From NCBI GenBank assembly GCA_030265395.1, contig JARFYF010000051.1, forward strand, positions 15,925,552 through 15,989,551: 64,000 nt of DNA. The letters run 5' to 3'. Below the pieces are notes generated by a model that saw only the letters and a list, made by a program, of their open reading frames with translations, did no database searches and was not told where the DNA came from. The DNA comes from Rhina ancylostomus. Taxonomy: Eukaryota. Position 1 is the first letter of the stretch. Each line of letters starts with the position of its first letter. The position numbers and the translations under genes are program-made. Shown here piece by piece: positions 1-64,000 of the stretch.

Positions 1-425
1 GCACCTCCAACAATACTTGAGAACATCCAGGGCAAAGGCACAGAATTGACTGGTACCACATTGGCTGCACTAAACATTCACTCCCTCCACCACCCTCGCA
101 CTATGTGTAAAATGCGTGTCATTTACAAAATGTATGGAGTTACTTAACTGCGCTCCTTGGGCAGTACCTTCCAAACCTGAGACCTCTGCCATGGGAGCAT
201 CACCACTTATAGAATTCACTCTAATTACCACACCATCATTGCTGTTCTTAGGTCAGAATCCCAGAACATTCTATTCTACTACCTAATGACAGTACTTACA
301 CAGGGTCTGTAACAGATCCAAAAAAAGGTCACTACTACTTTCTCAAGGACAATTAGAGTTGGGGAATAAATGTTGGTCTTGCCTTGAGCCAATCCCCACC
401 CACTTCTGCCACCTCAACATCCTGA
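1..425 (+). mobile_element. Degraded CR1/L2-type LINE 3' fragment
   Basis: Its tail (…cccaacattct…ttctcaagggcaattag…aataaatgttgg…-like) recurs at ~30190-30510 and ~36950-37140. Confidence 0.5.
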
Positions 426-999
426 AAAATGAATGAAGAACATTGACTGGGCACTTCCATTTGTGATTACCATGTATACACATCATACGTTTGATCCATA
501 GCAGTAATNNNNNNNNNNNNNNNCTTCAGTTTGATCACTAGCAATTGCAGTCTCTTTTTGGGGTACTCCATTGTGTAAGACACTGCAATTTAAAAGACCA
601 TTTGCACAACTTACACAAATGTCTACAGTCTATTGCAGAACACTCAGGAAACTGCCAGCTGATTCTGAAATCTGCACCTACATTAGTTTTGCGTGATGAG
701 CGCTGCCATTTTTACACAATCTCTTTACCTTGGCCATTTCCTTTGATGTCCCACTAGATGTGTTGCATGAGTTGGAGCTGCAGGATAAGTATCAGAGGCA
801 AGACGACATGGCCACAGACACCAAGAAATAAGGGGAAGAAGTGCTCATATTGCAAGAGGCTAGAGTGCTCATATTGCCAGAGGTTTCAGGAAGCCACACT
901 CAGAGGGCCAATCAGAGGACCAATGAATCCAGGAGCTAGGGCTTTTAAAGTCATTGGTGATAGAGATGTGCTGTCTGCCTGCAGGCAGAGCTCTAACCA

Positions 1000-1676
1000 C
1001 ATACCTTGAATCAGAATAGTTGTAATCATAGAGGTCAAGATCACACTCGGCTTGACATTACTGGCCTTCTGATCATGTGGTAGCTGATTAATGCCATATT
1101 TCATAGTCTGCTGCTCATTATAGCATTTGGGAGAGTCTGGAGAAGGATGCAAGGTCTCAGTTCATCCCAAGCAGCTGCTTAATAGAGGACTCTCTGATCT
1201 ACAGGCTGTTCCCAGGGATGCACAATGAAATAGACCAAGTTCTGCTTGAAGATCATCAACTTGGTGAAGGATGCTCTTTGGTCTGCTCGAAACTTGTTGG
1301 TCTCACCGTACAATGAGATGTCCAAAAGGGAATGCTCTCAACTGGCATGTTCCAGGGAGGTGGAGTATGTGTTGAGGGACACACTGAAGCTAGGTGCAGC
1401 CGACATCATGACATTGTGGGGAAGGTCTGCAGTCTAGGGACCTTCTGCACTTGACATTGAGGGGATAAGTCCAGGGTAGAAGCCCCTCAAACATTTGACA
1501 TTGTTATCATCAGAGGAGGCCACATGAATGGCAAAGGTGCTTTGTATACCAAATGTGCAAACACTACTCAAGTATCAAACCAATAGCATTGTGAATGTAT
1601 AGACTGATCAACTCTACGGTAAACAGAGCCGTGTACTTGTATGTATTTGAATAAAGTTTATTTTTAAAATAAAAAC
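1000..1676 (+). mobile_element. Tx1/L1-clade LINE 3' end
   Basis: ORF 1246..1437 IINLVKDALWSARN...YVLRD..KLG....LWG resembles the Tx1 ORF2 C-terminus. The 3' UTR ends in aataaa plus an A-rich tail at 1650-1676. Confidence 0.7.
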
Positions 1677-1689
1677 ATGGAGGGCATCT

Positions 1690-2110
1690 GCATTTCCTTC
1701 AGCAGAGCTGCAAGATTTGTGAGCATTGTGAGGGTTTCTTAAAGTTTTCTGGGTGATAGACTGCTTGTGATGTTTCGAGGTTCCCTATAAAGCTCTTAAG
1801 AGCTTTTTCTGAATCGTAAGAGTTATCATCCCTTAATATACAAATTGTGATAGACTGAGAGAAGAAATGTCTTATGGTCATTGCCATGAATTCACATACT
1901 TTTACTCTTATCCACCTTTGTTGCCTACCATACTTCAGGCTATACCGCATTGTTATGGATGTGGAGGATAAGGACTATGTCCTCCTTCCTTGGCATATGA
2001 CACTTCTTCAGGCTCCAGAGAATGTGGCAAAGCATCACTATAAAAAAAGTCATGTGTTTGCACCATTCCAGGGATGCACTGGAGTTCTCACCAGACAAGT
2101 TTTATATGTT
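1690..2110 (+). mobile_element. PIF/Harbinger DNA-transposon transposase fossil (HARBI1-like)
   Basis: Frameshifted motifs in the correct order: GFLKVFWVIDC (~GFP.V.GAIDC), FLNRKSYHPL/NIQIVID (~F.NRKG.HS.N.Q.VCD), EDKDYVLLPWHMT...HYKKSH (~GDKGYPL.PWLMTP...YN..H). Confidence 0.8.
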
Positions 2111-3498
2111 GCCATTGTAATATGTGCCAAGTCTACTGACTTCTGCATAAAGCCAACCATTAAGACATTTAAGTGCTCCCTGAAAACCAGTTGTGTGTAA
2201 CTCATGTTAAGAGATATTTTTCCCTCCTCATCCTCTGGCAGGTAGCCCTAATAAACAGTGCTTGTGTACCTCCTTTCTGAAGACCCAAGGTACAGTCATC
2301 AGGGTTCCCATTTGTGACACAGAAGGAAACCATTCAGCCAATCGTGTCTATGACGGTCAGAAAAGAGATACCCAGTCTAATCCCACCTTCCAGCACTTGA
2401 TCCGTCACCCAGTGCATCATGGTTCTTCAAGTACACATATAAGTACTTTTTAACTGAGGTGATCATTTCTGTTCTGCCTCTCTTTCAGGCAGTGAGTTCC
2501 AGGTCTCCACCACCTTCTGGGTGTAAAGATTTTTCATTATTTCCCCTCTAGTCCTTCCACTAATTAAATCTATGCCTCATGGTTTATGACCTCTTAAGGG
2601 AAGTCAATCCTCCCTATTTTCTCAGTCTAGATCCTTCAGTTTTAATCACCTTAATTAATTCTCCCCTGAGCCTCCTCTGTTCCAAAGAAAACCCTGGTTT
2701 ATTCAGTCTATCCTCATAGCTAAAGTTTTCCATTCCTGGCAACATACTTGGCAATTACACCATTCATGTCTAACTGAAACCCATCCATGTTTATGTTAAA
2801 CTATATTTTAAGTCATCCATGACTTCTCAAACTCAACCAAGAATTAAATTCCAGCAAATCTATAGAGAAGTTCTCTTCCTCATCAATCACCAATAAATCT
2901 CCCAATTGACAGCCCTGTGAATAGCCTAGGGGGGAGCATTGGGGAAAGGGATTCTTCCTGCTGCTAAATGCTAGGATCTTCATGCATATCTTGCTGGATT
3001 GCAGTTGTCCACGGTAGAGAGAAATGTTAGAAGAAATTACTGAAAGCAGACAGTTATTGAAGCATGTACCCGAGGAAAAGACTTAAAACAAATTTCAGGT
3101 ATCCATCTCATTTCTGTTATAAATAAAAAAGAGGAAGGCACAAGGCTAATTGAAGAGACAACAGGACAATGCAGTTAGTTTTCAGTTACTTGTATAAAAG
3201 CCAGTATGGACGTGATGGATTGATTGACTTCCTTCTTAGAGAGCTATGGTTTTAAAAGGTCCATTTGTTTCTTAGAAATTTGTATGTCTGAGGTACAGGA
3301 AACATAGTTCATTGTTTTTCCCAGCTTGGACATGGATATATTTTGATCTTTTTCATCTTCCATGAGATTACGTGTAATTGAATGGATCAGTATCAAACGT
3401 GTCTCCATCACACTAGGTGGAATAAACATGATGGATCAGATGTTTGTACCAGACAAGTTTTAGTAATTCTGAAACACTTTTTTTTGCTTGTAAACCAG

Positions 3499-3588
3499 GA
3501 GAGTGAAATTGAGAGCAGCTCAGCAGAAAGTCGAGTTTCCGGCAAGCAGAATATAATGTTAAGAAATGAAAAAACTTCTGTACTACAG
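3499..3588 (+). CDS. Plus-strand gene candidate first coding exon (ESEIESSSAESRVSGKQNIMLRNEKTSVLQ)
   Basis: aaaccag| acceptor, CAG|GTATGA donor, open only in phase 0, ATG at 3556 with A at -3. Confidence 0.5.
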
Positions 3589-6500
3589 GTATGAAAATTT
3601 TAAGTGATCATCATCAATAATCTCCCTGTTGAATTTTGCTCTTATAGTATGTTACGGACTAGGTTACAATTAGTGAGGTTCCTTTAAGATAGTGTGTGTG
3701 TGGCGTGCTTATGTCAATAGAAGATAAAGAACGTCATAACGTTGTTGTTGAAACAACCAGTCGGAGTCAGTCTGAAGGAGAGAGAGAGATGGAAGAACGA
3801 GAGAGAGAGAGAGAGAGAGACACCAGCCTGCTTGTTTACTCTGTCGATGGATGAGAAACAATAACTGTGACTGTCACTGCAATCCACGTATGGATTGTTG
3901 AGAGTAATCCGGTGGNNNNNNNNNNNNNNNNNNNNNNNNNNNNNNNNNNNNNNNNNNNNNNNNNNNNNNNNNNNNNNNNNNNNNNNNNNNNNNNNNNNNN
4001 NNNNNNNNNNNNNNNCAAGTTTAGTTAGTTTTTGGGGGTTAATGTTTGGGGTTTAACATTTTTACTTTTATTTTACTTATTATCATAAGTAGTTATTAAT
4101 AAAGTTTTTAACACTTATACATGTCTCAGTGTGTTTCTGTTGTTGCTGGTACGTAGCAAGTATTGTGATGAGCTCTAACATTTTTTTTCATTACTTTGAA
4201 AATGGATCTGAATGAAAGGATTTGTACCTTTATGACACCTTTTTGTGTTCAGGATGTGCCATTGTTTAACAGACATTTAAATTTATGAAGTACAACTACT
4301 ATTGTATTGTTGGCAAGCGCGGTAATCAACTTGTGCATGTTATGGCTCTGCAAGCAGCAAAAAGACAAACTAGTTGTGTTACAGAATGGAGATTAGTCAA
4401 GAGGACCCTTGTGGTATGGGTCTTTTGTACTCGTGTCTTGACAGAAGGGCAGTGGTATAGGGTACTTGGGCCAGTATGGGACAAGTTAACGAGTATCTTG
4501 TTTTCTACTGAACACGGTTTAAAGTTTTGTGTGCAGTAGGTCAGGCCTCGCATGTGTAACCATTCTCATAGGCCTTTCCTCTAGTATCTCTTACCATGAT
4601 GGAGAGTGATAGAGATCAGGACTGGGTAAGGGATAGAGATGGTGGGCAGCACAACATGGTGGACTGTAGGGCCTTTATTGTGCTGTATTGTTCTATGGTT
4701 CTATGGATAGAGGGAGAAAATTACAGGGTGTGTAGTGATGACCAGAAGGAAGATCGTGCAGGTAGTAAAAAGGGCTTGGAGAAAAAAACAGGAATGCTGG
4801 GGAGGAAATGATGGGGATGATACTGAATTAGGATCTGGAAGAAATTTGAAGAAAAGGTTGGAGAGATAAAGGGATCAATTGAAAGATTATGGCGACCAGT
4901 CAGAGAGTGGGGAAAAGTCTGGGGAGCAAGGGAGGGTGTTGAGAGGGCATTCAGACCAATCCAGGGGTGAGTGGAAATCAGGAACATACCTTAAGATTAA
5001 TGTCTCTGACTCCCCAACATTAGCCCCAGTAAAGTTGGGTCTCATAACTAAATCTGGAGCAGACTTCAAACCTCTGACTTTGAGTTTTATGCCATTTGTG
5101 AACCGTGCATGAGTAGTTAAAAATTATGTTATTTGTGTATGTTACATTGCGAATGCATAGTGAAGTTAATCAGTTCAATTTACACTGATTAACTTTCCTT
5201 ACATACCCAGTAGGAAGTAGATACTTTGAAGGGTCCTGATCAATTTTCCAGAATTGTGCAGTATTGTGTATTGATCACATTTACCATTCTTGTTTTAGAT
5301 AAACTTAACTTGCATAGCACATGAAATTCATGCACAGCATGAAAGAATTTCTAGATTAAAGTTCTCATCAGTGCAACACTCATCTGTCATATAGAGACAA
5401 AAGAGCTGGCAGTTGAAATGTCAGCTGGAATTACTGAGTGTTCATATGTACTTGGATGTGTTTCTAAAACTTTTGTTAGGGTATCTGATCTAATTCGGTG
5501 TCCTGAAATGGTAACTCTGTTTCTCTTTCTGCAGATGGTGCCTGACCTGCTGAACTCTTTTAGTATTTTCCATTTTTTTCATTTCAGATTTCCAGCACCT
5601 GCAGTTTTTTGATTTTCATAGTGTTATGATTAGCTTTCTTATTCTAAAAAGAAGGAAAGAGGAAGAAGAGTTATGACTAAGAGAATATTGATTTTCTTTA
5701 TTTAAGAATTTCATTCAGTGAATTTCATGTTCAAAGAACGAAAAAGACTCAATGGAGACTATTTATGGCATTCCTATATGTGATTGCTTTAGGGAAGTGC
5801 TGTTGATTCAAGTCCTTGGGACAGTGAAGAAGAAGGCCTTTCTAAACATAAGGAGGTTAAACAGGAGAAGAGGTAAACACATTATGTCATATTGAGATGG
5901 GATGACAATGACAATAAATACAGATAAACAGTTTTTAATTGCAACAGATGTATTTTTCCAAAACTTTTTTTCACATTTTGATTCCCTTCGTCTCTTAATG
6001 CTGCTGACACATTCTGGGGTTGTTTATTTGTATATTTGGTATATTTCTCCATTCTATTTCTTTTACTCTTATTGTGGTATATCAATAATCTATTCATTTA
6101 AGAGAGGGTATCACACCTGGGCTCAATCCAATCTTCACCTGATGTAAGAATAAGAACTTCAGAATTTGAAGCATAAGCAGCCCATTGATTCCTTGAGACT
6201 GTTCCACCATTTACCAAGATCATGGCCGATCCTGTATCTTGCCCACATTCCTGCCCAATCCAAACATCTTCTGATTCCCTTAATGTACAAAAAATAACTA
6301 TTGATCTCATCCTTGAATATTGGCAATTACTAAACACCCACAGTGTTCTAAATTATAATCCTCCATGTAAATATATTTCTCTTCATCTCAATTCTAGATG
6401 GCCAATCCCTTATCCTGAGACAATGCTTCCGAGTTCCAGACTCTCCAGCAAGAGGAATTAGCCTCTTTGACATCCACCCAATCAAATTCTTTCAGAATTT

Positions 6501-9500
6501 TGCACATATCAATGAGATTATCTAAACTCCAGTGAGCATAAGTTTGTCTTTCTCAGTTTCTCCTCATGGGAAAGCCCTTTCATTCTCTAGAATCAATCTG
6601 TATTGATTCTAAAATAAGTATATGCTACTTTGGGGAAGGAGACAAAACTGCACAAATAAGGTCTCTCTAGATAAAAGCCTTGTACAATCACAATGAGACT
6701 ATCTTACCTTGTTCTATAATCTGCTTGTGATATCCAAAATACCATTGGTTTTCCTTTATTTTGCCTTACCTGCATCTCAGTAACTAAAACAATATTCCTC
6801 TGTACACTAACCTTTATTAGTTTCCCACTGTTTAACAAGTAGTCTGTTTCTATTTTTCCCAAACAATACTCCACTAGTCATTTCTTTGACTATTCAGTCT
6901 GCTGATGACCCTTTTCAGACTTTTTATGCCATCCTCAGAGCTCACTTTTCTTCCTGCCCAGTATTAGCAAACCTGGATACACTTCATTCCATTTCTTCAT
7001 CTAAGTCATTAATATAAATTGTGCATAACTGCAGTTCCAACTGGCACCACACAGACTGTTGACCTGAAAGTGGCATTTTAATTCCTATTCTCTGCTTTCT
7101 GTCTTTTAACCAATTCTGAATCCATACTAATACTTTATGCCCAACCCCATGAGCCCTTATTTTAACAAAAAAACACATGTGTCACTCTGTCCTGCTAGTT
7201 GTATCCTTCAGAAATTATCCTGTGTTTGTCAAACTGTATAATTATTAAGAGTAGGAATCCTGACATCACTTTTCTCCTTTTCACAACAGTCCTGTTGAAT
7301 GGATCCTAGGGAATGGACCATTATCCTGTTGAGTTCAACAAACTCGACAAATACTGGTGATTGAATCTGGAACCTTACCAGAAAATTTGCGTTGTCCATT
7401 GCATACCAAACACCAGGGAGGACAAGAGGCCTGGGGCAGCATGCAATTTCCAAGTTGTCTGGACACAGTCACGAGATGTGACAAGAATCCCTCGGTATAA
7501 ATAATAATATTTCAAATGTAATCTTTTCAAAATAAGTAAATTACAGCACTCACAATAATAGTAACAATTTCCCCCTTTTTTGCAGTATTTTGACAACTCA
7601 TGGTGCTTAGTTGAAGATCTCAGCAGCTTATGGCTAGTTAGGCAGTGATGGAGCAATTAAATTCAGGGATGCTGAAGAGGCTAGAATTGGAGGAGTGCAG
7701 ACAGCTTGGCACGTTATAGAGAAGAAAGAGATTACAGAGATAGGCATGGGCAAGACCAAAAACAAATTTAAAAATTGATCTATCATTGACTGTATCAATC
7801 TGGGCCCACAAGCTCAGAGGCAATGGGTGAATGGGACTTGGTATAAGTTGGCTAAGAGGATCAAAGTTTTGGAATAACTTAAGATTATGGAATGTCCAGC
7901 AAATGAGGCCAAGCAGGAGTTTGTTGTAAGTTAGATTTAGAGACAACACAAGATTTTCAGCAGCAGATGAGCTATGTCAGGGCCGAAGCTGGGCAGTTTT
8001 AGGGAAGTTCTGGTGGCAAAGATGTAAAGTCCAAATTCAACTTATCTTGTTATCTTAACATTCTTTACATACAAGAAGGTAAGTATAAGGACAAGGAAGG
8101 AGTCCATTCAGCGCATTGAGTGTTCGCCACCTCCTAGGGGAGCAATTCCGAAAGTTGCATTCCTGCTTCTTATTTCTCTGTAGCCCTGTGAGTTATTCTC
8201 TTTCACACATGCCCATCAACTCCCCTCTGATTTTTTTTTTACGATTAACCTGTACCAAGGGGTAATTTACAGCAGGCAATTAACCTACGTGCATATCTTT
8301 GGGATATGAAAGGAAACCACAGTGCTCAGATGAAACCCATGTGGTCACAGAAAGAATGTGCAAACTCTGTGCCAACAGCACCCAAGAGCAGGATGAAACC
8401 CAAGTCCCTGGAGCTAAATGACAGAAGCTCTGACCGCTATGTCACTGTGCTGCCACCTAAGGTTGTATATGACATCAAGGTTACAAGCAGTCTTCTTCAG
8501 TTTTGGACAGTTGCCACGGTTATGATGGAGTTGATGGCTGTGGAATGAGATATGGCAAGGGCAGAAGACATTTGCTTTAATCTACCTAATATTTAACTGT
8601 TTTGTCAGAAAACTGTCTGACAAATTGGAAATGGTAGGTGAGACAAGAGAGGCACTGGTGAGGTAGGGTTTGACCTCATTAATATGGACGTGGGAATTGT
8701 GTTTTCAGATGTTGCTGAGGACACCATGTAGTTGAAAAATAGGAGGGGGTCCAAGTTTGATCCTTTGGGCACACCAGAGTTAATGATGTGGGAGTGAGAG
8801 GAGAAACCATTTCTAGAGATTCTTGGGCTTTGGCTGGGTAGATAAGAAAGGCACCTTCCAACCGGAGGACAGTGGAGAACCATTGAAGAAGGGTGGTTTG
8901 GTTAACAAAGTATTTGTCTGGGAACAGGTCAGGATGACATGGGCAAATAAAATACTTTTGTCACAAAGACATAAGTTGTTACTAGTGACTTTGATTGAAG
9001 TTCCTTCAATACTGTGATGGAGTGGAAACTTGATTGGAGAGATTCAGACAAGGAGTTCTAGGTAAGGTGGGCACAAGTTTGGATGTTGTAACACTCACTA
9101 ATCAACCAGCCAGTGATAATCAGATTTTTAATTATTTTAGTACACAATCAAGGGTTCCATTTTGTGAATAGCTAGCACCAGTTGAAGATGAGTCAAAGTT
9201 AATTAAAACATCATCAGATCCTGTGTCCCACCATCTGTGCCACTGTGCTTAAACAAACTGCTATGCTCCAGAATTTTGTGTGCATTGCTAATGCAATACG
9301 CCACTTCCTCAGCCACACCTCCATACCTCCTTACCCCCTACCCTTCTACCTTCAAAATTCATCAGTTAGATCTCCAGCTCAACATTCAATGCTTCAGAAA
9401 AGCTTTCACACATACTGCTTGTCCAAACTTTGCACCAACATGACAGTCTTCACACATTGTTAGCTATTCAAAGATGGAATTATGGATGTCTGTCTCTGAC

Positions 9501-12500
9501 TCAGAGAATGTGTGTCTGAAAGCAGGACTTTTAAGGTATAGATCCAAGTATCAAGAGCTTTAACCTTAATGTACCTTGAGAGCTCATAGTATTTCTTTCT
9601 GAATTGCTTTATGTTTCTTCTGGCAGTCCTGTTTGGTTGCTCTGCATCTATCTCTTGTCTGTCATTTTAAGCTTTGGCCCTTCAAGACCTCCAAATCCCC
9701 CTAGTCTAAAATATCTGGCATGAATTTCATCCACGAGGACCTCCAGTTGCAATCTATAAAGTGGTGCAGCCACACTCCCTCCCATTTCCTATCTAATGCT
9801 CATTTGAGAATCCATGCAAACTGCACCTTATAACAGCTTTGTGGATAAAGATCCTTTAAAGGCTGGAATCTTGACCCGTTAGCTCCATGACTAAGTACTG
9901 AAATGTGCACACATTGTTGCACTAGGAATCTATTGACATCGCTGCCCAAAGATATCATAGGCAGGAGATGACCAGCTGAAAGAACAAGGCAAACTGGAAG
10001 TGAAATAATGTCATTACAGGGTGAGCTTTCCTGTCAAGATGAGTTGATCTGGTATCTCAGTGACACTTGCTGTGGCATGAATGCAATACTCATGACCCAT
10101 CTAATCACACTGAAGCAGCAAGAGCACGCTGTAGTCATCAGCCCAAGTGTCCCATCCCTAGGAGCTGTGGATGTGGCCAAGGAGGATATCTGTTCCAAAC
10201 TTGAAAATGTTTCCAAAACCCTTTCAAACCCTAACCTACATTCTAGATGGAGGCTAACTGATATTCCTGGACAATTTCATTGCCAGAATTGGAAGAGATG
10301 TACTCCTCTGGCAAGGAAGATCTAGGAAAAGCTAATTCAAACAGACTCCTCCTCAGCAACAAAATGCTTAGAGCATGGTAATATCAATGCCAAAATCCTG
10401 GTGTGCCAGAGCTAAATGCAGGACCGCATGGCAATGCTCGCTCCAGGCACTGGCCTCTGTTAGATTGTTGTTGTCCAAGCAAAAGGCTACAAGGATGTCT
10501 GCACCATCCATGCCATTACAGATAATGATGACTTTTGGATGGACTGCATCCCATCATCTATTATTTCTGTCAGGCTAGTCCCAAAACATCAACAGCAACA
10601 GAAATGGTATTGAAGGGAAATCAATGTTAAAGATCTTAAGGACCCCAGAATGACAGTTCTTCCCAGACAGCATTCTCATAGGTAACCTGACAATTCCTAA
10701 CCAGCAGGAGTCGCAGATAGTCCGTAGCACCTGGACTGTCCTGAAAGCTGCTCTAATTAGCACCTGTGAAGAGATTCTTGGCTTTTAACCAGAAAACCCC
10801 AGGTCTAGTTTCATGAGAATGAGCAAGAGATGCAGGAGCTCATTATTGCAGGCTTTCTTGGATTGGAAGTACCAAACAAATGACTGTATAGGCTCCTGGA
10901 AATGGAGGTACAGTGGAACACCTGTGACCTAAAAAAAAGATGATGGGTGAAAAATAAACAGAGCATCTCACAATTCACTAAAGACTATGATATGCACAGA
11001 TTCTTCAGCACTGCTGAGACTATCTATGGCCCAACACCCCACTAAGAGCCAAGAGCGAAGGTTGATTTATCAAGATTGGTGATGGGGTCAGTCTACATTG
11101 GAATGAAAACTCCTCAGTTCTGACTACGTTATTAGCAGACCTTGCCACCACCCCTTTTGAACAAGGTCACATAGGTCATATGCCCTTAAGAGTAAATGTT
11201 TCACCTGCTAAAATTTGAAAACTTGCCAAAGAGGAACTTTTGTCATATGTTCACAACCTCATCTCCGTGTCTGGAAAGAGAAAGGTGTACCAGGGATATC
11301 AAAGAGGTTTTATAATCACAGTCATCTTCATGATGGATAACAAGGAGACAGATGCAGTTGCAGAGTGATCTCCCTCTATCTACTTCAGGGAAAGTCATCA
11401 CTGAGTCCTCCTCAACCACCTACTCCTGATGGCATTGTTAGCTCTTCATTGAAATATGAGAGAATTGATCTTACACAACAGCTACAAAACTGACCCCAGT
11501 GAAGGTTTATAGTGGACCTTTCATCCAAAAATAAATGTCTATATAAAGCTGCACTCCAATCTGAACTAAAAACCTGGAAAACTTGGATATCTTCCAATAC
11601 TTCAGAATCCACCTTTTGGTAAAGGTAGACATTAATGTTGAAATTCACTATTGCCCTTTGTGCACCAGCCAACCATCTGAGGAAAAGATTGAAGATCCAG
11701 ACAAACCTAACACAAAGCTCATGGTCCACCAGGCAGCACTAATCTCTGCCCTCTTCTATGCTTTTAAGACATGAACTACTCACAACAAGCACCTCAAAGC
11801 ACTGACGATGCTGTCTCTGCAAAATTCTGCAAATCTATTGGCAGGATAATCAAGCCAGTATCGACGCCATCTCCCAGGCCAGCATCCCCTAATTACACTC
11901 CATCAAATATGATAGACAAACCATTTTGTTCACATTTCCAGCATGGAACTTCCAAAATGGATTTTCAATTATAAGTTCCAATATAACAAGAGATTGCCCA
12001 ATGGAGAAAGGAGATGAATCAAAGTGTTCTTGGAAAAGTTGTAGCATCCTTAATGGCTCAAGGGAATCCCTAGCTGATAGCTACTCAAAATGGAGAGAAC
12101 ATGCAGGATGATATTGAGAACCTCCAGTCCCTGCATTGGTACATGCTGAAGGACTATATCACTTCCCAAACCACCTACTGGCTTGTCCTGTCTACTACCC
12201 TCTGCACTATCTATAGTGCAGTCTGTAGGTCTCACAAAGATCTTGTTAAGCACCATGGAACCCATAGCACTGAACTGGAAACAAGTCGTCCTTGATCCCA
12301 ATGGAATGCTTAAGAAGAAGCAATCAAAAACTACAGTCCTAATGCTCTAGCATGTATCAGCCTGGGTAAAAACTGCTCAGCATGTTTAAATGCTATTAAG
12401 GAGCAAGTGAATTTTTAAACAAATTGGTTTTGCAATATACACTTCTGAAGAAAGTTAACAAATCACTGAGTTGCCCTTACCCTTCTCCCACTCAAGAAAA

Positions 12501-15500
12501 ATTGTTAATTAAAATTGTTTCTGAACATTGAACAGAGAATGCAGTTGTTATGCCTGCTACTAATTTTCTCTCTTCTCAGAATGTCGAGCTACAAAAAGTT
12601 ATCAGACCGTCAGACGTCAAAGACACAAGCATCGACCAAACCTTCACTCCCTCTGAATGAAGGTTTTAGAGAGACTTTGAAAGGTAGTGGACATATATTT
12701 CTATCATTTGTGATTCATGAACTAAATGGAAAACTTTGAATGTGTATGTGGATAATTATCACAAAGGAAAAACAATTGATGATTCAACTGTGACTTAGTC
12801 CATACAGGTAGATAGTGATGTAGTACTGGATATCTTTCCAGATTTACTTATTTACCCAACTGCAGAAATCATGAGATAAGCGTAAGATTAATTACTATAT
12901 ATAGCTTAGAAAAGGGCCGTTCAATTTAGGCAGTCCATGCTGGATTTCACATTTGAGCCTCATTCCATCCTACCTCATCTAAATCTATTAGCCTGGCCTT
13001 CTATTCCATTTTTGCTCATATGTTTGTCCAGCCTCCCCTTAAATCTATCTGTATTATTTCTTTCAACCATGATTTCACCTCTTCGGCTGAATATTTCCAG
13101 CATTCTATTTTGGTTCAGATTTCTGGCAACTGCAGTGCTTTCTATTTCACAATTGTGGCACTTCCTTTTTCTCCCCGCTATGTTTTTATTTATCATTTTG
13201 TACTTAGATGTCCACCAGACAGATTCAGCTATGATTAACAAACCTTCACCACCCTTCCTCAGCCAGCACTGCTATTTGTGTCTTTCAGTTTGTCTAGATC
13301 TCCACCCTGTCACAGACATTCCCTTTGATCTCTCCATCTCCTCCTACTTTACATCATAAAATATGCTTTATTTCTAAGGTCATTTTAACTTGGTTCTCTC
13401 TCTATAGAAGCTGCCTGACCTGTTGAATATTTCCAGTATTTTCTATTTCAGATTTTCAGTACCTGCAATTTGTTTTGGTCTTGATAACCTCTGGAACAAC
13501 TTTTATTGATTGGTATATCTATCCACCAGTCTGTTTATTCTTCTACAACTCCTCCCCACCCTTAAACTTGCACTTTCCAAATAATAAAGGACCTCTCTTT
13601 TCCAACCAAAATGTACCAGCTTGGATTTTTTATGTTGAACTTTACCAATGTTTTTGTCCATTATGCATGTTTATTTATATTGTGTAACTTGTTGGAGCCC
13701 TCTGTGTTGTTTACCCTCAAAATATCTGTAAATAGTCTATTTGATTCCAGAGTCTAAATTGTTAATGTAAATTGTGAACAGCTGTGATCCTAGCATTTAA
13801 CCCATGGGGCAAACGGTTGCCCTTTGTTCCTACTTTCCTGTAGCCACCTATCAAGTCTTGGCCTGAAATGTCGACTGTTCATTTCTCTCTGTAGATGCTA
13901 CCTTGACCTGCTAGTTCCTCCAGCATTTTGTGTGTTGCTCCAGATTTTCAGCATCTGCAGTCTCTCTTGTGAATCTATTCTGCTGCATTCCCTGACTTTG
14001 CATTCTGTATTTGCATCCATTACTTTTCTTACCACCGATGTTAAAGTTGATCTGTCTATAATTCTCTGGATGTATTCTATTTCTCTTCTTAAAAATAAAC
14101 GATAATATATTAGCGTTTTCCAGTCCTCTGGTACTTTCTCTGATGTATTATTAAATAACTGCACTAATGCCTCTCCCCTACCCTAGCTTATTTTAAATTG
14201 GAATTGGTTTATTATTGTCACATGTACCTAGGTACAGAGTAAAACTTTGTTTTGCATGCCATCCATACAAATCATTTCATTCCAACAGTGCATTGAGGTA
14301 GTACAAGGGAAAACAACAGAATGCAAAATCAAGTGTTAAAGTTACAGAGAAAGTGTAGTGCAGCCAAATAATAAGGTGCAAGGGCATAACAAGGTACATT
14401 GTGAGGTCAGGAGTCCATCTTATCGTGCTAGGGGATTGTTCAAGAGTCTTGTAACAGTGGGACAGAAGCTGTCCTTGAGCCTGTTGGTACGTGCTTTCAG
14501 GCTTTTGTATCTTCTGCCCAATGGGGGGTGTTGGAGGAGGAGAAAGAATGTCCAGGGTNNNNNNNNNNNNNNNNNNNNNNNNNNNNNNNNNNNNNNNNNN
14601 NNNNNNNNNNNNNNNNNNNNNNNNNNNNNNNNNNNNNNNNNNNNNNNNNNNNNNNNNNCCAGGGTGGGGGGTGGGTGGGCAGGATGTTTGATTATGTTGG
14701 CTGCTTTACCGAGGCAGTGAGAAGTGTAGACAGAGTCCATGGAGGGGAGGCTGGTTTCAGTGATGTCCTGGGCTGTGTCCACAACTCTCTGCTGTTCCTT
14801 ACGGTCCCGGGCAGACCAGTTATCATATAAACTCGTGATACATCTAGATGGGATGCTTTCAATGGTACATCAATAAAAATTGGCGATCGTCAAAGGGGAC
14901 ATGCCAAATGTCTTTAGCCTCCTGAGGAAGTAGAGGTGCTAGTGTGCTTTCTTGGCCATGGCATCTACATGGTTGGACCAGGACAAGCTATGGGTGATGT
15001 TCACTCCTAGGAACTTGAAACTCTCAACACTCTCGACCTCAGCACTGTTGATGTAAACATTGTGTTGATGCAGCTTATTTACTATATTCTCCTTTCTATT
15101 TTAAATCTACACATTTCATTCTTCATCTTATCCTCCAACACCATGGTCACCCAGGTAACTGCTGAAGCAAAATAATTATTTAATATTTCTCTGTATCTCT
15201 ACCACCTCTGTATCGCTACCTGTGGCTTTATCCTGTCTGTCCCTTAATGGAGCTATTCCCTTTTATCTTTACTCATCCATGGAATCTCATAAGTGTTTAA
15301 TTTTCTTCTTTTAGTGGAATATGCTTTGCTTGCACTCTGTTGAACCCTCCTTTAATGCTTCCCATTGTTATTCTGCATTGTTTTTTTGCCATTGTTGTTG
15401 CCCAGTTTATCTTTTTTTTGCCCATTAATATTAGATTAGAAATGCCAATTGTAGAAACACCATTTCCTTATTCTCTTATCTTCTTCTGTCCAATAATATC

Positions 15501-18500
15501 AAAGTAGTCACATTCTTTATTAATATTTACATAATTTGTTTGCATATTTCTTTATTCATCTTGCTTCCATATTAGATGGGGTATCCATGTGAATTCTATT
15601 TTTATCTTCATTATAGACGCACCCCTTCTATTTGACTATTACTCAATAATTACCATTAGTCTGATTTACGCTTTGTCCTCTGTTATCTTTTTTTAAGAAT
15701 GTTATACCATCTGATGTTTAATTTCTAGTCCCAATTTTTCTGTTGCCATGTGTTGGTAATCTTTATCATGATTGCTTCCTATTTCCCTGTTTTATTTTGG
15801 ACAATATTTACTATGCTGCCTTGAGATTTTTAATATTTTTCATTGTCTTCTCATCTCTTCAATGACATTCTGAGTCATTTAATATTTGTTAACATGTACT
15901 TAGAGTTGGGACCCTAGAAGCTTTCCATATAGTTATACATGTTTTAATAGTCTGCCACCCTTTATATCCTAAAGCTATTATTGCCTCTTTGATAATGCAA
16001 GTAGGAATACAAGTTTTGCAGGTTTTCTGCATGTTTGACTTATTTATTGTGTCAGCTTTGTAAATGGTATTGTTTTCTCCAGAATCAGAAAATCATCGAG
16101 TTAGACTTTTCCCTAGAGACCTGAGCTTATCAACTGGCTTAAGCTGGCACTTCAATGCAGTGCTGAGAAAGTGCTACACTGTCAGAAGTATCTTGTAGAT
16201 GAAGTAGTAAACAGACTTCTGAATTTCATTAGCAGAAGTCCTGCTGTTTGGAAGAGAAGTTAAATTAAAGCACGTCTTCCACTAGGTGGACATTAAATTC
16301 CACTGCATCATTTTGTACAAGAGCTGAGAATGCATCAATATTTTATGCCTCAGCAAAGCCTTTAATGATTGTGTCATTTACTCTTGGTGTAAAAGTGATC
16401 ATGCTGAGAAAATTATTGCTGGGAAGCGCTGCTAGGATTCGAGCAACACAATATAAATTTGTTTCTTTATATAATAAGAATTGATCTCTTGTGAAGATTT
16501 TTTTAAACTGACATTTGTTCTTATTCATCCAGATACAGATTTTGTAGGCAGACGTTTCCAATCACCTGAGAAATTTCAGATAAAAAATCTACATGATCAA
16601 AGTTTTCAGTCTTATCAATCTTCAATTTCCAGAAACAAAACCACAGTACCGGATCCAATCACTCAGTCAAGTAAGTGCAAGTCAATCTGTTTCAAACAAG
16701 TTTTGCATTGTACTTTTATGTTAAATTGGGACATAAGGTAATTAAGCAATAAAAATGCCCCTGCCCCATCCAAATTTGGAACATTAATCTAAAATCTATC
16801 ATCTCATTATATGAGCACAAGCAGTTGTCAGAAGAGTGCTGTGGGTGAGAGGATGGATACAGAGTGAGGAGCAGGTGGGGCTGCTTCCTCAAAGCTCCAG
16901 TGAACAGGATTCAATTCAGAGTTCAGAGTCCTAAAGCTATAAATGCCTCTTTGATAACGCAAGCAGGACTATAAGTTTTGCAGGTTTTCTGCATGTTTGA
17001 CTTATTTATTGTGTCAGCTTTGTAAATGGTATCATTTTCTCCAGAATCAGAAAATTATTGAGTTAGACTTTGTGGAGTCTATGTGGAGTTTGCACAATTT
17101 CCTGTGGCCACGTGGATTTCCCATGGGTATTCATTCAGCTTCCTTCTACGTCCCAAAAATGTGTTGATTGGTAGGTTAGTTGGCTTCAGTAAATTATTGT
17201 AGCAGGGTGATACGTGAATCAGGGGAATTTATGAGCAAGTAAGCAAAGAAAGATTACAGGGAAATAAGTGGAGGAGTATGATTGATAGGATTGCCCCGAG
17301 AGTCGGCACAGTGTTGTGAAAAAAATATGTATATGGAAAATGAACATAGTTTTACACTGTATAGTGGTTAGCAAGATTTGCAACCTCTATTGGTTGATTA
17401 CCTAATATAATAAAAGCAGTGGAGACTTTCTTTCTGCAGGTTATCCTGGATGGAGTGATTCATCAAGCGAGACACAGCCAATATTCTCCATTTATGAAAG
17501 AGTTAATGAAGACAATCAGAAGAAGAAAGGTCAAGTCCTAATGGAGGAGAAGAAAAGGAAGAAAGGAAACATTAAAGGTGAGATGTAACAGCAGTGATAT
17601 AACGTCTGGTTTGAGTCTTCAAGAGTGAATCACAAATTTAAGTATCAAAATTTGTTTTGACTAGGAATTTCATTTAGAACATGCTTGTCCTGCATTACCG
17701 CAAGGTTGGATTAGAATCTGCTCCAAAGTAGTCCCTGGAGCTCAAGCTAGGAACAACTTTTATAAGAGCTTAAAGTTTAGTTACCCTGCTTCAAACAGGT
17801 TTAATATTGCTCTTGTTAATTAAATCATAACATAAAACAATAAAGGAATAAGAACCTCATTCCCCTACTCCCAATGCAAATTTGAAGCATCTTTGATTAA
17901 TATCATATTGCCTTCTCATCATATTCTTCTAGGCCTTTTCTCTGAACATCCATGGGTTTCTCTCTGTGATCTATCCTTGGTACAATTTTTCACAGAAAGG
18001 TTCATATTTTAAGAAAATAAAACCAAGTTCTCACCATGATGGGAGATTGTGGAGGCAAAGAACCTTCATNNNNNNNNNNNNNNNNNNNNNNNNNNNNNNN
18101 NNNNNNGAGGTCTAGGAATGTAGATTCTAGCACACATGACATTTTGCACGTTGTGTGTATTCAAACATTCCTTCCTTGAGACCTCAAACAAATTGAGTTG
18201 AAGTCCCCTGTGCAATACCAGTTTACATATGTTAAAGAATTTCTGGGCCATCATTTTGAAATCACAGGCATGCTCATCCTTATGGCCATTCATCTGCTTT
18301 ACTTAGTTGGTTGAAACTTTCAGTTTCTTTTGTACAAGGATATATTTAGAATATGACTAGCTGTTAAATGCAAATAGGATTTCAGAGTACTTATCAGATC
18401 TTGTCAATGGGAATTGTGATTCAATTTTACTAAGCTGGTTTCCTGGATAAGTACCTTTGGTCAGCATGTGCCATTTGCGTATGCCCAAATCAATTTATTA

Positions 18501-21500
18501 AAATTGATACCCCTCTTCTATTCAGCGTGGTGTTAAACAGCAATCACTCTGCTTGCAGCTGTAGTATTTTACTGCTGTTCATAGTACAGCTCCACTTCCC
18601 ATTGACAAAGTAGTAGTGAAAGATGTGTAGGTTATCTAATTAGCTCCTATTAAAAGCAAGAGTAAATTATTGTGATGAAAATGGGAACCAGTAGAAATAT
18701 TGCACAAAAAAACAAACTGCTGGAGGAACTCAACAGGTCAAGCAGCATCTGCGGAGGCAAAAGGGCATCAGCGTTTCCAGCATGTGCAGTCTATTGTATC
18801 ACCAGTAGAAATGTTAGGGTACTTTTCTTGTACTTCAGGGGATTGATTTTGGGAGGCAGATTTAATGAAACGAAATTAATTCCAAAAGAAGAATGAAATC
18901 TTTATACAAATAACATAGCATAATAGTGGAGCAAAATGTATATTGAACTTCACCTGTATGTGAACCCAGTTGAGACAGTCTCTGAATTACTTCTTGACAT
19001 TGTTGATTTGGTATTTTCATTTTCTTTCTAATATGGTGGTAGTATTATTATCTGTGATTCTTGTAATTCGTGTAAATAAAAGTAAATTTGTTTTAAAGAC
19101 ATTATTTTTGCATGCTCATTTGACTAAACAAGTGAATACCCAAGCCATTACAGTCAAGATTAACTAAATTTGATTCAGAGTCTGTGATGATTTAGTTAAT
19201 CTCAGTGTGAATGGTGATCAAAGGTTAATGAAGGGAAAGTCTACTACCTGTTCTCTTGGTCGCCATCCTACTAGAAACAGACATGCATGGCATTCCGAAA
19301 GGTTTCTCAGCTCTCTCCATTCCTTCAATAGTTCTCTGATATTAGCAGGCTTGACTCAGATGTGAAGAATAGTTTCATGTATGAAGGCTACTGATAGCAA
19401 TGCTTTCAGGATAGATTGTGGAAGTATGAAAAACATTAAATTGGATCAAATAAAATCTACATGGAACTTGTTTCCTTGCAATTTTCTGCCCTTTCCTCTT
19501 TGAAGACTTCTGTGGTTTGATTCCACATGTACCAGTGCATAAACAGTTGATATCAACATGGTGCTCAGGCATGGAAAGTTACCAGTTGTGTCATCTGATG
19601 TCTAAATACAAGAACTTTGGCTGCAGATGTTCGATTGGGCATTTGCATTTAGACAGGAACCTTGATTGTGTTTTTTTGCCTTTCACCAGTTGGAGCATGT
19701 GTCTAGCTATGATTAGTTGACTATATGGACCTTTCAGGTGTGCAAGGTCCTATGTCAGCTTGGATAATGCCCATTTCTATAAAATGGTTGGGAATATTCT
19801 GCATGTGTGTTTTCCAAGGAATATTCTTTTGTGTTTCCTACATCAGGAGAAAGTATTCAAAGTAGCAATGGGGGAAAGGGTGAATTTAGGAAAATCAAAT
19901 CTGGTCTATATTGCTTCATTCATTGAAAGATGTTTCTGTCTCTTTGAAATAAATCAAATATTTCTCAATCATTTTGACTGAATGTAGGGAAGCTTTATAA
20001 CCATTGATCCTTGTCTCATATTCTTATGTCAAAAAATATTTTGTTTAGAAACCTTAAAGAAANNNNNNNNNNAACACGAAGCACCTCAACATCCAGCACA
20101 AATCAAGCCAAACATCCACCAATATGCCCTACAAGGAAGACCTTGTATCCAGCCAGCAGTTTATTCAAGTTTTGTCCAAAGAGAAAACGGAGGTAGAGAA
20201 GATTTCTTCTGAGGCTGGGATGTCTTTGACAGAGGTAATGCACTAACATTTGTGCAAACTTGCTTTTCATGGTTATTCAAGCTAATGTATGTTGATATTA
20301 CCAAAAGAAACACTTTCCTCTGTTCATACATCCAGAATCACATTTTCCCATTCTGGGGATAGCATGACTGAATACAAATTAAATCTTCTTCCATTCTGCT
20401 ACAACTGTTCATCTCAACTCGACTTTGCACTGTACCAAGATGACAATGTTAATCATTTTCTATTCCAGTCATCCTGTCATTGTGACCAATTAAATACCAT
20501 TCATTATACAAGGTTCCGTAATTAATAAAATAGATTGTATAATGATCTCAGAAAACCATCCTCTTTAATTTCCTACAGCCTTGGCTTTATAGCCTTTCTG
20601 AGTCTGGTGGCTTCATCCACGCATTCATCAATTTTACTAATTTTCTATCATATTTGGTCATGCTTAATTTAAAACTATGACTTCTTTGTTCAAAGGAGAT
20701 CAGGGAACTTCTAGCTAATTTTTATCCTCAGTTAAAATTACCTTGAAAGATTTTCTGATTACTATTTCATTTCTACCAGTGGGCCATTGCTGTGTACAAA
20801 TTGTTTGCCATGTTACCTGTATTACAACAGTAACAACATTTTAGAATGTCCTGAAAGGCTGTGGAAGTTTCTAAATAAATGAAAGGTTTTGACTTCTTTT
20901 GAAAGAGTGGGTGGATTTTTTCAACACCTTTTCCTATCTGATAAACATCTCGTGACAATTATTCTTGTTAAAAATACACGTTAAGTACAAGCTGTTGTTT
21001 TCCCTTAAGTCCAAGTTCAACATCTTAATTCAGTTCTGTGCCAATGGTATTGAAAAACCAAACATTGACCTTTAACTGTGTCTACCAAGTTTATGACTTC
21101 TGGAGTAAGTTGTGATGCCATAATCAGTGAGGATAGAGAAATTTTCTGATGTGCATCTCAAGAATTCCTCAGCTGTACAAACATATTTTCCTTGTTGTAG
21201 GTTTCTTTGGCAGTGGTGGGAGCAGGTTTAGTTGATGAATTTAGTGGGGCATCCCATAAAATAAAGCTTCATGATTGTTGATATTCTAACTTCCTTCAAG
21301 GTAATTGATTTAAAGGCTTTAAAGGGCCCAACTTCCCATTATTACCTTAGTTAATTTGCTTGAAGTGTTATATATTCTAGTGCTCCAGGTCCCCCTATAC
21401 CAGGCTACAGCATTGAATTTCAATTATAAATCTGTGAACTTGTTTCTCTTCCACAGCTTGAACAGACAAATGTTGGCTTTACTGAGGAATGCATTGAACC

Positions 21501-24500
21501 CATAAGTGCAGGGGTAGCTTCAGAGGAAAATATAGTGGTTGGAATCATGAAAGATGCCCCGACTTATGAAAAAAATAAGTGAGTAGATTATATTAACATG
21601 TTCTAGTCACTTACGTCATGGAAAAGGACAAAGTACCTTCTAAGGTTTTATAAAGTTGGCAATTTTCACCTTATTGATCTGGACTAAGTTGAAAATATCA
21701 ATGGGTAATGGCAAAGTTAGCTATTGGTATTTGTTTATTATTATCATTTGTACCGAGGTACAATGAAAAACTTGTCCTGGCAAACTTGATCATTCCTTAC
21801 AAAGTGCAGTTACATTGAGTTTCTGTATTATTTGGATTCATCATTTAGGGTTAATTCCATTCCCCCCATTCTTACAGAAAAGTTTCACAACAGAAGTTAC
21901 CAGGTCAAAATGAACAACCATTTAGAAAAGGTCCACTCGTTGTGTGAGCTTTCTTTTAACCATCTAGTGTGGGTATGAAGTTGAAAGGAGTTTGACATTC
22001 TGGGAGCTTATTGGTATTGGTTTATTATTGTCACTTNNNNNNNNNNNNNNNNNNNNNNNNNNNNNNNNNNNNNNNNNNNNNNNNNNNNNNNNNNNNNNNN
22101 NNNNNNNNNNNNNNNNNNNNNNNNNNNNNNNNNNNNGAAGATCTATTTGATCAATAAGAATGGGAAAAGTATCATCATGCTGCTGTAGTGGGAACATGAA
22201 AGGGCATAACATGTAGGTCAGGGTGTTTAACCATTCTTGAGACTCAGTTTTGTTATTGGCAAAAACCAAACTGTTTATTCTCCTGCCAATGACAGCGTAT
22301 TTGCTTTAAAGCAACTAACTTATCATATTATGGATGGATAAAACCAGTACCCTGTATCAATAAAACTCATGGAAATTATATTTGTCCTTTGGACACATGT
22401 GTTATTTAATAGGTTAGTGGTTATCTCTACTGGCATGATCACATATCACAATGTCCACCGTAATAATGTTCAGGTTCCCAGTGAAACAATTAATTAACAT
22501 AATTGTGGAGGGTCTACTGCAAGGTTTCTGGAAGAATATTGGTATAGGTATTAGTTTATTATTGTCACTTGTACTGAGGTACAGTGAAAAACTTGTCTTG
22601 TATACCAATCATACAGGTCAATTCATTACACAGTGCAGTTACATTGAGTTAGTAGAGAATGCATTGAGGTAGTACAGGTAAAAACAATAATAGTACAGAG
22701 TAAAGTCTCACAGCTACAGAGAAAGTGCAGTGTAGGTAGACAATAAGGTGCAAGGTCACAACAAGGTAGATCGTGATGTCAGAGTCCATCTCAATGTATA
22801 AGGGAACCGTTCAATAGTCTGATCACAGTGGGGTAGAAGCTGTCCTTAAGCCTGGTGGTATGTGCCCTCAGGCTCCTGTAGCTTCTACCTGATGGAAGAT
22901 GAGAGAAGAGAGGATATTCCGGGTGGGTGGTGTCTTTGATTTGGTAGAACACAGTGGTGCTCCAGGGCTATATATCCATATAGGATATTGCTGCTGGTAT
23001 AGATCTAGCCCTGGGAACTCTCATTCCTTTGGCAACTTTGCTCATATAACTTTTTCTTCCTCCAATTTTCATTGGCCTGCCAAATTTTCCATTTTAATTT
23101 TGGACATTAGTACCTCTGTGAGACTGAGAAGGAATATAATGAAGTTTGCATTAGTCCTAGATGACTCAGAGAGCAATAGAGTCATGACAGCATAGAAATA
23201 GGCCCTCTGGTCCACTGAGGCCACACGGACAATCCAGCATCTATGTACGCCAATCCTACACTAACCGCATTTTATTCTTCTCACGTTCCCATCAACTCCC
23301 CTCAAATTCTACCATGCTTCTACACATTAGGGGCACTTTACAATGGACAATTAACCTACCAACCAGCACATCACAGCTCAGAGAAAATGCGAAACCTACA
23401 CAGACAACACCTGAAATCGTGATTAAACCTGTGTCGTTGGAACCATAAGGCAGCAGCTGTACTAACTGCGCCATTCAGTGCTCCAAGCTATATCACATCA
23501 TGGCATGTTTCTACTGGTATAGATCTAGCCCTGAGAGATCACATTCAGTTGACAACTTTGTTTAATATAACTTTTTCCCTTTTTTATTCCCCAGCCTAAT
23601 CTACTATTTTGATTTTGGACATCAGAACTTCTATGAGACAAAGAAGGAATATAATGAAGCTTGCATTAGTAACCTAGCAGACTGGTAAGCTATCTTGTTT
23701 TGTTTTAGACGTAGTAGTAGCCTGCAAAAGGACAATATGATTCAAAATTAGGAAGACTGAAGACACTAACCCCATTTTTATTCTTCCCACATTCCCATCA
23801 ACTCCCCTTAGATTCTACCACACTTCTACACAGTAGGGACACTTTACAATGGACAATTAACCTACCAACCAGCACACCTTTGGCATGAGGGAGGAAACTA
23901 GAACACTCATTTGATACCCATGTGGCTACAGAGAAAATGAAGACATTGTCTTTGAACCTAGCCACCAATTTTGTCTACTTTCCCAGAATATGGTAAACTG
24001 CTTTCTACTTCACCGTGCTACTTAATGCAGAACTGAACTTCTCATCCCATTTCCTTCCCAATAATATTTCTATCAGACCAAGAAGGACAATACTAAATAT
24101 TGACTATCTCCCATCTCTACCCTAGCACACCCTAATTACTAAAAGAACTTTCATTCATATCTTGTGACCTCCAGACTCAATCATTCCAGCATTTGTCCTT
24201 CAGATCTGGCATTCCCAAAGAAGTTCAGCTTATCCTAAACTCTGCAATCCTTATCCAAATCCATACGGCACTGGTCATTCATCATCTCTGTGCTTGCTGG
24301 GCATCATTGATGCCTGATTGTCCAATGTCACCTGTTCAAAATTTTCATTCTCATATTTATGTGTTTTTTGGTCAAGTGATACAATGTGACATTGTTGGAA
24401 AGAGCTGTTTGCGATGGTAGGGATCGTGGTAAATGTGGTCATTTCCTTCAGTCTCCAAAAGGACAATGTTCCTTCAATCCTGGCCTTCTGATTACTCCCT

Positions 24501-25820
24501 ACAGCCTTTGACCCATCACAAGCAAAAAAGCTTTTAACAATGTAAATCATTCGTCTTGAATTTCTGTGTTGAATTCTCTAGCCGATCTCACCTCTGCCAA
24601 CCTTCCTTCAACTTTTCACTTTGGCTAAGCTTCTAGCTATTCCTTCTAAAATTTCCTATTGTGGCTTAGTTAATTCTGCCAAGTTTTTATTTTACCAGTT
24701 AGGTCATGGGAAGAACATCTGCGAAGTTGAATCATATTGCTTTTATTAATAAATAACATACGAAATGTAACTCCTCTTACATATATAATAAAATCTTTCT
24801 TCCTGTTGAAATCAAAGCCGTTTACACGATCAAAGCCCCATCAGTTGTCTTCTGTAAATTAGATGATTGTGTAAACCAGGCTTGGCGTTAGCCAGTCATT
24901 ATTACATCAATTTTGATGGCACTTGACAGGGAATTGCTTCCTCATTACTGCACAAAGTCTCAGAGTGGACTTGAATGTACGATTTTCTGATTTGTAGTAA
25001 AGAGAAATGGTTACAAATAATCTATTTTCTACCAACAGCAATGTTAACTATTTTCATGCACAATGTATTATTCTGCTAAGTAAATCTTTTTATCCATTAT
25101 GATCAATTATTAAGTGACTACAACCTGAATTTCTTCATTGTTTAACATAGCAAATTGAAATATGCTCATCAATTTTCGATTGCAGTTTGAAGCCCATTGT
25201 TTGATTTTAAACTTGTAACGAATTATGAAAGCTGTATTACATATATATGGGATTTCTCCAATGGATAATCGGTGAAATCCATGGAGAAAGAGCAAACAGA
25301 TTTAACATTGCCATTTACATTATCTCTATAATGTAGCAAGAGTAGGCAATATCCAGAGGTTTATGTCCCCTTATTTTCAATATATTAGTAAAATAAATAT
25401 ATATAGATATAAACACTTCGTTACAAATTGCTGCCTAACTTTTTCAGGTCTGATGATGTGATTCGGCATTGTTGGAGAGAGCTGTTTGCGGTGGTAAGGA
25501 TCCTGGTGAATGTGGTCTCTTTGTTTTTGATTGAATTGGTGAATTTCTTAAGTCGGTCATTCATCCAAATCCTAGTGGCTGGACTCTTGACAGTAATTGG
25601 AGACCACGTGCTGAAGCCACTTCTGGCAACTTTGTTCAACAGCCTTCTGCAACCCATCATGATATTCCTGTTGAATATTTTCACCAGCATAAGAAATCTC
25701 TTGAACCCTTTAATTGACATCATCAGAAGACTGGTAATGCAAATAGCTGCTCTGTTGCACGCCTTCAAACTAGTGGAGGTGAATTTGAATCGTGCTCCAT
25801 CCATCCATCAGGAAGTTTAA
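3499..25820 (+). CDS. Uncharacterised multi-exon protein (~390 aa): hydrophilic N-terminus plus hydrophobic/amphipathic helical C-terminal domain
   Basis: Phase-consistent exon chain: 3499-3588 (0/0, candidate ATG 3556), 5793-5872 (0/2), 12580-12683 (2/1), 16533-16670 (1/1), 17440-17577 (1/1), 20049-20234 (1/0, contains 10 N), 21457-21578 (0/2), 25448-25820 (2/stop). The 5' end is uncertain. Confidence 0.7.
3650..4158 (+). mobile_element. Solo LTR (probably Gypsy-type) with 4-bp TSD
   Basis: Termini TGTTACG...CGTAGCA (near-perfect inverted repeat), flanked by AGTA at 3646-3649 and 4159-4162. Internal AATAAA at ~4098 and (GA)n at ~3778-3820. Confidence 0.8.
5793..5872 (+). CDS. Plus-strand gene exon (GSAVDSSPWDSEEEGLSKHKEVKQEKR)
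   Basis: tgctttag| acceptor, AG|GTAAAC donor. Phase 0/2 exactly bridges the flanking exons. Confidence 0.6.
7570..9080 (-). mobile_element. L2-type LINE fragments interrupted by an old V-SINE (~8100-8455)
   Basis: The minus ORF contains 'SGVPKGSNLDPLLFFNYM' (RT motif GVPQGS.LGPLLF..Y). A SINE head in reverse lies at ~8380-8455. Confidence 0.65.
9800..12321 (+). mobile_element. Near full-length but heavily decayed RTE-clade LINE
   Basis: Remnants of the APE endonuclease (WNV.TL, IDIAA, LMT.L.TL...HA.VIS), RT-region remnants, and a 3' end gtcgtccttgatcc...aagaagaag. Confidence 0.7.
12580..12683 (+). CDS. Plus-strand gene exon (MSSYKKLSDRQTSKTQASTKPSLPLNEGFRETLK)
   Basis: Strong acceptor ttttctctcttctcag|. 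Donor AAG|GTAGTG, with a possible alternative same-phase donor at 12663. Confidence 0.65.
14200..15060 (-). mobile_element. Rex1/Babar-type LINE 3' portion
   Basis: ORF ...SLPSMDSVYTSHCLGKAANIIK..HP...GRRYKSLKARTNRLKDSF.P..TRLLN. The same family occurs at 22540-22940 and 36290-36812. Confidence 0.75.
15967..16109 (+). repeat. Local ~140-bp duplicate, copy 1 (copy 2 at 16929-17071)
   Basis: cctaaagctat...gttagacttt occurs twice at high identity. Confidence 0.9.
16533..16670 (+). CDS. Plus-strand gene exon (DTDFVGRRFQSPEKF...PDPITQS)
   Basis: ttcatccag| acceptor, A|GTAAGT donor, phase 1/1. Confidence 0.72.
16870..17310 (+). mobile_element. Old tRNA-derived V-SINE (HE1-like) carrying an inserted local duplication
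   Basis: B-box-like ggattcaattc, then V-domain gtggagtttgcac...tcctgtg...gtggatttcc...tcccaaa. Split by 16929-17071. Confidence 0.6.
17440..17577 (+). CDS. Plus-strand gene exon (SYPGWSDSSSETQPIF...EEKKRKKGNIK)
   Basis: tttctttctgcag| acceptor, AAG|GTGAGA donor, phase 1/1. Confidence 0.78.
20049..20234 (+). CDS. Plus-strand gene exon (ETLKK..NTKHLNIQHK...EAGMSLTE)
   Basis: ttttgtttag| acceptor, GAG|GTAATG donor. An internal 10-N gap obscures the exact frame join. Confidence 0.68.
21457..21578 (+). CDS. Plus-strand gene exon (LEQTNVGFTEECIEP...KDAPTYEKN)
   Basis: tttctcttccacag| acceptor, AA|GTGAGT donor. Phase 2 matches the last exon. Confidence 0.82.
22540..22940 (-). mobile_element. Rex1-type LINE 3' fragment
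   Basis: Same 3' UTR (tttattattgtcacttgtac.gaggtacagtgaaaa) as the 14200 and 36290 copies; shorter pieces at ~21725-21820 and ~22010-22035. Confidence 0.7.
22951..23940 (+). repeat. Diverged tandem duplication (~520-bp unit) including a SINE piece
   Basis: ctggtatagatctagccctg...gaaggaatataatgaag.ttgcattagt at ~22995-23155 and ~23515-23670; a shared SINE segment at ~23260-23370 and ~23765-23875. Confidence 0.8.
24361..24450 (+). pseudogene. Degenerate partial duplicate (pseudo-exon) of the 25448 terminal exon
   Basis: Reads SSDTM*HCWKELFAMVGIVVNVVISF versus SDDVIRHCWRELFAVVRILVNVVSLF. The acceptor AG is lost (ttttttg) and there is an in-frame TGA. Confidence 0.85.
25448..25820 (+). CDS. Plus-strand gene terminal exon, hydrophobic helical domain (SDDVIRHCWRELF...GDHVLKPLLATLFNSLLQP...AFKLVEVN...HQEV*)
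   Basis: ctttttcag| acceptor preceded by a ctaac branch-like site; ~123 codons with protein-like amphipathic periodicity. Confidence 0.88.
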
Positions 25821-28800
25821 CCAATCAAGTTGCTTTTCTAGGATATGTGAAAATTCTTGGAGAGGATGGTGAGGATTGGTTATAAGTGAGAATTCCTAAG
25901 CTGGATNNNNNNNNNNNNNGTGGTTATTCAAAGCCATTGGCAGAAATTATACATTCTAGTCATTTGGGGCTTTACATTTTAATTGAATCTCTCAAGCCAT
26001 TTGTTATATGAAACTGGAATAGTGATTGTGCTCAATTCTTTTGTTTGGACATTGGTCATTGCTTGTGCTCATGACCTCTTTTGCTGAAATATTGGTCATG
26101 TGCTATCTTTCATGCAGTTTATTGAATGTTTGTACTCATGCTTTGTCATCCAGGGCTTACTGGTCAATGCATTCATGCTGTCTTCTGTAAAGCATATTAA
26201 GTGTCTGTGATCAATTGCCCCATGAGAGTTGGTCAGTTTTCTGGCTTACATGGTTCCCATTTCTCAGGATGTGTAGTCTCTTGTACTATTCTGTGAAATC
26301 TTAGTAGTTTCTAAGAAAAATCCACCTCTATGTATATTGAACCATTAAGAATAGTAAGGTCAGTGTTGAGTTAGCTGCTTCTTATCAGAATTCTGGTGCT
26401 TTACCACATCAAATAATTTATGAGTTGTCATTCCTGATTGCCGTCCAGTAGAAAGTGTGTGTGTGTGTACATGTGTGTCTACACTTTGCTGAAGTTCATT
26501 CTCTCCATCTTTAAACTCCTCTGAATCTCTACAATCCTCCAATTCTGGACTGTTGCACATCCTGATTTTAATATTTTACAGTTGGCAGCTGTGCCTTCAA
26601 CTCTCTGGGCTTTAGCATTCTCTGAACCTTTCCATTTCTGCACAATATCTTCTCCTTTAAGATGTTTCACATAGCCTTCATCTTTGGCCAAACTGTTGGT
26701 CATCTGCCCTATAAATATATGTGGCCTGAGGCCTAATGTTGTTAGATAATGCTTCTATGAAGTGCCTTGGGATATTTTCCAATGTTAACAGTACAATGTA
26801 AATTCTAATTGTTTTTCTTGTTCCTTAATCATCCAAGTATTTTTATGCAAAATTGTGGCCACTTTGCCCAGCTCTCACTTTCTAATCCTGAAAAATGTTC
26901 CTTCCCATAGTACTACCACCAGAACCAAAATGATTTGTTCATTTGTTATGCATAGATGTTTTGGGGATCCTGCTGCAGCTGTCATGTTTGCTTACACAGT
27001 AGGTACTGGCTTAACTGGATACACTTCTGAGGAGTATCTCAAGTGCCATAGAAATGCAAGTATTTTTTTAAGGAATTTAACATCTGCTGATGTTGCTTGC
27101 ACAAGAGCTACAGAAAGATATTTTCCAACTGTGTTCCAATATGTTCAAATTGAAGCAATTATTTCTGTCTTTATAATAGTGATCTTCCTTCCAATATTCT
27201 AGGATCATAGATTGAAAATTATGACTTGGACCGATGATTCCCAAAACTGTCCACCACTATGAATTTTCTCATCCCAATTTTAGGTTTGTTGTAAACTAAC
27301 TGATGGTGATCAATAGCTATAATCAGTCAACAGTCCCTTATCATTGTATTGTGACTGCCAGAACAGGAGACAGTGAAATAAATGAACCTTGGTTCTCTAT
27401 TGCTACAAGCATTGATGTATTCCTAAGGAACTAAAGATTGTCAAACATTTCAGAGTACAGAAAAATATGTAAAAGAACCAAATGTGAAAAATATTACACG
27501 CTACTGTGGAGGTGGTACATGCTACTGTATGAAGGATAACAGTGGAACAGTTCTGTTTTGAATGCTGATTATATCACAGCACAGTTTAAAGTCTCAGTAC
27601 TTTGGTAATTAGATCGCAAAATGATGCAAGGTCTTTGGGTATTAAAATTTGTAACATATTGAAAGATGTTTAATAAATTAATGCTAAGAGGGTTGGTCTC
27701 CCATGGAGGGTAATAGCAGACCACAGGTCTCCCATTCAGAGAGCTGGTAGTAGAGTACTAGATTCACATTTATTGGAACAACAGAGTGTAGGACTCTCAT
27801 TTGGACATGAGAGTCCCAGTTGCAGGGTATTAGATTTGTTTTCAAAGAATTGTCCTTTTTTTTAGGGATCAATAGAGCACTGGCCTTTCACTCATTGTGT
27901 TAGCAGTTCTAGTAGTAGAGCACTGGACTCCCATTCAGAGGATTCGTAGATATAACACCAGAGACTGGATTCCCAATAGAGGGATCAGAAAAGCACTCAA
28001 GGTTCACTTGACATCCACTTGGGCAACAACACTATTCTCAATGAGGTGGAATCCTCATTTCCACCTGGCAGCTTTGATATATTACATCTCAAGGAACACT
28101 GCAGTTTGGTGTGGGGGAATAAAAGAATACTTTTGAAGATAGTTCCATCAAACTATACTTTTTGTTGTTGAGTTCATTCTCTCAATACAGCAAGAAGATC
28201 AAAGCAATGTCCTTTACTAGCTGGTAAAATTACAATGAAAGAAGTTATGAAACTTAGTTCTGATGTACCAGTTATAAATTCAGGTTAGCATTTAAAGGAT
28301 CGTATTCACCTTTGCCCAAATCAAGCACAGTGTAGTTAAACCCATTGTTTGAGCATAGAATGTTGTGCTTCTTTTAAAAATGACAGATAAATGTCAACAC
28401 AATTTCAACCCCTTTTATCAAAGACAAGAATGCATTATGCATTTGTTTATTAAGCCTAAAGCAATTCTGAGACTTGAATCATTGTGGGAAATGATTCCTA
28501 ATTCTATCCAGAAGTTCTTAATGTGCTCTTTAGAAATGGTTTAGTTATACCAATGCACATCAGCCCCTATGATGTAAAATGTCCTTTCGTAATTTATTTC
28601 AAAATTGTAAATATATATTCCTTATGTAATATGCAAGATTTTAAACTCTTGTTTTTTCTCACCAAACATAATAAAAACTTCTGAATCAATAACTAGTTTT
28701 AATCTCAAGGCCGAATGTGTTGATAGAAAACCAAAATAACAGGAAATCTTAGCAAAAGTAGAATGCACTTCAAAATAGCACGTGAAAGAGGAATACAGAG

Positions 28801-31039
28801 TACTGGATGAAATGTTAACCTATCAGAATAAGGAAATGTGGCACTCTTTCTGTACAGTAATGGATGCATCCTTTAAGATGTATCTTATTTTAATGCTGGC
28901 AGTTTCTTTACTGTAAAGTTTGATATAGTAAGACTGATACCTGACTAATGACTTTTTTTTGGTCCACTTAACGGTGGTCCTGTGAATGAGATGACAGTTG
29001 TGCAAAGTAGTCTGATAAATGGAAGGTCAGCGATTAACTCCACAATTCCATTTGTATGTACAGAGGCTCATGTTATTGAGTGTTAATGCCTCCTCGGTAA
29101 CTGATGAGAATAGTGCTGTGCTTTCTAATCCCTCCATGGGCATCCCACTCATTTCTGCAACTTTTCTACCCAGCAGTCTTCCCCAGATCTCAGTATTTAT
29201 CCATTTTTTTCCCCGCTTGTACATTTGGATTTTCTTTCCTGCTGTATTGATGGCTGTTTTCAGCTGCTTCTTCACTCTGGAATTTCTTACCTGTTTCTCC
29301 ATCTCTCTGCATCTCCTCCTTTATCACGCTCTTTAAAACCTAGTTCCTTGACAGATATTTTGGTCACCAGTTCTAATGTCATATCTGTAAGGACATATTA
29401 AATTGCAGGATCAACTTCAGAAAGTTGCAGGTATGGTGCAGAATTGAAGAGGAGTAATAATTACTTTCTACTAATTTCTGTAAATTTCATAAGTCAGTCG
29501 AGAGGGAGACCAGAGATACTGGGAGCAGCCCATAGGGAGGCTGGAGGCACTGAATATGCCGGTGACTTTAGGAAATGCAATGTCAGGTCAAATAATCCAG
29601 CCTGATGTGGCACAGGCCTCATATTTCAGGAATTCTTACTGTCACTCTTTAAGTAAGGAGTTACTTCTATGGTTCCATGTCAAATTTTGTTCCTTACTAT
29701 ATTAGCAAAAGATTGTGCCGAGAGCTTGTTCACCAGTAGTGCCCAATGCTTAATTAGCCTTTGGTTTCTACTTAATTTATATCAAAATGTCTTAGTATGG
29801 CTGAGGTACGTGTGGCTTTAGTTTATCCTTTTCCCAAAATTTGTGTTCCATCATCTGTAATCTACAATATGACACGTGAATTGTGAGGGAGGTAGACCGA
29901 TAAAATAATCATCTTTGTGTTACTGACTTGATAAGAATGCTTTCTCTATTCCTGGGGAATCACCTGAAATTTTAAATCTGACATAATTTAAACATTAAAT
30001 AATGGCAAAGGAAATTAACTAAAACCTGAAATAAAAACAGAAAACGTTGGAAGTGTTCAACCAGCTCCCATTTCAGGTAGATCTTTATACTAGTTCCAAT
30101 AAATAATACCACTTGCATTATTAATTGTGCTTCAACAGTCAAGAAGCTTGGCAATATTCAGAACAAAATAATTAACATAATCAAAATTTCATACTCTCCC
30201 GGCACTTGGCCACAGTGTACATTACAGTTTGCACCTAAGAAGACACCAAGACCTCTGACAGCAGCATCCAAAACTGTGAGCAGCCCCACCAAGATCATCT
30301 CTATATCACATACCACCCTAAAATGAATATATTGTCATTGTTTTGTTCTTGATGGGTCAAATTCCTGGATCTTCTGGTCTAAAAATACTGGTACTACCTC
30401 CACCACAAATATTGCAGTGGTTGAAGAAATTGACTTGCCACTCCCACCTTCTCGCAGAGCATTCAGAGATTGGGAATAAATGTAGGGCATGTCAGCGGCA
30501 CCTAAATCCCAAGAGTAAATTTAACATAAAGTTCCTCTTTCTGAAGCTGATGGAATTTCTGCATGTTCTAATTATGGTTTATCCATCCTGTCATTTAACA
30601 AAAATGAAGTTNNNNNNNNNNNNNNNNNNNNNNNNNNNNNNNNNNNNNNNNNNNNNNNNNNNNNNNNNNNNNNNNNNNNNNNNNNNNNNNNNNNNNNNNN
30701 NNNNNNNNNNNNNNNNNNNNNNNNNNNNNNNNNNNNNNNNNNNNNNNNNNNNNNNNNNNNNNNNNNNNNNNNNNNNNNNNNNNNNNNNNNNNNNNNNNNN
30801 NNNNNNGGTCATTTTAGAGATGTGGGGTGGAGATAGTGAATGGGGGATGGGGGATGTGGCAAGAGGAAAACATAACAATACTTCGAAGTTACTCAGTTGT
30901 ATTAGTTTCTTGTTTAATCAACTTTAAGTAAATTCTACACTGTCCTTTTCATATAGTAGCTGATTCAGCAATGTTCTGAAGTTAGTGCAGACTGATGAAT
31001 AGGAAGATTTAGAATGCTTGTTTCCCCATTGTAGTCTGG

Positions 31040-32795
31040 TTAAAACAGAAAAACATCTGGTGTACTCTCTGCTGGAGTTACAGAAGTGCTTTGTCTTGCA
31101 GCATCTTTCAAGTAATCCATGGCTGCTGGACCTCTGACTACTGAATTATGACTGGCTCCTTCGACTGCTGGCTCTTTAGCTTCTGGACTTGTTTCTTCTG
31201 CTGTTGAATGAATGCTGGCTACCACTGACACTTCCATACCTGTTCTTCCTGCTGGTTGATCATTGCTAGCCTTCACTGAAACCTCCACCTCTTTTTCTGT
31301 TTCTGAGCTCACTTTGACTTTCATTTGATTCTCAGCAGGTGCTCCTTCCTCTCTACCCATTATGGTCAATCCTTCTGCAGCTTCATCCTCTGCAGCCACT
31401 TGTCTTGCTGATTGGCCCTCAATAGCCAGTCCTGCTGTTAGTTTCTTTTTGGCTCCTTCTACTTTTNNNNNNNNNNNNNNNNNNNNNNNNNNNNNNNNNN
31501 NNNNNNNNNNNNNNNNNNNNNNNNNNNNNNNNNNNNNNNNNNNNNNNNNNNNNNNNNNNNNNNNNNCCTTCTACTTTTGAACATTTTATGGCTCCAGCTA
31601 CTGGACCTTCTGTAGTAACTTTTGGAGTTTCAGTGGCTGTTTTTCTTGCTGCTGTGCCTTCCATTTCACTTTCTCGGATCTCTATGGTCACTCCTGTTGT
31701 TGGACACTGAATGACTACTCCTTCTATCAGCATGGCTGCTGGATTTCCTACTGCTCTTTCACCTAGCAGTGGGTGCTCTGTAACTGTTTTATGTTCCGCT
31801 GCCACTGGACAATTCATTTCTATTAGATGGTCTGTTGACACCTGAGATGCTACTTCAACTGGATGCTGTACTGTTAATGAATGCTCCACTGGCACTAGAT
31901 AATTTATTTCCACTGGATTCTCTGTGGATACTGAATATGTTACTGATACTGGATGCTGAACCACCAGTGGATCCCCTGGTGGCACATCTGCTGCTGCTTG
32001 CTTTGCAGTTGATGGATGCTCAGTTGCTGCTGGCTGCTCTATGGCGGGTGAATAAACTGTGCCTATTGCATGCTTTGTGATTACGTTTTGTATTACCGTT
32101 GGATCCACAGCACCTGCTTTTTCTGAACATATTATGTGTGCTTGTCCTTTTAGCGTGGTCATTGGGTACTCTTGTTCTGCTGAGGATATTTGTTGTTTCT
32201 GCTCTGCAGTTACTTGGTTCTCTAGTCCTTTTATTGTAGAGGTTGAATGGTTTGATTCTCTAGCTGAATTTGCTGACAAGTCTTCCTCTGTTACAGATAC
32301 TGAACACTTAATTTCTCCTTGCATGGTTTCCAAATGTCCTCCTCCTTCATGAGCAGTTTCCTTTATGAATTCAGAAACGTCTGCCTTATTTTCACATTGT
32401 GTCCCCTTCTCCATGTCAGCCTTTCCTGACTCATTTTCTACTCCTGTAGGTAATTGCAGATCAATTCCTAATGAGCAATCCCCAGATACTCTATGCTGTT
32501 CATTCTTGCACTCTGAATGTTGATGTTTTGTATTGGTATAACTTTCTTTTGCCGTTGCATTACTTTTGATACACATGGACTTGCAGTCAGTGATTTGCAC
32601 TAGTTTTCCGTTAGCCAATACAGATTTGACTGCACTTTCTAGTTCTTTAACTGGTGCAGCATCCAGCAGTGCATTTGAGATTCTCCCTTGGTTGCTTGTG
32701 GCACATTCGTTATTTGATTCCTCTTTGCCAATACTGTCCCCTTCATTTGTGTAGGCCAGATTACTGTAAGATGATACTGATTTGTTGGTGTTATC
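31040..32795 (-). CDS. CDHR5: CDHR5-like terminal exon: long low-complexity cytoplasmic tail ending ...TPDVFLF*
   Basis: Acceptor ttctgcaattcag|GAT. Joins ORFs 31419..32618 and 31040..31399 across an N gap whose flanks overlap by 12 nt. Confidence 0.8.
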
Positions 32796-35700
32796 CTGAA
32801 TTGCAGAAAGAAAACAAAGGAGAAATGCTAGTAAAGTAGGTCAAGAGAGAGTGTTTTATTTCTTCATTTTTTCGCCATTGGTAAGTTTTTTAAAAATTCT
32901 TTGAAATTGACAGGTATATGAATCACTGTCACTCACAGGTTAGACTCTGAATAAATGTCCTTAAGCTCTATGTAAAATTCATATACAGCTGTAAAAATCT
33001 GATCGTGTACAGCATAGATTTAACACAATGAAGCTTCCTCAATATTCAGCCATCAATAGAGTGAGTTTATTACAGATTAAAGCTTTCTGTATAGCATTGC
33101 ATGAATATGCCTTTAACCTTAAAACATTAAGGGAAATAAAGTCATGGAATCTCACTAACAAAGGGAATAGGTCAAGAAACTAACTTTGCCACTGCACGAT
33201 TTGCTAAACCTGGGATCTCAGCCCCAATATTTTTTAATTGATAGCTGATTCAGAGAAACTGATAAAAGGATTCAAGTGCTCTCCTAGTACTCTCTTCTAA
33301 GTAGGAATTCAAGCATAATAGAAAAAAAAATCACCTAGTGATGTGAAAAGTTGCTGAATATTTTAGGGAGAAGTGAGCATTATAAATAAATACAAAAGAC
33401 CAAAATGCAGGATTAATGGATCAAATAGATGTTTCTCATTTGGCATTTTTTCTGAGCAGGAAAGAACATTTTGCATCACCAGATCAACCACATTGAAATA
33501 AACAAAGTTCTCAGTTGATTTTTCTCAGCAAATGCCTCTTCAATTCCATCTTAATATTGTTGGTGTTATTATCCTCAGTCATTTCTCTATCAACGATTCA
33601 TCCTACTGATGAAGATTTGTACCTTGTCATAACTTGGATTCACTTGTTTACAATTTTGTGGCAGGCAATAATTTCAAAACCTTTATAACATATATTGACT
33701 TGATTCTGACTTATGTTCTGCTGAATCTATTGATTAAATGGGGATTAGAACACTTGCAGTCTATCTGAGACAGGAACCTGGATTATGGGCAACCTCCAGA
33801 CCCACACATAGCCCATTAGATTTGGGGGTGAATTAAACATACAGCTATCTAATCTATTACATCCTCTAAATAATCAGTTGCTGTTAATGGAGACATCTGG
33901 AAGAACAGAGAATAGAATACAGACTCACCATTTGGAACCACTTTAAGCTCTGAAGACACCGAGTAGTGAACAAAAAAGAAAATGAGCCAAGAAAGAGAGG
34001 GAGAGAAAATGGGTCAGTTTTTGTTCAATTAGAGGAATTATTGCACATTAACTACAAATATGGAATTTGGTTCTTACTAAGCACTCACTCACCAAATAGT
34101 GCACCACACATTGGCAACTCAAAGTTAATGCCAGAGGTAGTGTAAATCATAGATTAACTATTTTCCAATTTGGGATGATTGCATGGAAAACCAATGAATT
34201 TACATAACATGGTTTTGAGAACCCCAAATGTCCCTAGTTATTGGCCAACATGAACCTTAGTTAACTTAATAGGATTGATTCAATGATATTCATGTGCTGA
34301 TGATTATTTTATGGATTCAGTGATAACCATTTGGTCTTACTTGACTAGTTATCAGATTTGTGCAAAGTTGCTAATGTAAATTTGCTTATGTATCATGTGA
34401 AATATGGTAATGTGATAGCCACTTACTTTTAGTTATATGTGGAGTGGCACCCATGGCTGTAGTCCATTCTCCCTGGAGTCTGTTACTTAATTCCTTGATT
34501 CCTACTAAATTATATGCCAACACTCATTCTCTGGCAGGCCAGAATCTTAAATAGGTAAAACGACAGCAACATTCATGGGACTGTGACTACCTACAAAAAA
34601 GTTTGTTGGCCTAAAAATTCAGTTGCCCCGTGGTTACTTTTCAACAGCAAAATATGCACCAAAGCATTCATTATAGCATGGGTCTGTGGGGGCACTAAGT
34701 TATTGGTTAAGGCAATAATACTCTCCAGAACTTGAAGTTTTGTATATACAGACAAGCATACAACAAAAAATATACTTTGAAAAATGCATTGACAACATTA
34801 TCTATTTTTATTAAATTACACCTTTAATTAAAAATGCAAAGTTCAGTTACTTTCTAGTTTCAGAATCCAAATGTATGATACTTTGTGTACTAATGTAAAA
34901 TTTTGAATATTATGTAAAACATCATTTGTGTTCTCTTGAGTGGAACCAGTGTTGTTAAACTGTTGAGCTTGATATTGGTCTTGAACTTCTGAGATAATAT
35001 ACTAGTATGGATTATAGGTTCACAGATGACAGAAAGTAGGAATACATAGTTTATTTTCTGATTGGGAGGCTACAACCACCAGAGTGCCGGAAGAATTAAA
35101 TCTGGGTGCCTGGCTATTAATAATCTATATCAATGATTTGGATGGCAGGATTGTGTGATATACTCAAGCTTGCTAATAGTGCAAAGCTTGGTGGCAACAT
35201 CAACTGTGAGAAGGTTGCAAGGGGGCTTCAGTTCGTCAGGTTACGTGAATAGGCAAAGTCATGGCAGATGGAATGTAATGTGGAAAAAGTGACATTAAGG
35301 GCAAACTTAATCCAAGTGATTTGATCTCAGTGGAGATAATGAATTATTGTGAAGAAATCATTCATCCCAATAGTATGGGCTGGACTGGAGTCAGATTCCT
35401 CAGGTCAAAGGGCATTTATTCAGGATACTTCTTGTCTATAGCATAGAAGCAATTCATTCAGCTCTACAGTTTTGATTCAGCCTTTGTGGTCCACTTGAAT
35501 TTTCCCCTTCCTCCTTACCTTCCTTATTTGCTTTTTTATAGTCTTTTAAATGCATGTATGCTACTTGCCTTAACTAATTTTTATAGTGCCACATTCAATA
35601 TTCCAACCACTATCCAGGCAAAGATGTTTCTTCTTAATCCGTTACTGAATTCATTACTGAATTCATTAGTGATTATCGTATATCATACCACATGGAAATA

Positions 35701-38700
35701 TTCAAACCATTTTATTATCTTAAAGACCTTTATCAGATCATCCCTCAATCTTTTCTGGAGTAAAGAGCTGCAGTATTGGGTTGGGATCTGATCGATGAGT
35801 GTTCTCTCTCTTTTGGTCTTCAATCTGCTACTCTGTTACAGTCTTTCTTTACACTAAGGGTACTGAGTGTACAATTTCCAAGTTTGCTGACTATACAAAT
35901 ATGGGTGGCAAATTAAGCCTTGGGAAAATGTTAAGAGGTCATAAAGGACACAAACCAGTTGAGTTGGCAGATAGAGCATACTTCAAGGGAGTGTGAAATT
36001 ATCCATTATGGTTGGAACTAAGATTAAGCATTTTAAAGTTGGAAAGCAAGTTAAATAATATTCAGAAAGTTTGTAAAGCACAGAAAGCAACATAGGCTTG
36101 TATATATTCTTAGACAGCAACATAGGCTTATCTACATTCTTTGAAGTTTAAAAGAATGCGAAGGGATCTCAATATCGCATTAAAATTTTTTAATGGGCTT
36201 GAAAGAATATATTTTAAGATGTTGTTTCCTTGGAGAATGTAGAACTATAGTTCATTGTCTCAGGATAAAGGGTCAGCATCCTATCTGGATTCATCATGCC
36301 TTGGTATGGCAACTGATTTGCCCGGGACCACAAGAAACTGCAGAGAGTTGTGGACACAGCCTGACACATTTGCAAACCAGCCTCCCCTCCATGGACTCTG
36401 CCTTTCCTCTTGCTGCCTTGGTGAAGCAGCCAACATAATCAAAGACTCCACCCACCCAGGACATTCTCTCTCCTCCCCTCTCCCATTAGGCAGAAGATAA
36501 AGGAGCCTGAGGGTACATACCACCAGGCTCCAGGACAGCTTCTATCCTGCTGTTATAAATTTACTGAACCGCTCCCTTATACGATGAGATGGACTCTTGA
36601 CCTCACAATCTACCTTGTTATGACCTTGCACCTTCTTGTCTACCTGCACTGCACTTCCTCTGTAGCTGTGACACTTTAATCTGTATTCTGTTATTGTTTT
36701 TACCCTGTACTATCTAAATGCACTGTGCAGTGAATTGATCTGTATGATCAGTGTGCAAGACAAGTTTTTCACTGTACCTTGGTATAAGTGACAATAATAA
36801 ACCGATACCAATACTTAGGTAAAGAGAACTGTTCTCATTCACAGGAATTCTAGATGCTGTGGAAACTCAGTCATTAAGTTTATTCACATTGTAGATTGAT
36901 AGATTTTTGGGTGTTAAATGAATCACAAGATAGTAGGATATCCAGTTACACACTATCCTGATTGTCAAATACATCACTGTTCCTCCTCTAGTGCAGGGTC
37001 CAAACCCTGGAATTCCCTACCAACAGTACGATGGATATATCTTCACCAGAAGCAATGTAACAGTTCAAGAATGTGCCTTGCAACCACCTCAAAGCAATGC
37101 CTGTAGGCCTTAACAATGATGCTTATATCCCAAAAAATAAATGTTTAAAAATTGGAATTAATGTAGTTCACTTATGTTCTTATTAAAACTCAAAGGGCCA
37201 TATACTGTAGTCCTGATCAAAGTAATAATGCTTCATTCATTTTACTGCCATGGCCATTTCTCTTCTGAACATTCTCTTATTCCTCCAAACTGTCCAGTAC
37301 ATTCAGCCTCATTGTGTTGAAACCAGGGCTCAACATGTCATCTCTCACACCAGTACAATCTTTGTTTGAATTGAGGAACTTTTGATCTCCCTTAATCTTC
37401 CATCCCTCCTTTATTGTTCAGACTTTTGAGTGTTGGCATCATTTAATACAAAACTCATAGATGTACTTAATCTAGATATCTTACCACATTAGTGTTTTGT
37501 TCAATGGCGACAGTGCCCCTATGTCTGCGATGCCTGTGCCATTCTCTTCCATAACGTATTAGTAGAACAAGTGCAAAAATAAGGAAGAGAAGTAATACTG
37601 CAGTGATTCCTCCCACAAGTCCCATTTCCTTAAAACTGTAATTCCTGCTTTCTTTGGTAATTCCAGATGGAACTGCATATTAATAAGAAAAACAGACATT
37701 GGATAATAAAAAAATAATAAAAGATGAGTCTCCTGTCCTAGGAGCAATACTAGAGTTCGTTTAGTGAAGGATGTGTTTTTTCTAACACTTCCAAGTAAAA
37801 TAATATATTGTGAAAAGCCGTAGAAACAAACTTATTATTTTTTTTTTAAGTGCTGATCATCCCCAATATTTAGATGTTCCATGAAGATTCCTTGGTTAAG
37901 ATTGTTTGATCAGACTAGATTTGAATTGTCTTGCAGGCTTTTTCATAACAATTAAAATATTATTTCGTACCTCAAAGCTTTGGGCACTATGGAAGTAAGA
38001 TTCTCTTTATGTGAGCAAATATATTTCACACTACACAATTACCAACATTATTCATAATGATGATTGTAGTAGATCACTCTGCTTCTTATCAAGTATCACA
38101 TTGGAATCTTTTGTTTTCACCTGAATTGGCCAGCAGATCCTCATTATCAACATTCCTTGCATTCTCAATATTGAAGCACTTCCTTAGTCCTGAATGGGAC
38201 TGTCAGCCAAGACCAGGAAATCTTGGACAGTTTTTCTGTAAGTGCCATCCACCCTGGAATGATCTCTGTCAGTATTGACAGTGGGTTATACAACTTGTCT
38301 AAACAATGGGAGGGAAGGAAGGAGGAGGCATCTTTGTCCAAAGTTGGCACACTAAGGTTTATTTAGGGTAATGCATACTTACAATTCAAAATGCTTCCAC
38401 TTTCAATCCCTTTCTATAATCCATGTGTTAACTGCCTTTCTTGCCATCCCCCCCTCCTCTCATATTTCTTGAGCTTTTATGTCATCTAGTACTTCTATCA
38501 AGAAAATAAGGCAGATTGTCTAAAATTTCCTCAGTCCAGGGACATGTATCCAATTCATCCTATGTGTTTCTCACCTAAAAAAAATGGTTCTCATTCTCTT
38601 GCCTTCCTTGGTATTAAATAAAATGAATCCTTTCCATCAAATAATAACTCAACTTTGTCTAACATGAGCATAAATCAAATGTCTGTCATCTTAACAACCC

Positions 38701-41700
38701 AGTTATGACCTCTTGGAAATACTTGACTATTAAAGGAGTTGAGTGCAGCTGATGGCAACTTAGGCCAGGCCATCAGTTTGTATATTAACAACTTTAGATA
38801 GCTGCCATAGGGAGTCAAACTTCCATGGAGCTCTATGTAAATCTGCCTGTTGCTGATGCCCTTAGTGTAGTTGAGGGGAACTTGAAATGATTAAACATAT
38901 TTAATGAACAAAACCTTTTGAATTCTATGTGCCTTCTTTCACTAAGAATCTTCCTGAATTCTTCAAAGAACAAATAATCTATATTCCCAAGCAGTGAAGA
39001 TTTAATATCCACTGGGTGTTCTGTTACTCTAGTACCGAGGCCAACAATCTAACATTAAGCACCTGAAATCTTTTGTAGCCTCGGGCCATCCAACCAGATT
39101 TGAAGGCTTAAACCTACCTACGTGCTGGATACACATTGCTCGTGTGTGTGAAAGTAGCATGCAGAACAGAAGGGATTGGGCACATACCCAGCGTTTGTAA
39201 GCTGCTTAGGGGACCTCCTATTATGTGACTGCGCAACACATCAAACAGAAAGTATGTGGTTTGGTTAGGGATTTTAAGGAAATGCCTGCTAAATAAATCT
39301 GCTAACTTCTGGGTTGCTCTCTGTACCCTGTAATTTAATCAGTGGCTTCTAATTCCAATAATGTACACAGGTCCTTTCATTTTTCTGTAACATACAAAGT
39401 GCCAGATTTAGAACTGTTGCACCTCACTTGAAAAACAGACCTCTAGAAGATAAAGAAAAGACTATAAACCATATGGCCCTGCTCTGAGATGGATACATTT
39501 GTTGGTTGAGTTTCAAGCACCAGATGTGAAAAGGATCACACCATTTCCATTGCTGCCAGCTGGGGCATTGTGTTTGCACTGGGGGCATGAGTGTAGAACT
39601 TGGTCTAGCACCAATACAGGCACCATGAACTAACCATCAACTGTTCCTAATTTCTTTTGTGTTGTTTTTGGTGGAGTTGCCATCAGGTATGGTAGATGAT
39701 TTGGAATATTTTGACATCCTGCTCCCAATCCTGTGTGTTTCTCCAATTATTGCAGATAAGATTTGCCCCAATTTCACATGCAAGTTCCAGATCGCTCACC
39801 CTATTGCACAAAGACCGCTTTATGAGGAAAACAAAACTGTTCACCTATGTGGTTGCACACTGACTCACTTCTGAGATCCTTATGCACCTACCTACTTTCT
39901 ATCTATTTCTAGCCTACTTTGCTATTGTCTCCTCACCCCAGTCAACCTGGGCAAGCATCTGATGTCTTTGCCATAGCTACTTTTTGTCCCACTTGCTGTC
40001 ATGGTGAGCCACTGCACTGATTAATCACATCATTCACTCTCTTTTGATTAGTCTATAAACAGACATGTGACAAGGAAAACCTCCCAGTGGTGGAGGGCCT
40101 TGGGCTCCGTAGGTTCAATACCACCTATAACTCCTGAACAGGTCTCACTTACCATGTAATTTGTCTGATTTGGGATTATTACTAAACTAAAATTGCTGTA
40201 GGAAATATAAAATTGAAAGAGCAGGGGAGGTTTATATTTTTGTCGACAGGCCTACCTGGCTGACTTGAATGAAGAACCTCAACTTTGACCTTGGTGCTGA
40301 CCACGTCCCCTGATTCTTTGTCAGTTCCAACAAGCTGTACAGATAAGCCAAACCAAAGTTCAGTATCTTGTTTTTGTAACTATGGAAAGAGTTGGAGAGA
40401 GCAAATGTCCATTCTCTCCATTGAGTGCATATCAGTGACAAATAAAAACAAATAATAAATTAAAAAATGGCATTAAAACAGGGCAGAGAAAGAATGTTTC
40501 ATGTGTTTACCTCAGAGCTAAAGCCAGAGTCTACCCTTACCTGTAACATATATTTCTCATAAGCATGCAATCGATCTGTTCGAGCTAGTAAGAGTCCTTC
40601 CTGTGTTACTTGGAACAGCTGTGTGTGATTGGACCGATGTTCCAGGGAGTAGACAATGTTTGGATTTTTCCCCTGTGGTAACATGGGCACAAGGTCAGGC
40701 AACATGCATTCACACCAAGTTAGAATGAACAGTTAAATGTTCCCACTGCTTCCAAATTCCCTTTGCATTCCATAATCTACTCATTAAACCTGGGCTGTGA
40801 ACACTAAGTTCTGGGCTGTGAACACTTCTGGCCATTGAATGATGATAAGTCTTGGTGAAGTACCTCAGCATTGAAATGGTTTAAGGTGATAAGTCCATGA
40901 TGATGTATCTAAACATTCCAGCAGTTCAGCTGATGTGGTGAAAGATCATGGTAATGTTATTCAGCATTGAAATGGGTCAAAAAACAACAAGATCATAGAT
41001 CTATGATGAAATATCTCAGTGTTGGATGTATTTAGGTGACAGGTGGACAATAAACTATTTTGGTACTGCAACAGGCAGCAATGGGATGATTGTAAGGTGT
41101 CTTGGTATTAGGTCAGGATGAAAGTTTCCTGGTGAGGTATCTGAACATCATAATGTGTCTACGTAATAGGGTGAATTAGTTAGCAATACAATGTGCTGGG
41201 GTGACAGGACATTTAGTTTAATTTCTTTTTAAAACATTTCTCTTTTAAAATCTTTTCTGGTTTCTACTGGTATTTTTATTAGGCAATTCCTTCCATGTCC
41301 CAATAGCTCTTGGCATAAAAGAAAATTCTTCTTGGCTTTATTTATTCTTGTGATAAATTGATGCCTTCTGGATATAAACTCTTCCAACAATGAAAAGTCA
41401 TTTCAGATTCTTCTTGTCCAAACCTCCCATATTTTTCAAGACTTCAGATCATTTAATCTTCACTGTACGAATGAAAGGTCCTTGGTTTCTCTAATCTCTT
41501 CTCAGAACTGCTCAAGCTTTTCATCTCTGTTCTCACCTGAAAGAAACTGTGTCCTTCTGCTATCAAGCCTTCTATCAGTTTGATTGTTACTATCAGATGA
41601 CCAAGCCATTTAAACACAAGGGAAGATAAGCTAAATTTATGCAACCTGTTCTCCTACAGAGCTTTAGTGAATCTGTAGCCCCTTGAAGGTCAGCATCTTT

Positions 41701-44700
41701 TCTGAGTTCTGATGAAGAGTCATTGACCTGAAATGGGAATTCTGTTTCTCTCTCCAGAGATGCTTTTGCCTAACCTGCTGAGTATTTCCAGTATTTTTGA
41801 TTTTCATATTTTTACTGAATTGTGGAACCCCAAAGTGAATGGGATACTTAAGAGAAGTTCAAGAGCTGTGGGAAATACAGGTGAACGCGCCCAGTGGAAA
41901 GCTCTTTCAAAGATCTATTCATAATGGGCCAAATGGCCAGCCTCTATGGTTTGGCGAGGCAGAACAGATAAAGATTCTGTAAAATTGATTAATCGCTTTC
42001 TTGCCCTTTTGTATCTCAGTCCTCTTGAGGTGAATGTAGATAAAAGACTTGGAGAGGTCCCCGGCAGTTTTTGAAAACTGCCTTGTGATCTTTCACCTGC
42101 ATCCTAGCATGGGGCATGTGCCCCAGTTTAATGGTTCATTTGAATACTGTCACTTTTAATAGCAAGTGAAGAAATACATAAAACAAAAATATTATTTAAC
42201 TCACATTTTTGAAATCCTGGTCTATTACTTCTAGCAGTAAGAGTTTATTGCCGTAAGTAACTACCAGGGCAAGTGGGTTTGGTTGCTCCTGAATGAATCC
42301 CTCATACTCGATGGTGTTAAACCGTGGCCGATAGCGATTCTGGGCCAAAACGTGAATCAGCACTGTTGTCACTGTGTACTTAGTGGAATCATCCACTTGG
42401 GAGGCCTGGAAGAAAGACATTAATGTAATGCTGTGTCATAGAGGCCTTGTCCCTCTTATTACGTACAGCCTCTCCTTCATTCTTAAATATATTACCAACA
42501 TTTCCTAGTTCATACTGGGTCATTTGGATCAGACTTACAGATGCTGCCTAACCTGCTGACTGCTTCCAGCATTTTCGCTTTTTATTATGGATAACCTATG
42601 GGCTTAATCCTCAAGCTTAGTCTGTTGACCTCTACATAGAACGTACAGCACAGAAACAGGCAAATGTTGCCAAATTATTCAAGCCCTTGTTTATGCGGCA
42701 CATGTGCTTTGCTCCCATTCTACTTCACCTCATCCTGTCAGTCTTCAGTCCATCCCTTTCTCTCATTTACTTATCCAACTTCCCTTTAAATAAATCTGTT
42801 CCCCTCACCTGTGTGTGGTAACAAGTTCCTCATTCACTAAGTAAAGGAGTTTCTCCTAAATTCCTGGCCAGAATAGCCACCTTGTAGTTACAACACCTTA
42901 TCTTGGGCTCTCTGACAAGTGGTACACCTATATAAATATATTTCAAATTCTTTCTCTGTATCCCAATATCCCTTCTAACTCTATCTAACTCAATACCCCT
43001 TTATAGAAAAAAGACCCAGCCTGTACATTTTATCTAAATAATTTTAACCTTTATTTCTGGTAACATCAATATAAATTTTATTGACACTTTCTCCGGAGTT
43101 TCCATAACATTTTTACATGCAGATCAAAGCTCTGAGTAATATCCTGATTGTTGTCTGATGATATTTGATATGTTTAACCTAACCTCTCTTCTAAGTGAGA
43201 AACCTTAGCCAAAGTAAATAAGAAAATAAATCCATCATTGTCCCTGCTTCTAATTGCTACTCAATGATTCCTGATAGTCAGTTTTGACTGGATTGCTCCT
43301 GTGGTGAGATATTAACCAATGATTGTAGTTTAAACTCACACCTGAAAAGAGGGCTGCTTAAACAAGAAGGTTTTTAGTGCATGCAAAGCCAGACTATGGG
43401 TGTACAAAGAGGGAACAATGGTTAGTAATCCATTCATCAATCATATAAAGAGAAAGTATACAGAGAGGTAACACAATGAACTGCATTTCATGATGTATTT
43501 GGAGATGCTTTTATGTCTGAGCTACAATTTGAGAAGTGTGACCTAGCAGAGCAGCTGCTGTTGGGCCGAGGATGTCATGGATTACAAGAGAAAACACAAT
43601 GGAAATTAGTAAAAGGACAATCCGTTGCTTCAGAATCCCGAGAATCAGTGCCCTCTGATGAGATTTCCTGATGGTACAACTGAGGGAATGGGGAGATCAT
43701 TCATGTGTTTCTCTGATGTAGAAATGGTTCATGAGGCCAGGATTTATTGCCTGCCTCTAGTTGCCCTTGAGCCTAGTAAACTGCTGCAGTCCTTGTGATA
43801 AAAGTATTCCTACAGTGCTATTAAAGAGGGAATTCCAGAATTGAGATCCAGTGATGATGAAGAAGGGGCAATAAATCAGAATGATGTGTGCCTTGGTGAG
43901 AAACCTGCTGGTAGTGACATTTCCATGTGTATGCCAGGTTTATTTTGGATGGTAGAAATTATAAGCTTAGAAGAAGCTTTGGTGAGAAATTCCAGCACAC
44001 TTTGTGGTTTGCACACACTGCAACCACAGTCCAAAAGTGTAGAGAATGAATGTTTAAGGTGGTGAACGGGTGACAATTAACCAGGCTGCTTTGCCCTGTA
44101 CGTGAGGCAGGGTTTTGACCTGTAACATTGACAGTTCCTTTCCCCCATAGATACTGCTCGACACACTGAGTTCCTCCAGCAGATTGTTTGTTGCTCCAGA
44201 TTCCAGCATCTACAGTCTCTTGTGTCTCAATATTTATGTGTCCAGTTAAGTCTCTAGTCAAAGGTGCCCCATCCAGATGTTGATGGTATTGTCTCACAGT
44301 GGTGCAGCAGGTAGTGATGCTCCTGAAACCCTGGTTCAATCTTGTCTGTATGGATTTTCTCTGGTTGACCATGGGGGTTTCTCATGTGCTCCAGTTTCCA
44401 CCCATATCCCAGTGATGTGCCAGTTTGTTGATTAATTGCCACTGTAAATTAGTTGTAATGTGGATGGATGGTAGATAAATCAGGGGAGAGTTGAAGGGCA
44501 TGTGAGGGAGAATAGGTCGCAGGGAAATAAGTGGGGCATTGGGATTGATTGGATTGCTCTGACTAAGTGGGCCAAATAATCTCCTCACATCAAACGGAAA
44601 TATGAATTAAAAAATCTTCATGAAGGTAATGCAGTTGACAGATGGAAAACAATAATTAGGCTACTTTTGGAGATGGTCATTGCCTAGCTTTTGTGTGGCT

Positions 44701-47700
44701 TGTATGTTAATTCTCACTTATTAGCCTTGCCTGAATTTTGTCTATACCCTTCTGCATGCTGGAATAGTCTGCTATGTTATCTGGGGAGTTGCAAATGGAA
44801 GTTAATTTGTGCAATCATGATCAGAAATCCTCACTTCCGATCTTATGATAGATGGAAGATCATTGATGAAGCAGCTAAAGATCTCTTGGCCAGGACACTG
44901 TCCTGTCCTGCAGTGATGTCCTGGACCTGAGATGATTGGCTTCCAGAACCAGAACCACAACTATCTTCATTCTTGTTAGATATGGTTCTAGCTGGTGAAG
45001 AGTTTTTGCATAGATTGCCATTGATTTCAATTCCATTAGGATTCCTTGAAGCCACACATTCAGGTGCTCATTTGATGTCATGGATAGTCACTTTCAACTC
45101 ACCTCATCTCACCTCACAAATTAATCTCTTTGTCTATATTTGAACCAAAGCTTTGATGAGGTGTGGAGCTGAGTCATCCTTGCAAAACCCAAACTGATCA
45201 TCAGTGAGCAGGCTAAAGGCAAGTAGGTTCTACTTCAGAGTACTGTAAATAATACTTCTCTTGGGTTATTCTGCAGCAGTGTCCAAAACTTGGACAAATG
45301 CAGAAAGAATTCATTGCTCATAGTCACAATGATTTTTTAAGCTATAAATCTTGTTTAGTTTTATATATATATTTTTTTACCATGACAGTCAGAGAGAACA
45401 AAGGGGTCTTCATGAAGCTCCGGACTGGCCACCTCATCATTATTGCTCCAGTCACGTTGTTGACTTCAAATCTACCATCATCACCACCTGAAGGGAAAAA
45501 GGAACAATGAGACCCAGTGCACTCTCTCACTGACTTTATTCTACTCCATGCACTATGCGTGTACCCCAGCTGTCCTGCTCAAGTTTCTCAGCTCTCAGTT
45601 TGCTGGTCCCAGTTTCAACCACCAAGACTGGACCCCATCTGTCCCATTGCCAGACATCAGTTACTCACTGAGGCTTGATCTCCACTCTCTGTGTTGAACA
45701 GAGGCCTGACTCCAGCTCACCTGCTGCGGTTTCATCTCAGTACCCCTTTTGCCAGATCCAGTTCAATTATTGAGATTTTACCTGAGTTCCCCCATTGTCG
45801 GACCCCAGAACACTCGCTGAGATCAGACACGAGCTCACCTGCTCAAGATGGACCCTGGTTGGTAGACCCCGTTGCCAGATACAAGCTCTTTCACCAAGAA
45901 CCAATATCAACATACATCCTGAAACTGCACCACAGCTCTACATTCAACTATAACCACTCAAGCTCTCCTCTTGACCTCTCCCCTTGTCATGGTTCTGAGT
46001 TCTGGCCCTCAATTTGGCTCATTAATGCCTTGTTGTCCAGCACATGGATTCCATGCTGGNNNNNNNNNNNNNNNNNNNNNNNNNNNNNNNNNNNNNNNNN
46101 NNNNNNNNNNNNNNNNNNNNNNNNNNNNNNNNNNNNNNNNNNNNNNNNNNNNNNNNNNNATCCTGACTCCAGTCGTGTATTGGTGTGCCGCATTTGGGTT
46201 CTCTGTGAGTTTGATCTGGATCAACATTGTGACACCCCTGCTCAGCAGAGTTATTGCACCCTGTTACACCTCAGCCCACTCTCACCTGAAGGCTTTCGGT
46301 TATAGCACTCTCTGTTACACTTGCTATCTTCCATGCTAGTATATGTTGAGATTTTATTTTCAGGTTTATTTCAAGCAAGAGAGTAGCCACATGGACTGAT
46401 TTGTTTGTCTTTTAGAGTTCAGACCTGCGAGAATTGAGTATGCAACTGCTGTCTGAAGTCCCTTGTCTCCATCCTCTGCTAATAAGGGTCCTGGGGAGAG
46501 CTGGAGAGCATTATACTGTAACAGAAAAAAGACTGAAATCAGCAAAGATAGGGAACACTTAACTTGCTGAGAATTTTGTCAACGTGATATAAACAATATT
46601 GGGAATGGGACACCTCCCATTTTATGTCCTCATTGTTAGGTTAACTCCAGCAATGTACTATAGAGATAAACTGCCTGTACTGTATCCTAACACATTATCT
46701 TAAATTCAACTTTGCAACGGCAGCTCCTATTGCATCAGAGTGGCATTATCCACTTCTCTAACCCATTTTTCTGCTGACTCTGAATGAGATTGGATATATT
46801 ATGTTAAATAAGAATGAAAATATGATTGCATTTATTGAGCTCCTTTCATAACCTCAGGATCTTCCAAAAACTAAATAATGTTTGAAAGTTAACATTTCCA
46901 TTATGCAGAAAATAGCCTACTTTTGCAATACTGAGCATAAATCCTCTGTTCTGTTTTGAAATAATGCCATGGTGTCTATTGAATTCATTGAGGAGCACAT
47001 GGAACTTTGATGCAATATCTGTCCTGCTGTATTATTACTTGGACAATTTTAAAAATGGATTTGAGGAGCAAAAGGGATCTGGGAGTGCATGTGTAGAAAT
47101 CACCAACAGTTTTAATGGATATTAATAAACTGTGAAGATATAACTCAAACATACTTACTTCTAAGAGTTTGGAATTGATGAGATATTTGGAGAACTAACA
47201 ATGCACCTTTCTCTTAATTTGATCTCTTTTTAATTGATGCATTTTTAAATGGGTCTTAAATAAATTTTCTCCTCTATTAATGGTCTTCTGTGGCACCACC
47301 TTACATCAGACCACTGCATCCCAATTATCTTCAGCAGTGAACTACCTCAGTGCTGGAAATGCCATAAAGACAGTTATACTAGGGCTGTTGACTCCAGCAG
47401 GATATATTCCTGGAGATTTCAGAACAAGACTTGTCTTGAATCACTGCAGAACTGCAGTTGGTCACCTAAAATGTCAAATGTCATGAAACATCTTGTCTTC
47501 TGGTTTCTTGCACTAATCAGGAAACAAACAGGATCTTTGTTACCCAATTGGGTGATGGTTGACTGCCAGTTAAAGAGATTTTTATCCTGCCTCTAACATT
47601 TTTATAGTTAATGAATAAAAGCATTCAAAGGAAGTTAATAAATTGTGTTTAATTTTTATTTGTATGACTTTTTTTCTGATAGCACTGACCAGGAGATTGA

Positions 47701-50700
47701 TTCCTGAAGTTCAGTACAAGCTGACTGACCAGACTAAACCCCAGATGAGGAGGAAACCGTGCTAAGGTCACAGTTGTTTTGGGCTGGAAGTCCTGATGAT
47801 CCTGTGGTAAAATTTCAAAAATGACCCTTCTACTTGTATGATTTCCCCCTTACCGGTAGCTTTGCTTCTGTGACATTTCCTGTGTAGACTGGATTGACAC
47901 AGATTCTGGTCTTCCTGTGTAACAGGAAATTACATGGAAGAAATCTTGGGTATTGGTCATCCCCATCCAACACACTGATGGTCATTTTCACTGTTGTGTT
48001 ATATCTCTCCTCGGTATTCATTTCCTGTAGGATGGTAAAGAAAATGTTTCAGTGCTAAGATGGTTAGTACAACTAAGTCAGGAGGGACATGATTTCAGGG
48101 AGGAACTATGGATATTACTCCACAAGCTCAATCCTCTAATTCATTAGCAAACTGCAGACAGAATCTGGAACAAAAATAAGTCAGGTAAATGAGCTTTCAT
48201 ACCATGGCATAAACCTGTAGATCCAACTCTTTCTTGATCTCATAATCGAGGGGTCGGGCCAGTTGGACTTTCCCACTACTTGGCAAGTCAATCCTGAAGA
48301 ATTCTGCATCATTCTACAACACAAAGGTAGAGATTGATAAAACGAAAGACATCATTCATCCATCAGCAGGCAAAGAGACAGAGAAAAGCTGCTCATCAGA
48401 TTCCTAACCTCTAAACTCCATCTCGTTCACCTGTTCCATTGCAACCTTTCTTGCCTCTGCTGCTTTGAGATTATTGTGGCCTTTTGTCCTTTCAACTTGA
48501 AGGGAGGATGATGGTGAGCTGATGAAACTGTAGTATTGAAGGAAGCACTTCTACTCCTCAACAGCAATTTATTAAAATTGTTTCTCTCTTTAGGACTATC
48601 CTTTCAGTAATCAAGGGCCATCATATATAGAGAGGAGCAAATATGGCTCCTCTTTTGCATGTCCAATTTAAGTAAAATACTTACTTAGGGCAGCTTGCCA
48701 GGACACTTGTAAAATGGGCCTTTCCAATAGCAGGCTAGATATCTTTTAGCAATACTTTCAGCATGGTGTGTTGGTCCTTGAAATTGGCCTTCTTTGCACC
48801 AAGTTTATGTCTTGAAGTGACAAGATCCAGCTTCTGTTCCCGGTGTACCTCCCGGCCCTCATTTTAATACAAGCTTGATCTGTTCAGAAACTAAACTGAG
48901 ATTGTTTTCCTCAGAAAGACCAGGTTAACTGGAGACTTAATAGTGGATATTCTAAATAATGAAGGGTTTTGGTAGAGTAAATGAGCATAATTGTTATCAT
49001 TGTTGGGAGCATTAGTAAACAGATAATGCAGATTTGAGATAGTTCCCAAAGCAACCAAGAAGATCAAAAAACCAGAGCAAATTGTTAGAATCTGATGGAT
49101 AGTCAAATCAAGTGGAATAGTAACTTCCAAAAGGGAAATGAATGAATAGTTGAAAAGGAAACATGAAGAAAGTGGGAAGAATGGCACTAACTACTTAAAA
49201 GAGCCAACAATGGCATGATGGGCCTCATGGCCTTTTGTACCTATTGAGGCCAAATCACTGCTACTCCCAATTAGGTCCTCATTTTACTCCTCTTCAAGGC
49301 AGTTGTCTCAGTCTCAACTGGTGCAAGATTTTACCTACCGATGTTCCATCAATCATGTAGATGAGGCCATCACCATCTTTATCCTGAGCCTGCAATCTGA
49401 AGAGAACCACGCCAACTGGTGTCAGCTATGACAGGGAAAGTGGGAGGAGGAACAAAGAACACCTTTTAAAGATGATTCAAAAGTTCTGGAAAATTTCAAT
49501 CCTGAAATATCAGAGTATAAGTAGTTAGTTTGAAGTAAAACTTCCTGCTACAGACTTGAAGAAGGAAAAAAAATGAAATAAAAAAATGCTGGAAATGTTC
49601 AGTGGGCCTGAAATGTTAACTCAGTTTCTCTTGTCACAGGTGCAGCCTGACCTGCTGAATATTTCCAGCATTTTCTGTTTTACTTTTAGAGTTCCAGCAT
49701 CTGCAGATTTTGTTTGATTTTCAAAGAAAAAACATGTTTATATAGCACCTTTCACAACTTCAGACCATTCTGAATGCTTTAGAGCCAATAAATAATTTTT
49801 TGAAATGTATTCTCAGTGGTAGCATTGAAAGTGCAGTGTGCAACATGATAATGACCAGATCGCATGTTTCACTTACTCTCATTGAGAGGTAAACATTGGC
49901 CATGACAACATGGAGAACTCCCTCACTCCACTTTTAAAAGTGCTATAGTGTTTTATATGTTCATCTGAGTAGGTAAAGGGATCCCTAGTTTAACTCTAGC
50001 TAATTTGGCACTCCCTTACTGCTGCACTAGAGAGTTAGTCCAAATTATGCTTTCAGTCTCTGAAATTGCCCACTTTGAAATGAAAAAAATCATGGCACTT
50101 CTTAAAAAAACAACATACTGGTTCTCAGATGTTACTGTACACAGGTCGGCTGTCTTGGCTATACTACATTTCAATAAATAGTATGTTAGCTGTAAAGCAC
50201 TTTGGGATGACCTGAAATTGTAAAATGCACCACATAAATGTAAGTCCTTTTTCTTTAATGAACAAGACAACAGACAGTTGACTCCTCACCTCACTGATGT
50301 TGAGTGGTTGAACACTCTCTTCCAGGAAAACCGGTAAGTTATCATTTTCATTAAGGACTTGCACCATTAACCTGTGATGGGTCTGCAAAAATATAGGAAC
50401 ATTCATTGACTCCTTAATTTATAAATAAAACACCAGCATCTGAATGACTTTCACTGCCATTCCATCCAGCTTCCACCATTGGTCCTTTCCTTTTATTCAA
50501 GTCATGAGTTGTTAGGATTGGAAACATCCTCCCTGACGAGGCAGTAGAAGCTAATTTCATTAATTATAAAAGAAAGTTGGACAAGTGAAAGAGGTTGCAG
50601 GTTTGTGTACAGAATGCAGGCATGTGGTACCAAGAAGTATTGATCTTTCTAAGAACCAATATAAGTACAATTACCTGCCTATATAAGTTTCCATGATTCC

Positions 50701-53700
50701 AAGATGCAAGAATCATGTTGTAAGCCTATTTCACTGTCAATATTTACTGGTTTCAAACTGGTATTTTTGGTATAGAAACTGAAGGACAGATTGTTTCCTA
50801 ACTAAATCATTGCATCTCATACCAATTATGTTATTTAAAGCAAAAGGCATAGATACAGAAAAATAGGCACAAGATTAATAATAAGGTAGCAAACATCCAT
50901 GTACCTGAGCTGAAGAAACAACATCAGTACAGGTTATCGTGGCAAAGAGAAGGGGTGTGGTCAGTAGCTGTTAAAGAAACACAACATGCACAATTTTAGG
51001 GTAAGAGATATTATCACATTCAGTAGCCAACATATATTCATCAACTGCTGTGGGTAAAATATTGCTCATGGCCCATTCTCAAAACCATAACCAATTGTCC
51101 CTATCAAGAGACTTGACATCAACTAGAAGTAGGGCCTTGGGTAACCTCAGTACAGATAAGCTAAGATAAGATTTCTTTATTAGTCACATGTACATCGAAA
51201 CACACAGCGAAATGCATCTTTTGTTCTGGGGGCAGCCCACAAGTGTTGCCACGCTTCCGGCACCAACATAACATGCCCACAACTTCCTAACCTGTACGTC
51301 TTTGGAATGTGGGAGGAAACCAGAGCACCCTGATGAAACCCACACAGACACGGGGAGAACATACAAACTCCTTACAGACAGTGGCAGGAATTGATCCTGG
51401 GTCGTTACGCTAACTGCTACACTACCGTGCTTGTCCAACTGCCCAAACAATATCTTTTAAGTTTATTCAGTCAAGAGATGGTGACACTATGGGCAAGGCC
51501 ACCAAGAGATCTTGACACCATTTAATCCCCATCACTAAATAGTGATGAGAAACCTCCTTAAGCTGTTGCAGTCCACATGAAGTACACCCAGAGTACTGTT
51601 ACAGTGGTCACGGAATTCCAAGATTTCAATCCAATCACATTGAAGGAAAAATTATATATTTTTAAGTCAGAAAATGCTGGAAATGCTCAACAGGTTAGAT
51701 AGTATTGGTGGAAGGAGGAGCAGTTAACATTTCAGGTTGTTGACGTTCCATCAGCTCTGATGAAAATCCAACCGATATTTTTAAGTTAAGACACTGTGTG
51801 ACTTAGAGCTGATGGGAGTTGCTGTGTGCTTGCTGACATTGCCCTTCCAGCTTTGATAAACCTTGACAAGCTACAACTGTGCACTTTGCAGATGGGGCAC
51901 GTTGAATGCAGCCTGGCTTCACCAGTGATGGAGGAGTAAGTATCCGAGATGATGGATGAGGTGCTAAATCAATGGGTGTTAATAAAATTGGACAGTGGTA
52001 CATTTTGTTCACTGGCACATGTTTGAAGATAAGTCCCAGGATAGCAGTTGAGAAAATGGATGGTCCATGGTAATTGGATCAAACTGTAGGGGAGGGAACT
52101 TGATCATGGGTGATGTGGATTTCGGAGAAACTTGCTTGATCCTTCTGGCTCCACTGCAAAGATTCGTGAATCAAAATCTAAATATACAGAACTCTCAATG
52201 CTAGCTTCAGGAACCACTGTAGAATTCCAGCAGAGCAGATCTGCCCGAGGGCACCTGAAACAGGTGTTAGCTCCCTCAATTAAATACATAAAGAGCACAG
52301 TAGTCATATTAAGGGGCTGCTAGTGATGCCTGCAAAACGGACCTAACTAATTTTGTATTGGACTATATGCAAATAGGGCTTGGCTATTCCACTGTCATTG
52401 CTGGGCATCTTTCAGTCCCTGAAAAATGGACAGCTGTCCACGGTCACTTCTAAAGCAAAGCCTTAAACTAGGGGAGGGTGTAAGAGATCCTTCAATTCCC
52501 AAACAAAGTGATCATTCCTCACAGCATACACTGATTACCAAGCATGGAAGCCTTCACAACTTAACCTGTCCTGCTCTACACTTTTCAACAGGGAGTTCTG
52601 ATAGTGGTAAGAGGCAGGAATCAAAAGTAATTNNNNNNNNNNNNNNNNNNNNNNNNNNNNNNNNNNNNNNNNNNNNNNNNNNNNNNNNNNNNNNNNNNNN
52701 NNNNNNNNNNNNNNNNNNNNNNNNNNNNNNNNAAAGTAATTTTACTTCCCCTCCCTTTGCTAGAAATGTTAGCACATGGCTCAGTAAGGAGGCTTTGTGT
52801 TTGGATTTCAAATGAGAAATCAAGCTATAAATTTCCTGAAAAGTGTGCTAGTACTCATGACAATCAAACTTGCCAGTTGATTCTTTGGGAAGGACCAGAA
52901 ACCCAGTGATAGTTTGCACAATGGGCCTTCCTATAACTGGTCAATTTATTAGGTGCCAGTATATAGTTCCAGGGTTTTCTATCTTCACCATGATTTGCCT
53001 GTATAATTTGGCTAGGTCAATTCCTCTCAGAACTTAAACTCTCCCTTCCTGGACTCCCAGAGTCTCCCATCCCCCATCTGTACCTCTCGATCCAAAGGTT
53101 TGTTTGGTAGCACATTCAACTTGATGACTTTCTCTTCTATTCGAAACCACTCCAAATCTGTTCCTGTCAAATTCAAGTAAATTTCTTCAGTGAGTGGGTT
53201 GCCAATCACAGTGAGTTTTGCAACGAAAGTTCCATCTGGACTGTTTTCTCGAATATCAACAGAAAGGTCATGCCCTCCAGAGCACAGGTCACCTGGTGCA
53301 AATGACAAGGAAATAATTCATAATTCACATCACAGCAGTCAGCCATTTAGTCCCAACCTTCTGGGAGAGATTAGTGCCCAGAGATAGATGATGTACTGTG
53401 ATCAGTGATTTGAGTGAGGTTAATGACCAGCAATGGAAAGTGAGCTGTGACCTGGAGGAGATTATTAGCTAATAATTGGCCTTGAAATCCTGGATGATGT
53501 AGCTTAATATTTGCAGGTAAATGCATAATGTGTAAATTATTAAAAAAGGTACCATCTTCTCTAGGAGACTACTAACCAATGATTGGCATTTTGATTTGGG
53601 CAAAGACTCTGGGGAAATTACTGGTTATTGAGTGGCCTCATAATTTAACCAATGGCCCTGGGAAAATAGCTGGTTGATGGAAACTGGTTAGAACTCATTT

Positions 53701-54814
53701 CATTAAAATATCTAACCGGGCAGCCTTGAGAGAAGTTCATACCCACACTACACTACACCTTGGTAAGGATATATTGGTCTGGATAGATTGCAGTACAAAG
53801 TCACTGGAATGTTAGCAATAATGCAGAGTTTATGTTATGAGGAGACATTTCATAAATTAGACTTGGAATCCCCAGAAGGTAATGGGTTAATTGGTAGTCT
53901 AATTGAGATTTTTAGGATTTTGAAAGAATTTATAGGGTGGAGAGGAAGATACAGTACATTTCTGTTGGTGGAGGAGTCTACGACAAGGGAACATAACCCT
54001 TAATAAGATCCAGGCCATTCGGGAGAGAGGTTAGGAAACATTTGTTCATGTCGAGGTTGGTGGAAGAGTGAAACTCAGTGGCTGCTATACTTCATTAACC
54101 TTTCCAAATCTGAAATTGATAGCTGTTTGCAAGACAAGTCTAAAGATAGGGAACCGAGGTAGCTGACAGGGGTTAAGGTTCAGATCCATGATCTCACTGG
54201 ATGGTGAAATGGGTTCAATGAGTTAAAGAGCTCCTCATGGTTCTGTGTTCTAGCTTCACCCCATTGGTCAGGGTAGAATGTGAAGGTGGGTTCAGCAAGT
54301 TAAAAGCCATACTTGTTTAACTTGTAAGCTTGCCTCAACTTTAGATTTTCATCCTTATTTTCAAACATTTCCATGGCTTCACACCTTGTTGCATTTGTAA
54401 CTTTAACCATCCCTCTAACATTCTAGATCTTCAAAATAGATTTTAAAAGCTGGCCCTGCTGCCACAGATGGAAAAGATTCTGTGGCATGTTTGAAAGAAA
54501 GTGGGGGATTTTCCCCACTGTTCTGGAGAATGTTTATCCTTCAACCAATGTCACTAAACAGGTGATCTGCTCATGTGCTTATTGTTGTTTGTGGGTATGA
54601 TCCTGCAAAAACTGGTCGCTGTTTCTTCAGCATTACAATAGAGATCACAATTCATTGGCTCTGGAGTCACAAAAGCCACTGTATAAATGCAGGAACGTTC
54701 TTCATTTATTCTCCTTTCTATAAATTATGTGAAGGAATCACTGTTACCTTCCATGAGGACTGGTGCAAGCCCGGCAAGCAACATGCCCACAACCAACATC
54801 TGTGGCTTCAGCAT
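31040..54814 (-). CDS. CDHR5: Cadherin-related family member 5-like (mu-protocadherin family), 15 coding exons, ~1,087 aa
   Basis: Exons 54814-54748, 53292-53084, 50967-50905, 50382-50290, 49425-49339, 48313-48203, 48024-47854, 46515-46425, 45487-45381, 42405-42205, 40672-40541, 40334-40256, 37672-37485, 33949-33929 and 32795-31040 all have GT-AG boundaries with matching phases. Cadherin motifs: DIREN, LDRE, NENDNLP, AQDKDGD, LDYE, DGDDQYP. The segment FLPC..IC..Y.G....PGPLLAEDGDKG and the pre-TM 'YSFKEMGLVGG' resemble CDHR5 as I recall it. It may be a paralog rather than the strict ortholog. Confidence 0.8.
33929..33949 (-). CDS. CDHR5: CDHR5-like 21-nt microexon (SLKWFQM)
   Basis: Long pyrimidine tract ending tcttcag|, consensus donor ATG|GTGAGT, frame-preserving phase 0/0. 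Confidence 0.7.
36290..36812 (+). mobile_element. Rex1-type LINE 3' fragment
   Basis: …EAANIIKDSTHPGHSLSSPLPLGRR…; 3' tail gacaataataaaccgataccaatac. Confidence 0.75.
37485..37672 (-). CDS. CDHR5: CDHR5-like exon 13: transmembrane exon (…YSFKEMGLVGGITAVLLLFLIFALVLLIRYGREWHRHRRHRG…)
   Basis: ~23-aa hydrophobic helix followed by a basic stop-transfer run; phase 1/0; donor GTG|GTAAGA. Confidence 0.9.
40256..40334 (-). CDS. CDHR5: CDHR5-like exon 12 (LVGTDKESGDVVSTKVKVEVLHSSQP)
   Basis: Final EC4 strands; phase 0/1 matches the TM exon. Confidence 0.85.
40541..40672 (-). CDS. CDHR5: CDHR5-like exon 11 (GKNPNIVYSL...LFQVTQEGLL...YMLQ)
   Basis: EC4 core, phase 0/0, donor CAG|GTAAGG. Confidence 0.88.
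42205..42405 (-). CDS. CDHR5: CDHR5-like exon 10 (ASQVDDSTKY...NRYRPRF...EVIDQDFKN)
   Basis: EC3/EC4 junction, D-x-D motif, donor AAT|GTGAGT. Confidence 0.92.
44290..44600 (+). mobile_element. Old V-SINE
   Basis: cagtggtgcagcagg A-box, ggttcaatc B-box, gtgctccagtttccacccatatccc core. Confidence 0.6.
45381..45487 (-). CDS. CDHR5: CDHR5-like exon 9 (GGDDGRFEVNNVTGAIMMRWPVRSFMKTPLFSLTVM)
   Basis: G..F.V...TG.I cadherin pattern, phase 1/0. Confidence 0.9.
46425..46515 (-). CDS. CDHR5: CDHR5-like exon 8 (YNALQLSPGPLLAEDGDKGLQTAVAYSILA)
   Basis: PGP..AEDGD.G motif, ttctgttacag| acceptor, phase 0/1. Confidence 0.92.
47854..48024 (-). CDS. CDHR5: CDHR5-like exon 7 (EMNTEERY...VLDGDDQYPRFLPC...ICVNPVYTGNVTEAKLP)
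   Basis: DGDD..P linker with a paired-Cys loop, phase 0/0. Confidence 0.93.
48203..48313 (-). CDS. CDHR5: CDHR5-like exon 6 (NDAEFFRIDLPSSGKVQLARPLDYEIKKELDLQVYAM)
   Basis: F-x-I..G.V.L..PLDYE cadherin motif, phase 0/0. Confidence 0.93.
49339..49425 (-). CDS. CDHR5: CDHR5-like exon 5 (LTPVGVVLFRLQAQDKDGDGLIYMIDGTS)
   Basis: A-x-D-x-D motif, phase 0/0, donor TCG|GTAGGT. Confidence 0.92.
49730..50260. mobile_element. Ancient DeuSINE/AmnSINE-like SINE fragments (two, opposite orientation)
   Basis: atatagcacctttcacaac...gagaactccc...ctgctgcact core and tgtaaagcactttgggatg tail. Similar pieces at ~16110-16330, ~20780-20890, ~26940-27070 and ~54450-54715. Confidence 0.5.
50290..50382 (-). CDS. 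CDHR5: CDHR5-like exon 4 (THHRLMVQVLNENDNLPVFLEESVQPLNISE)
   Basis: NENDN-P Ca2+ linker motif; ttttgcag| acceptor and GAG|GTGAGG donor. Confidence 0.92.
50905..50967 (-). CDS. CDHR5: CDHR5-like exon 3 (LLTTPLLFATITCTDVVSSAQ)
   Basis: Not in the ORF track. tttctttaacag| acceptor, CAG|GTACAT donor, 63 nt, phase 0/0. Supplies the missing EC1 strand with its Cys. Confidence 0.8.
51165..51431 (-). mobile_element. Young tRNA-derived V-SINE
   Basis: Closely similar to 55035-55322 and 57981-58262; (TCTTA)n-type tail. Confidence 0.85.
53084..53292 (-). CDS. CDHR5: CDHR5-like exon 2 (EC1: DLCSGG...DIRENSPDG...PLDRE)
   Basis: Acceptor caccag|GT, donor GAG|GTACAG, cadherin RE-N and LDRE motifs. Confidence 0.9.
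54748..54814 (-). CDS. CDHR5: CDHR5-like exon 1: signal peptide MLKPQMLVVGMLLAGLAPVLME(G)
   Basis: ATG at 54814, hydrophobic core, donor G|GTAACA in phase 1 that matches exon 2. Confidence 0.75.
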
Positions 54815-55034
54815 AATGTTCTGCTCCGGGGGTTGGGGTTGGAAGTGCGGCAGAATAAAGAGGCTCTTTGTTTCTCTCTTTTCAGAATCACTGCCTAAGC
54901 TAGACACGCACACCTCAATCTGTAAATAGAAACGTAAAAGAGGAATTTATTAAAATATTTCTGTCGGATAAAGGAGGTGAAGCGTGTTTGGGCGGCAACT
55001 AGATCCATCCATTATAATCTGCAGGAGAAACTTA

Positions 55035-55322
55035 TAAGATTTCTTTATTAGTCACATGTACATTGAAACACACAGTGAAATACATCTTTTGCATAGAGTG
55101 TTCTGGGGTCAGCCTGCAAGTGTTGCCACGCTTCCAGCGCCAACATAGCATGCCCACAACTTCCTAACCTGTATGTCTTCAGAATGTGGGAGGAAACTGG
55201 AGCACCTGGCAGAAACCCATGCAAGCCCACGGGGAGAGCATACAAACTCCTTATAGATAGCAGTAGGGATTGAACCCAGGTCACTGGCACTGTAATAGCA
55301 TTACGCTAACCGCTACACTACA
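55035..55322 (-). mobile_element. Young tRNA-derived V-SINE immediately upstream of the cadherin exon 1
   Basis: Reverse strand reads tagtgtagcggttagcg..ggttcaatccc...gtctataaggagtttgtatgctctcccc. Confidence 0.85.
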
Positions 55323-56249
55323 GCCCCTGCAAACCTGAAGCTTCAGGACATGTATATACTTTCCTGCAGACTAACAACTATGATGTATGTTTATGTCACA
55401 TGCATGATGACATCATTGCATGCATGACTTATTTACGTAAAAATATACGACAGAAGATTTCTCAGTTGCTATGTGACCTCCAGATTAACACTGCTAAACG
55501 TGGTAGAGTCCTTCAGATTACCTGTGTGCTCCAGCTCACTTTCTGAGTTCACCTTTGTTGTGGTGGCTCAGTGAGCTTTTTTCACAGCTCCACCCAGTGC
55601 CCCAACCATAATACAGCTTCACTGTGGTGCTTCCAGTTTCTTAGGCACGATAGATGCCTCTTATCTCAACCCTACTAGTCATGACACAGGCAGAAAAGTC
55701 CAGCTTAGGCTGGCATTTGGGGAGGCATCAAGGACAGCCAGTCAGGCTGGGCACTGAGCGTGGGCAGTGAGGCTGGACATCCGTTGAGTTGAATGGCTTG
55801 TCATTGTGTTGTAAACTTTATGCAATTCTCTGTAGGATGTTGGATATTAAAAGTATTGCAAGCTATGAAAGGATGGGATTTGTAGGGAATAAATTTTATG
55901 GGGAAGATCTGAGATGTTCATAGGGCTGGACCAGACATAATGGGCTGAATGGCTTTTTTGCATTACGTGATGCAATGACTCCACACAGATGACTGCTTTT
56001 AGTTGATAATGCATCAGGAAAGGGTACTCCCAAGTTGTGAGGTGAGCAGCTCTGGAGGGTGAAAGCTATCATGTTCTGGTTGTGATATGGGCTCTTTTCG
56101 AGAAACCTCTGCATGTGCTCCATTGTACAATTTCCATTACAGAACATGCATTTGCCACTCAAGTGGAGTAAGCACCATTGAAGCTTCTCTCCTTTCCCTT
56201 TCCATTCAGTGGTTCCCTGAGAATATCAGCTTTCGCAAAGTGACCCACC

Positions 56250-59220
56250 AGTACATCAGTATTCGTGGAGTGTTTTGTAAATATGTTAATATTCACAGGT
56301 AGTCTCGGTGGCTATTAGTATTCACCAGGTTCCTAGGCATTAGTACTCACTAGAGGTCCCTCTGTGAATACTGATATGTTTCCAGGACCCTCGGTGCACA
56401 CAGCAGCCAGGACCCTCTGTGAAAACTGACAGAGTCCTGGGACCCAGTGAGAATGCTGATACACACGAAGTGACTTCTGTGAATACTGATACACTCCAGG
56501 AATCGGCTGTGAATACAGAGACATTCCAAGGACACCCTGTGAAAACTCACGTACGTCCAGGACACTCTCATCTGAAATTACTAAGACACACCTGGGACCT
56601 CTGGGAAAACTGATTAATTAACAGGATCCTCTGTAAAGAATGAAATGGTTCTAGGATCGTATGACTAATGATACACTCCTGGGACCCCCCTGAATGATAT
56701 ACCCTCAAGATGCCCTATCAATGCTGAAACATACCTAGACCCCTGTCAAATCTGATACCTTGCCAGGACCCCTTATAAAAACTGATAACCTTCTAAGGCC
56801 CCCTGTGAATACTAATATCCTTCCAGGACCCCCTATGAATACAGATACTCTTTCAGGTCACCCTGTGAATACTCCCACACCTTCCTCCTCTGTGATAATC
56901 TGCAACCTCAGCACTCTGAAAATACTCTCAAGATGCCTGAGAATATGATAAACTCACAGAACCTGTGAGTACAGTACACTCCTGTGTTACAGAGCGGTTA
57001 CGTTCCAAGAAAACCATCTGTATCATGATGTTCCATAACATGAACCCTTGACAAAAATTGACAAAGTTGACAAAAAAGTTGATGATTAAGTCCTGATGAA
57101 GGGTCTCGACCTGAAATGTCGACTGTTTGTTTCCCTTCATAGATGCTGCCTGACCTGCTGAGTTCCTCCTGCACGTTGTGTATGTTGACAAAGTATGTCG
57201 CTTCTTTTGTCTATTGTGCTTATTTAGTGATTTTTACTCTCATAAATTCCAATAGAGTGAAGTTTTGTTCTGTTTCTCAAATTTTTTAGGGATTTGTGAA
57301 TTTCATAAAGGTGAATTTCCATCACCCAAACTGCTATAAAGTGGGTATGTACTATTTGATACAGTCCAAGAACCTTCTGTGACTATTGATACTCTGCTGA
57401 GCCCCACTTACAATGTTGATATCTTTGAACGACTCTGAAAACAAACACAGACAGGAGCCATTGACATGCTCCCAGGGCCATGTGTGAATACTGGTACACC
57501 TTCAGGACTTCTTGTGAATACTATTTCACTTGTGAGACCCTCTGTGAAAACTGAAACATGACTGAGACCCTCTGAATATTGATTATTCATCCAGAAAACA
57601 CCATGAACCCCCTTTGAATATTGAATTGCTTCCAGCATCCTCTATGAATGCTGAAGCACTCCAGGGACATGTTGTGAATATTGATATACTCCTGGAATCC
57701 TTCTGAACCCCCCTATGAAGACAGATACACACTTGGGATCCCCATGAATACTGATAAGCTCTTCGGACTGTCTATGAGAACCAATATACACCCAGAACCC
57801 TCTGTGAGTATCAGCATGTTCCCAGGGCCCCCTTTGAACATGGATACACACTTGGCACCCTCTGTGAACACTGATTCACATCTGGAACTTGCCATAAATA
57901 CTGATACATTCCTGGGACCCTCTGAGAATGCTGATCGACTTGAGGCACTCTGAGAATACTGAGGCACTTCCAAACCCCATAGGCACAGTGGTGTAGCGGT
58001 TAGCGTAAGGCTATTACGGTGCCAGCGACCCGGGTTCAATTCCCACCGCTGTCTGTAAGGAGTTTGTACGTTCTTCCCATGTTTGCATGTTTCCTCTAGG
58101 TGCTCCGGTTTCCTCCCACATTTCAAAGACGTACGGGTTAGGAAGTTATGTCATGCAGGCTCCCAGGGCCATGTGCAATGTTGGTGCTGGAAGCGTGGCG
58201 GCACTTGCGGGCTGCCCCCAGAACACTCTACGCAAAAGATGCATTTCACTGTGTGTTTTGATNNNNNNNNNNNNNNNNNNNNNNNNNNNNNNNNNNNNNN
58301 NNNNNNNNNNNNNNNNNNNNNNNNNNNNNNNNNNNNNNNNNNNNNNNNNNNNNNNNNNNNNNTATATATAATAACTTAGACCCCATGTGAATACTGATAT
58401 CCTCAAAGTACCCTCTGTGACAACCATTATACTCGGGACCCTCTGTGAATATTGATGTACACCTGAGATCCTCTGAGATTATGGAAGTACTCCCAGGACC
58501 TTCCGTGAGTTGTAATATACTCCTAGAATTCCAGAACCCATTCTGAACAAGGATACCTCTGAGACCTTCTGTGAATATAGAAACGCTCTTGGGACAGACT
58601 GTGAATACTAATAGATTCTCAGAATCCTCTGAAACACTCACAGAATCTTCTGAGAAAACTGATACACTTTAGAAACTGTGTGAATACAGGTACACACCTG
58701 AGACACCCTTTGAATACTGATTTGTTCCCAGGATGTTTTGTGAATAGTGATGTATTCCTAAGATGATATCTGAAAACTGATACATTTCCAGAATCTTCTG
58801 TGAATACTGATACACATGTGGAATCTCCATCTCAAGATACTCTGATATGCACTTGGGACCCTCTGGGAATACTGATATATTTTTGAAGCCCCCGTGAATG
58901 CAGGTACTCACATGGGACCCTCTGTCAATATTAATACACCCCAGGATCCCATGTGAATATTGATACTCTTCTGGCACTGCCTGCAAATAACGATACGACC
59001 CTGAGACCCCCTGTATGTACAGATACACTCCTGAGAATCCCTGTACTGATGACCACACAATGGGTCCTTTTATAAATACTGTCAGATTGTTGGGACCTTC
59101 CTTCAAACTGACAGACTCCTGGGGCCCCCTCTGAATGCTGAATCACTTCTAGATCTCTTTGTGAACACTGAAACAAAGCCAGGAATCGTAATTATCAGCA
59201 TAGTCCTGGGACCCTCCTTG
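56250..59220. repeat. Degenerate ~30-bp minisatellite (consensus approx. CTCTGTGAATACTGATACACTCCTGGGACC)
   Basis: Dozens of tandem units with core gtgaatactgatac. Interrupted at ~57000-57350 and by the SINE/gap at ~57981-58370. Confidence 0.92.
57981..58262 (+). mobile_element. Young tRNA-derived V-SINE inserted into the minisatellite
   Basis: A-box TGGTGTAGCGG, B-box GGTTCAATTCC, V-domain ggtgctccggtttcctcccaca. Confidence 0.88.
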
Positions 59221-60651
59221 CACACCACCTCCTCCCCACCCCGTGTTAAACACTGAGGCACAAGTCTCTGGCATTCATCATTGTTTTGTCGGGCGAATAT
59301 GACTGCAATAGATTGGAGTCAGAAACTCCACTTTTAGTTGCTGAGAAGTCTGTGATTAGCTTTTTACATATATATAATATATTCACATTAATTTAACTCA
59401 TAATCCCAGCTAAATGAATAATTTATGTAGCTCCAAATAAACATAAACCAGAAATACTTGTTGTTAAATCAGCTAAAAGTTTTAAATTTGTTCCACTGCA
59501 ATAAGATAAATGTTCACCTACCCCTCACTGTCACTCCTGGGGAAATCCAGCTGAGATGATTTTCAGTGGAAATTCATGGATGGTCCTGGCTTTTAAATAT
59601 TAGCAAATATTTTGCATGTTTTAAAGGAACATATTTTTCTGTCACAGATTCCATTTGCTGGGTATTTAAAGATTAGATTGCTTTTTCTGGCCAACTGCAG
59701 TAAGATTGTCACGTGTCTGGTGCTTGGAGGAGAAATCTCTACCCTAGAAAGGGCTTAGAGGGAATTTAATGAGGGATAAGATTTCAGGAATAGTGTCTAA
59801 GCCAGTACAAAGAGATTTAATATAGCATACATTGGAGGGAGAACACATTTCTAGGCCAATGACTTACTTTGCTTGGGCAAACAGAGCACTAACTTCTCCC
59901 AAATAGCAGTGAGATGAATCACTTGGTTTTTGTTTGTTAACATTTGAGGAGAAACTATTGGGCATTGTAAACTTAATGCGAGAACAACAATGTGACAGAG
60001 TAATGTGCACCACATTACTGAAATGATAGATTTCTATCAATTCAATGGAAATTATGAGCTGTCCAGGTGAAAACACTGTGCAGAAAATTTGACTCAAGAA
60101 TGAATTTATTTTTGTGCTTAAGTTTTGCAACAAATTTTCTTTTGAAATCAATCATAAAAGAAGTTCAACTGTGCACAATAACTAGCACTAAAACGACTAA
60201 TTTGTCCCAAAACTGTATACTGATTTATGTGTATAAAAAGATTCAAGTGGCAAACAAACATCCAACACAGCATTTTCTCCATTTGCACACACCAACTATT
60301 TGTAACACCAGCTGTAGCTGAAGCTAATCAGTGCTAATTGATATTATGCTTGCACTACTTAAAGGGGAGTTGAGCATTGCTGAAGGTCATTATGCAGCTT
60401 ATGCAATGGCATAGCTGGAGTGGGTACTTCATTTCACTGACACTGAGTTAAGCACAGAGGTGGACAACAGGGGGCTGGTTCTGATGGGGGATTGTGGTCC
60501 CAGGGTAACTCAGTGTTGCAGCAGTCACTGCTGCTGCCTCATGAGCTACGGAGGCCAGTTTCAATCCTGATCTCCAGTGCCATTAATAAAGGAAATATGA
60601 AGTCTGTCTAAAACAGGTTCAACACTGCACTTGCACACTGCTCTATGCAGT

Positions 60652-61523
60652 ATCTTCTCATTCTCAGCAACCCCTCACTGTCAAGGATGACTCAGTTTCA
60701 TTTCCAGTTCTTTGGGTTCGGAGGTGGCTGAGAAGGCTAATGTGAGAGCCACAGACTCTGCCACGTGCAATAAGGTGTGATTGATGTGGTGGGCAGGTGG
60801 GTAGTTTGGGAGGCGGTGTGATCTTTCTTTCACTTAGACTGGACCTTGACAAATGAACTCAAGATTCTCAGTGCTACATCAAATGCTCCTCCATTTTGAG
60901 CAGTTATGCGCCCAGGATTCGAACAAATTGATGGGAACATTTTAATGAAAGCTTTGGAAACATGACAGTCATCAGGAGATCCAGGATCTGATTACTGCAT
61001 CTTAAAGTAAAACAGCTCCACAGGCACCTGAAGGCTGGGGTCCAGAAAGCATGTGGTTTAAAGAGCAGATGGTGGGTGGAAAGAGCATGGGGGCCCAGCA
61101 ACTCACCGACAACCACGATGTCCAGGATCTCCAGCACGGTTGAAGCCCTCTCAGCTCAAGCATCCAAGGGCCCATACCACTGAGAAGCATGAACAAAAGG
61201 ACTGAGAAACAGTTAGTGTCCGAAGAACACTTCGAACAATTTCCTGATGTTGATTCTGTTCTTGACATGAGCACCTTTGACTGTATTCCACAACAAACTA
61301 CACGATTCAAACTCACTGCTACCCCTGAATCATGATAAGTCGAAAAGGCCAGGTGGTAACTGAGAAACAACTTGGCATTTGGACCAAATGGCATCCCTGC
61401 TGAAGTTCCAAATCTGGGTGGAGAAGAACATCAGTCACAAATTCACAATCTTATCTCCCACCTATGGGAAGAGGAGGATGTACCAGGGGGCCTGAGAAAC
61501 CTGATATAGTATGCAACATGCCC
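60652..61523. mobile_element. RTE LINE fragments in opposite orientations
   Basis: Minus 3' end with the zinc-finger-like RGRVCGSHISLLSHLRT, then a plus-strand internal piece ...GPNGIPAEV...IHNLISHLWEEEDVP. Confidence 0.65.
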
Positions 61524-61748
61524 NNNNNNNNNNNNNNNNNNNNNNNNNNNNNNNNNNNNNNNNNNNNNNNNNNNNNNNNNNNNNNNNNNNNNNNNNNNNN
61601 NNNNNNNNNNNNNNNNNNNNNNNNNNNNNNNNNNNNNNNNNNNNNNNNNNNNNNNNNNNNNNNNNNNNNNNNNNNNNNNNNNNNNNNNNNNNNNNNNNNN
61701 NNNNNNNNNNNNNNNNNNNNNNNNNNNNNNNNNNNNNNNNNNNNNNCA

Positions 61749-61749
<1 letters not shown>

Positions 61750-61800
<51 letters not shown>
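61750..61800. repeat. (CT)n microsatellite
   Basis: Directly visible next to an N gap. Confidence 0.97.
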
Positions 61801-61802
<2 letters not shown>

Positions 61803-62799
61803 CACTACAGTAATGGTCAGAAGGGAAACTGTCATGTCCACAGCTGTATTGACACAGAGCTGGTGACGATGGATTCAGCTCCCACAGGGTAGCAGAGTAT
61901 CAAAGTTTACATAACAGTATCCTCATGTTTAATATTCCTTCCCACTTTCCACATTTCCTCTCATTCCACACTGTACTCTGCCATAAAGTGATTTCAAAAT
62001 GCCTCCTACCTGGCCCCTCCCCACAATTTGCACCTTCCTTTGTGTGTTTCTTGTTTTAGCTGATGACCTGCCAGGAACTGAAGCAGAGATATCTGACCGT
62101 GGCATCCACCAGTTCCGGTCCTGGCATTTCACGGATGGAAGAGGCTAGTTTAGGGGTGGGCAGGAGTCTTCATGTGGTGTGGCATCCAGTACACATGGAC
62201 CACAGCCAGCCCAGGAGGAAAAGGTTGCTTGTGTGCCAGTTTCTGGGATGACACATGCCAGTTCTGCTCAGATGGTTGAAGGCAGACAAGCATCCAGATA
62301 ACATTTCTTAAGGTATCATATGGCTGTCTGAAATCCTGCACAAGGGGCAACATGCTTCAGTGTCTTTGGAGGTGTAGAGAAATTTCCATCAATATTTCTG
62401 ATCCTTATTGATAAATAGTTTTGTGAAGGAAGGGGTTAATCCCTCATTGGAATATGCACAGCCTTTACACATTCTTGTGGCTACAGTCACTAAATGCCTG
62501 GTGTAGGTAGCTTTCTGATCAATGGTGACTCCCAGGATGTTGCTTATGGGGGAATGAGTAACGTTAATATTGTTGGCTGCCTAGATAAAGCGGTGAGACT
62601 TTCAACTGCTGCCAGTGGTCATTGCCTGGCAGCAGTTGAAAGTGCAGTGTGATGTTATCCTGCCACATATCATTCCTAAACTGAGTGGTAGCACGATCTT
62701 GCTGCTTTACGAATCTGTATGAGCAGTGTGTCAGCTAGTGGAGTGCGATCCTTATNNNNNNNNNNNNNNNNNNNNNNNNNNNCAGAGAGGGCCTATCTT

Positions 62800-63030
62800 T
62801 ATTGTCTTTCTGTCTCTCTATCTATCTTTCTCTGAACCCCTTCTTATTCTCTCTGATTCTCCAAACCACACGCTTCTCTGTTACCCTCTCGATCTTTGTC
62901 TCTTTCTCTCCTTTTTGCTCTTTTTCACTCTCTCTGATCTACGTTTCTGTCCCCTATTTGTCTTTTACTCTGTTTCTCTCTGTCTCTGTCCCTGTCTCTC
63001 TCTCGTCCCCCCTCCCTCCTTCCCTCCCAA
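62800..63030. repeat. CT-rich low-complexity polypyrimidine tract
   Basis: Degenerate (TCTC/TGTC) runs. Confidence 0.8.
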
Positions 63031-64000
63031 GCTTGGAATCACAGACCAGGGAAAGAGTACTGATTTCCTTGGAAGTAGACATTAGAGAACCAGATGGATT
63101 TTCATGACAATTTGGTAGTTTCATGATTAGTATTACTGATACCAGTTTTTAATTCTATTTTTATTCCATTAACAAACAAAAGGAGTTAACTCCAATGTGC
63201 TCTGCTCTGAGAAAACAATAAACATGCAAATGTTGATGCTCCTGTTAAATAACCATATAGGCCATTTTGGACCTGATTTCTTGTGCAATGCTCATACTTG
63301 GTATTAACTGCACACACATGAATAGCTCACACTGGGAAATTGTCAAATCTGCACTGGGTGATGATTAACCATACTTTTCCACTCTCTGCACGTCGCAGGT
63401 GAATGCGTTTGACAAGCACATTAAAACGTGATCAAATATTTTATAAACAATAGATGCTACAAACAGATCGCAATTTACAATTGATTTTGGACTGCAGTTA
63501 AGTGCTTAGTACTTTAAAAATATGCAGAATAGAGCTTAATTTATGGGCCTGTCATTTTATGGGATCACTCAGGTGATTTGATAACATTATTTGATTTGAC
63601 CTCAGCTGATATGGCTCTAAGAGGATTTGGTGTTGTGGAGGGTGTTAATCTTTGACGTCATTCCGGTCGGTTTCAAAACTAGCAATATCATTTCCAGTTC
63701 ACATTGACCTTTTTGATAAAGTATAATCAGATTTGGGCCAGGGGAGACTTGCCCCAGGTTTAAATTGAGCAGGAGGCATCAAAACCAAATAATCTATTGT
63801 TATCTCCTCTCACACTACAGTATAAAGCATTTCTAATATTAACTCTGATTTGTCTCTCCACTGGCACTGCCTGAGCCGCTGGGCATCTCCTGCAGCTCTG
63901 GCCTGCATACACAGCTCGCACGTGTCTTTCTATTTGTTTTCTCTCTTTCAATTTTCCCCGATTAATCAATCGATCAGTTGGCTTCTTCAATAGCTTATTG

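Follow-up and report, generated by a model that had tools for sequence, protein, structure and literature searches.

The 64,000-nucleotide stretch of Rhina ancylostomus DNA analysed here (the window) carries, at positions 3499-25820 of the forward strand, a gene that is real, conserved and single-copy, and that belongs to an ancient family extending from a choanoflagellate to insects and birds whose function is uncharacterised. The protein joins a long disordered stalk to a predicted C-terminal helix, and we propose, as a possible though not a probable arrangement suggested by structure prediction and by analogy, that this one proline-punctuated amphipathic helix could lie in the membrane leaflet that faces the cytosol, packed with copies of itself into a caveolin-like ring or disc. 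What is new is limited to function and family; the gene models are already in public annotation.

Gene structure

Shark and ray proteins mapped by tblastn place nine coding exons on the + strand between 3499 and 25820, each of the nine being matched by these proteins, with canonical splice sites (AG at 9/9 acceptors, GT at 8/8 donors) and phases that agree. The first-pass annotation had described an eight-exon gene here; the gene, its span and its phase-consistent chain are borne out, while the count rises to nine. We infer that the exon it overlooked is 23595-23684, because this exon is 90 nt long and phase-symmetric, so that the chain without it is still in frame.

The first exon in the window (3499..3588, phase 0 to 0) is placed by its AG/GT borders, its phase and a tblastn match to the protein P0002. 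Borders, phase and tblastn likewise support 5793..5872, with the first Trp-acidic motif SPWDSEEE (5811-5834); 12580..12683, in the disordered stalk; 16533..16670, a stalk exon that also coincides with an exon-bounded contig piece from a related organism and is missing from the Amblyraja isoform X2 protein; 17440..17577, with the second Trp-acidic-like motif GWSDSSSE (17448-17471); and 21457..21578, where the stalk ends. The remaining stalk exon, 20049..20234, contains 10 N (20063-20072), and its AG/GT borders and phase fit once the N are dropped. The conserved domain opens in 23595..23684, which encodes a YxFDHG-type motif and the first turns of the predicted long helix and is placed by conservation and by a 100% match to residues 78-108 of the protein P0001. 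The last coding exon, 25448..25820 (AG acceptor, phase, conservation), encodes the rest of the predicted amphipathic helix, with prolines at 25617, 25653 and 25707 (99-100% conserved), the conserved terminal F[RK]LVEVN motif at 25764-25784 and the stop at 25818-25820; all of these features are on the + strand. The last-exon domain has a single match in the 2.2-Gb genome.

The nine exons give a chain of 436 aa to the stop with no internal stop, provided that the 10 N at 20063-20072 are removed; when they are retained, the chain contains 16 stops. Considering that homologues have no insertion at this position and that a contig from a related organism spans it with 10 gap positions, we read the N as a gap placeholder for zero bases. 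A real frameshift in the Rhina ancylostomus assembly is the possible alternative.

Two degenerate copies lie on the + strand outside the coding chain. One, at 22957..23370, is a copy of exon 23595-23684 with its flanks (74% identity) that has an in-frame stop and has lost its splice sites; the other, at 24369..24449, copies the 5’ end of the last exon (its first 80 bases); it contains an in-frame TGA and lacks an AG acceptor.

The first coding exon was not found in the 50 kb upstream of the window, where the adjoining ~6 kb read N. Residues 1-34 of the skate protein match another scaffold (G000:C46:6751651-6751752, - strand; locus L018 4957-5052) at 74-75% identity; an ATG and 24 codons are followed there by a phase-0 GT donor compatible with the first exon in the window. 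Together with the window exons it would bring the protein to ~460 aa, the length seen in skate and catshark (459-462), and it is likely the start-codon exon of the gene. Its location on a different scaffold from the remaining nine is probably an assembly error, a misplaced contig; a duplicate or a true rearrangement is possible and less preferred.

Three contigs, from a single related-organism run that is guessed to be RNA (no sequencing run is on record as such), start or stop within two bases of exon borders (16531-16671, 20047-20232 and 25447 onwards). DNA-like runs, by contrast, extend into the intron before the last exon. The contig ends at exon borders hint at splicing of the gene, although the table of joints was taken up by repeats and showed no junction.

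An ancient family without a name

A protein search returned eight orthologues, every one of them from a shark or ray and annotated as ‘uncharacterized’, the closest being sawfish (Pristis) LOC127580504 with 98% identity to the last exon; Leucoraja LOC129707869 is 89% identical over the same exon. The gene had been put forward as undescribed, which holds for its function but not for the protein, already present as uncharacterised in RefSeq/GenBank for at least eight sharks and rays. The same domain occurs in Xenopus tropicalis LOC100490973 and Drosophila willistoni GK12348, both automatic models with neither family name nor function.

A profile of the eight shark and ray proteins matched 223 cluster representatives at E<=0.001 (164 at 1e-10), and in the 150 of the 223 that were listed, the best stretches outside the shark and ray rows centre on the C-terminal 110-150 positions. 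Taxonomy was looked up for 30 of the 150 listed representatives and gave an organism for 24. The named vertebrate members come from amphibians, a turtle, an alligator, lizards, ostrich, a characin, a gar and a lamprey, and the named invertebrate members from a starfish, a bivalve, amphioxus, a brachiopod, an ant, a snail, a horseshoe crab, an annelid, a ribbon worm and Drosophila willistoni. The choanoflagellate member, from Salpingoeca urceolata, is a transcriptome record in which contamination is possible, and it forms its own long branch. In a quick tree of 130 domains (the thorough search was incomplete), insects, sharks and rays, and tetrapods form the expected groups and nothing points to an old duplication; the family is apparently conserved as a single copy. 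Among the matches listed, with 24 organisms named for the 223 representatives, there was no mammal or nematode, while birds, reptiles and amphibians score strongly; lineage loss in mammals is possible, as a lead only. In an Atlas search the clusters retrieved were unnamed ones from arthropods and molluscs (top score 0.95), and no named cluster was usable. A divergent member of 184 aa, P0156/P0177 (JGI/IMG, Logan and ENA records), is the lone gene call on contigs of 11-15 kb and has the longest branch of the tree; that P0156 could be a viral gene was rejected, since it had no relative in viral contigs.

The claim that the domain belongs to no named family stands, and no confident match to a well-characterised family was found. 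Pfam, run on the window domain and then on 67, 130 and 144 members, gave nothing near the cut-off for the domain, and neither did NCBIfam and PHROGs on 150 members. Strong matches were confined to DcpS_C and kinase domains in P0039 and P0132, two gene models that appear to be fusions. A sequence search of the PDB gave low-complexity matches to the stalk, two chance matches and otherwise none. In a literature that was largely non-subscription there was no name, domain or paper for the family, though the D. melanogaster identifier may carry screen or expression data. A conserved, apparently single-copy family that runs from choanoflagellates to insects and birds and has neither name nor paper is a real gap, and the Drosophila orthologue opens the question to genetics.

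The predicted C-terminal helix

The domain quoted in the first-pass annotation lies at 25449-25817 (+), with the motifs and the proline spacing of 12 and then 18 residues as described there. It had been given as ~120 aa; the domain is real, and its conserved extent is ~150 aa, beginning in exon 23595-23684 and continuing through the last exon. AlphaFold2 predicts one unbroken helix both for P0001 (residues 98-214, block pLDDT 90-98, pTM 0.36, with the stalk disordered) and for the window’s last exon (residues 2-106, pTM 0.52), with no loop or turn anywhere along the 105-117 residues in either model. AlphaFold2 often gives a straight helix for any long helical segment without long-range contacts. 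Given the low pTM values, the monomer would have no core of its own.

The helix is nearly free of indels in the 130 members compared, with no indel-tolerant loops, and P165, P177 and P195 (P0001 numbering) are 99-100% conserved and R215 98%. Its Kyte-Doolittle mean in the same members is +1.08, compared with +0.88 to +0.94 in three caveolins, which would seem too apolar for an isolated soluble helix. For the best 19-residue hydropathy window the median is 2.07, a value that would ordinarily be taken to indicate a membrane-spanning segment, and the longest run without D, E, K, R, N, Q or H has a median of 11 and reaches 19 or more in just one of the 130. At 22 of 102 helix positions, half or more of the members have a polar residue; these positions follow one another at intervals of at most 12 and, segment by segment, fall within arcs of 20-131 degrees. 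The conserved polar positions of P0001 are E119, R125, E/Q137, R140, D160, K164, N172, Q176, N184 and R190. Because polar positions are confined to these arcs and apolar runs are short, the predicted helix is, by its residue pattern, one whose apolar face is broad and whose conserved polar stripe is narrow and runs its whole length; its hydrophobic periodicity is 92-104 degrees. A helix in one leaflet fits better than a membrane-spanning one, because the polar stripe is narrow and a single member in 130 has a 19-residue apolar run.

A conserved Y-x-F-D-H-G ... Y-Y motif precedes the helix. The terminal motif is found in 110 of the 130 members, at a median of 16 residues from the C-terminus; it is coil in both monomer models and has a periodicity peak at ~142 degrees, against ~170 for a clean strand. 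In a covariation analysis (MI-APC, Neff ~108) the top pairs mirrored the split between insects and non-insects and were discarded.

The stalk and its Trp-acidic motif

The stalk in the window measures 283 aa and is rich in S, E, K and Q, in good agreement with the long hydrophilic stalk of ~270 aa that had been claimed. No signal-like or membrane-spanning segment was seen in any of the 70 stalks of at least 150 aa. Tryptophan followed by three of D/E/S occurs in 24 of these 70 stalks, compared with a shuffle mean of 2.7 and a maximum of 8. A stricter form is present in 44/81 non-insect and 2/38 insect proteins, counts that include redundant relatives and use insect labels assigned in this analysis. 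The motifs are kept in many deuterostomes and lophotrochozoans and in the choanoflagellate protein, within a stalk that is otherwise variable.

The motif resembles the W-acidic adaptors of kinesin light chain described in PMC6214655 (SKIP, calsyntenin-1) in placing a tryptophan before acidic residues and serine in a disordered, cytosolic-type region. As in the SKIP peptide of that source, many invertebrate members have a WDDS core, and some members carry two copies of the motif. Unlike SKIP as described there, the family has small residues (G/S/N/P) and no Leu-Glu before the tryptophan, and its acidic side comes only after it; and in contrast to W-acidic adaptors, the motif is nearly absent from insects (2/38). 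An acidic kinase site, or a site for another adaptor, is an equally good reading of it.

Proposed arrangement at the membrane

The simplest reading is that the family protein is a monotopic membrane protein. The long helix would lie flat in the cytosol-facing leaflet, with its broad hydrophobic face among the lipid tails and its narrow polar stripe either making contacts between protomers or facing the cytosol. The three invariant prolines would bend the helix to an arc, copies would pack together, in the manner of caveolin, as a ring or disc, and the terminal F-R-L-V-E-V motif would pair between protomers at the hub. From this assembly the disordered stalk of 280 aa would project into the cytosol, where its Trp-acidic motif could recruit a partner. 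Points counted for such a disc are the single helix, the low pTM, the apolar face, the short apolar runs, the conserved prolines and the lack of a membrane-spanning segment in the stalk; counted against it are the median 19-residue hydropathy of 2.07, the absence of a 24-residue apolar run, the coil predicted for the terminal motif, and the missing hook and pin. If true, the family would be a second animal membrane scaffold of caveolin design, which would make that design reusable or older than thought.

Because the helix would have no core of its own, it needs partners, but these need not be copies of itself. The helix might instead be a structural subunit, wrapped around another protein or bundled with it in either a membrane complex or a soluble helical bundle, and we regard this as unlikely but as the alternative to be taken most seriously. 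Its near-invariant polar residues and almost indel-free length fit a fixed partner surface, and the periodicity of 92-104 degrees includes the 11/3 spacing of right-handed bundles. However, the apolar face takes up clearly more than half of the helix, a larger share than a coiled coil normally buries, and no analysis that was run suggested a partner. If the helix turns out to belong to another complex as a subunit, the finding would drop in value to that of a new domain family. We prefer self-assembly with a hub motif, because the order of the elements is that of caveolin units as given in section 10 of PMC12330381, which the layout of the family matches.

Relation to caveolins

By analogy, the family may work like caveolin. 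Caveolins (PF01146; CAV1 8S disc, 7SC0; sea-urchin, 9DN0) share with it a layout of a disordered, variable N-terminus followed by a long hydrophobic helical run broken by prolines, and in the family both sequence pattern and prediction show the caveolin-type feature of a disordered N-terminus leading into a long amphipathic helical region punctuated by prolines. Both have a short conserved hydrophobic/basic motif near the C-terminus and a similar mean hydrophobicity, and both reach choanoflagellates and animals (for caveolins, according to PMC12330381). They differ in the length of the helix (~100-117 residues in the family, ~89 in caveolin), in the 24-residue apolar run of caveolins, in place of which the family has a regular polar stripe, and in the ~280-aa stalk, which is unlike caveolin. 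By comparison with the genuine caveolins of this genome, no counterpart of the caveolin signature, or of hook and pin, was detected in the family, which has the different motif Y-x-F-D-H-G ... Y-Y before the helix. The family is present in Drosophila willistoni, whereas D. melanogaster lacks caveolin according to PMC12330381.

We consider it improbable that the family and caveolin are true remote paralogues, with common ancestry as well as common design. Caveolin was the commonest weak Pfam match (4/130 members, then 6/144, E 0.0099-0.19), all six matches ending at profile positions 127-130. The family HMM scored three caveolins slightly above shuffles, with 15, 6 and 17 of 300 shuffles reaching the score, and both families go back to choanoflagellates. 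On the other side, none of the 144 members (five of 149 new representatives having been omitted as fused or truncated) reached the curated PF01146 cut-off of 25 bits, the best scoring 16.3 bits (E 0.0099), and the window domain gave no match to PF01146 at E up to 1. The six matches are not independent, because four of them fall in the insect clade of the tree, and they are not specific, because an unrelated phage tape-measure family recurs about as often (7/150 members) and at a similar level. With hhalign, the probability of a match to caveolin was 0.6%, against 0.7% for the reversed control, on a thin caveolin profile (Neff 2.2) to which a metagenome scan contributed one sequence. A domain-only profile searched against a PDB library containing 7SC0 and 9DN0 matched neither with E allowed up to 10, no usable match came from the named clusters of the Atlas, and the alignment registers to caveolin disagree between methods. 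A one-gap profile alignment (score -103, reversed -110), whose score was reached by 1/60 column shuffles and by 0, 1 and 0 of 40 block shuffles, had a register unlike that of Pfam and was not taken as support. We therefore do not assign the family to the caveolins, given an hhalign result equal to its reversed control, negative PDB searches, unstable registers and an equally frequent tape-measure family.

A broader version, in which the family would be a second, pre-animal branch of a caveolin superfamily, with a larger amphipathic disc and a long motif-bearing tail, kept in Drosophila, fishes, amphibians, reptiles and birds, with a possible loss in mammals, is in our judgement quite doubtful. 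The genome also has at least five ordinary caveolin loci (G000 C29, C94 and C77; L010-L016), so the gene at 3499-25820 does not replace caveolin in Rhina ancylostomus.

Other membrane folds

In structure searches, Foldseek returned no match for either AlphaFold2 model, and VIA-align gave generic coiled coils with none at Z>=8 (best Z 6.8, rmsd 13.9, 120 aligned; and 7.2, rmsd 12.6, 107 aligned). Long generic helices dominate the VIA-align output, and caveolin was not among the best 50 matches listed, which says nothing against a caveolin-like fold.

The hydropathy maxima near 2.0 over 19 residues, together with the conserved one-sided stripe of E, R, D, K, N and Q, might point to a domain that folds back at the prolines and crosses the membrane as an oligomer, with the stripes lining a pore or buried, like a channel or transporter subunit. 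This seems rather improbable: no turn is predicted in the 105-117 residues, there are no indel-tolerant loops, and charged residues recur every one to three turns.

Reticulon-, REEP- and oleosin-type proteins are monotopic, with a proline-containing hydrophobic helical region and a long hydrophilic tail. The family is like them in combining such a region with a long tail, and differs in having a single predicted helix and none of the long apolar hairpin arms on which they rely. The first-pass annotation had offered a membrane-embedded hairpin or an amphipathic scaffold, of which the scaffold fits a strongly amphipathic proline-punctuated helix, whereas the hairpin sits badly with an unbroken helix and with an apolar run of 19 or more in 1/130 members. 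Despite the three invariant prolines within a hydrophobic helical region, a reticulon/oleosin-type hairpin targeting lipid droplets or curved ER is the least probable of these readings, given the single helix in both models, the lack of long apolar arms and the lack of any Pfam match to reticulon, REEP, oleosin, seipin or perilipin at E up to 1 in 144/144 members. One of 150 members weakly matches a model of a bacterial lipid-droplet protein (E 0.013), no more than chance would give.

Neighbouring features of the window

Convergent with the gene at 3499-25820 is a multi-exon cadherin-repeat gene at ~42199-53317 on the - strand, one exon of which matches Pfam Cadherin (E 1.2e-4). Further along, low-complexity tandem-like repeats at 56300-59150 give rise to long spurious open frames on both strands.
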